From an uncultured Coriobacteriaceae bacterium (GTDB lineage Bacteria; Actinomycetota; Coriobacteriia; Coriobacteriales; UMGS124): 64,000 nt of DNA. The notes under the pieces are model-generated. The model saw nothing but the letters and a program-made list of their open reading frames with translations, was not told the DNA's origin and did not search any database. The stretch spans positions 610 through 64,609 of the forward strand of contig UQBS01000005.1 of NCBI GenBank assembly GCA_900539345.1, written 5' to 3'. This document shows positions 1 to 64,000 of this stretch, piece by piece (the first letter of the stretch is position 1; every line of letters begins with the position of its first letter). The translations under genes and the position numbers were made by a program.

Positions 1-186
1 AAGAGAAACATTATCAGCGTAATTGACGGAGTAGTAAGAAATGGGCGCAATATCGACGAAGCGTTGGATTACGTTGATGCAAAGATACTCGTTGGTATAC
101 TTAGCTTCGATGAAGATACCTGTCGCGCATGTAGACGCATATGGAAAACATTGCAAGCAAGGCGCCTCGGCAGAGGCACAAGATAG
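1..186 (+). CDS. 3' end of an unidentified ORF entering from the left edge (partial)
   Basis: Frame +1 is open from nt 1 to the TAG at 184-186 (...DEALDYVDAKILVGILSFDEDTCRACRRIWKTLQARRLGRGTR*). The stop lies 3 nt before the GTG at 190 of the McrB-like gene, so the two are probably in one operon. No recognisable domain in the 61 visible codons. Confidence 0.3.
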   Translation, partial: KRNIISVIDGVVRNGRNIDEALDYVDAKILVGILSFDEDTCRACRRIWKTLQARRLGRGTR

Positions 187-189
187 GCA

Positions 190-2397
190 GTGACTATAAT
201 GACCAGCGCAAAATTTACTTGGATTAGCTTTTATAAAGAGTTATCTGACAAGCTGCTGACCTATCGAGATAGGCGCGACGATCTGATAAACAAGCTAGCA
301 ACTGTCTATGAATCGATCGGGATGAGCCTCCCTAAGCTTGAGGCAGATGAGCTCCAAGACATCGATCCGTTCACCGTCTTCGGCCTCTTCAACAAGGGCA
401 TCACAGACGCAAACCGGAAGAAGATCGTCGCCGGAATCGCCGAGGTGTTCGACATTGGGGCAGATCAGCCCACGGACTTCGAGGGCATCCCCGTGCTCAA
501 CAACCTCAACGCGACCTTCTATGCCTTCGCCAACGACGAACGTCGCGGCGAGCACGACATCGATAACCTCTGGCACGTGTTCGAGGCCGAGCTTGTACTA
601 GCTGCAGACGATAGCGAAGAGAACCGCAAGGCATTCGTCGATGCATTCGATGCCGCCGTCATCCAGTTTTCGCTTGGCTGGAAGCTCACCATGGGCCTCT
701 ACTGGGCAAGGCCCTACAACTTCATCAGCCTGGACAAGCGCAACCGCTGGTTCATGGCCGACGCGGCAAAGGCTGGCTCCACCATTGCCGGCATAGTGCC
801 AAAGGAGAAGGACTCGGCGATTCACGACGGAGAGCGCTATCTCGACGGAGAGCGCTATCTCGCTATTTGCGATGCTGTCAAATCAGAGTTCGGAAGCAAC
901 GAATGCCCGTACGCAGACTTCCCCTCGCTGACGGCTACCGCCTTCGTGGAGTCTGAGCGCGTCAACCGTGAGAGAAAGGTCGCCGAGAAGGCTGCAGCCG
1001 AAAAGGCGGAAGAAAATTCCCTTGGAGACGAGGGGGTCAAGACCACACATTACTGGACTTACTCCCCGGGAGACGGTGCCGCGAGGTGGGATGACTTCTA
1101 CGCACGTGGCGTAATGGGCGTCGGCTGGAGCAAGCTCGGCAACGTCGAGAAATACGCCAGCAAGGAAGACATCCGCAAGAACCTGCGCACCCTGTACAGT
1201 AGCAAGTACTCGCAGAAGAACTCCGCACTCGCGCTCTGGCAGTTCTCGCGCGAAATCAAGCCGGGCGACGTTGTCTTTGCTAAGCGGGGCCGCAGCGTGA
1301 TTATTGGTCGCGGCATCGTTGAGGGGGATTACCAATTCGACGAAAATGGCGACTCCTATCCGAACATCCGCAGGGTACGCTGGACGAGCAGAGGAGAGTG
1401 GCACACGGAAGACCTCCTCGCCGTGAAGACCCTGACGGACATCACCGCCTATCCCGACCTCGTTGAGAAGCTCAACTCGTTCTTCGAGGACGAGGGCGGC
1501 GAAATCGAGGAAGACACGGAGGAGGTTGAATACCCGGCGTACACGTCCGAGGACTTCCTCTCGGAGGTCTACATGGACGGCGAGCACTACAGGGCCCTCG
1601 TCAACGCCCTGCGCGCGAAGAAGAACATCATCCTGCAGGGTGCCCCAGGCGTGGGCAAGACCTTCGCCGCAAAGCGCCTGGCCTACTCCATGATGGGCGT
1701 GAAGGACGCCGGGCGTGTGATGATGGTGCAGTTCCACCAGAGCTACAGCTACGAGGACTTCATAGAGGGGTTCCGCCCGAACGCGCAGGGCTTCGACCTC
1801 GAGAAGGGCGCGTTCTACAACTTCTGCAAGAATGCGAAGGACGATTCTGACAACGACTACTTCTTCATCATCGACGAAATCAACCGTGGCAACCTCTCGA
1901 AGATCTTCGGCGAGCTGTTCATGCTCATCGAGAACGACAAGCGCGGGCCCAGGAACACGCTGCAGCTCCTCTACTCGCACGAGCTGTTCTACGTCCCGAG
2001 CAACGTATACCTCATTGGTATGATGAACACAGCGGACCGCTCGCTCGCCATGCTCGACTACGCCCTGCGCCGCCGCTTCGCGTTCTTCGACCTCCGTCCC
2101 GCCTTCGACACGGAGAGCTTCATCGCCTATCAGGAGGGACTTGCCAGCGAGAAGTTCGATAGGCTCATCTCCTGCGTCGTGAAGCTGAACGAGGCGATCG
2201 CGTCCGACGAGTCGCTGGGAGACGGCTTCTGCATCGGCCATAGCTACTTCTGCCGCATGTCCCCGGACGATGTGACGGACGATAAGCTCTCGGCAATCGT
2301 CAACTACGAGCTCGTGCCGATGTTGCGCGAGTACTGGTTCGACGAGCCCACCAAGGTCGACGAGTGGGCCGGCAAGTTGCGCAGGTCAATCCGGTGA
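190..2397 (+). CDS. mcrB: McrB-like AAA+ GTPase subunit of a type IV (modification-dependent) restriction system, with a long N-terminal extension
   Basis: The C-terminal third carries McrB hallmarks: Walker A ILQGAPGVGKTF, FHQSYSYEDFIEGFRP, FFIIDEINRGNLSKIFGELF, MMNTADRSLAMLDYALRRRF. Start is GTG 190 or ATG 199. Residues about 285-410 look like a small Trp-rich beta-barrel (PUA/EVE-like); this is an inference. Confidence 0.85.
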   Translation: MTIMTSAKFTWISFYKELSDKLLTYRDRRDDLINKLATVYESIGMSLPKLEADELQDIDPFTVFGLFNKGITDANRKKIVAGIAEVFDIGADQPTDFEGIPVLNNLNATFYAFANDERRGEHDIDNLWHVFEAELVLAADDSEENRKAFVDAFDAAVIQFSLGWKLTMGLYWARPYNFISLDKRNRWFMADAAKAGSTIAGIVPKEKDSAIHDGERYLDGERYLAICDAVKSEFGSNECPYADFPSLTATAFVESERVNRERKVAEKAAAEKAEENSLGDEGVKTTHYWTYSPGDGAARWDDFYARGVMGVGWSKLGNVEKYASKEDIRKNLRTLYSSKYSQKNSALALWQFSREIKPGDVVFAKRGRSVIIGRGIVEGDYQFDENGDSYPNIRRVRWTSRGEWHTEDLLAVKTLTDITAYPDLVEKLNSFFEDEGGEIEEDTEEVEYPAYTSEDFLSEVYMDGEHYRALVNALRAKKNIILQGAPGVGKTFAAKRLAYSMMGVKDAGRVMMVQFHQSYSYEDFIEGFRPNAQGFDLEKGAFYNFCKNAKDDSDNDYFFIIDEINRGNLSKIFGELFMLIENDKRGPRNTLQLLYSHELFYVPSNVYLIGMMNTADRSLAMLDYALRRRFAFFDLRPAFDTESFIAYQEGLASEKFDRLISCVVKLNEAIASDESLGDGFCIGHSYFCRMSPDDVTDDKLSAIVNYELVPMLREYWFDEPTKVDEWAGKLRRSIR

Positions 2398-3479
2398 TCC
2401 GGATACAGAACATCTACCACATGCTCGCCTATGCGTTCCAGACGCTGCAAGGGCAGGGCTACCGCGACATCACAGCCGAGGAGTTCGACAACACCGCCGA
2501 CCTCCTCGCCGAGATACTGTCACGGGGCGTGAGCCTGCAGCTCAAGCGCGGTCTTGGCCGAGAGTACGTCGACCGCAAGGATATGCTCTCCTCACCGAGG
2601 GGCAAGATTGAGCTGTCCGAGTCCTTGAAGACGCGCTCAATTCTGCGCAGGCAGCTGGTTTGCAGCTACGACGAGTTCAGCACGGACACGCGCATGAACC
2701 GCATCCTCAAGGCGACGATCATGCTCTTGATTCGCTCGGACATCGACAAGGCGCGCAGGAAGGCACTTAGACGGCTGCTTCCGTACTTCGTGGACGTGGA
2801 AGACGTGAACCTTTCGGGCGAAGACTGGCACATGCGCTTCGACCGGAACAACCAGACTTATCGCATGCTCATGAACGTATGCTGGCTGGTCGTGAAGGGC
2901 CTTCTCCAGACGCGGGAAAGCGGGAGTCTCCGCATGATGGACTTCCTCGACGAGCAGCGAATGAGCCACCTGTACGAGAAGTTCATCCTCGAGTACTACA
3001 GACGTGAGCACCCAGGGCTTTCCGCGGGGGCGCCGTACATCAGCTGGGCACTCGACGACGGCTTCGGCGATATGCTCCCCGCCATGCACACCGACATAAC
3101 GCTCACATGGGGCAGGACCGTCCTCATCATCGACGCAAAGTACTACAGTCACACGACGCAGCAGCAATTCGACAAGCAAAGCGTCCACTCCGGCAACCTG
3201 TACCAGATCTTCACCTACGTGAAGAACAAGGAAGCGGAGCTCGCCAGCACTCACGAACAGCATAGCGTGTCGGGCATGCTGCTCTACGCCAAGACCGACG
3301 AAGACGTGCAGCCTGATGGTGTGTATCAGATGAGCGGTAACCAGATAAGCGTGAGGACATTGGACCTGAACCAGCCCTTCGAGACAATACGTTCGCAGCT
3401 CGACGGTATTGCTGAAGCTCATTTCTCTATAGCAATGGGCGCGACTTCGGAAGACGCCGCGCCCATTGGCAAACATTAA
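2394..3479 (+). CDS. mcrC: McrC-like nuclease subunit (PD-(D/E)xK)
   Basis: Lies directly downstream of mcrB. GTG 2394 overlaps the mcrB TGA (GTGA coupling). Nuclease-like motif TDITLTWGRTVLIIDAKYY. Size and position are typical of McrC. The ORF track starts it at 2364, but that start overlaps mcrB by 34 nt. Confidence 0.8.
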   Translation: MIRIQNIYHMLAYAFQTLQGQGYRDITAEEFDNTADLLAEILSRGVSLQLKRGLGREYVDRKDMLSSPRGKIELSESLKTRSILRRQLVCSYDEFSTDTRMNRILKATIMLLIRSDIDKARRKALRRLLPYFVDVEDVNLSGEDWHMRFDRNNQTYRMLMNVCWLVVKGLLQTRESGSLRMMDFLDEQRMSHLYEKFILEYYRREHPGLSAGAPYISWALDDGFGDMLPAMHTDITLTWGRTVLIIDAKYYSHTTQQQFDKQSVHSGNLYQIFTYVKNKEAELASTHEQHSVSGMLLYAKTDEDVQPDGVYQMSGNQISVRTLDLNQPFETIRSQLDGIAEAHFSIAMGATSEDAAPIGKH

Positions 3480-3525
3480 CTGGAAGAATCGTTGTTGGAG
3501 GCTTGGTATTGAATCAAGGTGCGCC

Positions 3526-4497
3526 TTACTTTAGATATTCCTCAAAGAACGCTTTCAGCTTTTCGAACGGAATGATATCCATCTGATCGTAGAGGTCGGT
3601 ATGGCTGGCGCCGGGGATAATGAGCAATTCCTTGTTGTCTCCGGTCAGCTTGCCGTACGCGGTTTCGCTGAAATAGCGTGAGTGCGCCTTCTCGCCGTGC
3701 ACCAGCAGCACGGCGGAGCGGATCTCGCCGGCGTACTGCAAGATCGGCATATTCAAAAACGACAGCGAGGACGTCACATTCCAACCGCCATTGGAGCCCA
3801 GGCTGCGGGGATGGTAGCCTCGCGGAGTCTTGTAGTAGGCGTAATAGTCCGCCACAAACTGCGGCGCGTCATCGGGCAGCTGATCGACCACGCCGCCCGC
3901 CAGCGCGTAGCTGTCATTTTTATAGTCCTCGGTGCGCTGCGCGTTCAGCGCTTTACGCTTTTCAAAGCGCGCCTGCTCAGAATCCTCGGCGTCAAAATAG
4001 CCGTTTGCGATCACGCGGGTCATGTCGTACATCGTCATAGCAGCAGTAGCCTTGATACGGGTGTCGATGGCTGCGGCGTTGATTGCCATGCCGCCCCAAC
4101 CGCAGATGCCGATGATGCCGATGCGCTCCGGATCAACGCTTTCCTGCACAGAAAGGAAATCCACCGCTGCGCAGAAGTCCTCGGTGTTGATGTCCGGCGA
4201 TGCCACATAGCGGGGCGTACCGCCGCTCTCACCGGTATAGGACGGGTCGAAGGCAATCGCGAAAAAGCCCAGCCCCGCCATTTTCTGCGCATAAAGGCCG
4301 GACGTTTGCTCCTTCACCGCGCCAAACGGACCGCTGACGGCGATGGCAGGCAGCTTGCCTTCCACATTCTTCGGCACGTAGACGTCGGCCGCCAGCGTGA
4401 TGCCGTATCGGTTGTGGAAGGTCGCCTTGCCGTGCTCAACCTTGTCGCTTTTGGGAAACACCTTGTCCCATTCCTGCGCCAGATGCAACTGTTCCAT
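3526..4497 (-). CDS. alpha/beta-hydrolase fold protein (dienelactone-hydrolase/peptidase S15-like)
   Basis: 323 aa. Has a nucleophile-elbow-like GICGWGG and a C-terminal LLIIPGASHTDLY (catalytic His region). Substrate unknown. Confidence 0.7.
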   Translation of the reverse strand: MEQLHLAQEWDKVFPKSDKVEHGKATFHNRYGITLAADVYVPKNVEGKLPAIAVSGPFGAVKEQTSGLYAQKMAGLGFFAIAFDPSYTGESGGTPRYVASPDINTEDFCAAVDFLSVQESVDPERIGIIGICGWGGMAINAAAIDTRIKATAAMTMYDMTRVIANGYFDAEDSEQARFEKRKALNAQRTEDYKNDSYALAGGVVDQLPDDAPQFVADYYAYYKTPRGYHPRSLGSNGGWNVTSSLSFLNMPILQYAGEIRSAVLLVHGEKAHSRYFSETAYGKLTGDNKELLIIPGASHTDLYDQMDIIPFEKLKAFFEEYLK

Positions 4498-4499
4498 GC

Positions 4500-5264
4500 C
4501 TAGGCCTCCTTGTCAGTCGCTTTAAAGTATTGCTCGTCGTCCACGGGCTCCAACCACTCGTTGGAGGTCTCCTCGCCCGGAACCTCCAGCGCGAGATGGG
4601 AGAACCAGCTGTCGGGCACCGCACCGTGCCAGTGCTTTACGCCCGCGGGAATATTTACTACATCGCCAGGGCACAGCTCTTGTGCCGGTTTGCCCCATTC
4701 CTGGTAAAGCCCTCGACCAGCCACGCAGACGAGGATCTGTCCGCCACCGCTTTTGGCGTGATGTGTGTGCCAGTTGTTGCGGCAGCCGGGCTCAAACGTC
4801 ACGTTGTAGACGCCGACCTGCTCGGTGGAAAGGGGCGCGAGGTAGCTTTGCCCGATAAAGTACTTCGCGAATACGTCGTTGGGAGCACCGATAGGAAAGG
4901 CCATCTCGTTTTGATGCTCAGTTCTTGCATCAGCGGCATCGCCATCTGCCCAGACCTCCTTCGCCATGCGAAAAGCCGCCCACGCCTTGGGCCATCCCGC
5001 GTAAAACGCCGCGTGCGTAAGGATTTCCGCTATCTCCGTCCTAGTCACGCCATTATTCTTTGCGGACATCAGATGATATTGGAACGAAGAGTCCGTCAGC
5101 CCCTGCGCCATTAGGGCAACCACCGTCACTATGCTGCGGTCGCGCAAGGAAAGCTCGCCCTCCCGGCTCCACACCTCGCCGAACAGCACATCATCGTTGA
5201 GCTGCGCGAATTTGGGGGCGAAGTCCCCCAGGGCATCCCTGCCCGCCGTCTGCTTAATCGTCAT
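4500..5264 (-). CDS. carboxymuconolactone decarboxylase (CMD/AhpD-like) domain fused to a cupin domain
   Basis: The N-terminal half matches the CMD-family pattern (LSLRDRSIVTVVALMAQG...EILTHAAFYAGWPKA). The C-terminal half has cupin motifs (NNWHTHHAKSGGGQILV ... GDVVNIPAGVKHWHGA). Confidence 0.75.
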   Translation of the reverse strand: MTIKQTAGRDALGDFAPKFAQLNDDVLFGEVWSREGELSLRDRSIVTVVALMAQGLTDSSFQYHLMSAKNNGVTRTEIAEILTHAAFYAGWPKAWAAFRMAKEVWADGDAADARTEHQNEMAFPIGAPNDVFAKYFIGQSYLAPLSTEQVGVYNVTFEPGCRNNWHTHHAKSGGGQILVCVAGRGLYQEWGKPAQELCPGDVVNIPAGVKHWHGAVPDSWFSHLALEVPGEETSNEWLEPVDDEQYFKATDKEA

Positions 5265-5325
5265 GTTTGATTCCTCCTGTCGATGGTTTTGAGTGCAAAA
5301 CTGCTTCCGTGCAGCTGAGCCGCGC

Positions 5326-5865
5326 CTAGGCTCCCATGCCCATTCGTCGTGCTTGCTCCAGAGCGGGATGCCCAGCGATTTCGCCCACGCCGTTCACGCC
5401 GCCGGCGAAAACCGTTCCAGCAAGCGTGCAGCGCGAGAAGCAGTCGACCCATCCCTGCACTGCCTTTTTGGCGCCGTCGAAGGTCGAGCGCCCTTCCTCC
5501 GCCGCCGTCGCCAACAGATACGCCTCGGTGAATGCGTAATCGGAGCCGAAGAGCGGGTTGGCGCGGTCCAGCATGGTCTTGAGCTGGCCACAGACGCTGT
5601 AGTAGTAGACGGGCGTTGCGAACACCAACACATCCGCATCGTGCATTTTGGCGGCAATTTCCGCGGCATCGTCTTGGATGACACAATGCCCCAGCTTTAG
5701 GCAGGCAAGGCAGCCCTTGCAGAAGCCTAGCTGCTTTTCGCGCAGGTGCACGATCTCCACGCTGTGACCCGCTTCCCGTGCGCCTTTAGCGAAAGCATCC
5801 GCCAACGTCTCGGAATTGCCATTCTTTCGAGGGCTTGAAGAAACTATCAAAACCGCTTTGCCCAT
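5326..5865 (-). CDS. flavodoxin-like NADPH-dependent FMN reductase / iron-sulfur flavoprotein
   Basis: MGKAVLIVSSSPRKNGNSE... followed by CKGCLACLKLGHC (Cys cluster) and ADVLVFATPVYYYS. ATG at 5865 is preceded by AAGGAG. The upstream part of the 260-aa ORF in the track is discarded. Confidence 0.75.
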   Translation of the reverse strand: MGKAVLIVSSSPRKNGNSETLADAFAKGAREAGHSVEIVHLREKQLGFCKGCLACLKLGHCVIQDDAAEIAAKMHDADVLVFATPVYYYSVCGQLKTMLDRANPLFGSDYAFTEAYLLATAAEEGRSTFDGAKKAVQGWVDCFSRCTLAGTVFAGGVNGVGEIAGHPALEQARRMGMGA

Positions 5866-5916
5866 TACGGAGTACTCCTTGCATTCCCGATTTATATTGA
5901 CGAGAATGAAGGTAAT

Positions 5917-5936
5917 ACCTAAACCTGACTTTAGGT
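5917..5936. promoter_or_regulatory. perfect 7-6-7 palindrome in the divergent MerR/flavoprotein intergenic region (candidate MerR operator)
   Basis: ACCTAAA-CCTGAC-TTTAGGT read directly. It lies between the divergent starts at 5865 (-) and 5970 (+), and a TTGACG hexamer sits at 5897-5902. Confidence 0.5.
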
Positions 5937-5969
5937 CAAGGAGTGTACTCGATATTTTTCGGAGGAGCC

Positions 5970-6410
5970 ATGTACACAATCGGACAGGTGGCGGAGATGT
6001 TCGGCTTGCCCGTCTCCACGCTGCGGTATTACGACAAGCAGGGGTTGTTCCCGGGATTGGAGCGGACATCTGGCATTCGCCGATTCGGCGATACGGAACT
6101 CGAGGCACTCCGAGTCATCGAATGCCTGAAGAAGGCCGGGATGGAGATCAAGGACATCCGACTGTTCATGGAATGGTGCGCGGAGGGCCCATCAACATAC
6201 CCCAAGCGTAAGGCCATGTTCGAGGAACGAAAGGCCCACATGGAATCGGAGATTGCGAAGATGAACCGCGCGCTGGACATGCTGAAGTTCAAATGCTGGT
6301 ACTACGAGCAGGCGATTCAAGATGGCAACGAGGACAGGCTGAAGGCGCTGGTTCCCGACGGTTTGCCGGGAGAAATCAAAGAAGCCTACGAAAACGCCCA
6401 CGCTCAATAA
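5970..6410 (+). CDS. MerR-family transcriptional regulator
   Basis: N-terminus MYTIGQVAEMFGLPVSTLRYYDKQGLFP is a canonical MerR HTH, followed by a coiled-coil dimerisation helix. A GGAGGAG RBS precedes ATG 5970. Confidence 0.85.
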   Translation: MYTIGQVAEMFGLPVSTLRYYDKQGLFPGLERTSGIRRFGDTELEALRVIECLKKAGMEIKDIRLFMEWCAEGPSTYPKRKAMFEERKAHMESEIAKMNRALDMLKFKCWYYEQAIQDGNEDRLKALVPDGLPGEIKEAYENAHAQ

Positions 6411-6465
6411 TGCCATCCGATGCTCAAGGGGCTTCGGACGGGGATTCCTTTCCAGGTAGGCATGC

Positions 6466-6500
6466 AAAAAGAAAGCCTCCGAACCAGAGAGTTCGGAGGC
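6466..6500 (-). terminator. rho-independent terminator between convergent guaA and merR (strong on the minus strand)
   Basis: Perfect 10-bp stem GCCTCCGAAC / GTTCGGAGGC with a 6-nt loop. On the minus strand it is followed by TTTCTTTTTG. Confidence 0.7.
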
Positions 6501-6605
6501 CGTTATTCCCACTATTTCGCTGGTGGCTTTGCCCTTGGGAGGCGCCGAAGCACTACCAGGCGGTACTCGGCGGTATCAAAACGCGAGTTCAGAAACCAGT
6601 TCCCG

Positions 6606-8201
6606 TTACTCCCACTCGATGGTTGCCGGGGGCTTGCTCGTGATGTCGTAGCACACGCGGTTGGCACCGGGGACCTCGGCCACGATGCGGCCGGAGACCT
6701 TGGCCAGCACGTCGTAGGGCAGCTTGGCCCAGTCGGCGGTCATGGCGTCGGAGCTCTCAACGGCACGCAGGATGATGGGGCGCTGATAGGTGCGCTCGTC
6801 GCCCATAACGCCCACGCTCTTGATGTCAGGCAGCACCGCGAAGTACTGCCAGCAGCTGTGCTCGGAATTGCGCTCGCCCGTCTCCTGGAAAAGGCGCTCG
6901 TTGTAGGCGTCGAGCTCCTCACGCACGATGGCATCGGCGTTCTTAAGAATCTCAAGCTTCTCGGCGTCGATGGAGCCGATGATGCGAATGGCCAGGCCAG
7001 GGCCGGGGAACGGCTGGCGGTAGACGATGTGATCGGGAAGGCCGAGGGCAAGGCCAAGCTCGCGTACTTCGTCCTTGAAGAAGTGGTCGAGCGGCTCGAT
7101 GAGGTCGAAGTGCACGCCCTCGGGGAACGGGATGAGGTTGTGGTGGCTCTTGATGGTAGCAGTCTTGCCGCCCGTCTTGCGCGCACCGCTCTCGATGATG
7201 TCGGGATAGATGGTACCCTGCGCCATGAACTGCACGAGGCGGCCGTCTTCGGCAATGTCCTGCGCCACGGTGAAGAACTCGTTCCAGAACTGGGTGCCAA
7301 TGATGTGGCGCTTCTGCTCGGGATCACTCACGCCCTCGAGAAGCTTGAGGTAGCGCTCCTCGGCATGCACGTGCACGAAGTCGACGTCGAACTGCTTGGT
7401 GAAGACTTCCTCGACCTGCTCGGGCTCGCCCTTGCGCAGAAGGCCATGATTCACGAAGACGCACGTAAGCTGCTTGCCGATGGCGCGGGCACACAGAGCT
7501 GCGACCACAGAGGAGTCGACGCCGCCCGACAGACCCAGGATGACACGGGCATCGCCCACCTGTTCGCGAATCTCAGCAACCTTCTGCTCAACGATATTGT
7601 CCATGGTCCACGTGGGTTCAAGGCCGGCGATGTTGAACAGGAAGTTGGAGAGCAGCTCCTTGCCATGCGGGGTGTGGCGCACCTCAGGATGGAACTGCGT
7701 AGTATAGATGCGCTTGCTCGCGCACTCCATCGCAGCCACAGGGCACACGTCGGTGGAAGCGGTAACAGTGAAGCCCTCGGGCACCACAGAGACGGCATCG
7801 CGGTGGCTCATCCACACGCTCTGCTCCTCGGGCGTGCCGTCGAAGAGCTGCGAGGCGCCCTTGCGGTGCAGATCGGCATGACCGTACTCGCCCACCTCGG
7901 AATGGCCGACGGTGCCGCCAAGCGTGACGGCCGTAATCTGATGACCATAGCAGAAACCAAGAATGGGAACACCGAGCTCAAAGATGGCAGGATCGACCTT
8001 GGGGGCGTCCTCGGCATACACGCTGGCGGGGCCACCCGACAGGATGAGGGCAGCAGGGTGCATGTCAGCAAGCTCGGCTGCGGAGATATCGCACGGGACG
8101 ATCTCGGAATAGACATGAAGGTCACGCACACGGCGGGCGATGAGCTGGCCGTATTGCGCACCAAAGTCAAGAACGTAAACTACCTGGTCGGTGGTCGCCA
8201 T
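6606..8201 (-). CDS. guaA: GMP synthase (glutamine-hydrolysing)
   Basis: MATTDQVVYVLDFGAQYGQLIARRVR..., GFCYGHQ (GATase), SGGVDSSV (PP-loop), C-terminal PPATIEWE. ATG 8201 chosen; the upstream 38 codons in the track are non-homologous. Confidence 0.95.
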   Translation of the reverse strand: MATTDQVVYVLDFGAQYGQLIARRVRDLHVYSEIVPCDISAAELADMHPAALILSGGPASVYAEDAPKVDPAIFELGVPILGFCYGHQITAVTLGGTVGHSEVGEYGHADLHRKGASQLFDGTPEEQSVWMSHRDAVSVVPEGFTVTASTDVCPVAAMECASKRIYTTQFHPEVRHTPHGKELLSNFLFNIAGLEPTWTMDNIVEQKVAEIREQVGDARVILGLSGGVDSSVVAALCARAIGKQLTCVFVNHGLLRKGEPEQVEEVFTKQFDVDFVHVHAEERYLKLLEGVSDPEQKRHIIGTQFWNEFFTVAQDIAEDGRLVQFMAQGTIYPDIIESGARKTGGKTATIKSHHNLIPFPEGVHFDLIEPLDHFFKDEVRELGLALGLPDHIVYRQPFPGPGLAIRIIGSIDAEKLEILKNADAIVREELDAYNERLFQETGERNSEHSCWQYFAVLPDIKSVGVMGDERTYQRPIILRAVESSDAMTADWAKLPYDVLAKVSGRIVAEVPGANRVCYDITSKPPATIEWE

Positions 8202-8365
8202 CGGTTTGTGCTCCCTACTTCTACAAAAACAGATACTCGCGCTTTCGAACTCAAATAAAGTTGCAACCGTTTTAACAGACGTTCGATTATGGCATCCCGA
8301 CACGCGACGTTGCACGCCGGGATGCCAACATCAATCAAGCGCAGTCAAAAAAACAGTTGCAAAAT

Positions 8366-9430
8366 TTAAACGTTGAAGCGGAAGTGCATGACGTCGCCGT
8401 CCTGCACCACATAATCCTTACCTTCGACGCGCAGCTTGCCGGCAGCCTTGGCGCCAGCCTCACCGCCAAGCTCGACATAGTCGTCGTAAGCAATGGTCTC
8501 AGCACGGATGAAACCGCGCTCGAAGTCGGAGTGAATGACGCCTGCAGCCTGGGGTGCAGTGTCGCCGATATGGATGGTCCAAGCCTTGACCTCCATCTCG
8601 CCGGCCGTGAAGAAGGACTGCAGACCCAGCAGGTTATAGGCAGCCTTGGCCAGACGGCTGAGGCCGGACTCTTTCAGACCAAGGTCAGCCAGATACATGG
8701 CTGCGTCTTCCTCATCGAGCTCGGCGAGCTCGCTCTCGATCTTGGCACACAGAGGAAGCGGCTTGATGCCACCGATTTCGGGAAGGTCAGCCGTAACCTG
8801 GTCCTCGTCGACGTTGGCGAGCACCATGATGGGCTTCATGGTCATGAGGTGCAGGTCGTAGAGATGAGCGCGCTCTTCGTCATCCATCTCCATGGAGCGG
8901 GCGGGGTTGCCCTCGTTCATCCAAGTGGCAACGCGCTTCACGGTCTCGTACTTGGCAGAAAGCTCCTTATCGCGCTTTGCATCCTTCTCAAGGCGCGGCA
9001 GAGCCTTCTCGACCGTGGCAAGGTCAGCCAGGACAAGCTCAGTGCGAATGATGTCGAAGTCGCTCTCGGGGTTGGTACAGCAATCGGAGCGAACAATGTC
9101 GGGATCCTCGAAATAGCGCACGACCTCGCAGATGGCGTCGCACTCACGGATGTTCGCGAGGAACTGGTTGCCCAGGCCCTCACCCTGGCTGGCACCCTTC
9201 ACCAAACCGGCGATGTCAACAAACTCGACGGTGGCGGGCACGATACGGCCGGGATGTACGATGTTGGCAAGCTTCTGGAGTCGCTCGTCAGGCACAGGCA
9301 CGATGCCCTGGTTGGGCTCGATAGTCGCAAAGGGATAGTTCGCCGCCAAGATGTTCTGCTTGGTGAGCGAGTTGAAGAGCGTCGACTTGCCCACGTTGGG
9401 CAGGCCGACGATGCCGATGGAGAGGGCCAT
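8366..9430 (-). CDS. ychF: ribosome-binding ATPase YchF
   Basis: MALSIGIVGLPNVGKSTLFN..., TIEPN, FVDIAGLVKGAS, C-terminal TGS-like GDVMHFRFNV. AAGGAG RBS. Confidence 0.95.
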   Translation of the reverse strand: MALSIGIVGLPNVGKSTLFNSLTKQNILAANYPFATIEPNQGIVPVPDERLQKLANIVHPGRIVPATVEFVDIAGLVKGASQGEGLGNQFLANIRECDAICEVVRYFEDPDIVRSDCCTNPESDFDIIRTELVLADLATVEKALPRLEKDAKRDKELSAKYETVKRVATWMNEGNPARSMEMDDEERAHLYDLHLMTMKPIMVLANVDEDQVTADLPEIGGIKPLPLCAKIESELAELDEEDAAMYLADLGLKESGLSRLAKAAYNLLGLQSFFTAGEMEVKAWTIHIGDTAPQAAGVIHSDFERGFIRAETIAYDDYVELGGEAGAKAAGKLRVEGKDYVVQDGDVMHFRFNV

Positions 9431-9511
9431 GTCACTCCTTGCAGTCGCAAACACGCTTCGATACGGGCAGATACCAAATCAATCGGAAGTAAATTATAGG
9501 TCCAAGCGAAC

Positions 9512-9539
9512 AAAAAAGGGCCGCCCCTGCGGGCGGCCC
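9512..9539 (-). terminator. rho-independent terminator downstream of the cytochrome gene
   Basis: GGGCCGCCC-gcag-GGGCGGCCC followed by TTTTTTG on the minus strand. Confidence 0.85.
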
Positions 9540-9572
9540 ATAGAATCACTTGCCTGGTGCTTGATTCCGCGC

Positions 9573-10814
9573 TTAGGCCTGAGCCTGAGCGAGAGCCTCG
9601 TCAACGGCCGAGAAGATGGCCTTGGAGGTGACGGTAGCACCGGAGACAGCGTCGACGCCGGCAGTGCCGTTGGCGGCAACAATGGCCTCGGGGAGCTGCT
9701 CGATGGCGTTGCTGCCAATGCCCTGGGTCTCGGAGTTGTCACCAACGGTGACCTCAGCGACCTTGCCGTCCTTGACGGTCACGGTCACAGGGACGTCGCC
9801 GCCAATGCCCTTGCCAGCGGCGGTGTACTCGCCGTCGGTGTAGGTGGCGTCGGAAGCGGCGGCCTCGGTGCTGGCGGAGTCAGCAGCGGGCTCCTCGGCG
9901 GCCTCGGCGGTCCAACCCTCGGGGAGGTTCTCCTCGGTGAAGACGCCGGCGTGGCAGGCGGCGCAAGCAGCAACAGACCTCTCAGCGTGGCAGGTCTGGC
10001 AGCTGAAGTCCTCGATGAAGCCCTCGTGAGCGGTCTTCATCTCGTCAGACATGGAGTGGAAGTTGAAGGGCTGGTCGTTCCAGGTGTACTTAGCCTCAAC
10101 GCCAGCCATGTCGAGCTCGCGAACCTTGGTGCCGTCGTGGCAAGAAGCGCACTTGTCAGAGGGAACGGCGTTCATGTGGTCGGCCATAGCGTTGACCTTA
10201 ACCTCGGGGGTGGTCCAACCCTCGGGAACCTCAACCATGCCGTCATGGCACTCGGCGCACACCATGGTAGAGGTCTTGTGCACGCTGTGGCAGTCGCCGC
10301 AGGTGATGTTCAGACCAGCATGGGCGTCGATGGCGGGCATGTTGTGGGGATCGATGACCTGATCCTTGGTGGACTCTTCCTTGGTGGGAGCATGGTTGAA
10401 CTCATCAAGGTTGCCGTCGTGGCAAGAACCGCAGAACTCGTCGTTGACGAACTCCTTGTGGTCGGTCAGCGGGTCGGTGTAGGAATCGCTGACGTAGAGG
10501 ACGACCTCATGCACGAGGTCCATCATCTTGGCCTGGCTCCAGTGGCAGCCAAGGCAGGTGACGTCGGCCTCAGCGTGCTTGGAGACGAGCAGGGCGTCAT
10601 CCTCGCTGTAGTAGCCATCGACGTACTTCGTCATGTTGTTGTGGCAGATGGCGCTGCAGAAGCTCGGCTCCTCGTGCCAATGCAGGAACGCCGTGAAAAA
10701 CGCGATGACGGCAATGAAAATCACGGAAAGAACGATGGGCCAAACCTTGGTCTTAGGGGCCTTGGTCTTCTTCATCGTCTCAGACTCCGTCGTCACCTTC
10801 TCCTCTTCGGACAT
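9573..10814 (-). CDS. membrane-anchored multihaem cytochrome c (NapC/NirT/NrfH-like) fused to a C-terminal FMN_bind domain
   Basis: N-terminal TM helix VWPIVLSVIFIAVIAFFTAFL. Seven CxxCH motifs (CLGCH, CGSCH, CGDCH, CAECH, CASCH, CQTCH, CAACH) plus one CX3CH (CSAICH). The C-terminal roughly 90 aa (GKGIGGDVPVTVTVKDGKV...GVDAVSGATVTSKAI) is an FMN_bind domain. ATG 10814 with a GAGGAGGAG RBS. Confidence 0.85.
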   Translation of the reverse strand: MSEEEKVTTESETMKKTKAPKTKVWPIVLSVIFIAVIAFFTAFLHWHEEPSFCSAICHNNMTKYVDGYYSEDDALLVSKHAEADVTCLGCHWSQAKMMDLVHEVVLYVSDSYTDPLTDHKEFVNDEFCGSCHDGNLDEFNHAPTKEESTKDQVIDPHNMPAIDAHAGLNITCGDCHSVHKTSTMVCAECHDGMVEVPEGWTTPEVKVNAMADHMNAVPSDKCASCHDGTKVRELDMAGVEAKYTWNDQPFNFHSMSDEMKTAHEGFIEDFSCQTCHAERSVAACAACHAGVFTEENLPEGWTAEAAEEPAADSASTEAAASDATYTDGEYTAAGKGIGGDVPVTVTVKDGKVAEVTVGDNSETQGIGSNAIEQLPEAIVAANGTAGVDAVSGATVTSKAIFSAVDEALAQAQA

Positions 10815-10959
10815 GGGTAACTCCTCCTCTTCCTGGCACGGGCCAGTCTGCCCGCGTCCCTTACCTAACCTAGCTGATGATAGTTTTAGCCGCGAGGTCG
10901 GGCAACAATCAAATGCGCGGAACTGCACTCAAGCCGCCGAATTCTGCCTAACCGCCACA

Positions 10960-11008
10960 AATTGTTGCCATTCGACAACAATTATAGAGGGCGGGTGGTT
11001 TCTTTCAA
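10960..11008 (-). promoter_or_regulatory. sigma70-like promoter (TTGAAA-N16-TATAAT) with an overlapping palindromic operator, upstream of the cytochrome gene
   Basis: On the minus strand: TTGAAA (11008-11003), a 16-nt spacer, then TATAAT (10986-10981). Inverted repeat AATTGTTG-N8-CAACAATT (10960-10983) overlaps the -10 box. A third half-site-like GATTGTTGCC lies further downstream on the minus strand. Confidence 0.5.
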
Positions 11009-11012
11009 GGCG

Positions 11013-12302
11013 TTAGAGCTTCTCTCCGCGGGCCTCGGCCTCGTCGGCTTCCTTCTCCAGCATGTCAATCATCTTCTGGCCGTACTTCTTGGCCTTCTCG
11101 CGGTTCTCGGCTTCCTTCTGGCGCTGCTTCTCGTCTTCCTCGACCTTCTTCTTGGTCTCGGGGTCGTCGACGATGAGGCGGTTGCCGTCAACTTCGATAA
11201 ACTCGATGGCGTCGAGAGGACAGATGTCCGAACACAGGGCGCATGCCACACAGTGCGTGGTGAGTACCGAAATCTTGCCCCCCACGATGTCGATCGCGTT
11301 CATGGGGCACACATCGGCGCACTCGCCGCAGCCGTCGCACTTGTCAGTGGACTGGGGGGCGTCGAGCAAAATGTTGCCAGCCGTCTTGGGATGGTTGGCA
11401 AGAGCCACGAGCATGAGCTGGCGGGTGTTGGTGAGCACGCGCTTCTTGTTTTCGGTGTTCTGTGCACCAGTCAGACGGTCGAGCGACTTCTGCAGCTCGG
11501 TAATCTGCTTGGAATGCTTGGCAAGCTTCTCGGCACCACGAGCGAGCTTGGCGGTGAGGGGGTTCACCTTCGAGGCCGTCATGCCAAGCGACTTGAGGGA
11601 GCCGTTGACAAAGGCCTTGCGCTCGGCCTGATGGTCGACCTCGAGCACCATGTCGCGCTCGCGCTCCACAAGGTCGACGGTCTCGCCGCTCCACTGCTCG
11701 CCCAACGTGATGGCGTCGGTGTAGCACTCCTCGCCGGTGGTGGTGCGGCACTTGTCGCAGATGCCGCGCGGCAGATAGATGCCGACGTTGCCATACTCGC
11801 ACAGAATCGAGTACCACACCTCGGCCGAGACGTCGCCCACGCAGGGCAGGACTACCTGAGCGGCCTCGGGCACATGACCCAGGGCGCGCGTGCAGGTGAC
11901 GTAAACCATCTCGTTGGCCTCGGCAGCCTTGCAGATCTTGTCGTAGAGCATCTTGGGGGCGTGCATGCTCGACACGAGGGCGTCGGTGGGGCAGGCAGCC
12001 ACGCACAGGCCGCACTTGCGGCAGTCGCTCTTGATCTCAAGCGCGCCGTCGTCATCGAAGAAGATGGAGTCTGTCGGGCAAACCTGCAGGCACAGGTCGC
12101 AGCTGGCGTCCTCCTTCTTGCAACGCACGCACATGGCGGAGTTGCCCTTGGGGACGACCTTGTAATCCGACGGCGTCCACACGGGCTCAGCGCTCTCCTC
12201 CGTGGTGGCTCCGCGCACAAAGGCGGTCTCGTCAGAGATCTCGCCCGTGATGGCCTGGAACTCCTTTTGCAGGCCTATGAGTTCGTCGAGGAAGTCTGCC
12301 AT
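11013..12302 (-). CDS. polyferredoxin-like protein (several 4Fe-4S ferredoxin-type Cys motifs) with a Lys/Glu-rich C-terminal tail
   Basis: Cys clusters: CVRCKKEDASCDLCLQVCP, CRKCGLCVAACP, CDKCRTTTGEEC, CDGCGECADVCP, CVACALCSDICP. C-terminal tail DDPETKKKVEEDEKQRQKEAENREKAKKY... No TM segment seen. Confidence 0.75.
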   Translation of the reverse strand: MADFLDELIGLQKEFQAITGEISDETAFVRGATTEESAEPVWTPSDYKVVPKGNSAMCVRCKKEDASCDLCLQVCPTDSIFFDDDGALEIKSDCRKCGLCVAACPTDALVSSMHAPKMLYDKICKAAEANEMVYVTCTRALGHVPEAAQVVLPCVGDVSAEVWYSILCEYGNVGIYLPRGICDKCRTTTGEECYTDAITLGEQWSGETVDLVERERDMVLEVDHQAERKAFVNGSLKSLGMTASKVNPLTAKLARGAEKLAKHSKQITELQKSLDRLTGAQNTENKKRVLTNTRQLMLVALANHPKTAGNILLDAPQSTDKCDGCGECADVCPMNAIDIVGGKISVLTTHCVACALCSDICPLDAIEFIEVDGNRLIVDDPETKKKVEEDEKQRQKEAENREKAKKYGQKMIDMLEKEADEAEARGEKL

Positions 12303-12422
12303 TCTGTGTGCCTTTCCCTCTTAGCAGCCCTATGTCCCAATATGAAACAGGCCCGCAGGTCTTGCGCCCACGGGCCCGAGGTGCAGCGTACCCATTTTGC
12401 GCCGCACCCGTACGCTTAAGTT

Positions 12423-14390
12423 CTAGTAGAGCTTGGCACCTGCGGGGATGGCGTCGCTCACCATCAGCAGGTTGAGGCGCTCCTCGTCGTCCACCTTATG
12501 GATGGCGGAAAGCAGCATGCCGCACGAATCGATGCCCATCATCTTGCGCGGGGGCAGGTTCGTGATGGCCACGAGGGTCTTGCCCACAAGCTGCTCGGGC
12601 TCGTAGTAGGCATGGATGCCCGACAGGATGGTGCGGTCAGCACCCGTGCCGTCGTCAAGCGTGAACTGCAGGAGCTTCTTGGACTTGGGCACCGCGGCGC
12701 AGGCCTTGACCTTCACGGCGCGGAAGTCGGACTTGGAGAACGTCTCGAAGTCAACGGAGTCCTCGAAGAGCGGCTCAATCTGGATGTTCTCCAGCTCTGC
12801 GGCGGCGATGGGCTCGCAAGCTTCCTCAACAGGCGCGCTTGCCACAGCAGCCTGCTCGGCAGCCTTGGCAGCAGCGGCACCGCTCTTGGTGCCGGCCTCG
12901 GGCTTCATGTGCGGGAACAGCAGCACGTCGCGGATGGAGGCGGAGTTGGTAAGCAGCATGACCACGCGGTCGATGCCGATGCCGATGCCGCCCGCAGGGG
13001 GCATGCCGTACTCGAGGGCACGCACGTAGTCCTCGTCGTACTCCATGGCCTCGTCGTCGCCGGCAAACTTCTCCTCCACCTGCTTGCGGAAACGCTCGGC
13101 CTGATCGACAGGGTCATTGAGCTCGGAGAACGCATTGGCGTACTCGTGGCCGGCAATAACGAGCTCGAAGCGGTGCGTGAGACGCGGATCGTCCTCGAAA
13201 CGCTTGGCCAGAGGCGAGACCTCAATGGGGTAATCGCACACGAAGGTGGGGTTCACGATCGTGTCCTCGCCCAGCTCGTCGTAGATCTCGGCGATGATCT
13301 TGCCGGCGGTCCACTCGGGCTTGATCTCGATGCCCTTGGCGCGGGCGGCGCTGGCAAGCTCCTCGACGGGCGTGTCGAGCGTGACCTTGTAGCCAAGCAC
13401 GTCGGAGACGATGTCGGTCATGGGACGGCAGGCCCACTCGCCCGACAGGTCGATGGTCTGGCCCTGATATTCGATGACCTCGGGGTTGCCCACGGCCTTG
13501 TTAGCGGCCTTGATGACACCCTCGGCGAGCCTCTTCATGCCCTCCAGGTCGGAATAGGCGCGATAGGCCTCCATCGTGGTGAACTCGGGGTTGTGCGTGA
13601 GGTCCATGCCCTCGTTACGGAAGATGCGGCCGACCTCGAACACGGCCTCGAAACCGCCCACAAGCAGACGCTTGAGGTGCAGCTCAGTCGCGATACGCAG
13701 GTAGCACTCCTGGTTGAGTGCATTGAAGTGCGTAATAAACGGCTTTGCGGTGGCGCCACCCTGGATGGTCTGCAGGATGGGGGTCTCCACCTCCATGTAG
13801 CCGTCGGCCTCCATGTAGCGGCGGAACGTCGACAGGATGAGCGAGCGCTTGCGGAAGGTCTCGCGCACGTCATCGTTCACGATGAGGTCCACATAGCGCT
13901 GACGATAGCGCGTCTCTTTGTCGGACAGACCGTGGAACTTCTCGGGCAGGGGGCGCACACTCTTGGAGAGCAGGCGCACACCCGTAGGCGCAATGGAGAG
14001 CTCGCCGCGACGAGTGCGCACGACAATGCCCTTGGCCTCGACGATATCGCCCAGGTCGAAGGCCTTGACACTGGCAAGACCTTCCTCACCCAGGTCGTTG
14101 ATACGACAGAAGAGCTGGATGGTGCCCGTGGAATCCTGCAGCTCGATGAAGATGACCTTGCCCTGGCCACGCTTGGCACGCACGCGACCGGCAACGCTCA
14201 CGACGTCGGCCGTGTCGGCGCCGTCCTCGAGGGTGGCGTAACGCTCCACCAGGTCGGCGACATGGTCACTGACCTGACAGTGCTCGGGGTAAGGGTTGAC
14301 GCCGGCCTCAATGAGAGCAGAACGGCGACCGAGGCGCACACTGCGCTCGTCGAGCAGGGCGACGTCGCCCTGAGGCTGATCGGCCGCCAT
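12423..14390 (-). CDS. lysS: lysine--tRNA ligase (class II) with an appended C-terminal Trbp111/EMAP-like tRNA-binding domain
   Basis: Class II motifs (FRNEGMDLTHNPEFT, ELVIAGHEYANAFSELNDP, GIGIGIDRVVMLL). Residues 498-655 are extra: an Ala-rich linker followed by FRAVKVKACAAVPKSKKLLQFTLDDGTG...LVGKTLVAITNLPPRKMMGIDSCGMLLSA. Confidence 0.95.
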   Translation of the reverse strand: MAADQPQGDVALLDERSVRLGRRSALIEAGVNPYPEHCQVSDHVADLVERYATLEDGADTADVVSVAGRVRAKRGQGKVIFIELQDSTGTIQLFCRINDLGEEGLASVKAFDLGDIVEAKGIVVRTRRGELSIAPTGVRLLSKSVRPLPEKFHGLSDKETRYRQRYVDLIVNDDVRETFRKRSLILSTFRRYMEADGYMEVETPILQTIQGGATAKPFITHFNALNQECYLRIATELHLKRLLVGGFEAVFEVGRIFRNEGMDLTHNPEFTTMEAYRAYSDLEGMKRLAEGVIKAANKAVGNPEVIEYQGQTIDLSGEWACRPMTDIVSDVLGYKVTLDTPVEELASAARAKGIEIKPEWTAGKIIAEIYDELGEDTIVNPTFVCDYPIEVSPLAKRFEDDPRLTHRFELVIAGHEYANAFSELNDPVDQAERFRKQVEEKFAGDDEAMEYDEDYVRALEYGMPPAGGIGIGIDRVVMLLTNSASIRDVLLFPHMKPEAGTKSGAAAAKAAEQAAVASAPVEEACEPIAAAELENIQIEPLFEDSVDFETFSKSDFRAVKVKACAAVPKSKKLLQFTLDDGTGADRTILSGIHAYYEPEQLVGKTLVAITNLPPRKMMGIDSCGMLLSAIHKVDDEERLNLLMVSDAIPAGAKLY

Positions 14391-14869
14391 TAGCGGGCCT
14401 CAACAGCCGTGACGGTATAGATGAGCGTCTTGCCGGCCGGGCTCACGAACGACACCGTGTCGCCGGCCTTGTGATCCATCAGAGCCTTGCCCAGCGGCGA
14501 CTCGTTGGAAATCTTGCCCTCGCGCGGGCTAGCCTCGGCGGTGCCCACGAGAGTGTAAACGCGCTCCTTGCCAGCGGCATCCTGCAGGTGCACGACATGG
14601 CCAATCGTGATGCGGCCGCCCTTGGTGGGAGCCGCGACAACGATGCAGTTGGCAAGCTGCTGCTTGAGCACCTGGATGCGGTTCTCATTAGATGCCTGCT
14701 CGTCCTTGGCGTCGTCGTACTCGGAGTTCTCGGAAAGGTCGCCAAAGTCGCGGGCCACGGCGATGGCCTCGGTGATGCGCTCGCGCTCGGTGGTCTCGCG
14801 CCAGGCAAGCTCCTCCTCAAGCTTGAGCTTGCCTTCGGGGGAAAGCACGATTGCCTTGCCTACTTCCAT
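14390..14869 (-). CDS. greA: transcription elongation factor GreA
   Basis: 159 aa. DLSENSEYDDAKDEQ coiled-coil tip and a C-terminal FKBP-like domain. TAATG overlap with the lysS start. Confidence 0.95.
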   Translation of the reverse strand: MEVGKAIVLSPEGKLKLEEELAWRETTERERITEAIAVARDFGDLSENSEYDDAKDEQASNENRIQVLKQQLANCIVVAAPTKGGRITIGHVVHLQDAAGKERVYTLVGTAEASPREGKISNESPLGKALMDHKAGDTVSFVSPAGKTLIYTVTAVEAR

Positions 14870-14989
14870 GGTAAATCTCCTTGTTTCAGCCCTGGCACGG
14901 GCCTCGCCGGCAACAGGGACGTACTTGTTTACGACAAGTGCCCGTCACACATGGCGGGCACCGTTAGAACCTCTCAATAAACGCCGCGC

Positions 14990-15019
14990 GGCGCACGCCT
15001 TCGGTAGAAGACGTGCGCC
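14990..15019 (-). terminator. possible terminator after tatA
   Basis: 8-bp stem GGCGCACG/CGTGCGCC with a 14-nt loop. On the minus strand a GC-rich 8-mer and then TTTATT follow. The weak U-tract keeps confidence low. Confidence 0.4.
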
Positions 15020-15049
15020 ACGCTGTTTAATGCTTGTGATACGACAGGC

Positions 15050-15355
15050 TTACTCGTCGTCGTCAGCGGCGGCCTTCTTGGCAGCAGCGCTGCGCTTCTT
15101 GGCTGCGGGCTTCTTGGCAGCCTCGTCCTCCACGACGTCGGCGTCGTCCTCGTCGACAACCTCGACCTCTTCCTCAACGGCAGCGGTCTTCTTGGAAGAA
15201 GCCTCCTCGTCCTCGTCAGACATGCCCTTGCGCAGGTTCTTCACGGTCTTGCCCAGGGAAGCGCCGAGCTTCGGGAGGTTCTTGGGCCCGAAGATCAGAA
15301 GAACAACGACAAGGATGATGAGGAGCTCAGGAACGCCCATACCCAGAATCTTCAT
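15050..15355 (-). CDS. tatA: twin-arginine translocase subunit TatA/E
   Basis: [44 protein letters not shown], then an acidic/Lys-rich tail. GGAGG RBS. The 324-aa ORF in the track is an artefactual upstream extension. Confidence 0.9.
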
Positions 15356-15517
15356 ACCACAATCCTCCATTAACGGTGGCGGACTTGAATGTGCCTGCGT
15401 CTTCGCAAGAACCCGCCGGTTTTCGGTACGGGGGTATAGTACCCCACGAACCACGCCTATACACGCAAATTTGCAATGCTTTGCGACCAATTTTTCTCGA
15501 CAGGCGCAATTCACAGC

Positions 15518-15551
15518 AAAAAGGGCCGTTGCTTGCGAGAAGCAACGGCCC
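15518..15551 (-). terminator. rho-independent terminator downstream of tRNA-Pro
   Basis: Perfect 12-bp stem GGGCCGTTGCTT / AAGCAACGGCCC with a 5-nt loop. TTTTTG follows on the minus strand. Confidence 0.8.
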
Positions 15552-15566
15552 TTGCATGTACCAAAC

Positions 15567-15643
15567 TGGTCGGGTTGACTGGATTTGAACCAGCGACCTC
15601 TGCGTCCCGAACGCAGCGCTCTACCAAGCTGAGCCACAACCCG
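15567..15643 (-). tRNA. tRNA-Pro (anticodon CGG), CCA encoded
   Basis: Reverse complement: CGGGTTGTGGCTCAGCTTGGTAGAGCGCTGCGTTCGGGACGCAGAGGTCGCTGGTTCAAATCCAGTCAACCCGACCA. 7-bp acceptor stem, anticodon stem CTGCG/CGCAG with loop TTCGGGA, and a TTCAAAT T-loop. Confidence 0.95.
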
Positions 15644-15761
15644 GACTTCGATATAGTAACAGACTTTTGCTGACGTCAACCCAACTTCTTTGAATTGTGG
15701 AGAAAGTGGGACTACACGCCACAAATGCCGAGCGGGCCACCACGTTCGAGGCGCGTCAACC

Positions 15762-16511
15762 CTAGATAACGATTGCGCCGATGCAGCCAAGCACGAGGAT
15801 GTGCACGGGATAGTACAGGTAGAAGAACCACTTAAGGGACCTGCCCCGCGATCCGTCGTAGGCACGTAGCAGGCAAAGCGCCCCCACCCCGCCCACAAGC
15901 TCGTACAAAAGCTCGGGCATCGACGCCGCATCGCCCTGAAGCACACCGCCCAATGCAGGCAGCCCCAGGGCCAGGATGGCAAGAAGCGTCGGGTAAGTGC
16001 GGCGGTCTGGCTCGGGCAGCACATGGGCCATGAGGATCATCACGGGACCCAAGACGCCCCAGTCGAGAACGACGCTTGCAACCGTGCTAGCCACGAACAG
16101 CGCCCAAAAGGCCGGCCGACACCTCATGCGGTCGTAGGCGACGAGCATCGCAAGGCCCAGCAAAAGGGTAAACAAGACATTGCCGGTACAGGGCAGCTGA
16201 AGCAAGGTCTCGCCCAAGTCAAGTACAACCGGCTCAAAGAACAGGCTGTACGGAACCTGAGAGACGACGGCAAACGCAAAGAGACGGCCCGCATAGCGAC
16301 GCACGTTGTGCGTATGGCGATACCCCTCGCTCACGAGGAAGGCCATAATGGGAAACGTGAGACCGCCGAAAGCCTCGCAGACGCAATACACCCAGAACGG
16401 CAGCACGGCCTGGAAGATGACGCCCGCATGGCACAACGTCATGCCTACAATGGCAGCCATCTTGAGCGAAAACGACGAAACAGGAGGAAGGGGGCGCGAC
16501 GGCATGGGCAT
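15762..16511 (-). CDS. TraX-family membrane protein (acyltransferase-like)
   Basis: Polytopic membrane protein with TraX-like motifs ([60 protein letters not shown]). Start is ATG 16511 or 16505; the upstream 83 codons are discarded. Confidence 0.75.
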
Positions 16512-16614
16512 TCCCGATTCTGACAATGAGGCAAACAGCGGACGGACAAAGAAAGAACGACCGCACGGCGTGCTTGGCGCCCCGGCGGCTGCGGCCCTGT
16601 GCTTTGCGGCCGCC

Positions 16615-17487
16615 ATGTTGTTGTACCACATACCGCTGGGGCCAAGCATGGCTGCAGATGCCCTCCATGCCTGCCTTGCCGGTGTCGCGGCGCTTGTGTG
16701 TCTGGCACTTTGGGCGGGGCAAGAAGCAATGAGCGAAGACACGTCGGGCGCACGCGACACTCAAATGGGCAGGACGCACGAGGTCGAAAGCGCGTATATG
16801 AGAAAAGCCTGCGCCAGGAGCATCAATGCCGATGGGGCCGAAAGCGCGCACACGGAAGCAGGTGCCGAACATCCAAGGCCGCTTCGCAGCCTTCCCGCAG
16901 GCCTGGTTGCATTGCTGTGCCTTGTGGGGGCGCTCGTCAGCGTTGCCGTGCCGCTGGCAACAAGCAGCATGGCGGATGCCGGGGCACAAACCGTGCCCGC
17001 GTCCCCACGGGATTCCTTTGCACTGTTTGCAGTGCTGGCCATATCGTGCTTGGGAACCGCGGCGTGGGAAGAGATTGCCTTCCGCCGGCTTGCGATGGAG
17101 GCAGTCGCCGGCGCACTCGAGGAGGGCCGCACCCGCAGGCTCATAGCGGCATGTGTGTGCTCGGCTGTGTTTGCAATGCTGCACCTGCCCGAGATGGGCG
17201 CGGCACTGCCCACAGCCTTGCGTGCCATGCAGGTGTTTCTTTTCGCGCTTGCCATGGCGGGACTCGTGGAAGAAAGCGGCCACCTGGCCCCGGCCATTGC
17301 AGCACATGCGCTTTACGACGTTATATGCTTTGCGCCCACCGCGCTCGGCACCCTTGGCAGCGCCTGGGAGATACCGGCATCTTCCCTTATGGCCCTAGAA
17401 ACAAGCGCGTCGGGAATGTTGGCGAGCCTTCTGTTTTTGGCACCAGCGGCGGCACTGGGAGTGCGCAGGCTTCTTGCGGCACACTAG
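16615..17487 (+). CDS. CPBP-family (CAAX/Abi) intramembrane metalloprotease
   Basis: Motifs AAWEEIAFRRL, FAMLHLP and AAHALYDV, plus several TM helices. Start is uncertain (ATG 16615 or 16648). The 16306 start in the track would overlap TraX by about 200 nt. Confidence 0.6.
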   Translation: MLLYHIPLGPSMAADALHACLAGVAALVCLALWAGQEAMSEDTSGARDTQMGRTHEVESAYMRKACARSINADGAESAHTEAGAEHPRPLRSLPAGLVALLCLVGALVSVAVPLATSSMADAGAQTVPASPRDSFALFAVLAISCLGTAAWEEIAFRRLAMEAVAGALEEGRTRRLIAACVCSAVFAMLHLPEMGAALPTALRAMQVFLFALAMAGLVEESGHLAPAIAAHALYDVICFAPTALGTLGSAWEIPASSLMALETSASGMLASLLFLAPAAALGVRRLLAAH

Positions 17488-18350
17488 GCCAGCGTCGTGC
17501 TGGCGCACGCCCACCAACCATGCTCGCGCGCCTGAACCGAAAGACGCTCGGCCACAGCAAGGTCACCCACGAAGGCGCACACGCATGAGCCGCTGCCGCA
17601 CAAAAGAGGGCCCGCCTGGCAAGCGCCGCTGTCTTGCAGGAAAGCAAAGACCTCCGCGATCGCAGGGGCGAGCTGCAGGGCGGCAGGCTCCATGTTGTTG
17701 GCGACTGCGGCGAGGGCGCCCGGCACATCGCAGGCACGCAGGGCCTCGAGCATCGGCTCCACCCGAGGAGCGGGCGTCGCCATCTCGTCGAGCAGGCGAT
17801 AGCAGGCGCCGGTAGAGACGCCCTGGTCGGGCTTCACAAGCACGATGGGCACGCTGAAAGGCGCAAATGTCTCACGCAGCACGTCTCCCCTACCGTCGAG
17901 ATACGACGGCACCTCATGCAGGAAAAACGCCACGTCGGCGCCGAGGGACTGGGCCAGGCGCACCACACGCTCGTCTTCGAGGTCGATCTGCCACATGCGG
18001 GCAAGGCCGCGCATCACCGCGGCCGCATCAGAAGAGCCTCCGCCCAGACCCGCCTGCGACGGGACACGCTTGCGCAGCGCCACGCTCATGTCGAGCGGCT
18101 TTTCAAATGCCTCGGCCATGCCAACAGCGGCACGATATGCAAGGTTCGTCGCAGGGTCGGCACCCGCTGGCAAAGGATCGGGCTCGCATGAAAAAACGAG
18201 GCCCTCCCCTGCTGCAAGCTCGCAGAGTTCGACCTCGTCATGGAGTTCGAGCGCACACATGACCGTGCGCACCTCGTGGTAGGCACCCTCGCATACCCCG
18301 AGCGTTACCGAGAGAACCAGGTTGACCTTGGCATGGGCGCGTTCTTGCAC
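17484..18350 (-). CDS. ispE: 4-diphosphocytidyl-2-C-methyl-D-erythritol kinase
   Basis: AHAKVNLVLSV..., GHMP-kinase motif KRVPSQAGLGGGSSDAAAV. GTG 18350 sits 7 nt after GGAGG. The stop shares a CTAG with the convergent CPBP gene. Confidence 0.9.
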   Translation of the reverse strand: MQERAHAKVNLVLSVTLGVCEGAYHEVRTVMCALELHDEVELCELAAGEGLVFSCEPDPLPAGADPATNLAYRAAVGMAEAFEKPLDMSVALRKRVPSQAGLGGGSSDAAAVMRGLARMWQIDLEDERVVRLAQSLGADVAFFLHEVPSYLDGRGDVLRETFAPFSVPIVLVKPDQGVSTGACYRLLDEMATPAPRVEPMLEALRACDVPGALAAVANNMEPAALQLAPAIAEVFAFLQDSGACQAGPLLCGSGSCVCAFVGDLAVAERLSVQAREHGWWACASTTLA

Positions 18351-18459
18351 GGCGTGGCCTCCTCTATAAAGAAACGCTGCCGCCGGGCGCTCAAAGCCAT
18401 TCGCACCGGATGTGCCAAGGCCCGTGTGAGGCACGGCTGCAGCGTTTGTGCAAACGGTA

Positions 18460-18756
18460 TTACTGCTGGTCTTCGACGGGCTCAAAGATGAGCTCGCCAG
18501 ATGCCGGGTCAGAAAGCTCCACGGCGCCGGTCAGCACGTCGACGTACTGGTAGGACTGACGGGCGCGACGGCCGCGGCGCTCCTCCACCTCGACGATAAA
18601 GAGAGAGTCGTGGGTCTGCAGCAGCACGCCGTCACGCTCGACGACGCGCGAGCGGCCCATGTTGGCGCGCACCTTGAAGTGCGAGCCGGTCATATGAGAA
18701 AGCTTGTCGTGGATTTCCGCGATTTTGTTTGCGTGCTCTTCGAGTTCCATGTGCAT
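18460..18756 (-). CDS. veg: Veg-family small protein
   Basis: ...IAEIHDKLSHMTGSHFKVRANMGRSRVVERDGVLLQTHDSLFIVEVEE...QSYQYVDVLTGAVEL matches the Veg pattern. It sits between rsmA and ispE as in Bacillus. Start is ATG 18756 or 18750. Confidence 0.8.
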   Translation of the reverse strand: MHMELEEHANKIAEIHDKLSHMTGSHFKVRANMGRSRVVERDGVLLQTHDSLFIVEVEERRGRRARQSYQYVDVLTGAVELSDPASGELIFEPVEDQQ

Positions 18757-18903
18757 AACCTTCCGGGGGGCGCGCAATGAGCGCACTCCCAGTGCTATCA
18801 GGGTGTTTTGGGGACGTGGATAGTACCAGCCACAGGCGCAGATAATATGGATTCATCGGAATACTACGCACTGCAAGCCCATATGGGGCTATATACGCAC
18901 CTT

Positions 18904-19914
18904 TTAAATCATGTCCGGATCGAAGACGGCGCGCTTTTTCTTGGGCTTGGCACACTTCTTGGCCGTAACAGGCGCCGAAGACTCGGTAGGGCGATAACGC
19001 TCGGGCACAGCGCCGTCGCGAAGTGTCAGTGCAAGACCGATGAACTGGTCTTTTGTGAGCGACTCGGCACGGCAGCCGCCGTCGATGGCCATAAGGTCGA
19101 ACGCGGCATCAAGCTGGGCGCGCTCCCACTTCTCACATGCCGCCATGGAGTTGCGCAGGGTCTTGCGGCGCTGGGCGAAAGCCGCGTCGACGACCTCGAT
19201 GGTCGCCGCGGCATCTTCTGCGCTCAGGGCATCGCAGGCAGGCACGCGCTGCAGGCGCACCACGGCGCTCTCCACATGAGGTTCGGGAAAGAAGCTGCGC
19301 GCAGGAACCTGGAAGCGCCCAACGACCTGGGCGAACAGCTGGAGCTTCACCGTATAGGCGCCATAAATCTTGGACGAGGGGAGTGCGCAGATACGGTCGG
19401 CCACCTCGCTTTGCACCATGACCGTGGCGTCCTGGATAAACGGCCACTCCTGGAAATACTGCAGGATGAGCGTGGCTGCCACCGCATAGGGAAGGTTTGC
19501 GACCCAAGCGCTCGGATAGTCGGGCAAATCGGCGAGGGCGGCGTTCTTGGCACGCAGACCGGCGAGCGCCTCGGAAATCTGGGCGGGCGCGACCTTCGTG
19601 GCGTCGCCCATCACAAGGGCGAAGCGCTCGGAATACTCGGCCGTCACCTCGCCCAATGGACCCTGCATGTCGGCATCGGCCTCGATGGCGACCACGGCGG
19701 CGGCACGAGGCAGAAGCGCGCAGGTGAGCGTGCCGCAGCCAGGACCGACCTCGAGCACCGTCTGCGTGGGCGCAACGTCGGCAAGCTCGAGGATGTGGGC
19801 GACGACGGTATCGTCTACCAGGAAGTTCTGTCCCAGCTCATACTTCGCCTCAAGCCCGAAGGCGTCAAGCATGGAGCGGATCGCGCTGCGGTTTGCCATT
19901 TTGGACACAGCCAT
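18904..19914 (-). CDS. rsmA: 16S rRNA (adenine1518/1519-N6)-dimethyltransferase
   Basis: YELGQNFLVD, VLEVGPGCGTLT, NLPY. Has a Lys-rich C-terminal tail of about 40 aa. Confidence 0.9.
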   Translation of the reverse strand: MAVSKMANRSAIRSMLDAFGLEAKYELGQNFLVDDTVVAHILELADVAPTQTVLEVGPGCGTLTCALLPRAAAVVAIEADADMQGPLGEVTAEYSERFALVMGDATKVAPAQISEALAGLRAKNAALADLPDYPSAWVANLPYAVAATLILQYFQEWPFIQDATVMVQSEVADRICALPSSKIYGAYTVKLQLFAQVVGRFQVPARSFFPEPHVESAVVRLQRVPACDALSAEDAAATIEVVDAAFAQRRKTLRNSMAACEKWERAQLDAAFDLMAIDGGCRAESLTKDQFIGLALTLRDGAVPERYRPTESSAPVTAKKCAKPKKKRAVFDPDMI

Positions 19915-19947
19915 CGGGTTGTCCCCCTGTCGGAATCGTCGGTGGTA

Positions 19948-20592
19948 CTAGCGTAGGTCGCGTGCAGCCTGGGCGGCATGCACAAGGTCGCTTGCCCAGG
20001 CAGATACGTTGGAAAGCAGCGCCGCGTCGAAGTTGGGCCCATAGGCGCAGCCAGGTCTCGGGGCCTGCCCAAAGCCCACGAGGTCATGCGTGGCATACAA
20101 CTCGAAGTCAGCCATGCGAAGCGAGGATCGGGAGCAACTTACAAGCGCATCGTAGCCGAAGGGGTCGCCTCCCGCACCCACCACAAAGAGGTCGAGCGGG
20201 CGTCGGCACTCCAGGGGACGCACGGGGCGCTGCCCCAACAGGTAGCGTTGGCACCACAGGGGCTGCATGCGGTCGAGCACGGCTTTGAGCTGCGAAGGCG
20301 GCCCCGAGAAGTACACGGGAGCCACCAAGGCAAGCGCATCTGCCGCTTGCAGGCGCTTGATCAGGCACGCAAAGCCAGGGCGACCCCCGGCCCCCTCGCG
20401 CGCATCGAGCACGCAGGCGCCGGTGCGCTCGCACGCACCGCAGCCCACGCAACCCCGCACTTCGTAATCAGAGAGGAACAACGGTTCAGACACCGCACCG
20501 GCCGCAGGCAGGACGCGTTCGAGCTCGGCGGCAAAGCGGGCGCATGCACCGTGGCTACGCGGGCTGCCCACAAGCACGGCGACGCGGAGCAT
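19948..20592 (-). CDS. flavodoxin-like iron-sulfur flavoprotein / NAD(P)H-dependent FMN reductase family
   Basis: MLRVAVLVGSPRSHGACARF..., CVGCGACERTGAC Cys cluster, ADALALVAPVYFSGPPSQLK. ATG 20592 chosen. Confidence 0.7.
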   Translation of the reverse strand: MLRVAVLVGSPRSHGACARFAAELERVLPAAGAVSEPLFLSDYEVRGCVGCGACERTGACVLDAREGAGGRPGFACLIKRLQAADALALVAPVYFSGPPSQLKAVLDRMQPLWCQRYLLGQRPVRPLECRRPLDLFVVGAGGDPFGYDALVSCSRSSLRMADFELYATHDLVGFGQAPRPGCAYGPNFDAALLSNVSAWASDLVHAAQAARDLR

Positions 20593-20623
20593 GTCTGCGC
20601 CCTCGCTACGCACGGCCCCTCCC

Positions 20624-21613
20624 CTACCCTCGTGCGCCCGCAAGCGGCGCGGGGCGATCGAAGATGCGCCGCGCGAGCTCGTAGGCATCGCGATACGTGT
20701 CAGCGGGTTCGTCGCCGCAGCGCTCACGGCGAAGGTCCGCCACAAACTCAGCGGTGCGAGCGATATAGGCAGGCTCGCACTGTGTGCCGCGCAAGGGCTC
20801 GGGCGCCATGTAGGGCGCGTCGGTCTCAAGGACAAGCTGACCGCGACCAAGAGCAGCCACGGCATCACGCGTGGGTTCGTTTCGCTTGAAGCTCACGGCG
20901 CCACCGATGCCGAGCACGCAGCCCATCTCGAGGAACGGGGCGGCGTCTTCGGGCCCGAGGTCGAAGCAGTGCAGAACAGCCCCGCCCTCACGAGGCAGGC
21001 CGACCTCGGCCATGATCTGCGCGGCCTCGTCGTGAGCCTCGCGCACATGCAACGAAAGCGATGCGTTCAGGCTGCACGCCAGCTTGAGCTGCTCTCGGAA
21101 CACCTCGCGCTGCACCTCGCGCGGCGAGAGGTCGTAGTGGTAGTCCAGGCCGATCTCGCCCACGCCGCAGCAGATGGGTTCGGCCAGAAGGCGCTGCATG
21201 GCCGCATGTGCCTGGGCATCGAAGCCCTTGGCATTGTGCGGATGGCACCCCACCAGAAGACGCACCTCGGGCATCACCGGGGGCTCCCCAAGCGCGTCGA
21301 GCACGCCGGCACTACGCCATGCTTCGAGAATCTCAGCGCACTCGCGCTGCCAGCGGTCAAGATCTGCAAGCACCGCCTGGGGGTCGCGCGCGTCATCGGC
21401 AGAATCGACGACCGTCACCAAAAAGCGCACGCCGGCCACGGCCGCACGCGCAAGGGCGAGCGCGGCATCTATGTGCCTCAGGCTCGTGAGGTGCGTGTGA
21501 CTCTCGGCTATGGGGCCCGATGCCGCGGGAAGCGCGAGCGGCGCCTGCTTCTTCGTGCAGAAGAAGCAGGCGTGCTCGGCATGGGTGGGCGATAAGAGCT
21601 CGGGATTTAGCAC
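20624..21613 (-). CDS. tatD: TatD-family metal-dependent hydrolase/DNase
   Basis: ESHTHL (metal-binding His pair), GEIGLDYHY, LSLHVREAHDE, VLHCF, LETDAPYM. The start is uncertain. GTG 21613 overlaps the metG stop by 7 nt, and no ATG is available upstream of the first His motif. Confidence 0.8.
   Translation of the reverse strand: MLNPELLSPTHAEHACFFCTKKQAPLALPAASGPIAESHTHLTSLRHIDAALALARAAVAGVRFLVTVVDSADDARDPQAVLADLDRWQRECAEILEAWRSAGVLDALGEPPVMPEVRLLVGCHPHNAKGFDAQAHAAMQRLLAEPICCGVGEIGLDYHYDLSPREVQREVFREQLKLACSLNASLSLHVREAHDEAAQIMAEVGLPREGGAVLHCFDLGPEDAAPFLEMGCVLGIGGAVSFKRNEPTRDAVAALGRGQLVLETDAPYMAPEPLRGTQCEPAYIARTAEFVADLRRERCGDEPADTYRDAYELARRIFDRPAPLAGARG
21543..21571. other. perfect 12-bp stem-loop just downstream of the metG stop, inside the putative tatD 5' region
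   Basis: GCCTGCTTCTTC-gtgca-GAAGAAGCAGGC read directly. No U-tract on either strand. Confidence 0.6.
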
Positions 21614-23256
21614 GGCAGGTTGGCCATGTCGAGGCGCGGGAAGAGGGCGTCGCCCTTCTCCACAGGCTGGCCGCCCTCGAACTGACCCCAAGCGCAGGCG
21701 GCCTCAAGGTCGCAGCAGGGCTCGCAGGGCAGACCGATACGGCGCATGACCTCGGCCGACGTTGCCGGCGTGAAGGGCTCGAGCAGCGTGGCGGCGATGC
21801 GGATGGCCTCGATGAGACCCCAGATGACGAAAGCCAGCTCCTCGGCGTTGGCCGGGTCCTTGGCGAGCGCCCAGGGGGCCTTGTCCTCGATGTAGTGGTT
21901 GGCGACGGCCACGAACTCCATGACGTCCTTCGCGGCGCCCTGGTAGTCGAAGGCGGCCATCTTCTGCGCATAGCGGCCGTAGATGCCCTGGGCGGCCTCG
22001 AGCAGCGGGCTCGTGCGCTGCTCCCAGCCCTCGCCACGGGCGGGGCTTGCGCCCTCGAAGTACTTGGCGCTCATGTTGAGCGAGCGACTCACGAGGTTGC
22101 CCCAGCTGTTGGCCAGGTCGGCGTTGTAGACCTGCGCCATGCGCTCGAAGCTGATGGCACCGTCCATGCCGTGCGACACGTCGGTCATGAAGTAGTAGCG
22201 GTAGCCCTCAACGCCGAGGAAGTCGATGACCTGCTGGGGGAAGATGGAGTTGCCGCGGCTCTTCGACATCTTCTCGCCCTTGCCCGTCTCGGGGTTCTTG
22301 ACGAGCAGGAAGCCATGCGCCAGCACGTGCTCGGTCACAGGCAGACCGGCGGCCATGAGCATCGCGGGCCAGATCACGCAGTGGAAGCGGATGATGTCCT
22401 TGCCCACAATGTGCTGCTGAGCAGGCCAGAAGCGCGCAAAGCGCTCGGCGGCCTCGGGGTCGCCATAACCGGCGGCCGTGATGTAGTTGATGAGGGCGTC
22501 GAACCACACATAGGTCACGTGGTCGGGATCGAAGGGCAGCGGGATGCCCCAGTCGAACGTGGTGCGCGTGACGGAGAGATCCTTGAGGCCGCCCTCGACG
22601 AAGCTCACGACCTCGTTGCGGCGAATCTCAGGCTCGATGAAGTCGGGATGGGCGGCATAGAAGTCCAGCAGCGGCTGCTGGAACTCGGAAAGCTTGAAGA
22701 ACCAGCTCTCCTCCTGGATGCGCTCGAGCGGACGCTTGCAGTCGGGGCACAGCGGGATGGCGGTCTCGTCGTAGTTGCCGTCCTCGTCGGTGTTGGCGTG
22801 GCGCACGTCGGTCTCGGTGAAGTAGGTCTCCTCAGGCACGCAGTACCAGCCCTCGTAGGTACCCTTGTAGATGTAGCCCTTCTCCTTGAGGTCCTCCCAG
22901 AAGTGCTGCACCGCCTTGATGTGGCGCTCCTGGGTGGTGCGGATGAAGTCGTCGTTGGTGATCTCGAGCGTGCGCCAAAGCTCCTGGAAGGCAGGGGCCT
23001 GGGAGTCGCACCACTGCTGGGGCGTCATGTCGTGGGCAGCGGCCGAGTCGGCGACCTTCTGGCCGTGCTCGTCGACGCCGGTGAGGAACAGCGTGTCATA
23101 GCCGTCCATGCGACGGAAACGCGCCTGAACATCGGCCACGATGGTGGAGTAGGCCGTGCCCAGGTGCGGGGCGGCGTTCACATAGTAGATGGGCGTGGTG
23201 ATGAAGTACGTGCCCTTATCTTGGGGCTTGTGGTCGGCGCAGCCGCAATCGCACAT
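21607..23256 (-). CDS. metG: methionine--tRNA ligase (short form, no C-terminal tRNA-binding domain)
   Basis: FITTPIYYVNAAPHLGTAYS (HIGH region), Zn knuckle CPDCKRP, KMSKSRGN (KMSKS). Ends soon after the anticodon-binding domain. Confidence 0.95.
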   Translation of the reverse strand: MCDCGCADHKPQDKGTYFITTPIYYVNAAPHLGTAYSTIVADVQARFRRMDGYDTLFLTGVDEHGQKVADSAAAHDMTPQQWCDSQAPAFQELWRTLEITNDDFIRTTQERHIKAVQHFWEDLKEKGYIYKGTYEGWYCVPEETYFTETDVRHANTDEDGNYDETAIPLCPDCKRPLERIQEESWFFKLSEFQQPLLDFYAAHPDFIEPEIRRNEVVSFVEGGLKDLSVTRTTFDWGIPLPFDPDHVTYVWFDALINYITAAGYGDPEAAERFARFWPAQQHIVGKDIIRFHCVIWPAMLMAAGLPVTEHVLAHGFLLVKNPETGKGEKMSKSRGNSIFPQQVIDFLGVEGYRYYFMTDVSHGMDGAISFERMAQVYNADLANSWGNLVSRSLNMSAKYFEGASPARGEGWEQRTSPLLEAAQGIYGRYAQKMAAFDYQGAAKDVMEFVAVANHYIEDKAPWALAKDPANAEELAFVIWGLIEAIRIAATLLEPFTPATSAEVMRRIGLPCEPCCDLEAACAWGQFEGGQPVEKGDALFPRLDMANLPC

Positions 23257-23316
23257 GGTGGGTAGCCTTTCGACGCATTGCACCGGGACGCTCCCGGCGC
23301 TTTCTAGACAGATGGG

Positions 23317-23345
23317 ATAATCGTATCATCTGCGCTTCCTTGCAA
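23317..23345 (-). promoter_or_regulatory. candidate metG promoter (TTGCAA-N17-GATTAT)
   Basis: Hexamers read on the minus strand, downstream of the ech terminator and about 60 nt upstream of the metG ATG. Only 4/6 match in the -10 box. Confidence 0.35.
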
Positions 23346-23390
23346 AGCGCTTGGCACACAGGGTCACATACAAGTTGCGCCGCCGACAAG

Positions 23391-23433
23391 CAAAAAGAAA
23401 GGGCCGGCTTCGGACGCAATCCGTTGCCAGCCC
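23391..23433 (-). terminator. rho-independent terminator after the ech operon
   Basis: Minus strand: GGGCTGGC-N17-GCCGGCCC (one G-U pair) followed by TTTCTTTTTG. Confidence 0.7.
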
Positions 23434-23554
23434 ATTGAGATGCGATTGTTGGCGAGTGAGCGAACCCACCCGGACCCGTGACGCAATGCAGCCACGGACA
23501 AACCCTCGCCCACCTCGACCTGCGGTGCGGGCAGCCCTACGCGGCCGTCCTGCC

Positions 23555-24028
23555 CTACTCCTGCGCGGCTGCCTCTGCCGCGGCCTTCGCCTCGGCCTCG
23601 GCCTTCTTCTTGGCTGCCATCTCGGCCTTGAGCTTGGCTGCCTTGGCGGCCTTCTCAGCTGCAGCCTGCTCGCGGCGCTGGCGCTCCTGAGGGCTCACCT
23701 CGTAGACCTCCACCACGCGCTCCTGGGCGGGGTCGGTGTAGTGGTTGAGCATGCTGAGGGCGCCCTCATGGCACGCCTCGATGCAGCTGCGGCACTGGAT
23801 GCAGCGAAAGCGGTCAATCGACCAGGTCAGCGCCTTGCGATCGACATCAAGCGCCTGGGTGGGGCACACGCTTGCGCACAGGCCGCAATACCTGCACGAA
23901 TCGGGCTCGAGATGCACACGCCCCTTCGTCTGCTCGAAAAAATGTGGCTTCTCCAGGGGATAGAGCCTCGTTGCGGGCTTGGAGAAAAGGCTCTTGAGGG
24001 TCATGCGCCCGAGCTTGAATTCTGCCAT
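23555..24028 (-). CDS. echF: Ech-type hydrogenase 2x[4Fe-4S] ferredoxin subunit (NuoI/HycF-like)
   Basis: CRYCGLCASVCP and CIQCRSCIEAC motifs. Has an unusual Lys/Ala/Glu-rich C-terminal tail of about 45 aa. Confidence 0.85.
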   Translation of the reverse strand: MAEFKLGRMTLKSLFSKPATRLYPLEKPHFFEQTKGRVHLEPDSCRYCGLCASVCPTQALDVDRKALTWSIDRFRCIQCRSCIEACHEGALSMLNHYTDPAQERVVEVYEVSPQERQRREQAAAEKAAKAAKLKAEMAAKKKAEAEAKAAAEAAAQE

Positions 24029-24043
24029 GATGTGTTACCTCCC

Positions 24044-25132
24044 TTAGCGCTCGGCGCAGCTGATGCACGGGTCGATGGTCAGGATGATGTTGGGGACGTC
24101 GGCCAGGTCGCAACCGGCAAGCGCGCCCGCCATGCCGGGGATGTTCGCCGATGTGGGAGTGCGCACACGGAAACGGTCGAGGAACTTGGTGCCGTTGCCG
24201 CGCACGTAGTAGAACGCCTCGCCGCGGGGCTGCTCAACGCGCATGAAGGCCGAGGAGCCCTCCTCGGGGTTACCCTTCACGTCGACGCGCACCTCGCCGG
24301 CCGGGATGCGGCCCACCATCTCGTTGATGATGTCGATGGACTGGCGCACCTCCTCGATGCGCACCTTGCAGCGGGCGTAGCAGTCACCCTCGGTAGACAC
24401 CACGGGGCGGAAATCATACAGCTTGGAGTAGGCGTCGATGCCCGCCATGCGCACGTCCATCTCAATGCCACTTGCACGACCAAACGGGCCCACGCAGCCG
24501 TAGTTGATGGCATCCTGCTTCGAAAGGTAGCCCACGCCCACCAGGCGGTTCTTCACCGAGTCGTCCATGAGGAACGTGTTGGCAATCTGGTCATACTCCT
24601 CAAGCAGGCTTGCAAGGACGCCGCAGATGGCGTTGAGCTCGGTGTTCTCGATGTCCTTGAAGACACCGCCGGGGGTGCAGACCGACAGGATCACGCGGCC
24701 GCCGGCCGTCTTCTCAAAGATGTCGAGCACGTGCTCGCGCAGGCGCCAGGTGTGCATGAAGAGGCTCTCGAAGCCCATGGCGTCGGCCGCAAGGCCCAGC
24801 CACAGAAGATGTGAATGAATACGCGACAGCTCATGCCAGATAACGCGCAGGTACTGGCCGCGCTCGGGCACCTCGATGCCCATGAGGCGCTCGACTGCCT
24901 GGCTGTAGCCCATGGAGTGACCGAAGCTGCAGATGCCGCAGATGCGCTCGGCCACGTGCACAAAGTGCTTGTAGTCACGCTTCTCAACGAGCTTCTCGAG
25001 GCCGCGGTGCACGAAGCCGATCTGGGGGACGGCCTCCACCACACGCTCGTCCTCGAGCACGAGGTCGAGGTGCACGGGCTCGGGCAGCACGGGGTGCTGG
25101 GGGCCGAAGGGCATGACGGTCCTGGTTGCCAT
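24044..25132 (-). CDS. echE: Ech-type [NiFe] hydrogenase large subunit (NuoD/HycE-like)
   Basis: N-terminal Ni-binding RICGICSFGHS and C-terminal DPCISCAER at the very end of the protein. 362 aa is typical of group 4 enzymes. Confidence 0.9.
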   Translation of the reverse strand: MATRTVMPFGPQHPVLPEPVHLDLVLEDERVVEAVPQIGFVHRGLEKLVEKRDYKHFVHVAERICGICSFGHSMGYSQAVERLMGIEVPERGQYLRVIWHELSRIHSHLLWLGLAADAMGFESLFMHTWRLREHVLDIFEKTAGGRVILSVCTPGGVFKDIENTELNAICGVLASLLEEYDQIANTFLMDDSVKNRLVGVGYLSKQDAINYGCVGPFGRASGIEMDVRMAGIDAYSKLYDFRPVVSTEGDCYARCKVRIEEVRQSIDIINEMVGRIPAGEVRVDVKGNPEEGSSAFMRVEQPRGEAFYYVRGNGTKFLDRFRVRTPTSANIPGMAGALAGCDLADVPNIILTIDPCISCAER

Positions 25133-25144
25133 AGCTCAGGCCTC

Positions 25145-25549
25145 CTATTCCGCCGCCGCAGCGGGCTTGGCGGCTGCGACAGGCTTGGCCTTGCCTTGCG
25201 GGGCCTGGGCCATGGGTGCGGGAATGTGCAGGTGATAGAAGCCTCCGCGGTAGTCGAGGTTCATGTCGACCACGGTGAGGCCGTAGAGGTCGTGCATCTC
25301 GTTCTCAAACATGAACGCCACGGGGTAGATGCCGCCCACGCTGGGAATCTCGTCGGAAGAGCTTACGCAGACGCGCAAGTTGGCCACCTCGTTGGTCGCA
25401 TCGTCCACGAAGGAATAGAGCAGCTCGAAGGCGTCGTCGCCGTTGCGCGAGGCGCAGCACTGAGCGAAACGCCAGCCCTTGGCCTTGTACGCCTGGGCAG
25501 CGCCGACGAGCTCGCCCAGGGTCGTCTCGATGAAATCTACCTGTGCCAT
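25145..25549 (-). CDS. echD: Ech-type hydrogenase NuoC-like subunit
   Basis: 134 aa. ...PVAFMFENEMHDLYGLTV resembles the NuoC/HycE-N signature. Position between the small and large subunits. Confidence 0.8.
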   Translation of the reverse strand: MAQVDFIETTLGELVGAAQAYKAKGWRFAQCCASRNGDDAFELLYSFVDDATNEVANLRVCVSSSDEIPSVGGIYPVAFMFENEMHDLYGLTVVDMNLDYRGGFYHLHIPAPMAQAPQGKAKPVAAAKPAAAAE

Positions 25550-25552
25550 GCC

Positions 25553-26110
25553 TTAAGCCTCCTCATGGACGACGTCTGCCTCGTGGGCAATCTGCTCGTC
25601 CTGCTGGGTCGTCATGTGAACGCGGCGCAGCGTCTGCTCCTGCTCGCCGGGGGCCGACATGTGGCCCTGCGGAAGCGGGGCGCCCGCGGCGAGGGCGGCG
25701 CGCTTCTCCTCAAGCACTGCCAGGCCCTTTACCACGCCGTCGATGATGGACTGGGGACGCGCGGCGCAACCGGGCACGTACACGTCGACAGGGATGACCT
25801 TGTCCACGCCGCCCTTCACGTTGTAGCAGTCGTGGAAGATGCCGCCCGAGCAGGCGCAGATGCCCACGGCCACAACGACCTTGGGCTCGACCATCTGCTC
25901 GTAAATCTGCTTGATGACGCCCTCGGCCTGCTCGTTGACCGAGCCGGTGACCAGGAAGATATCAGCGTGCTTGGGGTTGCCCGTGTTGATGATTCCGAAG
26001 CGCTCCACGTCATAGAGAGGCGTGAGACACGCCAGGACCTCGATGTCGCAGCCGTTGCAGCTTGCGCCGTCGTAGTGGATGAGCCACGGGGACTTGCTTG
26101 TAAAAGACAT
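25553..26110 (-). CDS. echC: Ech-type hydrogenase small subunit (NuoB/HycG-like, proximal 4Fe-4S)
   Basis: SCNGCDIE, GICACSGG, PGCAARP motifs. C-terminal extension of about 50 aa. Confidence 0.9.
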   Translation of the reverse strand: MSFTSKSPWLIHYDGASCNGCDIEVLACLTPLYDVERFGIINTGNPKHADIFLVTGSVNEQAEGVIKQIYEQMVEPKVVVAVGICACSGGIFHDCYNVKGGVDKVIPVDVYVPGCAARPQSIIDGVVKGLAVLEEKRAALAAGAPLPQGHMSAPGEQEQTLRRVHMTTQQDEQIAHEADVVHEEA

Positions 26111-26120
26111 GTGCCCCCTC

Positions 26121-27023
26121 CTAGAAGATGATAACGCCGCTGCTCAGATAGTAGAACAGCGAGAAGTTGACGATGCTGGCCACGAGCGCCACGCCCCAGG
26201 CGCCCTTGAGCATGACCTGCCACTTGACGCGGGCGAAGTTGTTGTCGATCAGGATCTCGATGAACCAGACGATAGCGACGACAACGATAGCAAGCAGGAT
26301 GGACAGCGGGTTGGCATTGATGAAGAACATGCCGACCCAGCCCAAGAAGAGCACATTCTCGTACCAGTGCGTGACCTCGACGATGGCCAGCACGCGGCCG
26401 CTCATCTCGGTGGTGGCGCCACGGACGAGCTCCTGGTGAGCGTGGTGCGCCATGGAGAGGTCGAAGGGCGACTTGCGCAGCTTGATGGTAAGCACGAAGA
26501 GCAAGCCCAGGAAGATGAGGGGCATGCACACGGCCAGGGTGGCGTCGCCGGCAAAGAGCGAGGAGACATCGAAGGAACCCTTGCCCTGAGTGGCGGAGGT
26601 GGTGAGGTAGAGCGCGACGCCCACGAAGAGCACCATGGGCTCGTAGGACATGACCTGCAGGATCTCACGCTGGGCGCCGGTCTGTGCCATGGAAGAGGGC
26701 GACAGGTAGCACGCCAGGATGAAGAACAGGCTCGACAGCGTGATGAGGAAGACGCACAGCAGGAAGTTGCCGCCGCAGAAGAAAACGGCGCCCGCGACGA
26801 TGGCAGCGAGAAGCGCCAACACGACCAGGCAGGTCATCACAGGGTCGAGTCGGCTGGTGTCCTTCTCAAGAAGCTTGCGCATATCGTAGTAGGGCTGCAG
26901 CAGAACCGGGCCGCGCCTGCCCTGCATGCGGGCCGTGATGATGCGGTCGGCGCCGGCCAGAAGGCAACCCAGCACGGGCGCCAGGATGATGAAGGCGCAC
27001 ACCGCCACAATGGTGAGGGCCAT
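26121..27023 (-). CDS. echB: Ech-type hydrogenase membrane subunit (NuoH/HycD-like)
   Basis: 300-aa polytopic membrane protein. RMQGRRGP near the N-terminus is typical of NuoH/HycD. Its start abuts the echA stop (no intergenic gap). Confidence 0.85.
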   Translation of the reverse strand: MALTIVAVCAFIILAPVLGCLLAGADRIITARMQGRRGPVLLQPYYDMRKLLEKDTSRLDPVMTCLVVLALLAAIVAGAVFFCGGNFLLCVFLITLSSLFFILACYLSPSSMAQTGAQREILQVMSYEPMVLFVGVALYLTTSATQGKGSFDVSSLFAGDATLAVCMPLIFLGLLFVLTIKLRKSPFDLSMAHHAHQELVRGATTEMSGRVLAIVEVTHWYENVLFLGWVGMFFINANPLSILLAIVVVAIVWFIEILIDNNFARVKWQVMLKGAWGVALVASIVNFSLFYYLSSGVIIF

Positions 27024-29018
27024 TTAAATCACGCTCCCCATGAGGTTGATGAAGACGTAGCTGAGGCCCACAGAGCAGGCGATGCCCGCCAAGGCGATGA
27101 GGATGCAGACAATGGAACCGATGCGAGAAAGCTGCTTCTCGTCGAAGATGGACTCCATGTACCAGGCACGCTGGGCCGTGGAGACCTCGCCGCCCAGGGC
27201 GCCGGCGAAGCTCGTCTGCGACAGGCCCACGCCGCCCAGGTGCGGCATCTCGGCCAGGGAGGAGCGCTTCTTGGCGCGCAGGGCCACGATGAGCGGCACG
27301 ATCACGACGACCACGGCACTCACGGCCATGATGGTCAGGTCGGACAGGCTGGGGGCCAGCATCGAGCCACCCACGAGACGCTTGACATAGGGAGTCACGA
27401 TCGTCGAGCTCACCCAGGGCAGGGCCACGGCGAGGGCGACGACGCCGAAAGCCATGACGGCAAGTGCCGCCCACTCGCTCTTGTGGACGTCCCTCTCAAG
27501 GTTATCTTGACCCTGAACGTTGCACAGGATCTTGCCGAGCCACTTGGCCCAGAAGAAGAACGTGGCGGCGCTGCCGAAGCCCATCATGACGATGAGCATG
27601 AGCACGCCTGAATCGATGAAGGCACCCAGGGCAGCCCACTTGGAGATGAGCATGCCGAAGGGAGCGACGAACATACCGCAGATGCCCAGTGCCATGAGGC
27701 ACGCGAGCTTGGGCATGCGGGAGACGAGCGCGTCCATGCTCTCGATGTCACGGGAGCCGATGTGGTGCTCAGCGGTGCCCACGCACAGGAAGAGCAGCGA
27801 CTTGGCCACAGCGTGGAAGATGAGCAGGAACACGCCAGCCCACACGGCCGCCGCCGTGCCGATGCCAGCGCAGGTGACGATGAGGCCGAGGTTGGCGACC
27901 GTGGAGTAGGCCAGAACGCGCTTGGCGTTGGACTGGGAGATAGCGATGAGCGAGCACACGAGGAACGTGGTGGCGCCCACAAGCATCACGGAGATGCCCA
28001 CGGGGTTGAGCGCGGTCGTGTTGCCACCCGCGGCGAGGTAGGTGCCCATGAGGGGCGACAGGCGAATCAGCAGGAAGACGCCGGCCTTGACCATCGTGGA
28101 GGAGTGCAGAAGGGCACTCGTGGGCGTGGGCGCAACCATGGCGCCGAGCAGCCACGTATGGAAGGGCATCTGGGCGGCCTTGGTGAGCGCCGCAAAGGCG
28201 AGCAGGGCCAGCGGCAGCATGGCGAGGCTGGCAGAGGCGCCGCCGCGGCTCACGAAGGTGCTGAGCTCGAGGGTGTGCATCTGCGAGCCCATGTAGATGA
28301 GGGCAAGCGTGAACGCGATACCGCCGAGCATGTTCATCCAGATCTGACGGAACGAGTTGGCCGTGGCCTCCGCCGTCTTGGTATAGCCGATGAGGAAGAA
28401 CGAGCAAACGGTGGTGACCTCCCACATGGTGAGCATCCACATCAGGTTGTTGAAGAGCACGAGACCGAACATAGCGGAGAGGAAGGCGAACATCACCGCG
28501 AAGAAGACAGGTTGGCGATCGGGCGCAGACTCCTTGCCCTGAGCGGCGAGCTCGTCTTGATGATGCTGGAAGTCACGCATGTAGCCGCAGGCGTACACGA
28601 TGATGCCGCTGCCGATGATGCCCACGATGAGCACCATGATGGAGCTGAGCGTGTCGATGTAGACCGGACGCAGCACGTGCACGCTGTGCGCAACGCCGAA
28701 CTCAAGCACGCACACCGCAATGGCCTGGATGCATGCGAGCGCCAGCACGCCCATACGGCGGGCGTTGATGGCACGCCAGGCAACGTAGGCGGCGAGCAGC
28801 AGGTCGATGGCGAAGCACACCCAATCGAGCCACGGCATGCTATCCCTGTAGTACGTGCCCGCGCCCCTGAGATGGGCACTTGCCAGGGTGATGCTGGCGA
28901 TGATGATGACGGCGGCCGAAACGTACACGACCGCCTCGCGCACCCTGCGTCCCGGGGCCAGCAGACAAAGAACCGCCGCCACCAGCGGGATGAGGATGAG
29001 CAGGCCGATGATACCCAC
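27024..29018 (-). CDS. echA: Ech-type hydrogenase antiporter-like membrane subunit (NuoL/HycC-like)
   Basis: About 660-aa polytopic protein with NuoL/Mrp-like motifs (WEVTTVCSFFLIGY, PTPTSALLHSSTMVKAGVFLL). GTG 29018 follows GGAGG by 4 nt. The TTG 29048 used in the track has no RBS. Confidence 0.85.
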   Translation of the reverse strand: MGIIGLLILIPLVAAVLCLLAPGRRVREAVVYVSAAVIIIASITLASAHLRGAGTYYRDSMPWLDWVCFAIDLLLAAYVAWRAINARRMGVLALACIQAIAVCVLEFGVAHSVHVLRPVYIDTLSSIMVLIVGIIGSGIIVYACGYMRDFQHHQDELAAQGKESAPDRQPVFFAVMFAFLSAMFGLVLFNNLMWMLTMWEVTTVCSFFLIGYTKTAEATANSFRQIWMNMLGGIAFTLALIYMGSQMHTLELSTFVSRGGASASLAMLPLALLAFAALTKAAQMPFHTWLLGAMVAPTPTSALLHSSTMVKAGVFLLIRLSPLMGTYLAAGGNTTALNPVGISVMLVGATTFLVCSLIAISQSNAKRVLAYSTVANLGLIVTCAGIGTAAAVWAGVFLLIFHAVAKSLLFLCVGTAEHHIGSRDIESMDALVSRMPKLACLMALGICGMFVAPFGMLISKWAALGAFIDSGVLMLIVMMGFGSAATFFFWAKWLGKILCNVQGQDNLERDVHKSEWAALAVMAFGVVALAVALPWVSSTIVTPYVKRLVGGSMLAPSLSDLTIMAVSAVVVVIVPLIVALRAKKRSSLAEMPHLGGVGLSQTSFAGALGGEVSTAQRAWYMESIFDEKQLSRIGSIVCILIALAGIACSVGLSYVFINLMGSVI

Positions 29019-29252
29019 GTTGCCTCCACTCTCGAATAGATCCTTCAAGCCGACGGGAAGAGTCCCGTCTGCCTTTACGTAATATCACGAGTTAGCCGTC
29101 TGCAATGTGTGGGTGCTGTGACCCTCCCGACGTTGCCGTTATTTGTCGGCAGGCGGGCAAAGCGGTGGGCAAACGGGCATGCCCGACGGTAGAATGTGAG
29201 GCGTGAAAGGAAACGCGTTCTGAGCAGCCCTGCAGGGCAACGGGAGGTCGGC

Positions 29253-30176
29253 ATGACAATCGGCGCATCGCAAGAGGCCAAAGGATCGCTCACACTCGTA
29301 GGCACCCCCATCGGCAACCGCGCCGATCTGTCGAGCCGCGGGCTTGAGGCCTTGCGCCAGGCCGACACCGTGCTTGCCGAAGACACCCGCGTCTCGGGCA
29401 AGCTTTTGAGCTCGCTGGGTGTGGAGGCAAGGCTTGAGCGCTGCGACGAGAACGTCATCGCCGAGAAGGCGGCCGGGCTCGTGCGCCGCATGATGGCCGG
29501 CGAACGCATGGCGTTCGTCTCCGACGCGGGCATGCCCGCCGTGGCCGACCCGGGCGCACGCCTGGTGGACGCATGCCGCGATGCCGGCGTGCCCGTCGAT
29601 GTGATTCCCGGACCCTCGGCCGTGACCTGCGCGCTGGCGCAGTCCGGCTTTGCCTGCGAGGCATTCTACTTCGGCGGCTTTTTGCCCCGAAAGGACGGCG
29701 AGAGGGCGCGAGTGCTCAAGGCGCTGGCAGGCCTGCCTGCGGTGCTTGTGTTCTACGAGTCTCCCCACCGCGTGGCCGACTCGCTGGGTGCCATCGCCGG
29801 GGTGTTCCCGCGCCGCCGCGTGGCGCTGGCCCGCGAGCTCACAAAGATGTTCCAGGAAGTGGTGCGCGCAAGCGCGACCGAGATGGTAGAGCTCATGGCC
29901 GAGCGCGGAGAGCCCAAGGGCGAGTGCGTGCTGCTCGTAGACGCCCCCGATGCCGAGGAGCTTGCTGCCTGGGAGCGCAAGATGGCGGCGCTGGAGCTGG
30001 GAGCCGCGGGCGCCGGCGAGGGTGAGGACGAGGAGTTCGACCTCGACCGTGCCATCCGCGCAGGCCTCGCCGCCGGCAAGCGCGCGACGGCCCTGGCCAA
30101 AGAACTCGCCCGCTGCTGCGACACTCCGCGCCCAGAGATCTACGAGCGGATTTGCGAGCTGGGGAAAGAGGGGTAG
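29253..30176 (+). CDS. rsmI: 16S rRNA (cytidine1402-2'-O)-methyltransferase
   Basis: LTLVGTPIGNRADLSSRGLEALRQADTVLAEDTR, FVSDAGMPAVADPG. GGGAGG RBS before ATG 29253. Acidic C-terminal extension. Confidence 0.9.
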   Translation: MTIGASQEAKGSLTLVGTPIGNRADLSSRGLEALRQADTVLAEDTRVSGKLLSSLGVEARLERCDENVIAEKAAGLVRRMMAGERMAFVSDAGMPAVADPGARLVDACRDAGVPVDVIPGPSAVTCALAQSGFACEAFYFGGFLPRKDGERARVLKALAGLPAVLVFYESPHRVADSLGAIAGVFPRRRVALARELTKMFQEVVRASATEMVELMAERGEPKGECVLLVDAPDAEELAAWERKMAALELGAAGAGEGEDEEFDLDRAIRAGLAAGKRATALAKELARCCDTPRPEIYERICELGKEG

Positions 30177-30302
30177 CGAGGGGGACCAGGATCGCGCGCG
30201 AGCGAGACGGCGAACGCGCGGACATGGACGCCAGCGGGCGGATGCCGGTGGACACGCGTGCCCGTGCGGGCGGATATGCGCCAACAAGCGTACGTCCTGA
30301 CG

Positions 30303-30393
30303 GATTAACATACATTTCAGGATTTTGAAAAACGCGCTAACTGGTGTTTTGTTGATTTAACATACATTTGGAGCAGTGAAATGTATGTTAAAT
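30303..30393. repeat. AT-rich triple repeat: two direct copies of GATT(T)AACATACATTT, the second forming a 13-bp inverted repeat with AAATGTATGTTAA
   Basis: TTAACATACATTT at 30305-30317 and 30357-30369. Its inverted copy is at 30379-30391 (9-nt spacer GGAGCAGTG). Read directly. An isolated AT-rich patch in GC-rich DNA. Confidence 0.7.
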
Positions 30394-30417
30394 TGCACAG
30401 CCGAGTTCCTTCTTGCA

Positions 30418-30456
30418 CAAAAACGGCCCCACCAAGCGCGTGCCTGATGGGGCCGT
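30418..30456 (-). terminator. rho-independent terminator after the Tat-signal protein gene
   Basis: Minus strand: ACGGCCCCA-N16-TGGGGCCGT followed by TTTTTG. Confidence 0.75.
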
Positions 30457-30564
30457 CGTCGATGTAAGTTGCCTAGGGCACCGCTGCGCCCCCGCTCTGC
30501 CCATGCGCACATCCGCCAGCATGCGTCCACGGCGTGCAAGCCCCCAACTCAATGGCGCTCGGCC

Positions 30565-31287
30565 TTATTCGGGAAAATATTTCCCAGACTGCAGCAGCGT
30601 GCCTACTCCGTCCGATGAGAATACGTGCAGGTGCCGCTCAACTGGGATTTCGCTAGTTACATAGGTCCCCGCGCTTGTAAGCGTAAATGGCGCCCCTGAC
30701 ATAGGGGGCACGAGCGGGAGAGACTGCGACTCGAACGTCGCAGTGCAAAACGCCGCTATGTATGACGCGTCGCCCATATAGTCGCCTATGAATTCTCCGG
30801 CGAAATAGTTCATGTTCGCTGCGTCGTAGTCCTGATTGTCTTTCCATATAAGCTTGTAGGCGCTGCCGTCTCGCCCGAAAGCCATAAACCATATGCCCAC
30901 GGCAATTTCTTCAACCGCTCCCTCAGGATATCCCGCCTGGACCGTTGCCCCGTAAAAATGCCAACGGTCGTCCTCGGAATAGTCGTCGTAGTACCAGTTT
31001 CCCGCAATTGAACACGGGCGGCCCTCGTACATGTCCTGTCCATCGAGCTGGTATGTCCCCTGCGCCTGGCCGGCGTCGGCAGGAAGGGCATACTGCTCGA
31101 CAAATGCGGCGTCATCTGCAGAAATCACGTCGTTGATTTGATACCGGCCGAAAATCTTCTGGAACCGGGCAGCCAGCATATCCCCGTCTGGCTCGTCGGC
31201 ATGGGCCATGGGTACACAGCCAACGCCAGCCCCCACCGCCATCGCGGCTCCTGCCACCTTGACTAGTTCACGACGAGAGATAGCCAT
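30565..31287 (-). CDS. exported hypothetical protein with a twin-arginine (Tat) signal peptide
   Basis: MAISRRELVKVAGAAMAVGAGVGCVPMAHA|DEP... The mature part is rich in Tyr/Asp/Gly with no recognisable domain. GC content is visibly lower than in its neighbours. ATG 31287 preferred over GTG 31296. Confidence 0.65.
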   Translation of the reverse strand: MAISRRELVKVAGAAMAVGAGVGCVPMAHADEPDGDMLAARFQKIFGRYQINDVISADDAAFVEQYALPADAGQAQGTYQLDGQDMYEGRPCSIAGNWYYDDYSEDDRWHFYGATVQAGYPEGAVEEIAVGIWFMAFGRDGSAYKLIWKDNQDYDAANMNYFAGEFIGDYMGDASYIAAFCTATFESQSLPLVPPMSGAPFTLTSAGTYVTSEIPVERHLHVFSSDGVGTLLQSGKYFPE

Positions 31288-31339
31288 GCCAACCACCCTT
31301 CCTATCGTTACCTGTCACAGCAATGATATCAGGGGTGCT

Positions 31340-32119
31340 TTAGTACAGTCCAGTCGTGAGGGCGAAGTCGAGGGCACGGGGGCGGATGCCGGGGTAGTGG
31401 CCGAGCCAGGTTTGGGCAAAGTGGAGTTGGTCGAAACCTGCGGAGAGGCAGGCCTCGTCGGAAGGAAACTCGCAAGCACAGATGTCGGCCAGGCGCAGGG
31501 AGATGAGAGCTCGAGTCCAGGAAAGCACGGACGCGTCCATGGTCTTGATGGCGGCGGCGCAGGCGCACTCGGGACACACCACGCCGCCCTCGCTGATGTC
31601 GAAGGCAACCCTGCCCGCCTGCGCCAGCTCGACTGGCTCGCCACAGCGCACGCAGGTGTCCAGACACGGCCGAAAACCCTGCATGGCGGCCGCCTTGAAG
31701 ACAAAGGCGGCCGTAAGCAGGGGCAATACGGGGGACGGTGCCACCTCAAGGGCCTCCAGCGAGGCTGCAAGCAGGGGCAGCAGGCGCGGGTCGTGGTTGC
31801 CCTCCACCGTGAGCTCGCAGGCACAGTCGAGCGCGGCATCGACAAGCACCGCTCGGTCGTAGTCAGCGGCGACGTTGGCATGCGAGCGCACGAGGCGCGC
31901 CTCGCTCACGATAGGCAGACCCCTCCCCTCGCTCACCAAAAGCTCCACCTCGTTGCCCAGGTTCATGGCGCCGGCCAGCTTGGCAGAAGGTTTGCGCGCA
32001 CCCTTGGCGACGACGCGCAGCTGCCCCGCGCAGTCAGCCAGCAAGGTAACGATGAGGTCGCATTCGGCGAGCTTCGTGCGGCGAAGGACTATGCCGTGTG
32101 CCTTGAACTTGCCCGACAA
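31340..32119 (-). CDS. recO: DNA repair protein RecO
   Basis: FKAHGIVLRRTKLAECDLIVTLLADCAGQLRVVAKGARK (OB fold), Zn-finger CVRCGEP...CPEC. TTG start. Confidence 0.9.
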   Translation of the reverse strand: MSGKFKAHGIVLRRTKLAECDLIVTLLADCAGQLRVVAKGARKPSAKLAGAMNLGNEVELLVSEGRGLPIVSEARLVRSHANVAADYDRAVLVDAALDCACELTVEGNHDPRLLPLLAASLEALEVAPSPVLPLLTAAFVFKAAAMQGFRPCLDTCVRCGEPVELAQAGRVAFDISEGGVVCPECACAAAIKTMDASVLSWTRALISLRLADICACEFPSDEACLSAGFDQLHFAQTWLGHYPGIRPRALDFALTTGLY

Positions 32120-32128
32120 GGAGGCGTC

Positions 32129-33223
32129 CTAGAGGCTCGTGGCCAGGCGGTCGAAGTCGAGCAGAATCTGGCTTGCATGCAGGCACATGAGCTCGACGGC
32201 ACCTGCCTCGAAGAGCTCGACGGCCTCGGCAACGGTGCGGGCGTCGGTGGTGGCACGCACGGCAACGCCGGGCTCGACAGTGGCACACACGAGGCGCACG
32301 TCCTCAGGCGTGGCGCAGCGCTCGGCTCCCGTGCAGGCGACGACGTAGTCGAGGTGCGCGGAAGAGATGGCGTCGACGGCCTGGCAGAGTACCTGCGGGG
32401 TCAGCTGGCCGCACTCGATGGCCACGCCCACCGCAAGAGCGCCGTCGCAGCAGTCGTCATCGTCATGACCGCAGCCGCAGCCACACGCGTCATCATCACA
32501 AGCGTGATCGTGATCATGGCCGCAGGCACAGTCATCGTCGTCGCAGGCGCAGTCGTGATCACGGCCTTGCTCGCATGTGCAGCCCTCGTCATCGCAACCG
32601 CAAGCGCACTCGTGGGTGTGCTTGCTGGCACCCGCGTCGTCGCGGTCGCAATCGTGGTCATGCCCACAGGCACAACCAGCCTCGTCGTCCTCGCAGGTAC
32701 AAGTCTCATCATCGCAGTCACAGCCGCAATCATGGTCATGGCCGCAGGCGCAAGCATCCTCGTCCTCGCACTCTTCGCCGTCGGCGCGGGCGGTGCGAAT
32801 CACGCTGAGCACGGGGTCCATGGCTTCGTCGAACTCGCCTTCGACAAGGGCGGCGGTGTTGGCGGCAAGGCACACCTCGCCCACACCCACCGAGGCGAGC
32901 ATGGCGCACTCAAAACACAGGGCGTCACCGAGCACGCGCCCGTAGGGCCAGCCCAGAAGCGCGGTGACGCTCACGGGAAGACCCTCCTCGCCAAACGACC
33001 AGGCAAGGCGCGGTGCATCCCCCACCCAGGTCGCAAGCGCCTCGTGCCCCGCTCCGGCAGCCTCAAACGCCTGCTGCAGCGTGGCACCCGGGCCCGCAAG
33101 GGGACTGGCGAGCAGCGGGATGAGCCTAGCCGCAAGCTCCTGGCCCAGACCCTCCAGGTCGACCTCTTCGCCTTCGCACAAGCAAGACGCCAAACGCCCC
33201 AGTGTCTCTTCTGCCTGCGACAT
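32129..33223 (-). CDS. DeoC/aldolase-fold homologue lacking the catalytic lysines, with a roughly 110-aa Cys/His/Asp-rich insert
   Basis: Alignment by eye to B. subtilis/E. coli DeoC: VTALLGWPYG ~ VIGFPLGA; EVCLAANT ~ EVDMVINI; GVAIECGQLT ~ KVIIETCLLT; HLDYVVACTG ~ GADFVKTSTG; GVAVRATTDARTVAEAVELFEAGA ~ IGVKASGGVRTKEDVDTMVEAGA. The insert (aa about 148-260) is ...CACGHDHDCGCDCDDETCTCEDDEAGCACGHDHDC...CACGHDHDHACDDDACGCGCGHDDDDCCDG. ATG 33223. Confidence 0.7.
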   Translation of the reverse strand: MSQAEETLGRLASCLCEGEEVDLEGLGQELAARLIPLLASPLAGPGATLQQAFEAAGAGHEALATWVGDAPRLAWSFGEEGLPVSVTALLGWPYGRVLGDALCFECAMLASVGVGEVCLAANTAALVEGEFDEAMDPVLSVIRTARADGEECEDEDACACGHDHDCGCDCDDETCTCEDDEAGCACGHDHDCDRDDAGASKHTHECACGCDDEGCTCEQGRDHDCACDDDDCACGHDHDHACDDDACGCGCGHDDDDCCDGALAVGVAIECGQLTPQVLCQAVDAISSAHLDYVVACTGAERCATPEDVRLVCATVEPGVAVRATTDARTVAEAVELFEAGAVELMCLHASQILLDFDRLATSL

Positions 33224-33362
33224 CTCGATCCCCTTCTCTTTGGTGAGTCGCCGCTTCAGGCGGCGTGCTGTCAAATGGCCCCGGCGTCCCCTGGGCCAAT
33301 ACAAAACGGGCGCCCTGCCGTGGCTGCTTGCCACCTGCAGGACGCCCTGATGTCTCAAAGCC

Positions 33363-35021
33363 TTACGCGCCCTCGCCGTAGCCGAAGCGCTTGATCTGCG
33401 CGGCGTCGCTACGCCAGCCGGGCTTCACCTTGACGTTGAGTTTGAGCATGACCTGGTTGCCGAGCAGGCGCTCCAGGTCGTGGCGGGCCTGCGAGCCGAT
33501 GCGCTTGATCATCTTGCCGCCGGCGCCGATGACGATGCCCTTCTGACCCTCGCGCTCCACGTACACGGTGGCGTTGATGTGCGAGATGTTGGCCTTCTCG
33601 TCATAGCTCGTGGAGTCGACCTCCACGCCCACGGAGTGCGGCACCTCGTCGCGGGTGTTGAGCAGGACCTTCTCGCGGATGAACTCGGCCACCACGACCT
33701 CGGGGGTCATGTCGGTCTGCATGTCCACCGGGAACCACCGCGGACCCTGCGGCAGGTGCGCGGCCACGACCTGCAGGAACCCGTCGACGTTGAAGCCCTC
33801 CTGGGCGCTCACGACGATGGCCTCGTCAAACGGGCAGAACTCGCGCATGTGCTCCACCTGGGCGCGAGCCTGGTCCTGGTCGATGATGTCGGCCTTGGTC
33901 ACCACGAGCACCTTGTAGGCGCGGCTCTCGGCCACGTGCTGGGCCACCCACTCATCTCCGCGACCCGCAGGCTGCGAACCGTCAAGCACCATGGCGACCA
34001 CATCGACATCCTTGAGCGCGTTGAGCGCCGAGATGTTGAGCTCCTCGCCAAGGGCATCCACCGGCTTGTGCAGGCCGGGGGTGTCCACAAGCACGACCTG
34101 CATGTTGGGCTCGTTATACACGGCCGAGATGCGGTGACGCGTGGTCTGCGCGGTGGGCGAGGTAATGAGCAGCTTGTCGCCCACGATTGCGTTGATGAGC
34201 GTGGACTTACCGGCGTTGGGGCGACCGACCAAGCTCACGAAACCGCTCTTGAACGGGCCCTCGTAGGTGGCAGGGTGCATGAAGCGCGTCTCGTCCTCGT
34301 CGTCTTCCTGCGGAGCCTGGGCACCGGCGGCACCCTGGGAGGCAAAGAAGGCGTCGATGAGGGCGGTGCCGGACAGGCCGTCGGGGTTGTCGAAGCCAAC
34401 GACGTCGTCCTCGTCGTCCCAGTCCTCGTCATCGTCGTCGAAGTCCTCGTCGCCCTCAGAAGGCAGGTCCTGCCAAAGAACGGGCTGGCTGGTAGTCGGC
34501 TTGGCGACGGGGCGGGCGTCGGTGCCTTCGGCGGCGTGGTCCACCGTGGGGCCGATGTTGATCTGCTCGGGCGGCACGCCCGTGAAGTCGGCCAGGTAGG
34601 AGCGCTCGAGCGCCTCCATCTCCTCAGCCTCGCGAGTATCCTCGTGGTCGTAGCCCATGAGGTGCAGGCAGCCGTGCGACAGCAAGAGACGCATCTCGTC
34701 GGCCGGATCGTTGCCAAACTCAGGAGCCTGCTTGGCCACAACCGAGGGGCAGATGATGAGGTCGCCCACCATGAAGGGCTCGCCGTCCTCCACGTCGTCG
34801 GGGTCGTCGATGTTGAACGACAGCACGTCGGTGGGCTTGTCGATGCCGCGGTACTCCAGGTTCAGGCGGTGAATCTCGTCGGCGTCGACGAAACTGACCG
34901 AGACCTCGCAAGGCTCGGGGCAACCCTCCCCCTCAAGCACGCACGCCACCAGGCGCTCGATTTCCTCAGCGCTCAGGATATCCTGTTCTACCTCGTCGTT
35001 TATCTCAATGCGCATGTCCAT
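33363..35021 (-). CDS. YbeY (rRNA maturation endoribonuclease) - Era (GTPase) fusion protein
   Basis: A single 552-codon ORF. aa 1-150 are YbeY (...DVLSF..., SHGCLHLMGYDHED zinc motif). aa about 150-256 are an acidic linker (DEDFDDDDEDWDDEDD). aa 257-552 are Era (FVSLVGRPNAGKSTLIN, VDTPG, TKAD, C-terminal KH domain). Confidence 0.9.
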   Translation of the reverse strand: MDMRIEINDEVEQDILSAEEIERLVACVLEGEGCPEPCEVSVSFVDADEIHRLNLEYRGIDKPTDVLSFNIDDPDDVEDGEPFMVGDLIICPSVVAKQAPEFGNDPADEMRLLLSHGCLHLMGYDHEDTREAEEMEALERSYLADFTGVPPEQINIGPTVDHAAEGTDARPVAKPTTSQPVLWQDLPSEGDEDFDDDDEDWDDEDDVVGFDNPDGLSGTALIDAFFASQGAAGAQAPQEDDEDETRFMHPATYEGPFKSGFVSLVGRPNAGKSTLINAIVGDKLLITSPTAQTTRHRISAVYNEPNMQVVLVDTPGLHKPVDALGEELNISALNALKDVDVVAMVLDGSQPAGRGDEWVAQHVAESRAYKVLVVTKADIIDQDQARAQVEHMREFCPFDEAIVVSAQEGFNVDGFLQVVAAHLPQGPRWFPVDMQTDMTPEVVVAEFIREKVLLNTRDEVPHSVGVEVDSTSYDEKANISHINATVYVEREGQKGIVIGAGGKMIKRIGSQARHDLERLLGNQVMLKLNVKVKPGWRSDAAQIKRFGYGEGA

Positions 35022-35151
35022 GCTGTCGCAGCCTTTCTTGTCATACGGCAACTCGGATGTAACACGGGACCACCGCGGCGCAGCAGGCAAGGGCGAGGCG
35101 CGCAATGCACAGCCTCTTGCCCGATGCGGCCGCAGCGGCCCCGCAGGTTTC

Positions 35152-36210
35152 TTATTCCGTGGCTCCCTGGTAGCCGTTGGGGTTCATGCTCTGCCACTTC
35201 CAGGAGTGGGCACACATGTCGTCGATGTCGTACTGGGCCTCCCAGCCCATGAGCTCCTTGGCCTTCGAGGCGTCACAGTAGGTCTCGGCGATATCCCCGT
35301 CACGACGCAGGCAAATCTCGTAGGGCAGTTCCTTGCCACAGGCACGCTCAAAGGCATGGATGACGTCAAGCACGCTGTAGCCGTGGCCCGTGCCCAGGTT
35401 GAACACATGCACGCCGTGCTTGCCGCGCATGTAGTTGAGGGCGGACACATGGCCACGTGCCAGGTCGACGACGTGGATGTAGTCGCGCACGCCGGTGCCG
35501 TCGGGCGTGGGGTAGTCGTCACCGAAGACGTTGATGTGGTCGAGCTGACCCACGGCGACCTTGGCCACGTAGGGCACGAGGTTGTTCGGGATGCCCTTGG
35601 GATCCTCGCCGATGAGACCGCTCTCGTGGGCGCCGATCGGGTTGAAGTAACGAAGGAGCATGACGTTCCAACGCTCGTCGGCCGTGTAAAGGTCGCGCAG
35701 CATCTGCTCGTTCATCGTCTTGGTACGACCGTAAGGGTTCGTGGCCGGCTTGAGCTCGGAATCCTCGCGCACGGGCACATGGTCGGGCTGGCCATAGACG
35801 GTGGCCGAAGAGGAGAACACGATGTCGTACACGCCGTGGTCACGAAGGGCGCGTGCGAGCTCGAGCGTGCCGCCCAGGTTGTTCTGGTAGTACTCGATGG
35901 GCTTGTGCACCGACTCGCCCACCGCCTTGTACGCGGCGAAGTGGATGGCGCCGCAGATGGGCTGCTCGTCGAAGATGCGGTCGAGAAGCGCCCCGTCCTT
36001 CACATCGCCCTGGTAGAAGGCACGAACCTTCTTGCCCGTGATGCGCTCGACGCGCTTGAGGGCGACCTCGCTGGCGTTGGACAGGTCGTCGATCACGACG
36101 ACGTCATAGCCAGCGTTGAGCAGCTCGACGCAGGTGTGGCTGCCGATGAAGCCGGCACCGCCCGTGACAAGGATGCAAGGCTTTTCGGACTCAGTTACCG
36201 TATCGGTCAT
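35152..36210 (-). CDS. galE: UDP-glucose 4-epimerase
   Basis: ILVTGGAGFIGSH, YGRTK (YxxxK), C-terminal ...WKWQSMNPNGY typical of GalE. ATG 36210 with a GAAAGGA RBS. Confidence 0.9.
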   Translation of the reverse strand: MTDTVTESEKPCILVTGGAGFIGSHTCVELLNAGYDVVVIDDLSNASEVALKRVERITGKKVRAFYQGDVKDGALLDRIFDEQPICGAIHFAAYKAVGESVHKPIEYYQNNLGGTLELARALRDHGVYDIVFSSSATVYGQPDHVPVREDSELKPATNPYGRTKTMNEQMLRDLYTADERWNVMLLRYFNPIGAHESGLIGEDPKGIPNNLVPYVAKVAVGQLDHINVFGDDYPTPDGTGVRDYIHVVDLARGHVSALNYMRGKHGVHVFNLGTGHGYSVLDVIHAFERACGKELPYEICLRRDGDIAETYCDASKAKELMGWEAQYDIDDMCAHSWKWQSMNPNGYQGATE

Positions 36211-36227
36211 ACATGTTCCTTTCTCAA

Positions 36228-36815
36228 TCAAATACGCTTCCTGGTACAACCCCTTGGGCCATGAGCGGCCCTCTTTGAACGTGAACGTATGCGCGCAACG
36301 GCGAGGCCACAAGGGCCGTGGACGCAGGTTCGCCCGAGTACGACCAGCCGACCCGGATGCTCGTCGGCCTTGGTCTTGACGGGCGTTGCATGCTCCACAA
36401 GAGCCGCCACCTCGTCCATGGTACGCCGCAGATGTTTCTTTTTAAGCCTGCATTCCCAGACAACAACAACTGTCCAGCCGGCATCGACGAGCTCGGTTGA
36501 ATCACGTGCGTCCCTGGCCTGGTTTCGGGCAAACTTCGCAGACCAGAACTCGACGTTGGACGACGGTGTGCTGGGATGGCAGTAGGGACACCGGTGCCAA
36601 AAGCAGCCGTGCACGAAGATTGCCACGCGCTTGCCCGGATAGGCTACATCAGGCTTGCCGGGGGCCTTCTTCCACTGCAGGCGATACCCGCTGAGACCGC
36701 GTTTGCGCAGGTAGGTGCGCACCACAATCTCAGGCTTCGTGTCGCGGCTGCGGTTGCCCTGCATCGAGTGACGCACGGCAAGACTCGTCGCAGCAGGTAC
36801 GGCGGGTGAAGGCAT
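36228..36815 (-). CDS. vsr: very-short-patch repair endonuclease (T:G mismatch, Vsr)
   Basis: RSRDTKPEIVVRTYL, GKPDVAYPGKRVAIFVHGCFWHRCPYC, FWSAKFARNQARD, GWTVVVVWECRL. Basic C-terminal extension of about 45 aa. Confidence 0.85.
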   Translation of the reverse strand: MPSPAVPAATSLAVRHSMQGNRSRDTKPEIVVRTYLRKRGLSGYRLQWKKAPGKPDVAYPGKRVAIFVHGCFWHRCPYCHPSTPSSNVEFWSAKFARNQARDARDSTELVDAGWTVVVVWECRLKKKHLRRTMDEVAALVEHATPVKTKADEHPGRLVVLGRTCVHGPCGLAVARIRSRSKRAAHGPRGCTRKRI

Positions 36816-36829
36816 GCCGGGCGACTCCC

Positions 36830-37618
36830 CTACTGCTGGACGGGCTCGGCCGCGCCCTGGCCCTCGGCATCGACCGGGGCAGCAGCCTCTTCGCCCGCGT
36901 CTGCGGGCTGAGCGTCTACGGACTGGGCCTCGGCGTCAGCCGGAGCGGCGTCTGCCGCAGGCGCGGCAGGGTCGCTTGCGGCCACAAGCTTGTCCTGCGA
37001 GGCAACGCTTGCCTGCGCAGGATCGAGACCGCCCAGAAGGACACGCACGAGCTCGTCGGAATCCTGGAGCTTCCAAAGCGAGCCATCTTTAACATAGATG
37101 AGCTCGACAGTCTGCGAAACCACTGGCACGTCAGGATTTGCCAGGCACGACGTGAGTACCGAGGCCAGGTGGGCCGTGAGCGCGGCGTCATCCATAGCCG
37201 CAAGAGTGTTGCGGGTCTCGGCGGTCGCAAGCTCGTTGGTCACCTGGGCCGTGTAGTCTTGGAAGACCTGGTTGAGGTCCTTGTTCGAGACGTTAACGAC
37301 GACATGGGCGGTGTTGTTCTCAATCGAGATGGAGCTCACCTCGTAGGCAAGGCTGGAGAACATGGGGCCGTACACGTCGAGCGGGTCGAAGCCGGCAGCC
37401 ACAAGGTCGCTGGTGTAGTCGGAGGCGAACAGCGACGTCGCGGTATCGCTCGTGAGGTCGGTGAGCTGGGCCATGTCGGCCTTGACGCCGTCATTGAGGG
37501 CCTGGGCGGCATCGGAGAAGCTCTGACCACAGCCAGACGCCATGAGCGTGCAAGCAAGCGCGCAGCAGGCAAAGATGGCCGGCACGGTGCGCATCTTCTT
37601 GGTAGACGAAAAAAGCAT
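36830..37618 (-). CDS. lipoprotein, function unknown
   Basis: Signal peptide with lipobox (AIFACCALACTLMASGC|G). The mature domain is followed by a Pro/Ala/Asp-rich tail. GAAGGAG RBS before ATG 37618. Confidence 0.7.
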   Translation of the reverse strand: MLFSSTKKMRTVPAIFACCALACTLMASGCGQSFSDAAQALNDGVKADMAQLTDLTSDTATSLFASDYTSDLVAAGFDPLDVYGPMFSSLAYEVSSISIENNTAHVVVNVSNKDLNQVFQDYTAQVTNELATAETRNTLAAMDDAALTAHLASVLTSCLANPDVPVVSQTVELIYVKDGSLWKLQDSDELVRVLLGGLDPAQASVASQDKLVAASDPAAPAADAAPADAEAQSVDAQPADAGEEAAAPVDAEGQGAAEPVQQ

Positions 37619-37670
37619 GTGCGCTCCTTCCCTAAGAAGCGTCAGTAACGATTGAACGTACACGGCACAA

Positions 37671-38537
37671 TTATGCGCAGTCCTCGGCGGGTTTGGGGCA
37701 GGCAATGCCTTTTTCCAACGCGCCCACCACATCAAGAGCCTCTTCAAGCCCAGCGTGCAGCACGCACACGCCATTGGGCAGCACCTCAACGCGGCTCGAG
37801 AGGGCACCCAGCGGACTCTCCCACAAGCCGCAGGCAAACCCACGGGCGTCCTCGGCAGGCTTGAACGCCACGCGCCAGCCAAAGCCGTGCTCCATGCTGC
37901 GGCGCGCCTCGGCATTGGAGGCATCTTCGGCCAAGCCCGGGTAACGCGCCCACACAACGCGCGGATGATGCGCAAGGAACTGGGCGGCAACGAGAGCCCG
38001 GTCGCAACGCGCCTGCGTGACGAGAGCAAGCTGAGGCAGCATGTGTGCCAGAAGATCACGCACGCCGGACAGACTCGGCGCGGCCGCGTCCGGCGCGTCT
38101 GCCCCGATTGCCCTCATGAACCGCTCGAGGGCCCCCTCGCTGCGTGAGGCCACAAAAGCAAGGCCATCAAAGGCCTCGCCGAAAAGGTCACCGAGGTCCT
38201 CCACCGCGATGTCGGCGCCCATCTGGGGCGGACGACACAGATAGGGACCCGCGCCCTCGTTGACCACGACGCGCAGACCATCGCCAGAAGCGGGAGCCTT
38301 GAGCCAGGGGCGCAGCTCGTCGGCCTCGATGGAGCCCGTTGGCTCCACGTGCAGGGTCCTTCGCACCTCGAGCAACTCGACGCAGGTGTCCGCGTCGCAA
38401 AAAAGCGCCCTGCGCGCGGGTTCACCCGCAAGCAGGGCGCCAGTCTTGGCGTGCTCAAGTTGTGCCATGACCTGCTCGACAGCGAGACCCTGGCTAGCGA
38501 TGGTGGAGAAGTTGCGGTCAGGATGCAGCACTGCCAA
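37671..38537 (-). CDS. truncated, probably non-catalytic homologue of Cys/Met-metabolism PLP-dependent enzymes (cystathionine gamma-synthase/beta-lyase family)
   Basis: Matches to E. coli MetB by eye: GADIAVEDLGDLFG ~ GADLVLHSCTKYLNG (PLP-Lys position is Gly-Asp here); QARCDRALVAAQFLAHHPRVVWARYPGL ~ RMELAQRNAQAIVKYLQTQPLVKKLYHPSL; GFGWRVAFKP ~ GFGAMLSFEL; VLHAGLEEALDVVGALEKG ~ RISTGIEDGEDLIADLENG. The N-terminal roughly 100 aa of the family are missing. Start uncertain (TTG 38537 or ATG 38468). Confidence 0.55.
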   Translation of the reverse strand: MAVLHPDRNFSTIASQGLAVEQVMAQLEHAKTGALLAGEPARRALFCDADTCVELLEVRRTLHVEPTGSIEADELRPWLKAPASGDGLRVVVNEGAGPYLCRPPQMGADIAVEDLGDLFGEAFDGLAFVASRSEGALERFMRAIGADAPDAAAPSLSGVRDLLAHMLPQLALVTQARCDRALVAAQFLAHHPRVVWARYPGLAEDASNAEARRSMEHGFGWRVAFKPAEDARGFACGLWESPLGALSSRVEVLPNGVCVLHAGLEEALDVVGALEKGIACPKPAEDCA

Positions 38538-38546
38538 ACCTAACGA

Positions 38547-39239
38547 TTAGTCCAGGTCGTCGATGGCGGCCTGCACCTGGGTGCCATAGGGGTTGACGGC
38601 GGCCTGCAGCTGCGTGGCAGCAGCGCTGGGGGCGGCGGCAACAGCCTCGGAACCCGAGGGGGCAGACGTAATCAGCGGGAAGTTGGCCGAAGCGGCATCG
38701 GAGAACTTCTGAATAAGGGCGAGGTACTCGGTGCGGAAGTTCTCGCGGGAAACCTTGAGACGCTCGATCTCGTCGAGCTCGGTCTGCTTCTCGTCGAGAG
38801 CCTGGCGGATGACCTTGCGGGCCTGGTTGTCGGCGTCGAGACGAATGCGCTCGGCGTTGGACTTAGCCTCGGCAACGATGCGGTCGGCGGTCTGCTGGGC
38901 AACGATGAGAGCGGCGGAGAGCTGCTCCTCGGTGGCGCTGTAGATGTTGGGCTTGCCATTGTTGGCGGGAGCGGCGGGAGCTGCAGCGGGAGCAGCGGCG
39001 CGGGCGTCGGCCACAGCCTTGTCAGCCTCGGCGCGAACCTTCTCAATCTCGCCCTGGAGCTCGCCGTTCTTGGCCTCGGCGGCGGTCAGGCGGTTCTTGA
39101 GGTCTGCAATCTTGCGCAGCATCGCGTCGATGTCGCGGCTGATCTGCTCGAGGAACTCGTCGACCTCGCTGGGCTCGTATCCACGGCGCTTGGCCTCGGA
39201 GAACGTCTTCTGCTGAATCTCGGCGGGAGTGATAGGCAT
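38547..39239 (-). CDS. divIVA: DivIVA-domain cell-division/polarity protein
   Basis: MPITPAEIQQKTFSEAKRRGYEPSEVDEFLEQISRDIDAM, followed by coiled-coil. Confidence 0.9.
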   Translation of the reverse strand: MPITPAEIQQKTFSEAKRRGYEPSEVDEFLEQISRDIDAMLRKIADLKNRLTAAEAKNGELQGEIEKVRAEADKAVADARAAAPAAAPAAPANNGKPNIYSATEEQLSAALIVAQQTADRIVAEAKSNAERIRLDADNQARKVIRQALDEKQTELDEIERLKVSRENFRTEYLALIQKFSDAASANFPLITSAPSGSEAVAAAPSAAATQLQAAVNPYGTQVQAAIDDLD

Positions 39240-39305
39240 GGTAAGACCTTTCCTTCGTGCATTGCAGCCTCACGGCATCAGCCGAAGGCATCGGTAAACG
39301 GATGG

Positions 39306-39560
39306 CTAAAGTATAGCCAGAATCAGGCTCTCGGCGAGCTGCAGAACGATAATCGCAACCACAGGCGAAAAATCAATCATGCCCAGGGGCGGGATGATGC
39401 GCCTGAAGATGCCCAGATACGGCTCAGAGATGGAAGCGAGCACCGAACGGATGTCCTCGACCCACTTGGACGCGCCGTAGGGAATCCAGCTCATGAGCAC
39501 ATAGACGAGCAGGATGACGGAGTAGATGCGGAAGAGCTGGGCAATGGCAATAGAAAGCAT
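39306..39560 (-). CDS. yggT: YggT-family membrane protein
   Basis: 84 aa with two TM helices. ...EPYLGIFRRIIPPLGMIDFSPVVAIIVLQ matches the YggT signature. Conserved position between sepF and divIVA. Confidence 0.85.
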   Translation of the reverse strand: MLSIAIAQLFRIYSVILLVYVLMSWIPYGASKWVEDIRSVLASISEPYLGIFRRIIPPLGMIDFSPVVAIIVLQLAESLILAIL

Positions 39561-39563
39561 CGG

Positions 39564-40517
39564 CTACCTCATCAGGCCCTGGCGCTTGAGGTCGGCCATG
39601 GTGACGTCGGAGACCTTCACGCCCTTGGGACAGACGGCGAAAAGCTTCTGCCCAAGCTCCTCGATCGTGGCGCCGCTGGCACAGCACACACCGAACGTGA
39701 AGTCGAGAATGCGCTGGCAGGTGGCGTCCGAAGAGCTGCGCATTGCGAGCACCACAGGGCGATGGTCGCCCAGCAGCACCTCAGCGACACGGCGGACGTC
39801 GTCGTAGCCGCGCGTGCGCACGATGACGGCATCGCTGGAAAACGTCGGTGGCTCGGCCACATGCGCGCTCGCTGCGGCCGGAGCGGGCGCAGGAGCAGAC
39901 ACAGCGGCGGACTTGGCGGGAGCCGCAGGGCGAGGCTCTGCGGCGGCCGGCCTGGCAGCAGGCGCAGCAGACTCCTGCATGGGAACCGGGCGCTTGGACG
40001 GCGCGAGTGCAGGGGCTGGGGCGGGCTGAGGAGCGGGGCGAGTCGCCGCATCGGCGGCAACACGCTCGCGCAGGCGCTCAGCATAGGACTTCTGGGGAGC
40101 GCTTGCGCCCGCGGCGCTGCGCGCAGGGCGGGCGTCGCTGCGCGGCATCACCTGAACGCCCTCGTCATCGATGGGCCTCCTTGGAGCAGGGGCGTCACCT
40201 GCAGGCTTGGCTGCGGCGCGACCAGCGGCGGAACCCTCGATGACGCGGAAGCCGCCCTCCGAACGGGTGCTTCCCGCCGCACGCACGACCGACCAGTCGG
40301 CACGACCCTCACCTGCATGCTCCTGCACAAAGGCATCTGCCTCGGCATGGGGGTCGGGGTCGGGATAGGCGGGCAAGAAGGTGCCCGTGTTGTCCATGAG
40401 CTGGAAGTCGCTGACGCCCTCAGGCCAGCTGCCCTCGCGAAGGCCACGCTGAAACTCCTGCTCAACGGCCTGCTCGTTGTTCTTCTTATGGGACTTGAAG
40501 TTATCTAGAAAGCTCAT
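39564..40517 (-). CDS. sepF: cell division protein SepF (long Pro/Ala-rich N-terminal region)
   Basis: C-terminal SepF core VIVRTRGYDDVRRVAEVLLGDHRPVVLAM...ILDFTFGVCCASGATIEELGQKLFAVCP. Confidence 0.85.
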   Translation of the reverse strand: MSFLDNFKSHKKNNEQAVEQEFQRGLREGSWPEGVSDFQLMDNTGTFLPAYPDPDPHAEADAFVQEHAGEGRADWSVVRAAGSTRSEGGFRVIEGSAAGRAAAKPAGDAPAPRRPIDDEGVQVMPRSDARPARSAAGASAPQKSYAERLRERVAADAATRPAPQPAPAPALAPSKRPVPMQESAAPAARPAAAEPRPAAPAKSAAVSAPAPAPAAASAHVAEPPTFSSDAVIVRTRGYDDVRRVAEVLLGDHRPVVLAMRSSSDATCQRILDFTFGVCCASGATIEELGQKLFAVCPKGVKVSDVTMADLKRQGLMR

Positions 40518-41269
40518 ATATGCAGCCTCTCTTCGATGGAAAACGTCGGATCGAAGGCAACTCTACCAAGCCGGACTATCGTAGCACCCTGACGAATACC
40601 TGCCTCGAAGTCCTCGCTCATGCCCATAGAAAGGACTTGCAGGCTCGCCTGTGGATACGCCTGGGCCAGCTCGTCACGGAGCTTGCGCAGACCCTCGAAG
40701 GTGTGCTCAGCAACGCACATGTCGCCTTGCGGCGCCATGGTCATCAAACCGCGCACGCCGATTCCCTCAAGCTCCTGAGCCATTTCGAACATGGCTTTGA
40801 GCTCGTCGGGGGCCATACCCTGCTTGGACTCCTCGCCTGAGACGTTTGCCTCGAGCAGCACCGGCTGCACGATACCGGCAACCACGGCACGCTTCGAGAC
40901 GGCCTCGGCAAGCTTGGCCGACGAGATGGAGTGCACCAGACACGGACGGGCCGCCAGAACATGGTTGATCTTGTTCTCCTGGAGGTTGCCGATCATGTGC
41001 CAGCGCACGCCCTCGAACGCCGGATCGCCTGCAATGAGCGCGAGTTTGCGTTCGAGTTCCTGCGGGCGGTTTTCGGCAAAGTCAGTGTACCCAGCAGTGC
41101 GGGCTGCAGCCACCTGCGGCACGTCGACCGTCTTGCTCACCGCACAGACAACAACATCTTCAGGTTTGCGGCCAGAAGCCTCGCATGCACGCTCCACAAG
41201 CTCTGCGATTTGAGCGCGGCGCTGCCGCAGCTGGGCGGCATACGGCCCGTCGAACTCGATAGAAGACAT
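40514..41269 (-). CDS. yggS: YggS-family pyridoxal-phosphate homeostasis protein
   Basis: VCAVSKTV (PLP-Lys), HMIGNLQENK, LSMGMSEDFEAGIRQGATIVRLG. ATG 41269 follows GGAGG by 6 nt. Confidence 0.9.
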   Translation of the reverse strand: MSSIEFDGPYAAQLRQRRAQIAELVERACEASGRKPEDVVVCAVSKTVDVPQVAAARTAGYTDFAENRPQELERKLALIAGDPAFEGVRWHMIGNLQENKINHVLAARPCLVHSISSAKLAEAVSKRAVVAGIVQPVLLEANVSGEESKQGMAPDELKAMFEMAQELEGIGVRGLMTMAPQGDMCVAEHTFEGLRKLRDELAQAYPQASLQVLSMGMSEDFEAGIRQGATIVRLGRVAFDPTFSIEERLHI

Positions 41270-41281
41270 CTGCAACCTCCC

Positions 41282-42082
41282 CTAAGCTCTCATGAAGGCA
41301 ACGGCGGCGTGGCGGCCGGTCTTGCCATTCTCAGCACGATGAGAGAAGAACCTATCGGTAAGCTTGGCAGTGCACAGCTGCGTGTCACTCACCAATTCGA
41401 GTGCCACCCCGGCCTCCTCCAGGCTCGCGCGCACACAGGCCGACATGTCGAGATGCCGCGGACCCCAGCAGGCAATGTCCCCAAAACGCTGCACGAACGT
41501 GTCGAGCAGCTCCCGGGAGACCTCGTAGGACTCCCCTGAGATATGCGGGCCAATGAAGACCTGCACGTCCGAGGTGTCGCAGCCGCAGGCCTGGGCCAGC
41601 GCGCGAGCGGTCTTGCCTGCGATGCCGGCAAGCGTCCCACGCCAGCCAGAGTGCGCCACAGCGAAACCGCCGGGAGCCACGAGCACGACAGGCGTGCAAT
41701 CGGCAAAGAGCAGCATGACCGCCTGGTTGGGAACCGTACACACCACGGCGTCAGCTCCCGCCTCAAGGCAAGCCGGACGTTCGCCCGCGCTCGTAATGAG
41801 CGCGACTTCATCGCCGTGCACCTGGTTCGGCACGACGAGCGTGTTGACCAATTCGGGCGCCCCAAGCGCCTCCATGACGCGCCTGCGGTTTTCCGCGACG
41901 CAGGCAGGGTCGTCGCCGCCCTTCGTACCCAGGTTCAGGCTGGCGAAAGGCGGGTGCGACACGCCACCCGTACGTTCCGTGAAACAAAACGTGACCCCGC
42001 CCGGCACTGCACTGCAGGTACCGAGAAGGGCCACGCCGTCGTCTACGAAACGCTTGATGTGAATGCGTTCGTTGGCTATCAA
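41282..42082 (-). CDS. pgeF: purine-nucleoside phosphorylase / peptidoglycan-editing factor family (YfiH/PgeF, Cu-oxidase_4)
   Basis: QVHGDEV, DAVVCTVPN, ADCTPV, AHSGWRG, CTAKLTDRFFSHRAE. Start uncertain (TTG 42082). Confidence 0.85.
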   Translation of the reverse strand: MIANERIHIKRFVDDGVALLGTCSAVPGGVTFCFTERTGGVSHPPFASLNLGTKGGDDPACVAENRRRVMEALGAPELVNTLVVPNQVHGDEVALITSAGERPACLEAGADAVVCTVPNQAVMLLFADCTPVVLVAPGGFAVAHSGWRGTLAGIAGKTARALAQACGCDTSDVQVFIGPHISGESYEVSRELLDTFVQRFGDIACWGPRHLDMSACVRASLEEAGVALELVSDTQLCTAKLTDRFFSHRAENGKTGRHAAVAFMRA

Positions 42083-42102
42083 GCGAAGTGCCGCCTGTTC
42101 TC

Positions 42103-43227
42103 CTAGAACCTGCTGCGCTTCAGGAAGTCCGGAATGTCGAACTCAGAAGAGGGGGCCTGCGTCGAAGGAGCGGAGGGACGCGAGGAGCCGCCGGCAGGCG
42201 TGCTGTTGAGGAAGCTGGGGCGACGGTCGGCACCCAGGTCGAGCTTGGACTGACCGGAGGCCTTGGTGTCGCCGCCGAAGCCCGTGGCGATGACGGTGAC
42301 GCGCACGGTGTCGCCCAGGTTCTCGTCGATGACGGTGCCGAAGATGAGGTTGACGTCCTGGCTCACGGCGTCGCTCACGATACCAGCAGCCTCGTTGACC
42401 TCGAAGAGGCCCAGGTTGGAGCCACCGGCGATGGAGAGCAGCACGCGGTCGGCGCCGTCGATGGCGCTCTCGAGCAGCGGGCTGGAGATGGCCTGGTTGG
42501 CAGCGTCGGCGGCGCGGTTGTCGCCCGAGCCAACGCCGATGCCCATCATGGCGGTGCCGGCGTCGCTCATGATGGTGCGCACGTCAGCAAAGTCGAGGTT
42601 GATGAGGCCGGGGACGGTGATGAGGTCGGTGATACCCTGGATGCCCTGACGAAGCACCTCGTCGGCCATGGTGAAGGCATCGAGGAAGGAGACCTTCTTG
42701 TCGGCGACGTCGAGCAGGCGATCGTTGGGGATGGTGATGAGGGTGTCGACGTTGGCGCCGAGCTCCTCGATGCCGCTCAGGGCGTTGCGACGACGGACCG
42801 CACCCTCAAAGGTGAAGGGCTTCGTGACGACACCCACGGTCAGGGCGCCCACGTCGTTGCGGGCGATGTCGGCCACGACAGGAGCAGCGCCCGTACCCGT
42901 GCCGCCACCCTCGCCGGCGGTGACGAAGACCATGTCGGCGCCCTCGAGGGCAGCCTTGATCTGATCGCGAGACTCCTCGGCGGCGTCGCGGCCGACCTCG
43001 GGCTTGGCGCCAGCGCCCAGGCCCTTGGTGAGGTCGGTGCCGATGTGCACCTTCGTCTCGGCGTCGGAGTTGAGGAGAGCCTGGGCGTCGGTGTTGACAG
43101 TCACGAACTCAACACCCTGCACACCGGAGGCAATCATACGGTTCACGGCGTTGCAACCGCCACCGCCCACGCCAACGACCTTGATTACCGCCATATAGTT
43201 GTTGGTGGCGTCGCCCTGTCCGTACAT
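42103..43227 (-). CDS. ftsZ: cell division GTPase FtsZ
   Basis: [41 protein letters not shown], conserved C-terminal peptide [11 protein letters not shown] 43227 is preferred because the GGAGG RBS overlaps the first ATG (43239). Confidence 0.95.
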
Positions 43228-43295
43228 CCTGACCTCCATAGTCTTTGTAAACTGTAATGCTCGACTTTACAGTTAGATAGCTCGCATATCATTTT

Positions 43296-43324
43296 ATAAT
43301 CGCACGCGCACCTTAGACTGTCAA
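43296..43324 (-). promoter_or_regulatory. ftsZ-proximal promoter candidate (TTGACA-N17-GATTAT)
   Basis: Consensus -35 TTGACA (43324-43319) and GATTAT (43301-43296), read on the minus strand in the AT-rich 150-nt ftsQ-ftsZ spacer. An 8-bp inverted repeat AACTGTAA/TTACAGTT lies in the leader (43250-43274). Confidence 0.45.
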
Positions 43325-43377
43325 TGAAGGCCTTGACCTTCTTGACGTTGCCCCAGGTAGCGCACGAGAGAAACACA

Positions 43378-44628
43378 CTAGCCTAAATCAACCCACGTCT
43401 CGTTGCCTGACTCGTCCACCTTATAGTACCCGTGTACGAGGTTGCCATCTTCATAGTAATAGTTAACCCACGTTTCACCATCGGACAAATAGTAGCCTCC
43501 ATTGTACGCCGCATCTGACGGTACGTCGGAGTCGCTCGTTGCCGTGGATCCATCGGTTGCGTCATGGGTGGGAGACGCAGCGGCGGCATCCGTAGTCGCG
43601 TCGCCCGCCTGTGCCTGGTACGGCAGAGCATCGGCCGAGGCGGCCGCGCCGTCTTGGGTGGCAGTGCCCTCCGTAAGGCCGCGGTAAGTGGGATTTGCGG
43701 GCGTACGTACGTTGATATAGCTTATCTGGCCCTGGAACTTGTCAAGGATCCCCAGCACCGTCTGCTCCTTGAGGGCGATGTCGTCCGGAGCGCCCAGCGA
43801 CACCTTGATGCCATTTGAGAGCACAACGGCAATGGACTCCTTGCTCGTGGCGCAGGCGCTCACAATCTGGTCGCGCAAGGCCGACGAGAATCCCTCGATG
43901 TACTGGATGAGACCGAGAAGCCCTGCGTCGGTGCACTTGTCACCCGCCTGCGGAGAAAGCGCTGCGGAAACCTCGCTCACGTACACCACACCGGCCTGGG
44001 CCGCCGCGTCCTTGGCTTGGACGTCATAGGCCTGCACGCCGTTGTCGGCCGTGACGACGGAAAGCTCCACGGGCTCAAGCCATACACCGTCCGTCGAAAG
44101 CTTCCAGGCACTTTGCCCGTTTGAGAGCATGGCGATCGCGGCAACGCTGCGCTCCTCCACCTCGACGGTAAGCGTGTCGGGAAGGTTGCGCGTCAGGCGC
44201 ACCGACTTGATCCAGGGGTTAGCAAGCAGGCGCTTCTCGACGCCGCTCTCGTCGAACCCGAAGAGCGTGGAGCCGGCCGGGATGGCGGCAAGCTCACTCA
44301 CCTGGGCGCTGCTCACCTGCACGGTGGGCATGACGACGATGCGCCTGATCTGGAAGAGAGGCGACCACACGCACACCACGTAGGCAAGAAAGAGCGCGGC
44401 TATCGCGACGATAGAGAGCACGAAGATGCTCTTGCGCCTGTCAAACGACTTGCCTCCCGAGCCGCTCGCACGACCACGCGTGCCGGGGCGAGACGTTTCT
44501 CGCGCAGTTGAAGAGGCGCTACCCCGTTGCGACCGACGAGGTGAGGTGCCCTCTCGAGGGGTTCGGTCGCGCTGTGGCTCACGCGGGGAAGCCGAGGAAC
44601 TTGACCTCGGGTCTGAGTTCGACGCCAT
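43378..44628 (-). CDS. ftsQ: cell division protein FtsQ/DivIB (POTRA) with basic N-terminal and Tyr-rich C-terminal extensions
   Basis: Single TM helix (IFVLSIVAIAALFLAYVV), then a POTRA-like region FQIRRIVVMPTVQVSSAQV...RLLANPWIKSVRLTRNLPDTLTVEVEER. Position between murB and ftsZ. Confidence 0.8.
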   Translation of the reverse strand: MASNSDPRSSSSASPREPQRDRTPREGTSPRRSQRGSASSTARETSRPGTRGRASGSGGKSFDRRKSIFVLSIVAIAALFLAYVVCVWSPLFQIRRIVVMPTVQVSSAQVSELAAIPAGSTLFGFDESGVEKRLLANPWIKSVRLTRNLPDTLTVEVEERSVAAIAMLSNGQSAWKLSTDGVWLEPVELSVVTADNGVQAYDVQAKDAAAQAGVVYVSEVSAALSPQAGDKCTDAGLLGLIQYIEGFSSALRDQIVSACATSKESIAVVLSNGIKVSLGAPDDIALKEQTVLGILDKFQGQISYINVRTPANPTYRGLTEGTATQDGAAASADALPYQAQAGDATTDAAAASPTHDATDGSTATSDSDVPSDAAYNGGYYLSDGETWVNYYYEDGNLVHGYYKVDESGNETWVDLG

Positions 44629-45493
44629 GGCGTTTTCTTACCTCCTCGAGTACATGAATGATGACGCGGGCAACATCGGCCGCCGTGGCGCCACCCAGGT
44701 TGACGATAAAGTTTGCGTGCACGGTCGACACCTCGGCGTTGCCGACCCGGTATCCCTTGAGGCCGCACGCATCGATGAGGCGGGCCGCCTTAAGGTCTGA
44801 AGAGTTGCGGAACACGCTGCCGCATGACGGCAGGTTGAGCGGTTGTGCCGCACGGCGGCGCTGCAGGACCGCCTCCATCGTCTCCTTGACCACGGCGGCA
44901 TCCCCGGGGACAAGTTCAAGCACGACCTCAAGGATGATTTCGGTGCCGGGAAGGTCGGTTGCGCGGTAGTACCACGAGATGTCGCTGCGCGCGTAATGCA
45001 CAAGACCCGTACCAGGGCGGAAGACTACGACCTCCGCAATGACGGAGTCCATCCAATGGTTGGCCGTGCCCGCGTTCATCGAGACGGCGCCGCCCACGGT
45101 GCCGGGAATGCCCACTGCAAACTCCAGCCCCGACAGGCCTTTGTCGAAAGCCTCGGTCACAACGCGCTGCAGCACCGCGCCTGCGCCCACATGCATTCGC
45201 CCCGTCTCGTCGACGGTAAAACGGCGAAAGTCGCGGCCAAGCACGAGGACGGCGCCCTGATAGCCCTCGTCGCTCACGAGCACGTTGGACCCGCGGCCCA
45301 TGATGACCCACGGCACGCGTTCCTGGCCCAATATCTCGACCGCTTGACGGACGTCGGCATAGTCGTCGCAGGTCACGAACAGTGCCGCCGGGCCACCGAT
45401 GCGGTAGCTCGTATGGCGGCTCATACGCTCGTTGGCGGTGACGGTGCCGTGCAGACACCCCTCGAGACGTTCTAGTGCTTCGAGAAGACCCAC
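44579..45493 (-). CDS. murB: UDP-N-acetylenolpyruvoylglucosamine reductase
   Basis: HTSYRIGGPAALFV, ILGRGSNVLVSDEG, PSCGSVFRN. GTG 45493 follows GGGGGAG by 4 nt. The 3' end overlaps ftsQ by 50 nt. Confidence 0.9.
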   Translation of the reverse strand: MGLLEALERLEGCLHGTVTANERMSRHTSYRIGGPAALFVTCDDYADVRQAVEILGQERVPWVIMGRGSNVLVSDEGYQGAVLVLGRDFRRFTVDETGRMHVGAGAVLQRVVTEAFDKGLSGLEFAVGIPGTVGGAVSMNAGTANHWMDSVIAEVVVFRPGTGLVHYARSDISWYYRATDLPGTEIILEVVLELVPGDAAVVKETMEAVLQRRRAAQPLNLPSCGSVFRNSSDLKAARLIDACGLKGYRVGNAEVSTVHANFIVNLGGATAADVARVIIHVLEEVRKRHGVELRPEVKFLGFPA

Positions 45494-45610
45494 GGCACTC
45501 CCCCACCTAGACTCGACGACGATACAACAAGCGACCCTTCGCAGAGCGCGCAAGACAACGCGGCCTCAGCCACGCGGCCCTGCACGCCCCGACATGCGTG
45601 AATGCGAGAA

Positions 45611-47008
45611 CTACCTCGCCTTGAGACCCTCGACGATGGCCGGGCCCAGCAGCGTGACGTCGCCGGCGCCCATCGTGATGATGAGGTCGCCGGGACGGGC
45701 GGTCTTCACCATGTGGTCGACGACGGTGTGACGGTCGGGCATATAGCTCGCCTGGGCATCGGGGCGATGCGCGAGCACGGCGTTGCAGACCGTCTTGCCC
45801 GAGACGCCAGGAATGGGCACCTCACCAGCAGCGAACACATTGAGGACCACGAGCTCGTCGGCATTGTCGAACGCAGGGCCAAACTCGGCGGCCAGCGACT
45901 CGGTGCGCGAATAGCGGTGTGGCTGGAACGCGACACGCACGCGCTTGAAGCCAAGGCCCTTGGCTGCGGCAAGCGTGGCCGCGATCTCGGTGGGATGGTG
46001 GCCGTAGTCGTCGATGACGCGCACGCCGTCCACCTCGCCCACAAGCTCGAAGCGGCGGTGTACACCAGCAAAGCTCGAGATGGCCTGGGCGGCCACGTCG
46101 CAGGGCAAGCCAAGCACATAGGCAAGTGTCAACACGGCAGTGGCGTTGAGGCAGTTGTGCAGGCCGGGGTTGTGGTCGAGATGCAGGCTGTACTCGTGGC
46201 CGTCGGGCAGGCGCACGGAGAAGGCGTTGACACCCTCGCCCTCTTTGGGCGTGCAGACGACATCGTTGCCCTCGCCGAAGCCATAGGTGAGAACGGGGCG
46301 GCCGCAGGAGCGGGCCAGCTCGGGCACATGGGGGTTCTCGCCACACACGATGACATGGCCGTCCTCGGGGACGGAGCCCATGAACTGCACGAACGTCTTC
46401 TCGATAGCCTCAAGCGAGCCATAGTGGTCGAGGTGGTCGGCCTCGATGTTAGTGACAATGACGACGTTGGGGTCGAGGTTCAAGAACGACCCGTCGCTCT
46501 CGTCGGCCTCGGCGACGAAGTAGGGGCCCTCGCCGGAGTTGCCGTTCGTCTCGTAACCGTCGATGATGCCGCCGATGAGGAACGTCGGCTTGAGGTTCAT
46601 GCGCTCGAGCATCGTGGCAGCCAGCGACGAGGTCGTGGTCTTGCCATGGGTGCCGGCGCAGGCAATCGTGATGGCGTCGCCCGACAAAAACGACAGCATC
46701 TTGGCGCGGTGCCACACCTCAATACCCAGCTCGCGGGCACGCACAAGCTCGGGGTTGGACTGGGGGATGGCCGTGGAGATGACCACGACATCGGGCTTGA
46801 CCTCGTCGATGGTGCGGGCATGGTGGCCCACGAAGACTTCGATTCCCTCCTTGACCAGGGCGCGGGTGTACTTCGAGGCCTTCAGGTCGCTACCGGTAAC
46901 ATGGAAGCCACGCTGATGCAGCACCAGTGCGATACCGGACATGCCGGCGCCGCCGATACCAATGAAATGGACGCGCTCAAAGGGGCGAGCGTTGGTTTCT
47001 TGAGCCAT
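45611..47008 (-). CDS. murC: UDP-N-acetylmuramate--L-alanine ligase
   Basis: VHFIGIGGAGMSGIA, GTHGKTTTSS, DDYGHHPTEI. ATG 47008 with a GAAGGAAGG RBS. Confidence 0.95.
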   Translation of the reverse strand: MAQETNARPFERVHFIGIGGAGMSGIALVLHQRGFHVTGSDLKASKYTRALVKEGIEVFVGHHARTIDEVKPDVVVISTAIPQSNPELVRARELGIEVWHRAKMLSFLSGDAITIACAGTHGKTTTSSLAATMLERMNLKPTFLIGGIIDGYETNGNSGEGPYFVAEADESDGSFLNLDPNVVIVTNIEADHLDHYGSLEAIEKTFVQFMGSVPEDGHVIVCGENPHVPELARSCGRPVLTYGFGEGNDVVCTPKEGEGVNAFSVRLPDGHEYSLHLDHNPGLHNCLNATAVLTLAYVLGLPCDVAAQAISSFAGVHRRFELVGEVDGVRVIDDYGHHPTEIAATLAAAKGLGFKRVRVAFQPHRYSRTESLAAEFGPAFDNADELVVLNVFAAGEVPIPGVSGKTVCNAVLAHRPDAQASYMPDRHTVVDHMVKTARPGDLIITMGAGDVTLLGPAIVEGLKAR

Positions 47009-47105
47009 GATGTCAGACCTTCCTTCGTACTTCCTCATGCGGGAAGCGATATAGGCAATCCGCCCTATTCTAGCCGCGTTGCACCTGCGGGCACAACGAG
47101 CAGGA

Positions 47106-48218
47106 CTAACGTGCGACAGCTTCTACAGCATCTGCCAAACGTGCCGTGGCACCCGAGTAGCCAAGCGCCTCGACGTGGGAGCGCATAGCCGCAAGACGCG
47201 CGGCGTCGTCAAGCAGCGCCAGGAAGTTGCCCGCAAACTCGGGGGCATCGAGCGCGTCGTCTTCCACGACAACCGCACCGTCGACATCGCTGAGCAGAAG
47301 CGCGTTCTGGGCCTGGTGGTTCTCCGTGGCATACGGATACGGAACCAGCACCGAAGGCACGCCGCGTGCGGCAATCTCGGCGATGGAAGAGGCACCGGCG
47401 CGCGAGAACACCAGGTCGGCGGCGGCAAGGCACGAACCCATGTCGTCGATGTAGGGCATGAGGCGCCAGCGGGCGGCCTCAGCGTCGGTAAGCGCAAGGG
47501 TCTGTTTGGCTTGCTCGTAGTCGCGCTTGCCAGCCGCATGGATGACATAGACGTCAGTGCGCCCAAGCAGTTCGGACTTGAGGGCGGCGGCGGCCTGGTT
47601 GAGATGTGCAGCACCCAGGCTTCCGCCAAACACAAGCAGCACGCGCGCCTGGGCGGGAATGCCCAATGCGGCACGACCCTCCTCGCGGGTGGGTGCCAGC
47701 ACGGATGCCCTCACCGGGTTGCCTACGACCTCGACGCGCGTTGCGGCGCCAAGTTTGCCTTTGAACTTTGCCTGAGAGACGGGATAGGTAAGGGCGAGCA
47801 CGGCAGCGTCCTTGGCAAGCGCCTTGTTGGCCATGCCAGGCACGGAATTCTGCTCATGGAGCGCCAGCGGAACCCCGGCCTTTGCGGCAGCCGCGGCAAG
47901 AGGGAAGCACACGTACGCCCCGAAGCCCACAGCTGCGGCAGGCTTGCCGTCGCGCGCGAACTCGGCGAGCAGAGCCTTGCGGGCGCGTTGCATCTTGATC
48001 AGGGCCGTGATGGCCGTCCAGGGGCGCGACCGGTCGAAACCGCTGACGTCGAGGCCCTCGAACGAGAAACCCTCCTGCGGCACAAGCGTGGCCTCCATGC
48101 CCTTCTTCGTGCCGTAAAAACGCACCTCATGGCCGCGGTTGCGCAACTCATGGGCAAGTGCCAACGCCGGGTTGATATGACCGGCGGTGCCGCCAGCTGC
48201 AATGGCAAACACGCTCAT
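47106..48218 (-). CDS. murG: undecaprenyldiphospho-muramoylpentapeptide beta-N-acetylglucosaminyltransferase
   Basis: AAGGTAGHINPALA, LLVFGGSLGA, SRAGASSIAEI, QAQNA. Confidence 0.95.
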   Translation of the reverse strand: MSVFAIAAGGTAGHINPALALAHELRNRGHEVRFYGTKKGMEATLVPQEGFSFEGLDVSGFDRSRPWTAITALIKMQRARKALLAEFARDGKPAAAVGFGAYVCFPLAAAAAKAGVPLALHEQNSVPGMANKALAKDAAVLALTYPVSQAKFKGKLGAATRVEVVGNPVRASVLAPTREEGRAALGIPAQARVLLVFGGSLGAAHLNQAAAALKSELLGRTDVYVIHAAGKRDYEQAKQTLALTDAEAARWRLMPYIDDMGSCLAAADLVFSRAGASSIAEIAARGVPSVLVPYPYATENHQAQNALLLSDVDGAVVVEDDALDAPEFAGNFLALLDDAARLAAMRSHVEALGYSGATARLADAVEAVAR

Positions 48219-49627
48219 CGTCTGCTTCCCTCCTGGCGCCTAGACCGCTCGGCGGCCTCAGGCCCCTGTGACTGTCTTGCCTGTTCCCGTGCGTCATAAT
48301 CCCCTTGGTTGCGACTGGTGTCAGGGCGCGTACGCACAACCTCGCCGGGCACGCGCAGGGCGGGCCTGGCCGGCGCCATGTCTTCCTGATATGGGCGACC
48401 GCCCTCAACAACCGACATGCGTTGCTTGGCACGAGCGCGCCTGCGCTCGCGACCCTCGCGCACGTCGCGCGCGTTGTCTTGCGCCACACCCGCAATGAGA
48501 CCCGCCATAATGAGACAGGCAAGAACGGATGAGCCACCAGCCGTGATGAAGGGAAGCGGCCTGCCCGTCAGCGGCAAGATGCCCGTAACGCCCGCCATGT
48601 TGAGAAACGCCTGGAACTCGACGAGCACCGTAAGCGAGGCAGCCAGCAGGCTCGCCGAAAGGTCGCCGCGCTTGCGAGCATCAAACGCGATGCGCAAACC
48701 GCAATACGCAAAGAACACGAACAGCCCGATGAGCACCATGCAGCCCAAGAACCCCAGCTCCTCGCCGATGATGGCGAAGATGTAGTCGTTCTCGGCCTCG
48801 GGTAGGTAAGCGTACTTCTGACGCGACTCGCCCAGGCCCATCCCAAAGAAGCCTCCCGAGGCAAGCGCGCGGAAGCCATGAATCGACTGCCAGCCGTTTC
48901 CGTAATAGTCCGACTCAGGATCGAGCCAAATGGAGAAGCGCGCAGAGCGGTAGCTTGCAATGGAGATGGCCGCAACGACAAACAGGAGGGCCACAATGGC
49001 GGCTCCCACAAGATAACGGGGCTTGACGCCAGCCAGATACAGCATGGCAAACAGAGCCACACCGATGATGATGATCGTGCCGAGGTCCTTCTCGGCAAAA
49101 ATCAGGCCGAAGGGGACAACGACAGGCAGCAGCAAGCGTATGGCACAAACGGACGGGCGCATATCGCCCTGGGCACAGCGTCCCACGTAATGCGCGCACG
49201 CCATGACGATGGTGATCTTTGCGAACTCAGAGGGCTGTAGCGTGAAATTGCCGATAGGCAGCCAACGCGTGGCACCGTTTGTGTTCTTGCCCGCCACAAG
49301 CACTAGGATGAGAAGCACGATGGCGAGGGCCGAGAGTCCCACAAGCCACTTGAACTGCATGAACCGGTTTGCGCCCGCATGCCTCAGGACACAGAATGCG
49401 ACCGTTCCCAATGCCATGTAAATGGCCTGCATCTTGAAGGTATGGTAACTGTCGCCACCCGCCATCACCAGCTCGATGGAGGAAGCCGAGAACACCATCG
49501 TGAGACCGAAAACACACAGAAGCACCGTGGCGACCTCGAGCAAAAAGAGAGGCGACGTCAGGTGGCCAATGGTCCAAAACGCACCGGCGTTAACCCTGTG
49601 CGACACCTTGGCGCGTGCCTCACTCAT
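48215..49627 (-). CDS. ftsW: SEDS-family peptidoglycan polymerase FtsW
   Basis: Polytopic. LQPSEFAKI, GNGWQS..., EAENDYIFAIIGEELG, PLPFITAGGSS. ATG 49627 overlaps the murD stop by 8 nt. Basic C-terminal tail. Confidence 0.9.
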   Translation of the reverse strand: MSEARAKVSHRVNAGAFWTIGHLTSPLFLLEVATVLLCVFGLTMVFSASSIELVMAGGDSYHTFKMQAIYMALGTVAFCVLRHAGANRFMQFKWLVGLSALAIVLLILVLVAGKNTNGATRWLPIGNFTLQPSEFAKITIVMACAHYVGRCAQGDMRPSVCAIRLLLPVVVPFGLIFAEKDLGTIIIIGVALFAMLYLAGVKPRYLVGAAIVALLFVVAAISIASYRSARFSIWLDPESDYYGNGWQSIHGFRALASGGFFGMGLGESRQKYAYLPEAENDYIFAIIGEELGFLGCMVLIGLFVFFAYCGLRIAFDARKRGDLSASLLAASLTVLVEFQAFLNMAGVTGILPLTGRPLPFITAGGSSVLACLIMAGLIAGVAQDNARDVREGRERRRARAKQRMSVVEGGRPYQEDMAPARPALRVPGEVVRTRPDTSRNQGDYDAREQARQSQGPEAAERSRRQEGSRR

Positions 49628-51044
49628 GCGCAGCCTCGCACACAGCCTCGTTGGCGACAAGGGCAGCCACCCAGCCCTGGAACACCTCACCGCGCTGCAC
49701 ATAGCCCGTGAACTCGTCAAACGACGAGCATGCCGGCGAAAGCAGAACCACGTCGCCAGACACGGCAAGCTCGCATGCAGCCTCGAAGGCGTCGCGCATC
49801 TTAGGAACAAGACGCAGCTCGCAGCCAGGATGGGCCAACACCGCCTCTTCAAGCGCGCGATGGATGCGCTGGCCGGCCTCGCCGTAGCACACGGCCGCCT
49901 TGCAGTTCGCGACTACCGTTGAGGCGAGCTCAGACAAATCGGTGCCCTTGTCGTGACCGCCCAGCAGCACGACGGCACGGCCCGACTCGAACGACTTGAC
50001 AGCCTTGATGGTGGCATCGACGTTTGTGCCCTTGGAGTCGTCGAAGAACTCGACGCCACGCACCTGCCCACAGGGCTCGATGCGATGCGCCAGGGGCGCG
50101 AAGTCGCGCAGACCCTGGGCGACAGCAGCCTCCTCGGCGCCGAGCTCAAGGGCGCATGCCGCTGCTGCCAGGGCGTTCTGCACATTGTGGGGACCCTTGA
50201 TGCGCATGTCGCCGACACCGCAGAGCACATGGTCGCGCCCAGAGAGGCGCACGACGAGCTGGCCCTGGGCATCGACCCAGGCAGCGTCGGTCTCGTCGGC
50301 AAGCGGCTCGCGCCCCAGCACGGCAACGCGCACGCCACGGGCACACAGGCGCTCCCCTACCGCCTGGCACGTCTCGTCGTCGCCGAGCACGGCGAGGTCG
50401 TCGCCAGCCATGTTGGCGAAAAGCTTCTCCTTGGCCTGGGCGTAGGCCTCAAGGCTGCCGTGCCACTCCACATGGTCAGGCGTGACATTGAGCAGCACGC
50501 CCACATGCGGGGCAAACTGCTTGGAACTCTCAAGCTGGAAGCTAGACAGCTCAGCGACAAACACCTCGTCGGCAGCGCGGTCTTCCACGCAGGCAATAGG
50601 CGGCAGGCCGATGTTGCCCACCGTGCGGGCAGCCATGCCGGCGGCGCGCAAAAGCTCGCAGGCAAGCGTCGTCGTTGTCGTCTTGCCGTTCGTGCCCGTG
50701 ATGCCCACCCAATGCTGCGGGCTCACACGCCAGGCCAGCTCGGGCTCGCTGATGAGCTCGGCGCAGTGCGCAAGGCCCGAACGGTAGAAACCGCCCGTGC
50801 AAGGAATGCCGGGGCTCACAACGCCCAGGTCGAAGTCACAGGGCAGCTCCTCGGAGCCAACCTCAATGCGCACGCCCATCTCCTCGAGCTCGCGCGCCTT
50901 GACCTTCTGGGCCTCGCTCAGCGAGGGCACCACAAGCGTGACCGAGTCGACATGACTCGGATTGTGTGCGGCGAGATAGCGTGCGGCAGCCTCGGTGGAA
51001 GCGCCGAGGCCGAGCAAGACGATATTGCCTGTAGGTTCAAACAT
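49620..51044 (-). CDS. murD: UDP-N-acetylmuramoylalanine--D-glutamate ligase
   Basis: GITGTNGKTTTTT, NVTPDHVEWHGS, FFDDSKGTN. Confidence 0.95.
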   Translation of the reverse strand: MFEPTGNIVLLGLGASTEAAARYLAAHNPSHVDSVTLVVPSLSEAQKVKARELEEMGVRIEVGSEELPCDFDLGVVSPGIPCTGGFYRSGLAHCAELISEPELAWRVSPQHWVGITGTNGKTTTTTLACELLRAAGMAARTVGNIGLPPIACVEDRAADEVFVAELSSFQLESSKQFAPHVGVLLNVTPDHVEWHGSLEAYAQAKEKLFANMAGDDLAVLGDDETCQAVGERLCARGVRVAVLGREPLADETDAAWVDAQGQLVVRLSGRDHVLCGVGDMRIKGPHNVQNALAAAACALELGAEEAAVAQGLRDFAPLAHRIEPCGQVRGVEFFDDSKGTNVDATIKAVKSFESGRAVVLLGGHDKGTDLSELASTVVANCKAAVCYGEAGQRIHRALEEAVLAHPGCELRLVPKMRDAFEAACELAVSGDVVLLSPACSSFDEFTGYVQRGEVFQGWVAALVANEAVCEAAHE

Positions 51045-51056
51045 GGGAGGATCCCC

Positions 51057-52079
51057 TTACCCGATGGTCTGGAAGTACAGCGCAAATCCCAGCGCGGCGC
51101 ATGCGGCGCTGATGATCCAGAACCTCGTGACGACTTTCGTCTCCGCCCAACCCTTTTTCTCAAAGTGATGGTGCAGAGGCGCCATGAGAAACACGCGCTT
51201 GTGGGTGAGCTTGAAGCTTGCCACCTGGATGATGACGCTCATGACCTCGACGATAAAGATGCCGCCGATCACAATGGAAGCAACCTCGCTCTTGGTAAGT
51301 ACCGCAATGGCGGCGAAGGCCGTGCCCAGGGCGAGAGAACCGGTGTCGCCCATGAAGATGGACGCCGGATAGCAGTTGAACCACAGAAAGCCGATGCACG
51401 CGCCCACGCACGCAAAGGCGAAAACCGACAGGCCGAGGTTGCCCTGGGCAAACGCCACCATGCCCATGACGCCCAAGGTCACTGCCGAGCAGCCGCCGCA
51501 CAGACCGTCAAGGCCGTCGTTGAGGTTGACGGCGTTGGAGAAGCCCGCCATAAGCAGGTAGACGAACACGAGGTATAACCAAGGCACCTGCACACCGGCA
51601 ATCGTGGTGGTAAGAACGCCCAAATCGATGTTGGCCAGGCCGAAGAGGCTCACGACCGGCGACACGCCGGCCACGTTGACAGCCGCAAGCGTGAAGATGA
51701 TGACGATAAGCGCCTGGCCGATAAGCTTGGCGGAAGGTGTGAGGCCAAGCGAGCGCTTGTGGGCCACTGACTCGAAGTCGTCAGCGAAGCCCAGAAGGCC
51801 GGTGAGGACGGTTGCGAGCATCGCGAGCGCAAGCGGGGCGTTCATCGGGGCCAGCACGAGCGTCGCCACGATGACGGCAGTGAGGATGACGACGCCGCCC
51901 ATGGTGGGCGTGCCCTGCTTCTGCAGGTGGCGCTGCGGACCATCGGCCCTAATCTGCTGGCCAATCTTGTTGCGACGCAACAGCTTGATCCAGCCGGGCA
52001 TGAGAACGCACACAATCGCCGCCGCCACAAAGATCGCGACGAAAATTACGTAGCTCGGGTAGTTAGATGCTATGCCCAT
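51057..52079 (-). CDS. mraY: phospho-N-acetylmuramoyl-pentapeptide transferase
   Basis: KQGTPTMGG, NAVNLNDGLDGL, FMGDTGSLALG, PLHHHFE. Confidence 0.95.
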   Translation of the reverse strand: MGIASNYPSYVIFVAIFVAAAIVCVLMPGWIKLLRRNKIGQQIRADGPQRHLQKQGTPTMGGVVILTAVIVATLVLAPMNAPLALAMLATVLTGLLGFADDFESVAHKRSLGLTPSAKLIGQALIVIIFTLAAVNVAGVSPVVSLFGLANIDLGVLTTTIAGVQVPWLYLVFVYLLMAGFSNAVNLNDGLDGLCGGCSAVTLGVMGMVAFAQGNLGLSVFAFACVGACIGFLWFNCYPASIFMGDTGSLALGTAFAAIAVLTKSEVASIVIGGIFIVEVMSVIIQVASFKLTHKRVFLMAPLHHHFEKKGWAETKVVTRFWIISAACAALGFALYFQTIG

Positions 52080-53515
52080 GCCTGGGTCACCGCCTCGACA
52101 GTCTTTTCCAATCCAGTTGAATGCGAGGCCTTGACGAGCAACGCGTCGCCCTCACATGCAAGTTCCTTCAAAACGTTCGCGGCACCGGCGGCATCTGCAA
52201 CCTCGACCACGTTGTTTTCGCTCATGCCCATGAGCAGGGCCGCCTGGGCCATGGAGCGCGACAGCGGCCCCACAGCCACGAGCACGTCGACGCCCTTGCC
52301 GGCGGCATACCCTCCCACGGCGGCATGAATGACCTCGGAATCCTCGCCCAACTCGCCCATGTCGCCCAAGCAGGCAATGCGACGGGCTGCCTTGAGGCTG
52401 CAGAGCACGTCGAGCGCACGACGCATCGAGTCGGCGTTTGCGTTGTAGCAGTCGTTGATGAGCGTGATGCCGGCAGCGCAGCGCACGACCTGCTGACGGT
52501 TGCCCTCCAGGCGCAGACCCGCGAGCGCCTGAGAGATTTGCTCGGCAGCGATACCAAGCAGGTCGCCCATGGCGGCGGCGGCCAGCGCGTCGCTCACGTT
52601 GTGGACACCGGGAAGGCCCAGGTCGAGCTGCATGGAAGCGCCGCTTGGCAGTGTCGCCGTGCCATGGGCGCACCCCAACTCGTCAAGCTCGACGTTTGCG
52701 CACGATGCGTCGTCGGCCTCACTTGTGCCGAACGTGAGGGTGCGCACGCCCGCAGGGGCAGCAACGTTGCTGGCAATCCAAGGGGTGTAGTCGTCCTGGC
52801 CCCACAGAAGCACGCAAGGCTCAACGTCCAAGGAGTTGCCCGCCTGCTGTCCCAAGGCCGCGACCAGCTCGGACTTTGCGCGGGCGATGTTGAGGCGGCT
52901 GCCAAGGATGCCGATGTGCGCCGTGCCCACGTTCGTGATAATGCCGATGTGAGGGCGGGCAACAGCAGCGATAGCCTCAATCTCATGCATGGCGTTCATG
53001 CCCATCTCCACTACGAGCGCCTCGGCGTCGAGCGGGCACGACAACACCGTGAGGGGCGCGCCAAGCGTGGAGTTGAGGTTGCCAGCGGTGGCATGCGTCT
53101 TGAACTTGGTCGCAAGGACGCGCGCGCACATCTCCTTCGTCGTGGTCTTGCCCGACGACCCTGTGACGCCGACCACCACGCAATGCAGCTTGTCACGCCA
53201 CCAAGAGGCAAGGTCCTGCAGGGCCTTCTCTCCCGAAGCGGCCAGGAGCAGGGCCGCATTGCAGGCACGAGCACGCGCAAACTCAGCCTCGGTAGGCTCG
53301 CGGGTCATGATGACCGCCGCCGCACCCGCCTCAAGCGCCCGCCCAACGTAGTCGTTGCCGTCAACGCGCTCACCCACAAGGGCGACAAACAGGCAACCGT
53401 CCTCAACCTTGCGCGAGTCGATGGCGACCCCCACAACACGTCGGGGCTGCCCCGGGCACTCTATGACGCGCGCGCAGACCGCCTGGGCGATCTCGCGCGG
53501 CTCGGCGTTAAACAT
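52070..53515 (-). CDS. murF: UDP-N-acetylmuramoyl-tripeptide--D-alanyl-D-alanine ligase
   Basis: IDSRKVEDGCLFVALVGERVDGNDY, GVTGSSGKTTTKEM (MurF-type P-loop), INDCYNANADS. Confidence 0.9.
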   Translation of the reverse strand: MFNAEPREIAQAVCARVIECPGQPRRVVGVAIDSRKVEDGCLFVALVGERVDGNDYVGRALEAGAAAVIMTREPTEAEFARARACNAALLLAASGEKALQDLASWWRDKLHCVVVGVTGSSGKTTTKEMCARVLATKFKTHATAGNLNSTLGAPLTVLSCPLDAEALVVEMGMNAMHEIEAIAAVARPHIGIITNVGTAHIGILGSRLNIARAKSELVAALGQQAGNSLDVEPCVLLWGQDDYTPWIASNVAAPAGVRTLTFGTSEADDASCANVELDELGCAHGTATLPSGASMQLDLGLPGVHNVSDALAAAAMGDLLGIAAEQISQALAGLRLEGNRQQVVRCAAGITLINDCYNANADSMRRALDVLCSLKAARRIACLGDMGELGEDSEVIHAAVGGYAAGKGVDVLVAVGPLSRSMAQAALLMGMSENNVVEVADAAGAANVLKELACEGDALLVKASHSTGLEKTVEAVTQAWA

Positions 53516-53541
53516 CGAGCCTCTCCTTTCGTGCTAACAAC

Positions 53542-55458
53542 CTAATATGAAGGCGGGATCTGAAGCTTTTTCAGAGCCGTCTCCATGATGACGGACCACA
53601 CGGGACCCGCAGCCTCCGAACCCGTGGCGCCGGTTACATAGTCGATCATGACGTATACAAGAACCTTCGGGTCATCGGTAGGGCCAAAGCCGATGAACGA
53701 CACCGTGTTCGTGTTCGCGAAGTACAAGCCGGTCGTGTCGTCAACGCGTTCGGCCGTACCAGTCTTACCCGACAGGCGATACCCCTCGACCTTGCCGGTG
53801 TTGCCGTAGCCGTTCTCGATAACGCTGTACATCATCTCGGAGACCTGGCGGGCCGTGTCAGACGAAATGGCCCTGCCAACCTCGGGATAGCTCTGCTGCT
53901 GCCCGGCGATGCTCACAAGGAAATGCGGCTGCACGAGCACGCCGTCGTTGGCGATGGCACTGATGGCACGGGCCATCTGGAACGGGGGCACGGCGAGTGC
54001 CTGGCCAAACGCCATGGACGCCCAAGCGCCGGTGTACTCGCTGTACTCGGGCACGATGCCTGAGACCTCACCGGGGTAATCGATGCCCGTGAGGGTGCCG
54101 ATTTTGAAGCGCTGCGTGTAGTCGTAGAAGTTCCGGGAGCCGAGACCCTCGGCGCACTCAACCATACCGACGTTGCTCGAACGCTCGAGCACCTCGGTGA
54201 GCGTGAGGTCGATGTCGTAATCACGCTTGTCCGAGTCGCCGACCCAGTCGTCACCGACCTGAATCTCGGCGGGGCAATAATAGTTTGTCGTGGGAGTGGC
54301 GATACCCAGGTCAATGGCAGCGGAAGCCGTGATCGGCTTGAAGGTGGAGCCGGGCTCATAGGAGTCGCTCACGCATTTGACGTTGAACGCCTCGGTCGCG
54401 GCGGCCTTGATGTTGGACAGGTCGAGGTAGGGCGTGGAGACGCATGCAAGGACCTCACCGGTCTCGGGCTGCATCACGATGGCAACGCCCGAGCGTGCAC
54501 CCCATTCAGCCACGGCCTTCGCAATCTGCTCCTGCGCCGTACGCTGGATGTCGAGGTCGATGGATATGACGATGTTCTCGCCGTCGACGGGGTCGATGCG
54601 CACGGCCTCGCCCCCCACGATGGGATCGCCATCGCGGGAACGCTCCTGCACGAGGTAGCCATCGGTGCCGGAGAGTACGTCTTCATATTGGAGTTCGAGG
54701 CCCGTGATGCCCTTGTTCTCATCGCCGCCTATGATGCCGATGACGTTGCCCGCAACCTCGCCTTGCGTGTACACGCGCTTCTGCACGTCTTCGTACTCAA
54801 AGCCCGAAATCGCGACAAGACCGGCCTTCTTACGATCGATGTTGGCTGTCTCAAGCGCCGATTTGAGGTTTGCCTTCAACAGGGGGTCGGCATTTTTGGC
54901 GAGATATTCGTACACCGAGTCGCGCGAGCAAATGTCGGCATACGTGCTTGCATCGCCACCGAGCACCTCGGCAATGAGGTTGGCAGTGGCGTTGATCGCA
55001 TCGTTGTTTTGCACCACTTTGGGGTGGATGGCGATGTTGACGGCGTCGACCGAGCGGGCAAGCACGTTGCCGTTGCGGTCGTAAATGGCACCGCGCCTAT
55101 GGGGCAGCGTGAGGTTTGCCGTACGCTCCTCTGAAGCGTCCGTCGAAATCTCGCCCGTCTCTATCGCCTGAAGATAAAAGAGCTTGGCGGTTACAACAAA
55201 AAAGGCCAGACCGAGGACACCGCCCACCACCGCTTCGCGGGAATAGGGTGTCTCGTTGAACCACGCCAAAGCATGCTGGGCGAGCTTGCCGGGTACGCTG
55301 TCTTGCGCGCGCCTGGCACTGGGCCGCTCATCGGCTGAAACGGTGTTGGGGGCATCGTTGCGCTCAGGGGCGCCTGGCCTGCTGGTACCGGGAGCGGTCT
55401 TGGACGAGTCGCGCCCGGAGGAGCTGCGCACCCGCGATTCTTCATCGCGCGCGGACAT
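53542..55458 (-). CDS. ftsI: class B penicillin-binding protein (FtsI/PBP2B-like transpeptidase)
   Basis: TM anchor, PBP dimerisation domain, and transpeptidase motifs STFKP, SSN and KTGTA. Confidence 0.9.
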   Translation of the reverse strand: MSARDEESRVRSSSGRDSSKTAPGTSRPGAPERNDAPNTVSADERPSARRAQDSVPGKLAQHALAWFNETPYSREAVVGGVLGLAFFVVTAKLFYLQAIETGEISTDASEERTANLTLPHRRGAIYDRNGNVLARSVDAVNIAIHPKVVQNNDAINATANLIAEVLGGDASTYADICSRDSVYEYLAKNADPLLKANLKSALETANIDRKKAGLVAISGFEYEDVQKRVYTQGEVAGNVIGIIGGDENKGITGLELQYEDVLSGTDGYLVQERSRDGDPIVGGEAVRIDPVDGENIVISIDLDIQRTAQEQIAKAVAEWGARSGVAIVMQPETGEVLACVSTPYLDLSNIKAAATEAFNVKCVSDSYEPGSTFKPITASAAIDLGIATPTTNYYCPAEIQVGDDWVGDSDKRDYDIDLTLTEVLERSSNVGMVECAEGLGSRNFYDYTQRFKIGTLTGIDYPGEVSGIVPEYSEYTGAWASMAFGQALAVPPFQMARAISAIANDGVLVQPHFLVSIAGQQQSYPEVGRAISSDTARQVSEMMYSVIENGYGNTGKVEGYRLSGKTGTAERVDDTTGLYFANTNTVSFIGFGPTDDPKVLVYVMIDYVTGATGSEAAGPVWSVIMETALKKLQIPPSY

Positions 55459-55460
55459 GA

Positions 55461-55919
55461 CTACTCGGTTTCTGCGGCCATATCAGCCGGGACGCCGGAT
55501 AGGTCCACCTCGGCACTCTGCTCAGGATAGGTCATGCCGTAGACCTGCGTCGCAATCGACCAGACGCGATCCTTGTCGCTGTAGATCGAGTTCTGCACCT
55601 CAAGTTCGGAGGCGCTGTAGCGCGCTGCCTCAAGCTGAGTGTCGAGGTCGGTGTTCTGGGAAAGGTAGCCAAACGTCGCTGCAACAAGAAAAACCTTGAC
55701 AAGGCCCGTAAGCAGCACGGTAGCAAGAAGAGCACCGACGCACTTAGCAACAGTGATAACAACAGGCGACAGCGGCGTTGTGGCATGCGGGGAGTTTCCA
55801 CCCTCAACGACGTTCCAATCGCGGCGCACACGCTCGTGCTGTGGCGCGGTCTGCTCAGGCATAGCATAGGCATGCATATCGTAAGCTGTGTTGTCGTCGT
55901 ATCGTGCCAACCCTGTCAC
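55461..55919 (-). CDS. ftsL: FtsL-like septal membrane protein
   Basis: Single TM helix (VVITVAKCVGALLATVLLTGLV) followed by a short coiled-coil. Conserved position between rsmH and ftsI. Start uncertain (GTG 55919, TTG 55910 or ATG 55877). Confidence 0.6.
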   Translation of the reverse strand: MTGLARYDDNTAYDMHAYAMPEQTAPQHERVRRDWNVVEGGNSPHATTPLSPVVITVAKCVGALLATVLLTGLVKVFLVAATFGYLSQNTDLDTQLEAARYSASELEVQNSIYSDKDRVWSIATQVYGMTYPEQSAEVDLSGVPADMAAETE

Positions 55920-55967
55920 CTCCTCATGTCATCGCGTGCCGTCGTGTGCGGCACAGGGGTAGTGATT

Positions 55968-56957
55968 TTAGACCAATTTCACCGCAGATCGGACCTTAGC
56001 AGAGCGAGAGCGCGGATTACGTACAATCTCTTCTTCACTGGGAACGCGAGGCTTGCGTTCTTGGAGTTTCAGTACAGATTTGCAGCCGCACACGCACACC
56101 GGAAGGCCGGGCGGACACGTACACCTCTCCGTGAAGGACTTGAACGTCTCCTTCACGATGCGGTCCTCAAGCGAGTGGTAACTGATGACGCAGATGCGAC
56201 CACCCGGGTTGAGCCAACGTACGGCCGCGTCCAAGCCGGACTTGAGCGCATCCATCTCGTGGTTGACCTCGATACGGATGGCCTGGAACGTCTTGCGCGC
56301 CGGATGATGGCCGCCGCTTCGACGCTCGGCCGCCGGGATACCCTCTTTGATGACGTCAACCAGCTGCAGCGTCGTCTCGATCGGGGCACTCGCCCTGCGG
56401 GCGACGATACGGGATGCAATGCGGGAAGCCCACTTTTCTTCGCCGTAGACGCGAAGGATGCGAGCCAGATCAGCCTCGGTGTAATGGTTCACGACCTCAT
56501 AGGCGGTCAGCGTGTTGTTGGCCGTGTCCATGCGCATATCAAGCGGGGCGTCCTCGTGATAGGAGAAGCCGCGCTCGGGAATGTCGAGCTGGGGCGAGCT
56601 CACACCCAGGTCGAACAGGAAGCAATCGACACCGGGGACCTCGGCCTGCTGCAGCAGGCGATCAAGCTCGGAGAAGTTGCCCTTGAGCTGCAAAGACCTC
56701 AGCTCGGGCAGCTGCTCGCGAATGCGCGCACCAGCATTTGCGAGGGCGAGGTCGTCCTGGTCGACGCCGATGAGCATGCCCGTGGGGCCGCACAGCTTGC
56801 CCATCTCAAGGGAATGGCCGGCACCGCCGAGCGTGCAGTCGCACACGACGTCGCCATCGGCGGGGCGCAGCGTCTCGAGAACCTCGTCAAGCATGACGGG
56901 AATGTGATGAAATTCAACCTGAGGGGCTTCGGCCCCGGCGAGTTCCTGTGTGGTCAC
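55968..56957 (-). CDS. rsmH: 16S rRNA (cytosine1402-N4)-methyltransferase
   Basis: HIPVMLDEVL, DCTLGGAGHS, DLGVSSPQLD, ISYHSLEDRIVK. Confidence 0.95.
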   Translation of the reverse strand: MTTQELAGAEAPQVEFHHIPVMLDEVLETLRPADGDVVCDCTLGGAGHSLEMGKLCGPTGMLIGVDQDDLALANAGARIREQLPELRSLQLKGNFSELDRLLQQAEVPGVDCFLFDLGVSSPQLDIPERGFSYHEDAPLDMRMDTANNTLTAYEVVNHYTEADLARILRVYGEEKWASRIASRIVARRASAPIETTLQLVDVIKEGIPAAERRSGGHHPARKTFQAIRIEVNHEMDALKSGLDAAVRWLNPGGRICVISYHSLEDRIVKETFKSFTERCTCPPGLPVCVCGCKSVLKLQERKPRVPSEEEIVRNPRSRSAKVRSAVKLV

Positions 56958-56960
56958 CTG

Positions 56961-57401
56961 CTACTCCTCCAAAAAATCCAGGGCGAGCAGGTCTTCCTCC
57001 GCACGCCGATAGGCAGCTCCGTCGCAGACCTCGAGATGGTCCCCGCCGCCCACGATGGCGACGTCCTTGTCGAGGCCCACGATTTGGCGCAACCTGCCCG
57101 GGATGCCGATGCGACCGGCCGAGTCAATGGCGGTCTCTTCGGTAAATGCGAGCAGGCGCGTGCGAAGCTGCACGTCGCGCGTGGAGCGCGGGTTGAAGCC
57201 CTCGCTGAAGAACGACTTGACCCATGCGTCGTAGGCCTCGGGCGCAAAGACGTAGACCGCCTTTTTGTCCAGAGACAGGACGCACTTCACAATCTCAGGC
57301 AGATAGCGGCGCGCCTTGGCGGGAAGCGAGACACGGCCCTTTGCGTCGAGCGTGTGCTCGGCAACGCCGGTAAAGCACGTATCTTGTGCCTCGATGTCCA
57401 T
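56961..57401 (-). CDS. mraZ: transcriptional regulator MraZ
   Basis: FTGVAEHTLDAKGRVSLPAK and a second SpoVT/AbrB-like repeat DSAGRIGIPGRL. 146 aa. Confidence 0.95.
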   Translation of the reverse strand: MDIEAQDTCFTGVAEHTLDAKGRVSLPAKARRYLPEIVKCVLSLDKKAVYVFAPEAYDAWVKSFFSEGFNPRSTRDVQLRTRLLAFTEETAIDSAGRIGIPGRLRQIVGLDKDVAIVGGGDHLEVCDGAAYRRAEEDLLALDFLEE

Positions 57402-57480
57402 GTGCGCCTCCTCTCAGCCTGATTTTGAGCCGAATCGTCCAACTTGACTGTCAGGATACACCATAGCGGAGTGCTTTTAT

Positions 57481-57531
57481 CCCACTCCATGCAACTTCAT
57501 AGCTCTTTTCCCCCACTTTATCCCACCCCAC
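57481..57531 (-). promoter_or_regulatory. cluster of GTGGG direct repeats upstream of mraZ (candidate MraZ operator)
   Basis: On the minus strand, GTGGG occurs at 57531-57527, 57526-57522, 57516-57512 and 57485-57481. GTGGGATAAA occurs twice. Two boxes are 10 bp apart. Confidence 0.45.
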
Positions 57532-57540
57532 ACACAGCAC

Positions 57541-57698
57541 AACGCAGCGGACGAGGTTCCGCATCACTCTAAAACGCGGGTTCTCGTCCGCAAGGCGCCG
57601 GGAGGCGATGCGTACTGGACGTACGTGAGCCTCCCGGCACGGAGCGCCCTTTGCGACGAGTCCCGTGGAGAACGCAGCGGACGAGGTTCCGCAACTCC
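57541..57698 (-). repeat. nested-palindrome repeat element, array A (one full 117-nt hairpin unit plus a half unit)
   Basis: Half arm at 57541-57562, linker ATCACTCTAAAAC, and a full hairpin at 57576-57692 (outer stem CTCGTCCGC/GCGGACGAG, inner stem CCGGGAGGC/GCCTCCCGG). Same family as 62031-62458. Ends ...GGTTCCGCAACTCC immediately before the xerD stop codon. Confidence 0.85.
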
Positions 57699-58652
57699 CT
57701 ACAGGTGGGCGCGGGGGTGGGCCGTAAAGTATTCCTCGCGTATATGTTCCCTATCCACATGTGTGTAAATCTGCGTCGTGGATATGTCGGCATGGCCGAG
57801 GATCTCTTGGAGAACGCGCAGGTCAGCGCCACCGGCAAGCATGTGGCTTGCAAAGGCGTGGCGAAGCACGTGGGGATGCAGGCCCGCGATGCCCACGGCG
57901 GCTCCGCAACGCTCCACCACATTGAAGATGCTCTGTCGGCTGATGCGCCCACCGCGAGCGTTGAGGAAGACCGCGCGGGGGTCTTGAGATGCCGCCGACG
58001 ACGTCAGATGCAAGAAAGGTCGGCCCTCATCGAGATACGTCCGCAGCGCAACAAGCGCGCTGCCCACGATGGGCACAAGCCTCTCCTTGCTGCCCTTGCC
58101 AAAGATACGCAGGAATCCGGCGTCGAGATAGCAGGCGGAAAGGTCGAGACCTGCAAGCTCGCTCACACGCAGGCCGCAGCCGTAGAGCACCTCGAGCATC
58201 GTCTTGTCGCGCATGCCGATGGGCGTTTCAGGAAACGGCTGGTCAAGCAACTCGAAAGCCTTCTCCACCGAGATGGTCTCAGGCAGGCGCTGGGGCTTGC
58301 GGGGGGCTTTCACTTCAGAAGTAGGAAGCTTTTCCGCAAGCCCGTCGACATAGAGGAACTTATGCAGGCCCTTGATGGCCGAGACAGCCCTCTGGATGCT
58401 CGTAGCGGCCTTGCCCTCGTCGTGTAGGTGGGCCTGGTACGCTTCCACAAGACCGCGTTCCACCTGGTCGGGAGCGTTGACATTGTGCTCGTCTGCCAGC
58501 CATGCGACCCAGGCGGTCAGGTCACGCCTGTAGGCATCCACCGTGTTCTTGGAAGAGCCCTTCTCAACGCGCAGGTAATCGATATAGTCGGCCAAGCCCG
58601 CCTCAAGGGCGGACCTGGCCTGATTCGCTCTGTCAGTCTTCGGCGCCGTCAC
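57699..58652 (-). CDS. xerD: tyrosine site-specific recombinase XerD (XerC/XerD family)
   Basis: N-terminal SAM-like domain, then ...RDKTMLEVLYGCGLRVSEL, HVLRHAFASHML, LGHADISTTQIYTHV (catalytic Tyr). The pyrG-xerD linkage is as in other Actinobacteria. GTG start. Confidence 0.85.
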   Translation of the reverse strand: MTAPKTDRANQARSALEAGLADYIDYLRVEKGSSKNTVDAYRRDLTAWVAWLADEHNVNAPDQVERGLVEAYQAHLHDEGKAATSIQRAVSAIKGLHKFLYVDGLAEKLPTSEVKAPRKPQRLPETISVEKAFELLDQPFPETPIGMRDKTMLEVLYGCGLRVSELAGLDLSACYLDAGFLRIFGKGSKERLVPIVGSALVALRTYLDEGRPFLHLTSSAASQDPRAVFLNARGGRISRQSIFNVVERCGAAVGIAGLHPHVLRHAFASHMLAGGADLRVLQEILGHADISTTQIYTHVDREHIREEYFTAHPRAHL

Positions 58653-58655
58653 AGC

Positions 58656-60287
58656 TTACCGCTCGTCGGCCCGAGCGCAGGAGGCCTTGATGAAGTCGCG
58701 GAACAAGGGGTGCGGCTTGGTGGGGCGGCTGCAAAACTCGGGGTGGAACTGGCCCGCGACAAACCAGGGATGGACGTCGCGAGGAAGCTCGATCATCTCG
58801 ACGAGGCGGCCGTCGGGCGAGGTGCCCGACACAACCAGGCCCGCCTCCACAAGCTGGGGGCGGAACTCGTTGTTCACCTCGAAACGATGGCGGTGACGCT
58901 CGGAGATATGCTCCTGGCCATAGGCCTCGGCACCCAGCGTACCAGCAACAACGTCGCAGGGATAGGCGCCCAGGCGCATGGTGCCGCCCATATCGACGAT
59001 GCCGGCCTGGTCGGGCATGAGGGCAATGACGGGATGCTGAGTCGTCTCGCTGAACTCGGCAGAGTTGGCATCAGCCCAGCCAAGCACGTCGCGAGCAAAC
59101 TCGGTTACGGCAACCTGAAGGCCCAGGCAGATGCCAAGGTAAGGAATCTTGTGCGTGCGGGCGTAACGGGCCGCGCAAATCTTGCCCTCGAATGCGCGCG
59201 AGCCAAAACCGCCAGGAACAAGGATGCCGTCGGCGCTGCCCAGAACTTCATCGGCATTGGCGTCGCAAAGTGTCTCGCCGTCGATGAGCTCGATGTCAAC
59301 GGCGCGGCCGTTGGCGACGCCAGCGTGATGCAGGGCCTCGATCACCGACAGGTATGCGTCGGGAAGCTGGGTGTACTTACCCACAAGCTTAATCTTGACC
59401 TCGCCGAGCGTGTCGCGGGTTGCCTCAGCGGCCGCCTTGGCATCGAGGAAGGCATCCCACTCGGCCATGTCGGACGTACGGGGGTCCAAGCCCAGGCGCT
59501 CACAGACCTTGAGGTCAAAGCCCTGGTCGGCAAGCATTTTGGGCACGTCGTAGATGGAGGGGCAGTCGCCGTTCACAAAGACCTCGTCGGGGTCGACGTC
59601 GCAGAACGACGCGATCTTGTGGCAGATCTTGTCGTCCACCTCGTGGTCGGCGCGCAGAACAATGATGTCAGGAGAGACACCCAGGCCACGCAGCTCTTTG
59701 ACAGAGTGCTGGGTAGGCTTGGTCTTCACCTCGTGCGATGCGGCGATGTAGGGAAGCAGCGACACGTGGATGTAGCAGACGTTCTCGTATCCCACATCCT
59801 TGCGGAACTGGCGGATGGCCTCGATGAAAGGCTGTGACTCGATGTCGCCGATGGTACCGCCAATCTCGGTGATGACGACGTCGGCGCCGGCCTTGTCGGC
59901 CACGCGGTGCATACGTGCCTTGATCTCGTTGGTGACATGGGGAATAACCTGCACCGTGCCGCCAAGGAAGTCGCCATGGCGCTCGCGGTTGATGAGGGTC
60001 TGATACACCGAACCCTGCGTGACGTTGGAGTCACGGTTGAGGCTCTCGTCGATGAAGCGCTCGTAGTGGCCCAGGTCGAGGTCACCCTCATGGCCGTCGT
60101 CGGTCACAAAGACCTCGCCATGCTGGAAGGGGCTCATCGTGCCGGGGTCGACGTTGAGATAGGGATCCATCTTCTGCATCGTGACCTTGTAGCCGCGGCT
60201 CTTGAGAAGGCGGCCCAAGGACGCTGCAGTAATGCCCTTACCCAGGGACGATACGACTCCGCCAGTCACGAATACATGTTTTGTCAT
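58656..60287 (-). CDS. pyrG: CTP synthase
   Basis: [46 protein letters not shown]. Confidence 0.97.
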
Positions 60288-60443
60288 AGGTGAGTTCCCG
60301 TTCCTCTCGCCATGCCGTACGCGGCGGCAGCCGTTAAGTTACGGGGCTTCATTTTAGCACGGCCATGTTTCAAGTCGTGTTCACCGCAGATATCAATAAA
60401 ATATTGAAAATATTGCCAATCCAAGGAGAGCACTGTGCCTCCC

Positions 60444-61898
60444 CTACTCGCCCTTGCCTTCGACCAAGTCGATAAGCTCCTGGTGAGAGTGGATGTCGAG
60501 CTTGGCATAGATATGCTTGACGTGGGCCTTGACTGTATTGCGCGAAACGCTTAGACGCTCTTCGATGTACTCGCGGTTGCGACCGCGTGCAAGCATCTCG
60601 AACACCTCGGCCTCGCGGGGCGTGAGCTGATAGGCGGCCGCCACCTGGGCGCAACGCTCAGCGAAAACCTCATCGGCAGAGACGTGGATCTCGATGTCGG
60701 GCTCGGGAGGCACAACGCCCTCGATCGTGACACGCAGCGAAAACCCGCGCAGGCCAAAGAGAATGTAGGCGACAAGAACCAGCAGCATGAAGGCGACAAA
60801 GAAAGCGAGCTGCTGGTGGCCGGCCGCAACCTCGATGCGGTTTGCCGTGGTGCCCAGAAGGGCGCCCAACGTCGTTGCCAGGCCTGACATGCCCTGACCC
60901 CATCCCACGATGGACAGGGCGGCCAGAGGGTTGCGGGCAGCGAGGGCGACAAGCGTGAAATTGAGGGCGATGCCGAACACGCAGGTACCAACCGTAAGAA
61001 GGCCGTTCGCCAGCATGACACTGCTCGAACCGCCCACCATGACAAGCAAAAAGCCCGCAGTGAGGGCAAGAAGCGACACGTTGACGATCTCGTCGCCGAT
61101 GAATCGTCCGCCCAGCGCGAGCGTCACCAACACGAGCACGACCGCGAACGCAAGGCCAAGGTTGCCAAAAGACGGCACGCCGGCCACCTCGCCGAAGCGC
61201 AGCGCAAAGCCGAACGCAACCTGTACGAGAATGATGCAGATATAGAGATTGCTCGTAAGCGGCACATACGAGGCAGGGCGCGTGACGGAAAGCTCGGCGG
61301 CGGCAGGACCGGCGGCGATCTCGTCGGCAAGGGCGCCGGCGCGGCGATGGGCGCACACCAGGCACACGGGGATGAGAACCACAAGCAACACGGCAGAAAC
61401 CTGTTGAGGAAGAGCGACGCGCACAAGCAGGTCGAACAGCTGCGCAAACACGGCACCCATCGTAATGGCGACGACTGCCTGGGGCGCAGGCAGCGACACA
61501 GCAGCCAGGTTCGAACTGATGGAGGTCCATCCGCGGCTTGTCACAAGCAGACATGCGCCCGGCACCAGCAGAGCAGGGACACGCAAGCCCAGTCCCGCAA
61601 GCACGCCAACGACGCCAAGCGCCCAGATGACCAACATCGAGAAAAAGAGGCCCCTGCCGCTCAAAAGCGCAGGCCAGACAAGCGAGATAAGGCCGAGCGC
61701 AATGGAGACGAGCGCGCTGCACGTGATCGAGATATCGCGCGCGTAGGTAAACACGCCATCGAACAGGGGAAAGAGCGACCGGTTCATGAGCTGCACGGTA
61801 AGGCCCGCCATGCCCATCGCGCAACAGACAAGCCAGAACTCGCGACTGGCAAACGTCACCCGGCAAAACTCGCGCACCTGTCGTAGTGCCTGTGCCAC
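60444..61898 (-). CDS. membrane-anchored LuxR-family transcriptional regulator (polytopic N-terminal domain plus C-terminal HTH)
   Basis: About 400 aa with roughly 10-12 hydrophobic helices, then LTPREAEVFEMLARGRNREYIEERLSVSRNTVKAHVKHIYAKLDIHSHQEL (LuxR/GerE HTH). GTG start after AAGGGGG. Confidence 0.85.
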   Translation of the reverse strand: MAQALRQVREFCRVTFASREFWLVCCAMGMAGLTVQLMNRSLFPLFDGVFTYARDISITCSALVSIALGLISLVWPALLSGRGLFFSMLVIWALGVVGVLAGLGLRVPALLVPGACLLVTSRGWTSISSNLAAVSLPAPQAVVAITMGAVFAQLFDLLVRVALPQQVSAVLLVVLIPVCLVCAHRRAGALADEIAAGPAAAELSVTRPASYVPLTSNLYICIILVQVAFGFALRFGEVAGVPSFGNLGLAFAVVLVLVTLALGGRFIGDEIVNVSLLALTAGFLLVMVGGSSSVMLANGLLTVGTCVFGIALNFTLVALAARNPLAALSIVGWGQGMSGLATTLGALLGTTANRIEVAAGHQQLAFFVAFMLLVLVAYILFGLRGFSLRVTIEGVVPPEPDIEIHVSADEVFAERCAQVAAAYQLTPREAEVFEMLARGRNREYIEERLSVSRNTVKAHVKHIYAKLDIHSHQELIDLVEGKGE

Positions 61899-62030
61899 CG
61901 TCCCGCCCCCTTCGCGCGCAAACCGCTCTTACACCCGCGATTCTACACGCGAAAGGGGCAGCCCTCAGCCCATGGCCGAAGACTGCCCCTCAAACACTCA
62001 AACTACCCTCTAACCCCACAGCCGGGGCCC

Positions 62031-62458
62031 ACGCACAGCGCCGCACGCGAGGTTCCGCAACTCCTCAAAAGCGGGTTCTCGTCCGCAAGGCGTCGGGAGG
62101 CGATGCGTACTAGGTCTGGAGAACGCAGCAGACGAGGTTCCGCATCCCTCTAAAAGCGGGTTCTGATGCGCAAGGCGCGCGATGCCGACGTGCGCGGTGC
62201 GGGCCTTTGGCCTACTGGAGTACTCTAGGCCCTGCGGAACGCAGCGCATCAGGTCCGCATCCCACTAAAACGCAGGTTCTCACGCGCAAGGCGCGCGGAG
62301 TCGATGTGTACTGGAGTACATGAGACTCCGCGGAACGCGGCGCGTGAGGTTCCGCAGCTCCTCAAAAAGCGGGTTCTGATGCGCAAGGCGCGCAGGGCCG
62401 ACGTGTACTGGAGTACTCTAGGCCCTGCGGAACGCAGCGCATCAGGTTCCGCAACTCC
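62031..62458 (-). repeat. nested-palindrome repeat element, array B (four tandem hairpin units plus a half unit)
   Basis: Hairpins at 62071-62143, 62156-62258, 62271-62355 and 62369-62452, separated by 12-13-nt linkers (ATCCCTCTAAAA, ATCCCACTAAAA, AGCTCCTCAAAAA). On the minus strand each hairpin is followed by TTTT(T). Ends ...GGTTCCGCAACTCC immediately before the reductase stop codon. Confidence 0.9.
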
Positions 62459-64000
62459 CTAGTTGGCGAACTCCTGGCCAAGGATGTAGGCCTCGGTGGT
62501 AGTACGCCCGCACGCAAGGCCGGTGAACAGGTTGGGGTAGCTCACGCAGAAGAAGCCGCCCGAGCAGTCACCGATGGCGTAGAGGCCCTCGATGGGGTTG
62601 TTGTCCTGGTCGAGAACCTGCATGTGCGTGTTGATGAGCAGGCCGTCGAACGTGGCGAGGTGCCAGGCGCCGGTGCGCACGCCATAGAAAGGCGGCGTGT
62701 CGAGCTTCGTGAGGCGGTAGGCCTCCTTGTAGTAGTCGGGGTCGGCGCCCTCGTCGCAGTAGCCGTTGTACTTCTCAACCGTGGCCGCAAGGTTCTCAGC
62801 GGGGATGTTGAGCTTCTCGGCAAGCTCCTCGATGGTGTCGGCCTGCTGGATGTAGCCGTCCTCGATAAGCTTGGCGTTCATGTTGTTCCACACCACGTCA
62901 AACGGGATGTTGTTCTGGGCACCGTTGTCGAAGGGGAACAGACGACAGCAACCGACCTCATTGAGCTGCTCAGCCTTGGCCTTGGCGTCGGAGTCCCAGA
63001 TGTCGCAGTAGGTGTGGTAAGGCTGGCTCCACGTGGAGTGCAGCATGTAGTCGTAGGGACCGCTCTCGTTGCAGAAGCGCTCGCCGTTGAGGTTGACCTT
63101 GAGGAAGGGCTGCTCGCCGAACCAGAACCAACGGCCCACGACGCCATTGCCGGCAACCTCGTCGGGCATGACGCAGCAGCGGTTGAACAGGATCGAGGTG
63201 CCAATCGGGTCCTTGCGGGCACCGAGCCACATACCAGCCTTGATGCCGGAGCCGTCATCGGTGGAACCAGAGGTGCACAGGATGCGACCGTCGACGATCT
63301 CGGGCTGCAGGGCGCACATCATCTCGGAGTTCGTGGAGTAACCACCCGTGGCAAGTACGACGCCCTTGGAAGCATTGATGCGCACGTAGTGGCCATCGGT
63401 GGTGTCCTGGGCGATAGCGCCGGTCACGCGGCCGGACTCGTCCTGCTCGAGCTTGACCAGGGGGCAGCTCCAGCGCACCTCGGCACCGGCGTCGATGGCA
63501 GCCTGGCGCATGACCTTGGTGTAGGAATCGTCGTCGCCAGCGGCCTCGGTCTTCTGGGGGCTGTGGCCCGTGGCGTAGGCGCGGTCGCGACCCTCGCCGT
63601 CCTGGTTGCCGATGCCACCCTCGAACTCCATGACGAACTTGCCGGTAGCCTCGATGGTCTCGGTGATCCAGTCGATGACCTCGCCGGAGCGCTGAGCCCA
63701 CATCTTGATGAGGTCATAGTTGCAGAAGCCGTTGGCGTAGCGGACGATGTCCTCGACGGCGTCCTTCTCCTCAATCTTGAACTCGGGGAACTCCTCGAAG
63801 GAGGCCAGCTGGAGCTTGGAGTTCATGGCGCCGATGTCCTCGCGCATCTGCTGGCAGGTCTCCTCGGCGTCACGCTCGATGACGAGGGTCTTGCTGCCGT
63901 TCTGTGCGCAGGAAAGCGCGCAGGGCACACCGCCGGTGTTGAAGCCGCAGACAAGAACCTCGGTCTCGAGGGTCTCGGTGATGTCGGCCTCGGCAACCTC
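62459..64000 (-). CDS. FAD-dependent oxidoreductase of the fumarate-reductase/urocanate-reductase flavoprotein family (5' end outside the window)
   Basis: The reading frame stays open to nt 64000 (…EVLVCGFNTGGVPCALSCAQNGSKTLVIE = dinucleotide-binding start). VLATGGYSTNSEMM. C-terminal GLYAIGDCSGGFF, typical of FAD_binding_2 reductases. Confidence 0.85.
   Translation of the reverse strand, partial: EVAEADITETLETEVLVCGFNTGGVPCALSCAQNGSKTLVIERDAEETCQQMREDIGAMNSKLQLASFEEFPEFKIEEKDAVEDIVRYANGFCNYDLIKMWAQRSGEVIDWITETIEATGKFVMEFEGGIGNQDGEGRDRAYATGHSPQKTEAAGDDDSYTKVMRQAAIDAGAEVRWSCPLVKLEQDESGRVTGAIAQDTTDGHYVRINASKGVVLATGGYSTNSEMMCALQPEIVDGRILCTSGSTDDGSGIKAGMWLGARKDPIGTSILFNRCCVMPDEVAGNGVVGRWFWFGEQPFLKVNLNGERFCNESGPYDYMLHSTWSQPYHTYCDIWDSDAKAKAEQLNEVGCCRLFPFDNGAQNNIPFDVVWNNMNAKLIEDGYIQQADTIEELAEKLNIPAENLAATVEKYNGYCDEGADPDYYKEAYRLTKLDTPPFYGVRTGAWHLATFDGLLINTHMQVLDQDNNPIEGLYAIGDCSGGFFCVSYPNLFTGLACGRTTTEAYILGQEFAN

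Follow-up and report, generated by a model that had tools for sequence, protein, structure and literature searches.

A deoC-derived gene of gut Coriobacteriaceae encoding a predicted pseudoenzyme with a Cys/His/Asp-rich loop, a candidate metal-holding protein

Results

The gene and its neighbours

The window analysed here, a stretch of 64,000 nucleotides from an uncultured Coriobacteriaceae bacterium (GenBank assembly GCA_900539345.1, contig UQBS01000005.1, positions 610 to 64,609), carries at window positions 32129..33223 a coding sequence for a DeoC-derived protein of 364 amino acids plus the stop codon, as defined by its open reading frame (ORF) and translation. This gene, all of its parts described below and its two immediate neighbours lie on the minus strand. 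Translation starts at an ATG, preceded at a distance of 7-8 nt by a GAGAAGGGGA ribosome-binding site. A longer, TTG-initiated ORF of 409 aa was rejected as the gene because more distant homologues begin at the same MSQ... N-terminus as the 364-aa protein. A 728-aa ORF on the plus strand was likewise dismissed as a high-GC antisense frame, since homology, dN/dS and the frame of the repeats all favour the minus strand.

The downstream neighbour is recO (31340..32119; Pfam RecO_N and RecO_C, tblastn synteny) and the upstream neighbour is a fused ybeY-era gene (33363..35105; Pfam YbeY, MMR_HSR1 and KH_2), a 580-aa ORF when counted from the first TTG, which is called at 552 aa in the identical locus L016 and has an acidic linker. 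A spacer of 137 nt separates ybeY-era from the DeoC-derived gene, and a promoter and terminator scan of it gave no terminator and no convincing promoter. No metal riboswitch was found upstream by an Rfam search of positions 31000-35500 at a relaxed threshold, which returned only sub-threshold noise of the eukaryotic miRNA type.

The order galE-ybeY-era-[gene]-recO recurs in 12 of 12 genome loci by tblastn synteny. The slot between era and recO is occupied in a Coriobacteriia MAG by a canonical, catalytic DeoC of 230 aa that has no insert (phoH-HD-ybeY-dgkA-corC-cdd-era-deoC-recO), and the gene for another DeoC, P0139, directly follows era and precedes a 161-aa ORF with a tblastn match to RecO. 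In a neighbour-joining tree, constructed with no bootstrap, the insert-bearing family nests inside the Coriobacteriia DeoC proteins. Synteny and tree agree on descent from deoC, and the window gene is the positional orthologue of ordinary deoC. A sequence-only reading of this DNA had taken the position between ybeY-era and recO as a possible hint of a ribosome- or stress-linked role. That suggestion does not survive, because the era-deoC-recO synteny is ancestral and the gene order is inherited: an insert-free catalytic deoC holds the same slot, near cdd, in other Coriobacteriia. We also rejected the idea that loss of cdd is tied to loss of catalysis; the two do not correlate, since cdd is missing at the locus in both the active and the dead insert-bearing lineages.

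The same reading had pointed out a Ni-dependent hydrogenase 3 kb away, and a group-4 [NiFe]-hydrogenase is indeed encoded at 23555-29048, about 3 kb from the gene. Between them are recO, a gene of no assigned function and a divergent methylase with the TP_methylase fold, for which the label RsmI is putative, all of them in a housekeeping region. Among the ORFs scanned, which cover about 50 of the 64 kb, up to the last ~13 kb, there are no hyp or nickel-transport genes and no adjacent metal transporter or metal regulator. Other Cys/His-rich genes were likewise not found nearby in real frames, either in the window or in the related loci.

Fold of the two flanks

AlphaFold2 (AF2) modelling indicates that both flanks of the protein form the TIM barrel of deoxyribose-phosphate aldolase (DERA/DeoC), as the sequence-only reading had proposed. 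Residues 23-146 (32786..33157) make up the first half (α0, β1-β4 and α4) and residues 261-364 (32132..32443) the second half (β5-β8 and the C-terminal helix), both with pLDDT >90; altogether 238 residues reach a pLDDT of at least 90. The top 45 Foldseek matches in the PDB are all DERA (TM(target) up to 0.93, rmsd 1.6-1.9 Å), the best of them having TM(target) of 0.91-0.93 and probability 1.00, so that the predicted (β/α)8 barrel is superposable on solved DERAs. Sequence comparison points in the same direction: the PDB DERA 5dbu is matched at E 1e-7 over residues 83-144 and 261-345, and the TIGR00126 profile is matched at E 8e-14. The score of 51.5 bits is nevertheless below the family cutoff of 117.3, and PF01791 gives no match to the window protein even at E up to 1.

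Loss of the catalytic residues

The residues on which DERA chemistry depends are replaced throughout. C118 (32870..32872; EIDMV to EVCLA) stands in place of the catalytic Asp (E. coli D102), G266 (32426..32428; KVIIE to VGVAIE) in place of the β5 Lys (E. coli K137) and V295 (32339..32341; VKTSTG to DYVVACTG) in place of the Schiff-base Lys on β6 (E. coli K167). K201-x-x-G-G, which comprises the proton-relay Lys and the phosphate-binding glycines, has become R323-A-T-T326-D327 (32243..32257; VKASGG to VRATTD), with T326-D327 where the two glycines were, and the β8 Ser is replaced by L348. The only Lys of the whole protein is inside the insert, leaving the barrel devoid of Lys. The replacement of three catalytic Lys residues noted earlier thus stands and extends to the catalytic Asp, the phosphate clamp and the β8 Ser. 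From these substitutions the window protein is predicted to have no deoxyribose 5-phosphate aldolase activity.

The family and the order of events

We found 92 close and about 45 more distant homologues, and a protein identical to that of the window is present on 9-12 independent contigs. The insert is found in all of the approximately 135 proteins of the insert-bearing family, i.e. in 94 of 94 members of the clade that has lost the catalytic residues (the dead clade), in 36 of 36 of the clade that retains them (the active clade) and in five partly degenerate proteins. These relatives all come from gut Coriobacteriales. A chance event or a strain-specific assembly artefact was therefore rejected: the identical protein recurs on 9-12 contigs, the family comprises more than 130 clusters and every relative has the insert. 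The basic observation, a DeoC-like protein with a Cys/His/Asp-rich insert encoded by a real ORF, is confirmed.

The insert is kept in all ~135 proteins, but the loss of the lysines is not universal, as about 36 insert-bearing relatives keep every catalytic residue. Those with intact residues score 155-165 bits against TIGR00126, above the deoC equivalog cutoff. Since insert-bearing relatives with an intact active site exist, the loop predates the loss of catalysis.

Purifying selection on the dead barrel is strong, and the protein is not decaying. In the dead clade its dN/dS is 0.034-0.062 at dS 0.22-0.35, equal to the values for the neighbours recO (0.046-0.053) and ybeY-era (0.036-0.081), and intact ORFs are maintained in more than 90 sequence clusters at identities down to 46%. 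Over long distances the barrel diverges faster than its neighbours, with 60-62% identity versus 73-76% for RecO and 89% for Era.

New cysteines in the barrel

Five cysteines have been newly fixed in the barrel. In each of the two sub-clades of the dead lineage, conservation of C106, C118, C271 and C347 is 100%, and that of C303 is 100% in one and 87% in the other; active and canonical proteins have V/A, D, T and T at the former four positions, respectively, and G at the last. Four of the five are at or just past the C-terminal ends of β4, β5, β6 and β8, and C106 is in the helix after β3. In a TIM barrel the catalytic face is formed by the C-terminal ends of the β-strands. Among proteins that are 46-100% identical, the new motif VRATTDART does not vary.

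A further family-specific pair, C14-x-C16 in RLAxCLCEGEE, belongs to the N-terminal extension of residues 1-22 (33158..33223), in which AF2 predicts a helix at residues 3-15. Canonical DeoC lacks this extension and has no C16. Conservation of C16 is 100% in the G266 sub-clade, to which the window protein belongs, and in the active clade, and 68% in the S266 sub-clade.

The Cys/His/Asp-rich insert

The insert (residues 147-260, 114 aa; 32444..32785) occupies the α4-β5 loop. It contains 33 D, 26 C, 13 G, 12 A, 11 H and 10 E, that is D 29%, C 23%, H 10% and E 9%, with Asp and Glu together accounting for 43 residues (38%) and a net charge of about -40. The earlier estimate of about 30 Cys and about 13 His was close, the counts being 26 and 11 for the insert and 37 and 14 for the 364 residues of the whole protein. 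For the greater part of residues 158-259 the AF2 pLDDT stays below 50, with block means of 44-55.

There are three copies of CACGHDHD (residues 158, 184 and 232), and the insert is built up from five in-frame units of 17 aa with the core CxCGHDHDC: unit 1 at residues 153-169 (EDEDACACGHDHDCGCD; 32717..32767), unit 2 at 179-195 (DDEAGCACGHDHDCDRD; 32639..32689), the degenerate unit 3 at 210-226 (CDDEGCTCEQGRDHDCA; 32546..32596), unit 4 at 227-243 (CDDDDCACGHDHDHACD; 32495..32545) and unit 5 at 244-260 (DDACGCGCGHDDDDCCD; 32444..32494). A gap-free repeat finder recovered them as five 51-nt units of 61-80% identity, and Tandem Repeats Finder detected no (recent) tandem array in the region. In units 1, 2 and 4, CACGHDHD[C/H] is retained despite saturation at synonymous sites: dN of the cores is 0-0.09, and dS is 1.9 or more where it can be computed at all.

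Across the family the insert is 29-135 aa long, and it varies between 68 and 134 aa even between genomes that are 98-99% identical in the neighbouring genes. Its Cys/His/Asp composition is constant. All 135 inserts have CxC and 134 of them have H.H, hydrophobic residues amount to less than 3% and Lys plus Arg to at most 2%. CxC accounts for 776 of roughly 1700 Cys-Cys spacings, which makes a spacing of 2 the predominant class, and dead-clade inserts contain 8.3 CxC on average; CxC-dominated spacing is the metallothionein pattern. A ferredoxin-like C..C spacing occurs in only 13 of 94 dead-clade inserts, on average 0.14 per protein.

Searched alone, the insert matched no Pfam family at E up to 1, metallothionein and other metal-binding models included, and no PDB sequence at E up to 10. 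A database of 5.8 billion proteins returned 323 candidates, none of which was scored, probably owing to the correction for composition bias. Scanning metagenome DNA for CxCGHDHDC yielded 18 stretches. The motif was found in the C-terminal tails of two FKBP/SlyD-type (FKBP_C) proteins (L023 and L028) and after the HMA domain of a protein (L019) that resembles the N-terminus of a metal-transporting ATPase, although only the HMA domain itself is confirmed. Besides these, the recognisable proteins with in-frame hits comprised one member of the family itself, a zinc-ribbon protein and a DUF1292 protein whose tail is His-rich. This sharing of a 9-mer is a resemblance at the level of composition and not homology.

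Discussion

Relation to known proteins

The protein resembles DERA/DeoC in its fold, in the sequence homology of both flanks and in occupying the same chromosomal slot as Coriobacteriia deoC, but it differs in that the catalytic residues are gone, a loop of about 6 residues is replaced by one of 114 aa, an N-terminal extension of ~22 aa has been added and five new cysteines are present. Other DeoC proteins with insertions at the same α4-β5 point are P0139, P0221-P0225 and P0297. As in the window family, P0139 and P0221-P0223 have an N-terminal extension and a longer loop; the loop of P0225 is His/Asp-rich and that of P0297 consists of ADALADT repeats. Unlike those of the window family, however, these loops have neither Cys nor the CxCGHxH grammar, and all of the catalytic residues are kept.

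SlyD is a PPIase of the FKBP type and a Ni metallochaperone. Its tails have been described as unstructured and variable, with an abundance of His, Cys, Asp and Glu and a capacity of up to 7 Ni(II) (PMC7055735; PMC3292732). The loop is similar to them as a disordered, length-variable stretch rich in the same four residues on a housekeeping fold, the exact nonapeptide is common to both, and the genome of the window, in parallel, encodes a [NiFe]-hydrogenase. We treat SlyD-type tails as a functional class and not as a homologous family. The differences are also clear: the stretch is internal rather than C-terminal, it is set in a TIM barrel instead of an FKBP domain, and its length and Cys content (26 residues) are much greater. 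Furthermore, the host activity of SlyD is merely dispensable, whereas that of the DeoC-derived protein appears, from its sequence, to be abolished.

With metallothioneins (such as bacterial SmtA/BmtA) and with His-rich Ni-storage proteins (Hpn, Hpn-like and His-rich HypB) the loop has in common the CxC/CC spacing, the mixed Cys/His ligands and a predicted capacity for many ions. Unlike metallothioneins, it matches no Pfam model, is extremely acidic and is not a small stand-alone protein, being set in a folded domain of 250 residues. Our literature searches turned up neither a DeoC carrying an insert like this one nor a comparable DeoC pseudoenzyme, which accords with the earlier statement that no protein of this architecture has been described, although this is absence of evidence only.

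A probable metal-holding protein

The reading that we favour, and consider somewhat better than an even proposition, is that the protein is a multi-site buffer, store or chaperone for divalent metals built on a retired deoC enzyme. In an ancestor of this lineage of human-gut Coriobacteriaceae, the α4-β5 loop, which is on the barrel face opposite the active site, would have gained a stretch rich in Cys, His, Asp and Glu, which then presumably lengthened as a 17-aa unit (core C-x-C-G-H-D-H-D-C) was duplicated. Some descendants would have remained apparently working aldolases that bear the loop. In the window's clade the Schiff-base Lys was probably lost first, and the Asp, the other two Lys residues and the phosphate clamp thereafter; following the loss of catalysis the loop seems to have become longer and richer in Cys. 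Much like SlyD tails and metallothioneins, the disordered acidic loop may bind several soft or borderline divalent ions (of the Ni, Zn or Co type), with thiolates, imidazoles and carboxylates as ligands. The dead but conserved barrel would be the soluble, folded part that carries the loop and might also offer a docking surface. The role of the protein would then be that of a cytoplasmic metal buffer, store or chaperone. Metal binding, its stoichiometry, the identity of the metal and the physiological role are all points that we infer.

An enzyme turned into a probable metal-holding protein is suggested because catalysis is apparently lost, conservation is strong and the loop is in the style of Ni/Zn-binding tails. 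Two proposals of the sequence-only reading gain support here. That the insert is a selected, metal-binding-like module is consistent with its presence in all ~135 relatives, with cores kept at saturated synonymous sites and with the motif common to SlyD tails and the HMA protein; that the scaffold was recruited as a carrier is consistent with a barrel dN/dS of 0.03-0.06 and with an insert that preceded the loss of catalysis. The variation in insert length counts against the favoured reading, as the exact content could be weakly constrained. So do the lack of matches of the insert alone to Pfam metal models, protein databases or the PDB, the lack of an upstream metal riboswitch and, among the scanned ORFs, of adjacent metal genes, and the purely compositional nature of the 9-mer resemblance. 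The favoured reading also leaves unexplained the strong conservation of a barrel with five newly fixed catalytic-face cysteines, and the barrel therefore seems to be more than a carrier of the loop. A more elaborate version would be an undescribed family of cytoplasmic metal-storage or metallochaperone proteins confined to gut Coriobacteriaceae, in which four or five invariant cysteines (C106, C118, C271, C303 and C347) line the former active site as a structured metal or cluster site. This site would exchange metal with the high-capacity disordered loop on the opposite face, and the protein would supply Ni or Zn to clients such as the [NiFe]-hydrogenase, with the series from canonical DeoC, through active proteins with a loop, to dead ones with a longer loop at a single syntenic locus recording the conversion. 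Taken as a whole, we hold that version to be quite unlikely.

Alternative explanations

The same cysteines can be read in another way, namely that the barrel has been re-tooled into a new structured metal, cluster or thiol active site which the loop feeds, senses or regulates. We regard this as possible but on balance unlikely. The near-complete conservation of the five residues in the dead sub-clades, the location of four of them on the old catalytic face with C118 exactly at the catalytic Asp, the invariant VRATTDART and a dN/dS seemingly lower than a bare scaffold should require all argue for it, but there is no CxxC or CxxCxxC cluster motif, and the Cys conservation could reflect folding or oligomer contacts. 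The opposite extreme, a neutral relic in which a dead deoC has simply not been deleted and carries a slippage-prone, functionless low-complexity tract, would account for the disappearance of all the catalytic residues, for hypervariable insert lengths between near-identical genomes, for the tolerance of the α4-β5 loop towards unrelated inserts elsewhere (such as the ADALADT repeats of P0297) and for the lower identity of the barrel relative to RecO and Era. It is largely refuted by the barrel dN/dS, and we consider it highly improbable: ORFs remain intact in more than 90 clusters to 46% identity with invariant new motifs, every member has the insert, whose Cys/His/Asp content is constant and which is nearly free of hydrophobic and basic residues, repeat cores are kept at the protein level despite saturated synonymous sites, and no recent tandem array was seen by Tandem Repeats Finder.

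The remaining alternatives concern what the loop itself does. Metallothionein-like proteins also scavenge oxidants, and the wealth of Cys (37 of 364 residues) in a strictly anaerobic organism, near genes for many Fe-S enzymes, could point to a redox or thiol buffer, or to a module for Fe-S or another cofactor, instead of a Ni/Zn-type store; the sequence-only reading had listed such a module as an option. We judge it improbable, since C..C spacing is almost absent whereas CxC and GH[DE]H dominate, the shared 9-mer occurs in SlyD tails and an HMA-domain protein but not in Fe-S proteins, and a thiol buffer leaves the high His and Asp content unexplained. Alternatively, the strong negative charge could make the insert a polyanionic interaction or regulatory loop, acting as a nucleic-acid mimic, as a partner of co-transcribed Era, RecO or YbeY, or as a regulator of an enzyme with a changed substrate. 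The long residence of the gene between era and recO and the acidic linker of the ybeY-era fusion in the same genomes would fit such a role, but the era-recO synteny is older than the insert, charge alone fails to explain the invariant CxC and GHxH grammar, and the barrel has neither the Lys nor the phosphate clamp for sugar-phosphate chemistry; its chances appear very small.

Implications

If the loop binds metal, the protein would represent a new bacterial architecture for metal buffering, in which a metallothionein/SlyD-like module is inside a TIM barrel rather than terminal. It would also be an unusually clean natural case of an enzyme that became a pseudoenzyme after gaining a second function, with the canonical, active insert-bearing, partly decayed and fully dead stages preserved at one syntenic locus. 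There may be consequences for annotation as well. The partly degenerate P0089 passes the deoC equivalog cutoff although its Schiff-base Lys is gone, and two fully dead relatives bear the source name 'deoxyribose-phosphate aldolase'; metabolic reconstructions could therefore wrongly credit these organisms with the deoxyribose-phosphate aldolase step, as far as can be predicted from the residues. Should the favoured explanation hold, it would bear on how the abundant Coriobacteriaceae of the human gut handle Ni, Zn and Co for their many metalloenzymes.

Results

The gene is a 364-aa open reading frame with an ATG start (window 32129-33223, minus strand), preceded at 7-8 nt by the purine-rich ribosome-binding site GAGAAGGGGA. 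A longer 409-aa frame from an upstream TTG was considered as the gene and rejected; since the more distant homologues start at the same MSQ..., the start is placed at 33223. On one side lies recO (31340-32119, minus strand; Pfam RecO_N/RecO_C) and on the other a fused ybeY-era frame (33363-35105, minus strand; Pfam YbeY, MMR_HSR1 and KH_2). The 137-nt spacer between era and the gene (33224-33362) is non-coding; neither a promoter or terminator nor an Rfam match was identified there, and Rfam gave no riboswitch upstream of the gene.

Profile and PDB sequence matches demonstrate that both flanks of the protein are homologous to deoxyribose-phosphate aldolase (DERA, DeoC). The deoC family model TIGR00126 matches with an E value of 8e-14 and 51.5 bits, below its cutoff of 117.3, and the Pfam DeoC model gave no match even at E up to 1. 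Residues 83-144 and 261-345 align with chain residues 57-118 and 120-205 of the solved DERA 5dbu (E 1e-7). In an AlphaFold2 model computed from an alignment of 126 sequences, 238 residues have pLDDT above 90, the eight strands are in order, and pLDDT falls below 50 over most of residues 158-259 (block means 44-55). In a Foldseek search of the PDB, the top 45 matches are all DERA TIM barrels, with target-normalised TM-scores of 0.91-0.93, rmsd of 1.6-1.9 Å and probability of 1.00.

Functional positions were read from an alignment with 81 canonical DeoCs and with what we take to be the E. coli DeoC sequence, used only as a ruler, on which the D, K, K, K, GG and S positions fall correctly. The catalytic Asp102 is replaced by C118, the β5 Lys137 by G266, the Schiff-base Lys167 by V295 and the proton-relay Lys201 by R323. 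The phosphate-binding residues Gly204-Gly205 and Ser238 (β8) correspond to T326-D327 and L348. The only lysine of the protein is located in the insert. Together, these replacements and the single lysine exclude class I aldolase chemistry on sequence grounds. The sequence-only reading had proposed DeoC-like flanks and the loss of three lysines; both proposals are borne out, the former by profile, solved structure, model and fold search alike, and the loss extends to the catalytic Asp and the phosphate-binding residues.

The insert (residues 147-260, window 32444-32785) stands in place of the approximately 6-residue α4-β5 loop of canonical DeoC. It consists of 33 D, 26 C, 13 G, 12 A, 11 H, 10 E, 2 R and 1 K, with no hydrophobic residue. 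Tandem Repeats Finder detected nothing in its DNA; a gap-free repeat finder gave five 51-nt units of 61-80% identity, all in frame, which translate in order as EDEDACACGHDHDCGCD, DDEAGCACGHDHDCDRD, CDDEGCTCEQGRDHDCA, CDDDDCACGHDHDHACD and DDACGCGCGHDDDDCCD. A nine-residue core is identical or nearly so among units 1, 2 and 4 (dN 0-0.09), whereas their synonymous sites have reached saturation (dS at least 1.9 or not computable). It follows that the units duplicated long ago and that what has been conserved is the peptide, and fresh slippage as the origin of the repeats is rejected. In a (β/α)8 barrel, the α-to-β loops lie on the face opposite the catalytic β-to-α loops, and an insertion at α4-β5 need not disturb catalysis. 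The same loop hosts unrelated insertions in other DeoC lineages: ADALADT-type repeats in P0297, a His/Asp-rich stretch without Cys in P0225, and helical-looking loops of 20-30 residues, together with an N-terminal extension, in P0139 and P0221-P0223. The site seems to be an insertion-tolerant hotspot.

Among 5.8 billion proteins searched, 92 relatives were recovered (33-100% identity, 231-424 aa), each of which carries an insert of this kind; a further search, started from a distant member, added about 45. Beyond these, the matches switch abruptly to ordinary DeoCs of 222-266 aa (41-46% identity), several bearing the label Coriobacteriia. The family is narrow, since a library of 1.84 billion proteins, clustered at 50% identity, contains only about five representatives with a contiguous match, the rest being canonical DeoC matched in two pieces. 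All genome matches are gut Coriobacteriales or Coriobacteriaceae MAGs, apart from two records named otherwise. These loci, L006 (CAVEWV010000007.1) and L007 (CAVJGP010000007.1), were deposited as Acutalibacteraceae bacterium and Alistipes onderdonkii, and the names probably reflect mis-binning or mislabelling; their Era is 89% identical to that of the window.

We grouped the members by the residues at the four catalytic positions (Asp/Lys/Lys/Lys). The active group (36 clusters) has D-K-K-K plus GG/S and inserts of 29-92 aa (mean 47; 15% C, 14% H). The dead clade, which includes the window protein (94 clusters), has C-[G/S]-V-R and longer, Cys-richer inserts of 40-135 aa (mean 86; 22% C, 8% H). 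Five partly decayed clusters have D-K-V-A, [A/E]-K-V-E or D-K-S-K and inserts of 36-75 aa (mean 56; 15% C, 13% H). Thus lysine loss holds across the dead clusters, with an insert of variable length, but not across all insert-bearing relatives, as the active group retains every lysine. Neighbour-joining over 249 barrel columns, indicative only as it carries no bootstrap, places the insert-bearing family as one clade within Coriobacteriia DeoC; in this tree all proteins with the K167-to-V change fall in one sub-clade, along which decay is stepwise, whereas D-K-S-K arose by a loss of its own. The residue groups and the tree together indicate that the insert predates the loss of catalysis and outlived it.

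TIGR00126 scores are 155-165 bits for active-group proteins, above the equivalog cutoff, and 51-73 for dead ones. Automatic annotation can therefore mislabel such proteins as active aldolases: the partly decayed P0089 (locus L011) lacks the catalytic Asp, the Schiff-base Lys and Lys201 and still scores 123.8 bits, and the fully dead P0082 and P0083 carry the source name 'deoxyribose-phosphate aldolase'.

For selection, the window was compared with five close relatives, four of which (L001, L002, L003 and L005) gave the barrel codon figures. The barrel dN/dS is 0.034-0.062 at dS of 0.22-0.35, indistinguishable from that of recO (0.046-0.053) and ybeY-era (0.036-0.081), indicating that the dead barrel is not decaying. 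Over the longer distance to L006 and L007, the barrel (60-62% identical) has evolved faster than RecO (73-76%) and Era (89%). The insert measures 114, 134, 91, 114, 119 and 68 aa among genomes whose neighbouring genes are 98-99% identical, with constant composition. The exact window allele has been assembled independently on 9-12 contigs.

Discussion

The location between ybeY-era and recO had been thought to hint at a ribosome- or stress-linked role. The order galE, ybeY, era, DeoC-derived gene, recO is found in 12 of 12 genome loci. However, a canonical insert-free, catalytic-type 230-aa DeoC of a Coriobacteriia MAG occupies the same slot (phoH-HD-ybeY-dgkA-corC-cdd-era-deoC-recO) and, as at canonical Coriobacteriia loci, overlaps era by 4 nt. 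The short-loop P0139 also directly follows era, and is followed by a 161-aa frame matching RecO by tblastn. The era-recO slot is therefore where deoC ancestrally resides in Coriobacteriia, near the nucleoside-salvage gene cdd. It is uninformative on such a role, and this inherited gene order refutes the ribosome/stress proposal. The cdd gene is missing from the locus in active and dead insert-bearing lineages alike, so its loss does not track that of catalysis. A further difference was noted between the window and loci L009-L011. In the window, ybeY and era form one frame (580 aa if opened at the first TTG, 552 aa in the gene call of L016) with the long acidic linker DEDFDDDDEDWDDEDD. A dgkA-like gene still separates them where the insert-bearing DeoC is catalytically intact; the fusion thus accompanies dgkA loss in the dead-DeoC lineage.

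The insert alone had no match in Pfam, the protein database or PDB sequences, such searches being blind to a stretch of this kind. A DNA-level scan of JGI metagenomes for sequences that encode C-x-C-G-H-D-H-D-C gave 18 stretches. With short or GC-rich spurious frames set aside, two FKBP_C proteins of the SlyD type carry the motif in frame in their C-terminal tails (...GCGCGHDHDCDHDHGDGCSCGHCH and ...GCGCGHDHDCGDDCDCEDGDCGSGGCGCGH). The other in-frame carriers are a DUF1292 protein whose tail is rich in His, a zinc-ribbon protein, two copies of a Cys-rich protein of phage-like appearance, one member of the insert-bearing DeoC family, and a protein with a His/Cys stretch after an HMA domain. The last resembles the N-terminal part of a metal-transporting ATPase, the HMA domain alone being confirmed. 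The SlyD tail has been described as unstructured, variable and rich in His, Cys, Asp and Glu, with a capacity of up to 7 Ni(II), and is thought to store Ni for the assembly of [NiFe]-hydrogenase; in H. pylori, SlyD binds Zn as well as Ni (PMC7055735; PMC3292732). The motif shared by these tails and the family's insert is a likeness of sequence grammar, not homology.

Which ligand the loop might hold is suggested by its spacing. CxC accounts for 776 of about 1700 Cys spacings in the dead clade, and ferredoxin-type CxxC is nearly absent from the family inserts. By resemblance, this grammar favours soft or borderline divalent ions, bound through thiolate and imidazole groups, over Fe-S clusters. 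A passive carrier may not be the whole account. Its main rival, or its complement, is a reading in which the former pocket would have been remodelled as a new site, perhaps for a metal or a cluster. Five non-insert cysteines (within window 32183-32908) are fixed only in the dead clade: C106 (V or A in active and canonical proteins), C118 (the catalytic D), C271 (T) and C347 (T) at 100%, and C303 (G) at 100% and 87% in the two dead sub-clades. C118, C271, C303 and C347 lie at or just past the ends of β4, β5, β6 and β8 on the old catalytic face, and C106 in the helix following β3. These cysteines and the invariant VRATTDART motif suggest such rebuilding. The active-site Cys of canonical DeoC (C47 in E. 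coli) has been lost, with A64 in its place.

A group-4 (Ech-like) [NiFe]-hydrogenase set lies at 23555-29048 (minus strand), comprising a ferredoxin-like 4Fe-4S protein, a NuoD-like large subunit with a NiFeSe_Hases match, and NuoB-, NuoH- and NuoL-like subunits. Between it and the gene are recO, a 243-aa protein without assigned function and a divergent TP_methylase-fold methylase (putative RsmI). The rest of the scanned window is housekeeping (aminoacyl-tRNA synthetases, greA, guaA, ychF, DivIVA, SepF, dcw cluster), and no hyp (maturation), nik or metal-regulator gene was found in the scanned ORFs, which span about 50 of the 64 kb and stop short of the final ~13 kb. Because of the intervening genes, these surroundings and the lack of such genes or a riboswitch, a hydrogenase link is possible but unsupported.

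The 243-aa protein (30565-31296, minus strand) has a twin-arginine-like signal, MAISRRELVKVAGAAMAVGAG, and no Pfam match; at 28-98% identity between related genomes, it is far more variable than its neighbours. Elsewhere, a multihaem cytochrome c with FMN_bind adjoins a poly-ferredoxin-like protein (9573-10928 and 11013-12302, both minus strand), which looks like an extracytoplasmic electron-transfer module, unexpected in a housekeeping region. A 288-aa frame (37671-38537, minus strand) matches Cys/Met-metabolism PLP enzymes in its C-terminal part only (profile 171-303 of 381, E 8.5e-7) and may be a truncated or divergent PLP-fold protein.

Grafting of His/Cys-rich metal-binding stretches onto housekeeping scaffolds is already known, as are pseudoenzymes; we found no description of a protein such as this one in the literature. 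The proposal of a DeoC-fold pseudoenzyme with a metal-binding-like loop is supported as far as computation goes: the fold and the residue loss back it, and further weight comes from the evolutionary series, from purifying selection and from the motif common to SlyD tails.

Follow-up and report, generated by a model that had tools for sequence, protein, structure and literature searches.

Proteins in which YbeY is joined to the GTPase Era have been catalogued in InterPro from several Clostridia, some Selenomonadales and Thermoleophilum album, and these fusions have been used to argue that the two proteins are partners (Gruffaz & Smirnov 2023, PMC10582724). A joint role of Era and YbeY in the installation of uS11 and in platform closure has been proposed, and in Terrabacteria their genes are described as part of a phoH-ybeY-dgkA-era-recO synteny (PMC10582724). 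Physical association has been reported for the separate proteins as well. In Escherichia coli, YbeY binds both Era and uS11, as observed by bacterial two-hybrid and co-immunoprecipitation (PMC5101352). In human mitochondria, the corresponding binding by YBEY was detected by FLIM-FRET, and YBEY works there with the highly acidic partner p32 (PMC7515705). A 2026 preprint (10.64898/2026.08.26.747345) reports that the zinc site of YbeY converts Asn119 of uS11 to isoaspartate, and ascribes to a failure of platform closure the defects in 16S 3'-end processing that ybeY mutants show.

Here we analyse a YbeY-Era fusion encoded within a 64,000-nucleotide stretch of DNA (hereafter the window) from an uncultured Coriobacteriaceae bacterium. 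The order of its parts, with YbeY at the N terminus and the Era GTPase and KH domains at the C terminus, is the same as in the published fusions, and the taxa given in that work do not include the class Coriobacteriia (PMC10582724). The architecture is not new, and the window provides a new example of it in Coriobacteriia. The first, sequence-only reading of this DNA took the fusion as support for a YbeY-Era partnership. This proposal is reasonable, although both the argument and the architecture had already been published (PMC10582724), and the window fusion therefore strengthens the argument rather than creating it.

YbeY and Era in one reading frame

The fusion gene, ybeY~era, occupies positions 33363..35021 on the minus strand. 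Translation of this interval yields a single ORF of 552 codons plus a stop, with zero internal stops, that begins with an ATG at 35021 and ends with a stop codon at 33363-33365. The predicted product has a mass of 60.5 kDa and a pI of 4.3. All fused orthologues share the same MDMRIEIND start, which supports the choice of the window ATG, and an SD-like element (AAAGG) is located 10 nt upstream of this codon. The uninterrupted 552-codon frame recognized in the sequence-only reading is thus confirmed by translation, and its assignment of a complete YbeY and a complete Era agrees with profile searches in which the YbeY and Era matches each exceed the curated threshold.

The YbeY domain (aa 1-146, 34584..35021, minus strand) matches Pfam PF02130 at aa 18-144 (131 bits, cutoff 25, profile positions 8-127 of 129) and NCBIfam TIGR00043 at aa 16-146 (146 bits, cutoff 45, model positions 9-142 of 146). 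The zinc-binding motif HGCLHLMGYDH was located in the translation at aa 116-126 (34644..34676, minus strand), and it fits the three-histidine zinc motif HGxxHxxGxDH described for E. coli YbeY (preprint 10.64898/2026.08.26.747345). Era proper, comprising the GTPase and KH domains (aa 257-552, 33366..34253, minus strand), matches the Era equivalog NF000908 from end to end (aa 257-548, model positions 1-291 of 291, 343 bits, cutoff 237), as well as TIGR00436 (263 bits, cutoff 116), Pfam MMR_HSR1 at aa 262-376 and Pfam PF07650 KH_2 at aa 459-537 (68.7 bits). The G1-G5 set includes G1 (GRPNAGKS, aa 266-273), a TAQTTR motif, G3 (DTPG, aa 313-316), G4 (TKAD, aa 375-378, a variant of NKxD) and G5 (SAQ, aa 405-407), and the KH GxxG loop is found in GAGGKMIKRIG at aa 499-509. 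Both G1 and G3 are invariant across an alignment of 54 sequences.

A PDB sequence search identified 1xm5 and 1xax as the solved structures nearest to the YbeY part and Era chain 9jkp_B (E = 3.5e-79) as the best solved relative of the Era part; the same search found no solved structure of a fused YbeY-Era protein. The AF2 model computed from the 54-sequence alignment has confidently predicted YbeY (aa 1-159) and Era (aa 250-545) domains, with pLDDT values of about 90 or more in the YbeY domain except for one loop. The pTM of the model is 0.57, as expected for two domains that lack a fixed mutual orientation.

Gene order in relatives and the origin of the linker

We compared fused loci (L001-L006 and L010) with unfused loci (L007-L009 and L011). 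The latter are the closest unfused relatives, with 75-82% identity to the window over the Era part and 53-65% over the YbeY part, and they carry the gene order galE-phoH-ybeY-dgkA-era-deoC-like-recO, except that L011 is without the deoC-like gene. Their ybeY genes encode 196-213 aa and their era genes 329-383 aa. The ORF between the two encodes a small membrane protein of 124-128 aa that matches prokaryotic diacylglycerol kinase (PF01219, 1e-32). PhoH (PF02562, 1.8e-89) is encoded on the upstream side of ybeY. These loci conform to the earlier statement that ybeY and era are usually separate genes of one operon.

In the fused clade, the order is galE-ybeY~era. The galE-like epimerase gene of the window (35152..36312 as the longest ORF, minus strand) has Pfam matches to Epimerase and GDP_Man_Dehyd on 35155..36210, is syntenic by tblastn, and adjoins the fusion gene with no phoH in the interval 35022..35151. 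Both phoH (ybeZ) and dgkA are absent at every fused locus, and tblastn found no match to either across the 64-kb window. On the downstream side, recO (31340..32119, minus strand, RecO_N and RecO_C matches) is syntenic in all related loci. Scanning of positions 31000-36600 returned one promoter-like match, at chance level and far from the fusion near the recO 3' end (31323-31352), and no terminator-like site, in a scan that is uninformative for a high-GC organism.

This comparison of living relatives indicates that the fusion accompanied deletion of the intervening dgkA gene. In such a scenario, dgkA would have disappeared from an ancestral galE-phoH-ybeY-dgkA-era locus, and with it the stop codon of ybeY and the start of era, such that the ybeY frame then ran into a pre-existing acidic N-terminal extension of Era. 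The phoH gene would likewise have been lost from the locus.

The segment between the two domains (aa 147-256, nt 34254..34583, minus strand) can be compared with this scenario residue by residue. It contains 30 D+E versus 3 K+R, and its acidity is concentrated in aa 189-256, where 25 of the 68 residues are D+E and one is K+R. AF2 assigns pLDDT values below 50 to aa 160-209 and 230-242. The linker had previously been described as highly acidic and about 105 aa long; the acidity holds, whereas the measured length is 110 aa.

Three portions of the linker can be distinguished. The first (aa 147-172, 34506..34583, minus strand), which includes the sequence GPTVDHAAEG, is a YbeY C-terminal tail recognized by homology to the 3' ends of stand-alone ybeY genes, and it matches those of L007, L008, L009 and L011 to about 5 codons before their stops. 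For example, the stand-alone YbeY of L008 aligns up to window aa 171, within five residues of its own stop. The second portion, AKPTTSQPVLWQDLPS (aa 173-188, 34458..34505, minus strand), is specific to the junction. It is conserved in most fused orthologues and absent from one (P0007), and blastn and tblastx found no counterpart of it in the ybeY-dgkA-era regions of the four unfused loci. The third portion (aa 189-256, 34254..34457, minus strand) has its counterpart in the N-terminal extension of Era proteins that are not fused, both those of L007, L008 and L009 and those of the database representatives P0013-P0032; for L008, the alignment begins at residue 42 of the stand-alone Era, opposite window aa 209. 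The same boundaries are apparent in the linker DNA, where blastn and tblastx matched aa 151-172 to the 3' end of ybeY and aa ~189-260 to the 5' extension of era. Comparison of this DNA with the four unfused loci by the same two programs revealed no remnant of dgkA at the junction.

These alignments indicate that the linker consists of a YbeY tail, 16 junction-specific residues and a pre-existing acidic extension of Era. The notion of a neutral spacer born with the fusion does not hold, because the C-terminal two thirds of the linker correspond to an Era extension that is present in unfused relatives.

The extension is a family trait. Stand-alone Era proteins of this Coriobacteriales family (P0013-P0032) are 350-450 aa in length, and they owe this length to a variable acidic N-terminal extension; the stand-alone era loci examined include L007 5041..6144 and L008 5052..6203. 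Embedded in the extension is a conserved motif, which in the window reads GLSGTALIDAFFA (aa 215-227, 34341..34379, minus strand). Its consensus, GLSGxALIDAFFA, is nearly invariant in 29 long-N-terminus proteins, fused and unfused, and is flanked by variable acidic sequence of low complexity. AF2 predicts a helix at aa 218-230 (pLDDT ~64) between segments with pLDDT below 50. Motif-like strings were also seen in two distant fusions, with LVEQFF and LISEFF present in P0042 and P0207.

Two other ORFs near the fusion gene were noted. A DeoC/LacD-aldolase-like gene (32129..33358, minus strand) lies between the fusion gene and recO. It carries an insert of ~130 aa with an extremely high content of Cys, His and Asp and with repeated CACGHDHD / CxC units, and the length of this insert varies between MAGs. 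The L007 orthologue, with a short version of the insert, matches DeoC (PF01791, 1.6e-9), and the window copy gave no match to a Pfam family. On inspection by eye, the window copy has YVVACTGA and VRATTDAR where L007 and L008 have FVKTSTGF and VKAAGGIR, such that the catalytic lysines appear to be lost; the product is possibly a metal-binding pseudo-enzyme. The second ORF (36228..36815, minus strand), located just upstream of galE, contains DTKPEIVVRTYLRKRGLSGYRLQWK and, further on, VAIFVHGCFWHRCPYC, and by eye it resembles a very-short-patch-repair (Vsr) endonuclease.

Conservation of the fused frame and its products

A genome scan that sampled one genome per GTDB species recovered a 99%-identical fusion in five human-gut Coriobacteriales/Coriobacteriaceae MAGs from separate projects (UMGS1780, HRGM, two Hadza bins and MGYG-HGUT-00585) and a 90%-identical fusion in two more genomes, giving at least seven assemblies altogether. 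Additional clusters of fused orthologues, down to 80% identity, are present in the protein database, and one of them has 353 member sequences. In a neighbour-joining tree, the fused Era domains of the window clade form one group nested among unfused Era domains, which is consistent with a single fusion event.

The linker evolves in the manner of coding sequence. Among fused orthologues, its length differs by whole codons in every case, and Nei-Gojobori comparison of four orthologous genes yields dN/dS values of 0.09-0.33 for the linker versus 0.01-0.11 for the two domains. For the former Era extension (aa 189-256) the corresponding values between fused orthologues are 0.07-0.35. The GC3 of the linker, 0.87, is similar to that of the flanking domains. 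Together, the dN/dS values, the in-frame indels and the GC3 argue that the linker is translated in the fusion frame and is under purifying selection. These sequence comparisons indicate a heritable fusion that is conserved in orthologues, and we consider it very likely that ybeY~era is genuine and vertically inherited in a clade of uncultured human-gut Coriobacteriales.

Two contigs bear a Coriobacteriales-type galE-ybeY~era-recO locus with 90% protein identity to the window under record titles that name other organisms, namely Acutalibacteraceae (L006, CAVEWV010000007.1) and Alistipes onderdonkii (L010, CAVJGP010000007.1). These are probably mislabelled or contaminated bins.

A gene of this kind might also yield two products, either because Era is made from an internal start in the linker (Met248 or another codon) in addition to the full-length fusion, or because the linker is cleaved after translation. 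The Met248 codon (34278..34280, minus strand) is indeed an ATG, at nt 34280 as first noted, and it is present in all fused orthologues, 9 residues ahead of the start of the Era profile. The predicted disorder of the linker may leave it accessible to proteases, and one NCBI member of an Eggerthellaceae fusion cluster is annotated as a 313-aa Era. However, the only SD-like element near Met248, GAGGA, lies 13 nt upstream of it, a spacing at the edge of the useful range. Moreover, the equivalent position in unfused relatives falls within the translated Era extension; most of them have M, I, V or L there, several have Ile, Val or Leu, and L011 is without a counterpart, which is not the pattern of a conserved start. 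Unfused Era retains the GLSGxALIDAFFA motif, which precedes Met248 in the sequence, and this implies that the Era of these relatives is translated from a start far upstream; Met248 was for these reasons rejected as the ancestral Era start. Purifying selection over the whole linker in the fusion frame further argues that the read-through product matters. Accordingly, of the earlier suggestion that Met248 permits separate Era synthesis, the codon itself stands, whereas its spacing and its variability make the case for initiation there weak, and we regard the production of two products by either route as unlikely.

An origin of the open frame in faulty sequencing or assembly (a frameshift or stop overlooked in the linker, which is GC-rich and of low complexity, or two loci joined in a chimeric assembly) is exceedingly improbable and can be dismissed: although every source is a short-read metagenome assembly, the linker is repetitive with GAC/GAG runs, and a few cluster representatives are aberrant (internal deletions in P0006 and P0010, a divergent Era half in P0012), the frame recurs in independent assemblies from different cohorts at 99%, 90%, 86% and 80% identity, indels are always multiples of three, the linker dN/dS is well below 1, and every fused locus is without dgkA and phoH and has galE and recO flanks alike. 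The same evidence answers the concern of the first reading that a frameshift or stop might be hidden in the linker.

Possible function and comparison with known systems

We consider it highly probable that the single, full-length polypeptide is a real bifunctional assembly factor. Our confidence in any detail of the mechanism outlined here is much lower. Judging from the separate proteins, the KH domain of Era would bind the 3' minor domain of 16S rRNA at the nascent 30S platform, and YbeY would act there too, on uS11 and on the 16S 3' end. A tether between them would give equimolar synthesis, presumably in a fixed 1:1 complex, and would bring YbeY, possibly loaded with uS11, to the platform wherever Era docks. 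The long flexible linker (~110 residues, predicted disordered) would avoid steric clash on the subunit. Views of the molecular activity of YbeY are in flux, with endoribonuclease and uS11 isoaspartylase both proposed, and the tether might deliver either chemistry. The uS11 gene, which was sought for its Asn kink residue, is absent from the window and from the compared loci.

The acidic, motif-bearing segment of the linker may conceivably be a functional module in its own right, serving in docking or as a chaperone by binding, for example, YbeY or the very basic uS11, although we hold this to be a doubtful proposition. The acidic p32 partner of mitochondrial YBEY would be an analogue of such a role. 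If docking is the correct interpretation, GLSGxALIDAFFA would have linked Era to YbeY non-covalently already in unfused ancestors, and fusion would then have been easily tolerated after the loss of dgkA and phoH/YbeZ. The fused clade would in that case represent a natural experiment on how YbeY functions when no YbeZ is encoded next to it.

Fusions outside the window clade were collected by an exhaustive search of 1.84 billion cluster representatives (50% identity), from which the best 150 matches were examined. Among these, 34 consist of YbeY followed by Era in one protein, with 35-43% identity, and named examples include one Christensenellaceae protein and one Eggerthellaceae cluster. The 110-aa linker of the window fusion compares with linkers of 6-87 aa in 37 other fusions outside the window clade, and is the longest among the fusions sampled. 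It also differs in its source, in that most of it corresponds to a lineage-specific Era extension with GLSGxALIDAFFA. The genomic setting is likewise distinct. In the Eggerthellaceae-type fusion P0056, phoH is retained immediately upstream of the fused gene, in the order phoH-ybeY~era-PASTA-recO-rpsO-pnp, whereas the locus of the window clade is without phoH.

In the neighbour-joining tree, the Era domains of P0042 and of P0054/P0056 belong to clades apart from that of the window, which implies at least three independent fusions in the sample. The window clade and the Eggerthellaceae-named P0054/P0056 clade thus add independent examples from Coriobacteriia, and P0042 represents a third, unassigned fusion lineage among the same Era relatives. 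Annotation does not always reflect this architecture. The P0054 cluster of 480-aa Eggerthellaceae fusions has an NCBI member, MBR5259526.1, described as a 313-aa 'GTPase Era', and the 518-aa fusion P0207 is annotated simply as 'GTPase Era'. Fusions named in this way may be under-counted in surveys based on annotation.

What is particular to the window fusion is an origin that can be reconstructed, in which phoH-ybeY-dgkA-era appears to have been collapsed by gene loss, together with the longest sampled linker and a motif-bearing Era extension as the source of that linker. How fused Era proteins work was listed as an open question in the 2023 review of Era (PMC10582724), and these features offer concrete constructs for its study.

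The closest arrangement to that of the window is the Terrabacteria-type cluster of L007, L008, L009 and L011. Gene order and flanks (galE on one side, the deoC-like gene and recO on the other) are alike, whereas the genes of that cluster are separate and the window has neither dgkA nor phoH and carries ybeY and era in one reading frame. The YbeY, Era and uS11 proteins of E. coli and S. aureus, and the human mitochondrial YBEY-p32-uS11m system with ERAL1, exhibit the physical and genetic association that a fusion would hard-wire, but they are separate polypeptides. Likening the acidic linker to a p32 supplied in cis is speculation by analogy with the mitochondrial system. Finally, the fusion of Era to RNase III in some Rickettsia (PMC10582724) likewise joins Era to the product of a neighbouring gene that acts on rRNA. 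It differs from the fusion described here in its partner, RNase III, and in its context, an rnc-era operon.

Follow-up and report, generated by a model that had tools for sequence, protein, structure and literature searches.

Stop-codon-associated hairpin repeats in a lineage of gut Coriobacteriia

Two gene ends and their arrays

The window analysed here, a stretch of 64,000 nucleotides from an uncultured Coriobacteriaceae bacterium, contains two genes whose stop codons adjoin arrays of a hairpin repeat. The features concerned, with the evidence for them where applicable, are as follows.

56961..57401, minus strand: mraZ, which opens the dcw cluster and lies downstream of the array at xerD (Pfam MraZ)
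57541..57562, minus strand: terminal half unit GCGGAACCTCGTCCGCTGCGTT, the array end at xerD (sequence; a similar half unit closes nearly all arrays)
57563..57575, minus strand: T run and linker GTTTTAGAGTGAT (sequence)
57576..57692, minus strand: full unit at xerD, 117 nt including an optional insert (covariation over 49 units; covariance model match)
57638..57669, minus strand: optional 32-nt branch module TCCACGGGACTCGTCGCAAAGGGCGCTCCGTG inside the xerD unit (strain comparison)
57693..57701, minus strand: stop TAG and 6-nt purine-rich leader GGAGTT, the 5' end of the repeat homology zone (sequence; linker columns)
57699..58652, minus strand: xerD-type tyrosine recombinase gene (ORF list; Pfam Phage_integrase and Phage_int_SAM_1; named XerD homologues in Coriobacteriia)
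60444..61898, minus strand: gene for a LuxR-type (GerE) regulator, downstream of the reductase array (Pfam)
62037..62461, minus strand: whole reductase array, including the stop (TRF period 97; covariance model matches)
62037-62058, minus strand: half unit of the reductase array
62356-62368, 62259-62271, 62144-62155 and 62059-62070, minus strand: linkers of the reductase array
62071-62143, minus strand: unit 4, internally deleted
62156-62258, minus strand: unit 3, with a chimeric inner stem and a 20-nt apical insert
62272-62355, minus strand: unit 2
62369-62452, minus strand: unit 1
62453-62461, minus strand: stop and leader of the reductase array
62459..64000, minus strand: FAD_binding_2 reductase gene, running off the window (ORF list; Pfam)

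The xerD-like ORF (57699..58652, minus strand) ends ...CACCTG TAG, with its stop at 57699-57701, and the reductase ORF (62459..>64000, minus strand) ends ...GCCAAC TAG, with its stop at 62459-62461. On the gene strand the TAG is followed in both cases by GGAGTTGCGGAACC (57685-57698 at xerD and 62445-62458 at the reductase gene), and direct reading of the two sites thus confirms what an earlier note on this DNA had claimed, that an identical 17-nt junction occurs at the stops of two genes that are unrelated by Pfam (Phage_integrase/XerD-type versus FAD_binding_2). The exact 17-mer TAGGGAGTTGCGGAACC occurs just twice in the window, at these two genes; allowing up to three mismatches adds four inter-unit linkers, for six matches against 0.16 expected (0/100 shuffles), and the linker TGAGGAGTTGCGGAACC is found at 62051-62067, so that the resemblance between junction and linker reported in the same note also holds. 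Among 167 loci the exact 17-mer was seen again solely at the xerD locus of same-species strains. In other strains and species the xerD junction reads TAGGAGGTC, TAGCAAGTT, TAAGTTGTT or TGAGGC, and the reductase junction TAAAGAGCT, TAAAGAGTT or TAGTTGGTT. The exact 17-mer is a strain-specific sequence and no property of the family; what generalises is the repeat family itself.

The synteny of xerD with mraZ downstream is conserved in all related loci. The reductase gene, its array and the regulator gene form one island, which 9 of 10 other strains lack (locus tables; alignment of L120 with L124); the reductase orthologue in L124 is 565 aa long.

Structure of the repeat unit

Read on the gene strand, the repeat unit is about 97 nt long and consists of a purine-rich leader (TAR followed by RRKGWT), a compound hairpin of 84 nt (73-117 nt in units with deletions or inserts) and 3-5 consecutive T. 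Four stems make up the hairpin: an outer GCGG/CCGC stem that holds an invariant AAC/AAC internal loop, a variable stem of 7 bp, a GCG/CGC stem bordered by bulges, and a variable stem of 9 bp, with GTAC-N5-GTAC at the apex. One to five such units follow one another head to tail, with periods of 97, 85, 116 or 130 nt, and a terminal half unit then closes nearly all arrays. The xerD unit has the layout GCGGAACCT-CGTCCGC-TGCGTTC-[insert]-CCGGGAGGC-apical GTAC hairpin-GCCTCCCGG-CGCCTT-GCGGACG-AGAACCCGC and matches the covariance model with 57.6 bits (57568-57678); its 32-nt branch module is absent from the L120 and L124 alleles and present in units of L158, L161 and L162. The matches in the reductase array score 113, 98, 65 and 54 bits.

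Alignment of 49 distinct units leaves 96.4% of cells paired, as against 24-52% in slid controls, and 16 of the 30 pairs have changed on both sides (216 cells), which none of 500 shuffles reaches. Computed folds of single units lie at -49 to -50 kcal/mol (z about -5). The T run, found on the sense strand only, hardly varies (alignment columns 99-100), and fold prediction allows G-U pairing between it and the purine leader. Stability tends to be slightly higher in the first unit of an array than in the last, a weak trend (p=0.06). A terminator/antiterminator switch, in which the 3' arm of one unit would pair with the 5' arm of the next, is present in the fold of the xerD array in the window, but it would work only where adjacent units share the same stem types, as they do not in most arrays, and was rejected.

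Comparison with Rfam gave no match at E<=1 in 57000-63000, and in the whole window a single tRNA alone reaches the gathering score; a search of the literature on repeats and terminators of Eggerthella and the Eggerthellaceae returned nothing relevant. These hairpin repeats of about 97 bases are a previously undescribed family of a gut Coriobacteriia lineage: small, non-coding, dispersed and lineage-restricted.

Some REP/BIME elements are reported as DNA-level protein sites, and the palindrome might likewise bind a protein (a nucleoid-associated protein, gyrase or a recombinase would be candidates) or extrude as a cruciform, acting on supercoiling, domain boundaries or recombination rather than through RNA. 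The GAACC motifs are invariant, the paired positions of the apex are invariant in sequence and show no covariation, both strands fold about equally well, and the mismatch types (30 A-C versus 18 G-U on the sense strand) have no clear strand preference, all of which would suit such a site. A symmetric site would need neither a one-sided T run nor a purine leader, however, and both of these, like the strict tie between the orientation of the element and that of the upstream gene described below, are polar features; we regard a role confined to DNA as very improbable.

Position at stop codons

A survey independent of the junction, in which metagenomes were searched with a pattern inside the hairpin, yielded at least 27 independent loci, every one downstream of a co-oriented gene. 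At 25 of the 27 the hairpin begins 2-14 nt past a co-oriented stop, most often with the stop at offset -9, and at every locus assessed the element has the orientation of the upstream gene; where two arrays of opposite orientation are neighbours (L156, L159), each stands behind its own gene. The upstream genes are unrelated to one another and encode XerD, GyrB, Hsp20, ferredoxins, reductases and others. The proposal that the element docks at gene ends is upheld by this junction-independent survey.

The accompanying proposal, that TAG or CTAG is the target of insertion, fares differently. Of 42 distinct first junctions, 20 have TAG or TAA at offset -9, 6 nt away from the stem, and in 15 the triplet is TAG; the base before TAG varies, with CTAG, TTAG and GTAG all found and G present in only some junctions. 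TAG is the stop at 16 of 25 element-adjacent gene ends (64%) versus 51% of 288 background ORFs, a difference that is not significant, TAG being the commonest stop in these genomes. The loci surveyed bear out a preference for stop-adjacent positions, and a preference for TAG as target was rejected.

The alternative offered in the earlier note, that the element supplies the stop codon, agrees with several observations. Internal linkers carry TAG, TAA or TGA followed by RRKGWT in the same alignment columns as the gene stop and leader, and most linkers include a stop triplet. Between strains, the stop and the 6-nt leader change along with the element beside an identical coding flank. At L162, L146/L150 and L012 the ORF runs into the leader and stops at a TAG made with the first G of GCGG. 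After the conserved HPRAH, the tail of XerD is 1-3 aa long where the element is present versus 3-7 aa in five relatives without it; GyrB retains its ...YLDI end, with the TAG of the element immediately next. As a rule the stop codon falls within the 5' homology zone of the repeat itself and, because stop and leader covary with the element beside a constant coding flank and three genes read into the element, we conclude that the element usually supplies or replaces the stop.

On the opposite strand, antisense ORFs consistently stop 3 nt inside the 3' end of the array. The idea that arrays also supply TAA stops to convergent genes was rejected: these ORFs have no Pfam matches and look spurious, and the complement of TTTTA stops any antisense ORF. 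Real convergent genes that end within 10 nt of an array number two only, encoding a MerR regulator and an aminotransferase.

Turnover and mobility

Between strains the flanks are 98-99.7% identical and the elements 67-87% identical. Unit swaps and chimeras are visible between strain arrays, and unit number varies through loss, gain and recombination. Arrays thus change much more rapidly than the sequence beside them, losing, gaining and recombining units; they are kept at the same gene ends across flanks of just 75-80% identity. Units at unrelated loci are up to 98.8% identical. The family was not found at five related xerD loci and in their 47 kb of surrounding sequence; the xerD loci without an element are more distant, with 71-83% protein identity.

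The description of the element as mobile is accordingly sound for the past, in that near-identical units have reached many unrelated gene ends within a narrow clade, and does not extend to present insertion: each orthologous locus compared among close relatives is occupied, none offers an empty site, and the differences are VNTR-like. No target-site duplication was seen: the longest word that occurs both in the upstream flank and within 70 nt downstream averages 4.10 nt, against 4.10 in mismatched controls, and none reaches 7 nt. A MITE with terminal inverted repeats and target-site duplication was rejected on the same figures. A scan of viral contigs for the element gave no match. A scan of genome contigs with a 14-base pattern was unspecific, most of its 119 loci being random matches, with true copies only at L012 and L091. 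These two loci are titled Acutalibacteraceae, but the named homologues of their ApbE are all from Coriobacteriia, and spread across phyla was rejected.

REP systems have a cognate RAYT (Y1/HUH) gene in the genome, typically flanked by REPs. Were the element a non-autonomous one moved by an HUH transposase of RAYT or IS200/IS605 type and inserting beside TAG or TAR, one would expect no target duplication, as is found here; near-identical units at unrelated loci would also fit, as would a hairpin that is imperfect, has conserved mismatches and carries TAG in an unpaired 5' tag, features that recall the GTAG-REPs (PMC3733652). Searches by tblastn with IS200 TnpA and E. coli RAYT produced nothing below E=0.08 in the window and about 40 element-bearing loci (~430 kb), a weak test, and on this count the mechanism put forward in the earlier note found no support. 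At the junctions TAG is not above background, TAA and TGA also occur, the tag lies 6 nt from the stem and often lacks a preceding G, and the stop offset ranges from -2 to -14. Moreover, the units run head to tail instead of forming inverted pairs, and opposed neighbouring arrays, each behind its own gene, point to polarity of transcription, not of replication. Movement by such a transposase is in our view improbable.

Possible role at the 3' end of transcripts

A canonical intrinsic terminator has, on the transcribed strand, a GC-rich hairpin with a U-rich tract of 7-9 nt immediately behind it. The repeat unit has the GC-rich hairpin and a T run of only 3-5, and no unit is called by a consensus terminator scan. 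The organism also possesses terminators of the canonical kind, with a short hairpin and a long T run, and at no fewer than seven independent arrays an intact one lies 50-90 nt after the array, which implies either that the array is read through or that it was inserted recently upstream of the native terminator. A terminator role of the units is plausible, though the short T run, the scan and the downstream terminators count against it. The invariant unpaired motifs (the AAC/AAC loop and the U, UUC and CUU bulges) and the invariant GTAC apex are superfluous for a plain terminator, and suggest a specific partner or a role at the DNA level.

The same downstream terminators would be expected if the repeat were selfish or neutral and had no host function, surviving only where it does no harm, between a stop and the native terminator or the next promoter, with its position and orientation left by purifying selection and loss of spacer. 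Decayed or chimeric units, such as units 3 and 4 of the reductase array, and a copy number that varies freely between strains are also in keeping with this, and a parallel argument has been made for SPRITE, BOX and RUP (PMC3049150). A neutral haven would, however, permit both orientations, yet at each locus assessed the element is co-directional with the gene; the hairpin is maintained by compensatory change; arrays persist at the same gene ends in spite of the divergence of their flanks; and the peak at -9, with ORFs reading into the element, is tighter than a safe spacer predicts. A repeat with no function at all therefore seems rather unlikely to us.

The account that we favour, and hold to be somewhat more probable than not, is that of a lineage-restricted family of stop-docked hairpin repeats with an RNA-level role at 3' ends, shaped by past copying and present conversion. 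The array would be transcribed as the start of the 3' UTR, where each unit is predicted to fold into a very stable hairpin (about -50 kcal/mol) with a short U tract behind it. That would make the unit an intrinsic terminator of weak to moderate strength, or a barrier that shields the mRNA 3' end, with the effect growing as units are stacked; beginning just 6 nt past the stop, the hairpin would fall within the footprint of the terminating ribosome. Past spread would have been due to a putative copy mechanism landing within a few nucleotides of stop codons, and present upkeep mainly to gene conversion and unequal crossing-over among copies. A more elaborate version, an active 'stop-codon docking' module, is one that we think has little chance of being right: in it, a putative copying mechanism would recognise the translation stop itself, T-A-R together with a purine-rich leader that resembles a Shine-Dalgarno sequence, and insert units at that point, a dedicated protein encoded by host or element would read the AAC/AAC loop and the GTAC-N5-GTAC apex, and termination or 3'-UTR processing would be factor-dependent and tunable by unit number.

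If the favoured RNA-level reading is true, many genes of a common gut lineage end in a shared 3' module of variable copy number, among them xerD (just upstream of the cell-division cluster), gyrB and many flavin reductases, and this module would set read-through and mRNA stability differently between strains. The arrays are in any case hypervariable markers (67-87% identity versus 98-99.7% for the flanks) and could serve strain typing in the manner of MIRU-VNTR. For annotation, the last codons and the stop of such genes may be repeat-encoded, and gene callers should expect this.

Comparison with known repeat families

In integron attC sites, the imperfect hairpin behind the cassette ORF has complementary boxes, R''(RYYYAAC) and R'(GTTRRRY), one at each end. 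The present repeat has AAC on the same strand in both arms (GCGGAACC ... AGAACCCGC), giving an AAC/AAC mismatch rather than AAC/GTT, and its units adjoin without an ORF between them; an attC site was rejected on both grounds.

The GTAG-REPs (repetitive extragenic palindromes), whose tag 'often provides the stop codon to flanking ORFs' (Di Nocera et al. 2013, PMC3733652), are likewise dispersed extragenic palindromes with an unpaired terminal tag that includes TAG. They fall into sub-families distinguished by the complementary residues of their stems, and are found mostly behind genes, in the spaces between ORFs that run in the same direction or converge (PMC3733652). The many extragenic copies downstream of genes, at least 27 independent loci here, agree with a REP. 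The GTAG-REPs are, however, short palindromes of 20-40 bp with stems of 6-13 bp, whereas the Coriobacteriia repeat is an 84-nt compound hairpin (73-117 nt over all units) with four stacked stems (PMC3733652). Their tag adjoins the stem or is at most 2 nt off, while here the stop triplet is 6 nt away, only sometimes preceded by G, and no GTAG or CGTC tetranucleotide sits directly at the stem end; and they occur mostly as inverted dimers, rarely head to tail, in contrast to units that are strictly head to tail and carry a T run (PMC3733652).

A second comparison is with TRIT ('Tuberculosis Rho-independent terminator'), whose 147 copies in Mycobacterium cluster tightly around position -8 counted from the stop codon (Gardner et al. 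2011, PMC3152330), and for which its authors suspected a dedicated binding factor (PMC3152330). Both are sequence-conserved hairpin repeats of Actinobacteria with a very narrow stop-relative position that overlaps the end of the CDS, but TRIT is reported as bidirectional for the most part, as present in one copy per site and as confined to Mycobacterium, while the Coriobacteriia repeat is polar and forms tandem arrays, a distinction drawn from the description of TRIT (PMC3152330). SPRITE, a dispersed terminator-like repeat of pneumococci (2011, PMC3049150), shares a length of ~100 nt, a long duplex with a U-rich tract, enrichment near CDS 3' ends, the lack of an identified transposase, target-site duplication or empty site, and a history of past spread that is now slow; it differs in being AT-rich, with a single 18-bp duplex and a long T tract, in belonging to another phylum, and in not being reported at the stop codon or in arrays (PMC3049150).

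The MIRUs (mycobacterial interspersed repetitive units) resemble the repeat in having units of 40-100 bp, head to tail and variable in number, at intergenic, VNTR-like loci (about 40-50 of them) where array ends overlap the ends of adjacent genes (PMC3184786). MIRU units are described as containing small ORFs by which adjacent cistrons are joined (Supply et al. 1997, summarised in PMC3184786); a through-ORF of this type was rejected for the Coriobacteriia repeat, the periods of 97, 85, 116 and 130 not being multiples of 3 and most linkers holding TAG, TAA or TGA, and a covarying hairpin with a T run further sets it apart from MIRU. The GTAG-REPs, mycobacterial TRIT, pneumococcal SPRITE and MIRU are the closest known families; the Coriobacteriia family is real and its principle is not new, and it adds an example to the few stop-locked repeat families (GTAG-REP, TRIT) that could help to explain how docking at stop codons arises.

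The repeat and its junctions

The two junctions in the window, at the 3' ends of a xerD-type recombinase gene and an unrelated reductase gene, are identical over 17 nt as an earlier note had described, both reading TAG with GGAGTTGCGGAACC directly 3' of the stop on the gene strand. The exact 17-mer occurs in the window at these sites only, while a search of the window allowing up to three mismatches recovers the four inter-unit linkers as well, giving six matches in all against 0.16 expected (equalled in 0 of 100 shuffles). The linker cited in the earlier note lies at 62051-62067.

Features of the two loci in the window
57699..58652, minus strand, xerD-type tyrosine recombinase ORF (Pfam Phage_integrase and SAM-like domain), ending ...CACCTG TAG (stop 57699-57701)
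57576-57692, minus strand, xerD locus, single full unit, including an optional 32-nt branch
57638-57669, minus strand, the optional 32-nt branch
57563-57575, minus strand, xerD locus linker
57541-57562, minus strand, xerD locus terminal half unit
62459..>64000, minus strand, FAD_binding_2 reductase ORF (Pfam), ending ...GCCAAC TAG (stop 62459-62461)
62369-62452, minus strand, reductase array unit 1
62272-62355, minus strand, reductase array unit 2
62156-62258, minus strand, reductase array unit 3, chimeric, with a 20-nt apical insert
62071-62143, minus strand, reductase array unit 4, with an internal deletion
62037-62058, minus strand, reductase array half unit

Tandem Repeats Finder gives a repeat period of 97. 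On the strand of the genes (minus), a unit consists of a leader (TAR plus RRKGWT), GCGGAACCT, a 7-nt variable arm, (T/C)GCGTTC, a 9-nt variable arm, an apical hairpin on GTAC-N5-GTAC, the complement of the 9-nt arm, CGCCTT, the complement of the 7-nt arm, AGAACCCGC and three to five T's. Rfam returned no matches to the element, even at E<=1.

Nearly all arrays terminate not at a unit boundary but in a half unit (GCGGAACCT and the 7-nt arm, with or without TGCGTT), exemplified by 57541-57562 and 62037-62058. Where the half-unit arm is of the same type as that of the preceding unit, it can pair across the linker and bury the T run, as in the predicted fold of the window's xerD array. Two optional modules recur within units at different loci: a 32-nt branch hairpin, TCCACGGGACTCGTCGCAAAGGGCGCTCCGTG, placed directly 3' of TGCGTTC, and a 20-nt apical-loop insert, GGCCAAAGGCCCGCACCGCG (window 57638-57669 and 62156-62258; other loci L144, L158, L161, L162 and L120:2701-2825). 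In units with the GATGCGC arm, such as reductase unit 1 (62369-62443), an ATG opens a 25-codon frame that ends at the linker TGA; this frame is probably due to chance, since the ATG is absent from the other stem types.

Other features of the window were also noted. The interval between the xerD array and mraZ (57430-57535) carries repeated GTGGGAT/GTGGGGG boxes, kept in all related loci including those that lack the element, which we take to resemble MraZ operator repeats. The direct repeats at 32445-32764 (five copies at a spacing of about 51 nt, 64-100% identical, apparently coding) are unrelated to the hairpin family.

Position and orientation at gene ends

Copies were collected with a 14-base pattern over genome contigs, which had poor specificity (the true copies being L012 and L091), with a 28-base pattern lying entirely within the hairpin and hence blind to the junction, which gave 31 metagenome loci, and through XerD look-ups for further strains and relatives. 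Array limits were set with an nhmmer profile and a covariance model, and orthologous loci were collapsed to 27 independent gene ends.

At 25 of these the stop of a gene-like, same-strand ORF (95-1172 codons, GC3>GC1>GC2) lies 2-14 nt ahead of the first G of GCGGAACC, most frequently at -9 (10 loci); the other two loci are uncertain. No array in the loci assessed runs against its upstream gene. At L156 and L159 adjacent arrays lie in opposite orientation, each 3' of its own gene, and polarity is thus tied to the gene and not to the direction of replication. The upstream genes are unrelated, encoding XerD, GyrB, Hsp20, a NusG_II-domain protein, a 2-hydroxyacid dehydrogenase, an ABC ATPase, two 4Fe-4S proteins, DUF47, PTPS, ArsR and six FAD_binding_2 reductases. 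Given this position, consistent orientation and variety of genes, docking at gene ends, as the earlier note claimed, is a robust property of the family.

A variant member follows groEL at L120:2701-2825, beginning 7 nt past the groEL stop (2703-2705) and scoring 49 bits; it keeps the inner CGCGTTC...CGCCTT but differs in its outer stem and lacks the T run, and a canonical terminator lies downstream of it. Two long hairpins in the window that start at minus-strand gene stops (35056-35156 and 18363-18463, both minus strand) have weak model scores (33.8 and 17.8 bits) and look like generic long terminator hairpins, not family members.

Origin of the stop codon

The earlier note left open whether the element inserts at a TAG/CTAG target or supplies the stop itself. 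Four lines of sequence comparison favour the element as the probable source, or replacement, of the stop. Homology among copies begins at the stop, and the linkers hold TAG, TAA or TGA in the same column with a similar leader after it; this likeness of linker to junction is in part a by-product of composition, since a T run followed by purines yields T-R-R triplets unaided. Strains agree in their coding flank as far as the last sense codon, but the stop and leader vary with the element: the reductase CAAC is followed by TAGGGAGTT, TAAAGAGCT, TAAAGAGTT or TAGTTGGTT, and xerD has TAGGGAGTT, TAGGAGGTC, TAGCAAGTT or TAAGTTGTT. The ORF runs through the leader in L162 (XerD ...HYRM*), L146/L150 (...GEVRM*) and L012, where the stop is a TAG made of the leader TA and the first G of GCGG. 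Finally, XerD has one to three residues after the conserved HPRAH where the element is present (L, M, LK, YRM), and three to seven in five relatives without it (SGA, VKV, VKP, RSGA, VRSPGNV). GyrB counts against a simple truncation picture: its ...YLDI end, of a type common among GyrB proteins, is retained with the element's TAG immediately after, and docking can thus be exact to the codon.

A TAG/CTAG target is not borne out. TAG is the commonest background stop (22 TAG, 21 TAA and 7 TGA in the window; 147, 100 and 41 over all loci, counting ORFs with a coding-like GC profile), element-adjacent stops (16 TAG, 6 TAA, 3 TGA) do not differ significantly from it, and the base preceding TAG varies among junctions. 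The dominance of TAG and TAA, with TGA rare, is unusual for a genome of 62.6% GC.

Hairpin conservation and possible function

The window and 40 other loci yielded 49 distinct units, which were aligned and their pairs counted on the structure read from sequence. Standard pairs fill 96.4% of 1467 cells, falling to 24-52% when the partner is slid by one to three columns, and both partners have changed in 16 of 30 pairs (216 cells). Covariation scores 0.374, compared with 0.146 in shuffled alignments, none of 500 of which scored as high. The pattern indicates that selection maintains the hairpin. The variable stems fall into a few discrete types (CGTCCGC, GATGCGC, CACGCGC, GGCCTGC, CGGCCGC, CGCCGGC), and little or no variation is seen in the AAC/AAC internal loop of the outer stem, a single U bulge, the UUC and CUU bulges, the GTAC...GTAC apex and two T's of the T run. 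The predicted folding energy of a single unit is about -50 kcal/mol for the sense strand (z near -5) and equal or slightly lower for the antisense strand, and the mismatch types leave the functional strand undecided. The 3' T run and the purine-rich leader, predicted to pair with it through G-U pairs, are polar features meaningful on the sense strand only.

A terminator role is plausible in view of the polarity, the conserved T run and the great stability of the hairpin. Several points count against it. The T run contains few T's, and a consensus terminator scan calls none of the units. Canonical terminators also occur in this organism, for example 3' of the L120 tRNA pair, and at least seven independent arrays (L136/L155/L160, L137, L138, L140, L141, L142, L153) have an intact one, a short GC hairpin with at least five T's, 50-90 nt downstream. 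Those arrays thus separate the stop codon from the native terminator, which means either transcriptional read-through or recent insertion there. Tandem copies could be weak terminators that add up. Predicted stability is slightly higher in first than in last units, a weak trend (p=0.06). Weighing the fitting features with these observations, we consider a terminator or 3'-end barrier to be the most likely candidate function.

Dispersal and turnover

The mobility proposed in the earlier note holds for the past and not for the present. Historically the family has been mobile: many unrelated gene ends are occupied within a narrow clade, and units at unrelated loci are up to 98.8% identical against a family mean of 78%. 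Distribution is patchy, since the element is missing at five related xerD loci (XerD 71-83% identical) and the surrounding 47 kb but present in two other relatives (80% and 85%). Current movement was not seen, the site being occupied in every orthologous comparison, so that no empty site was obtained, and a search for target-site duplication found none. An IS200/IS605- or RAYT-type mechanism is without support here, no such ORF being found in about 430 kb, which is a weak test; viral contigs gave no element match.

Arrays do turn over in place. Between strains of one species the flanks are 98-99.7% identical and the element 67-87%, and the three xerD alleles of that species resemble different units kept from a three-unit array, which persists in L157, L161 and L162. 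Chimeric units with mismatched arms mark recombination between units. The reductase, its array and a LuxR-type regulator form a strain-variable island (window 60444-64000; L120:7480-8370; L124:4569-8209), absent from nine of ten other strains with identical XerD; in those nine the site holds two tRNA genes, a canonical terminator and a 152-aa ORF.

L012 and L091, from a bin titled 'Acutalibacteraceae bacterium' (CAVEWV01; 63-66% GC), carry the element under a Firmicutes label. Mislabelling or a mixed bin is likely, since the named homologues of their ApbE are without exception from Coriobacteriia.

Comparison with known repeat families

The Coriobacteriia family combines traits of described families, among them TRIT of Mycobacterium, a conserved hairpin repeat confined very narrowly to positions around -8 of the stop (PMC3152330); SPRITE, a dispersed, terminator-like repeat (about 105 nt) for which no transposase, target-site duplication or empty site is known (PMC3049150); and MIRU, with head-to-tail arrays of variable number whose ends overlap adjacent genes (PMC3184786). 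By analogy with the specific partner that the RNIE authors proposed for TRIT (PMC3152330), the invariant unpaired motifs suggest one here. The element departs from REP in size, tag position and arrangement, from MITEs in lacking a target-site duplication, from attC in its R boxes and from MIRU in ORFs. Literature searches on Eggerthella and Eggerthellaceae turned up no such repeats. This kind of element is already known, and the Coriobacteriia family adds a new member to it.
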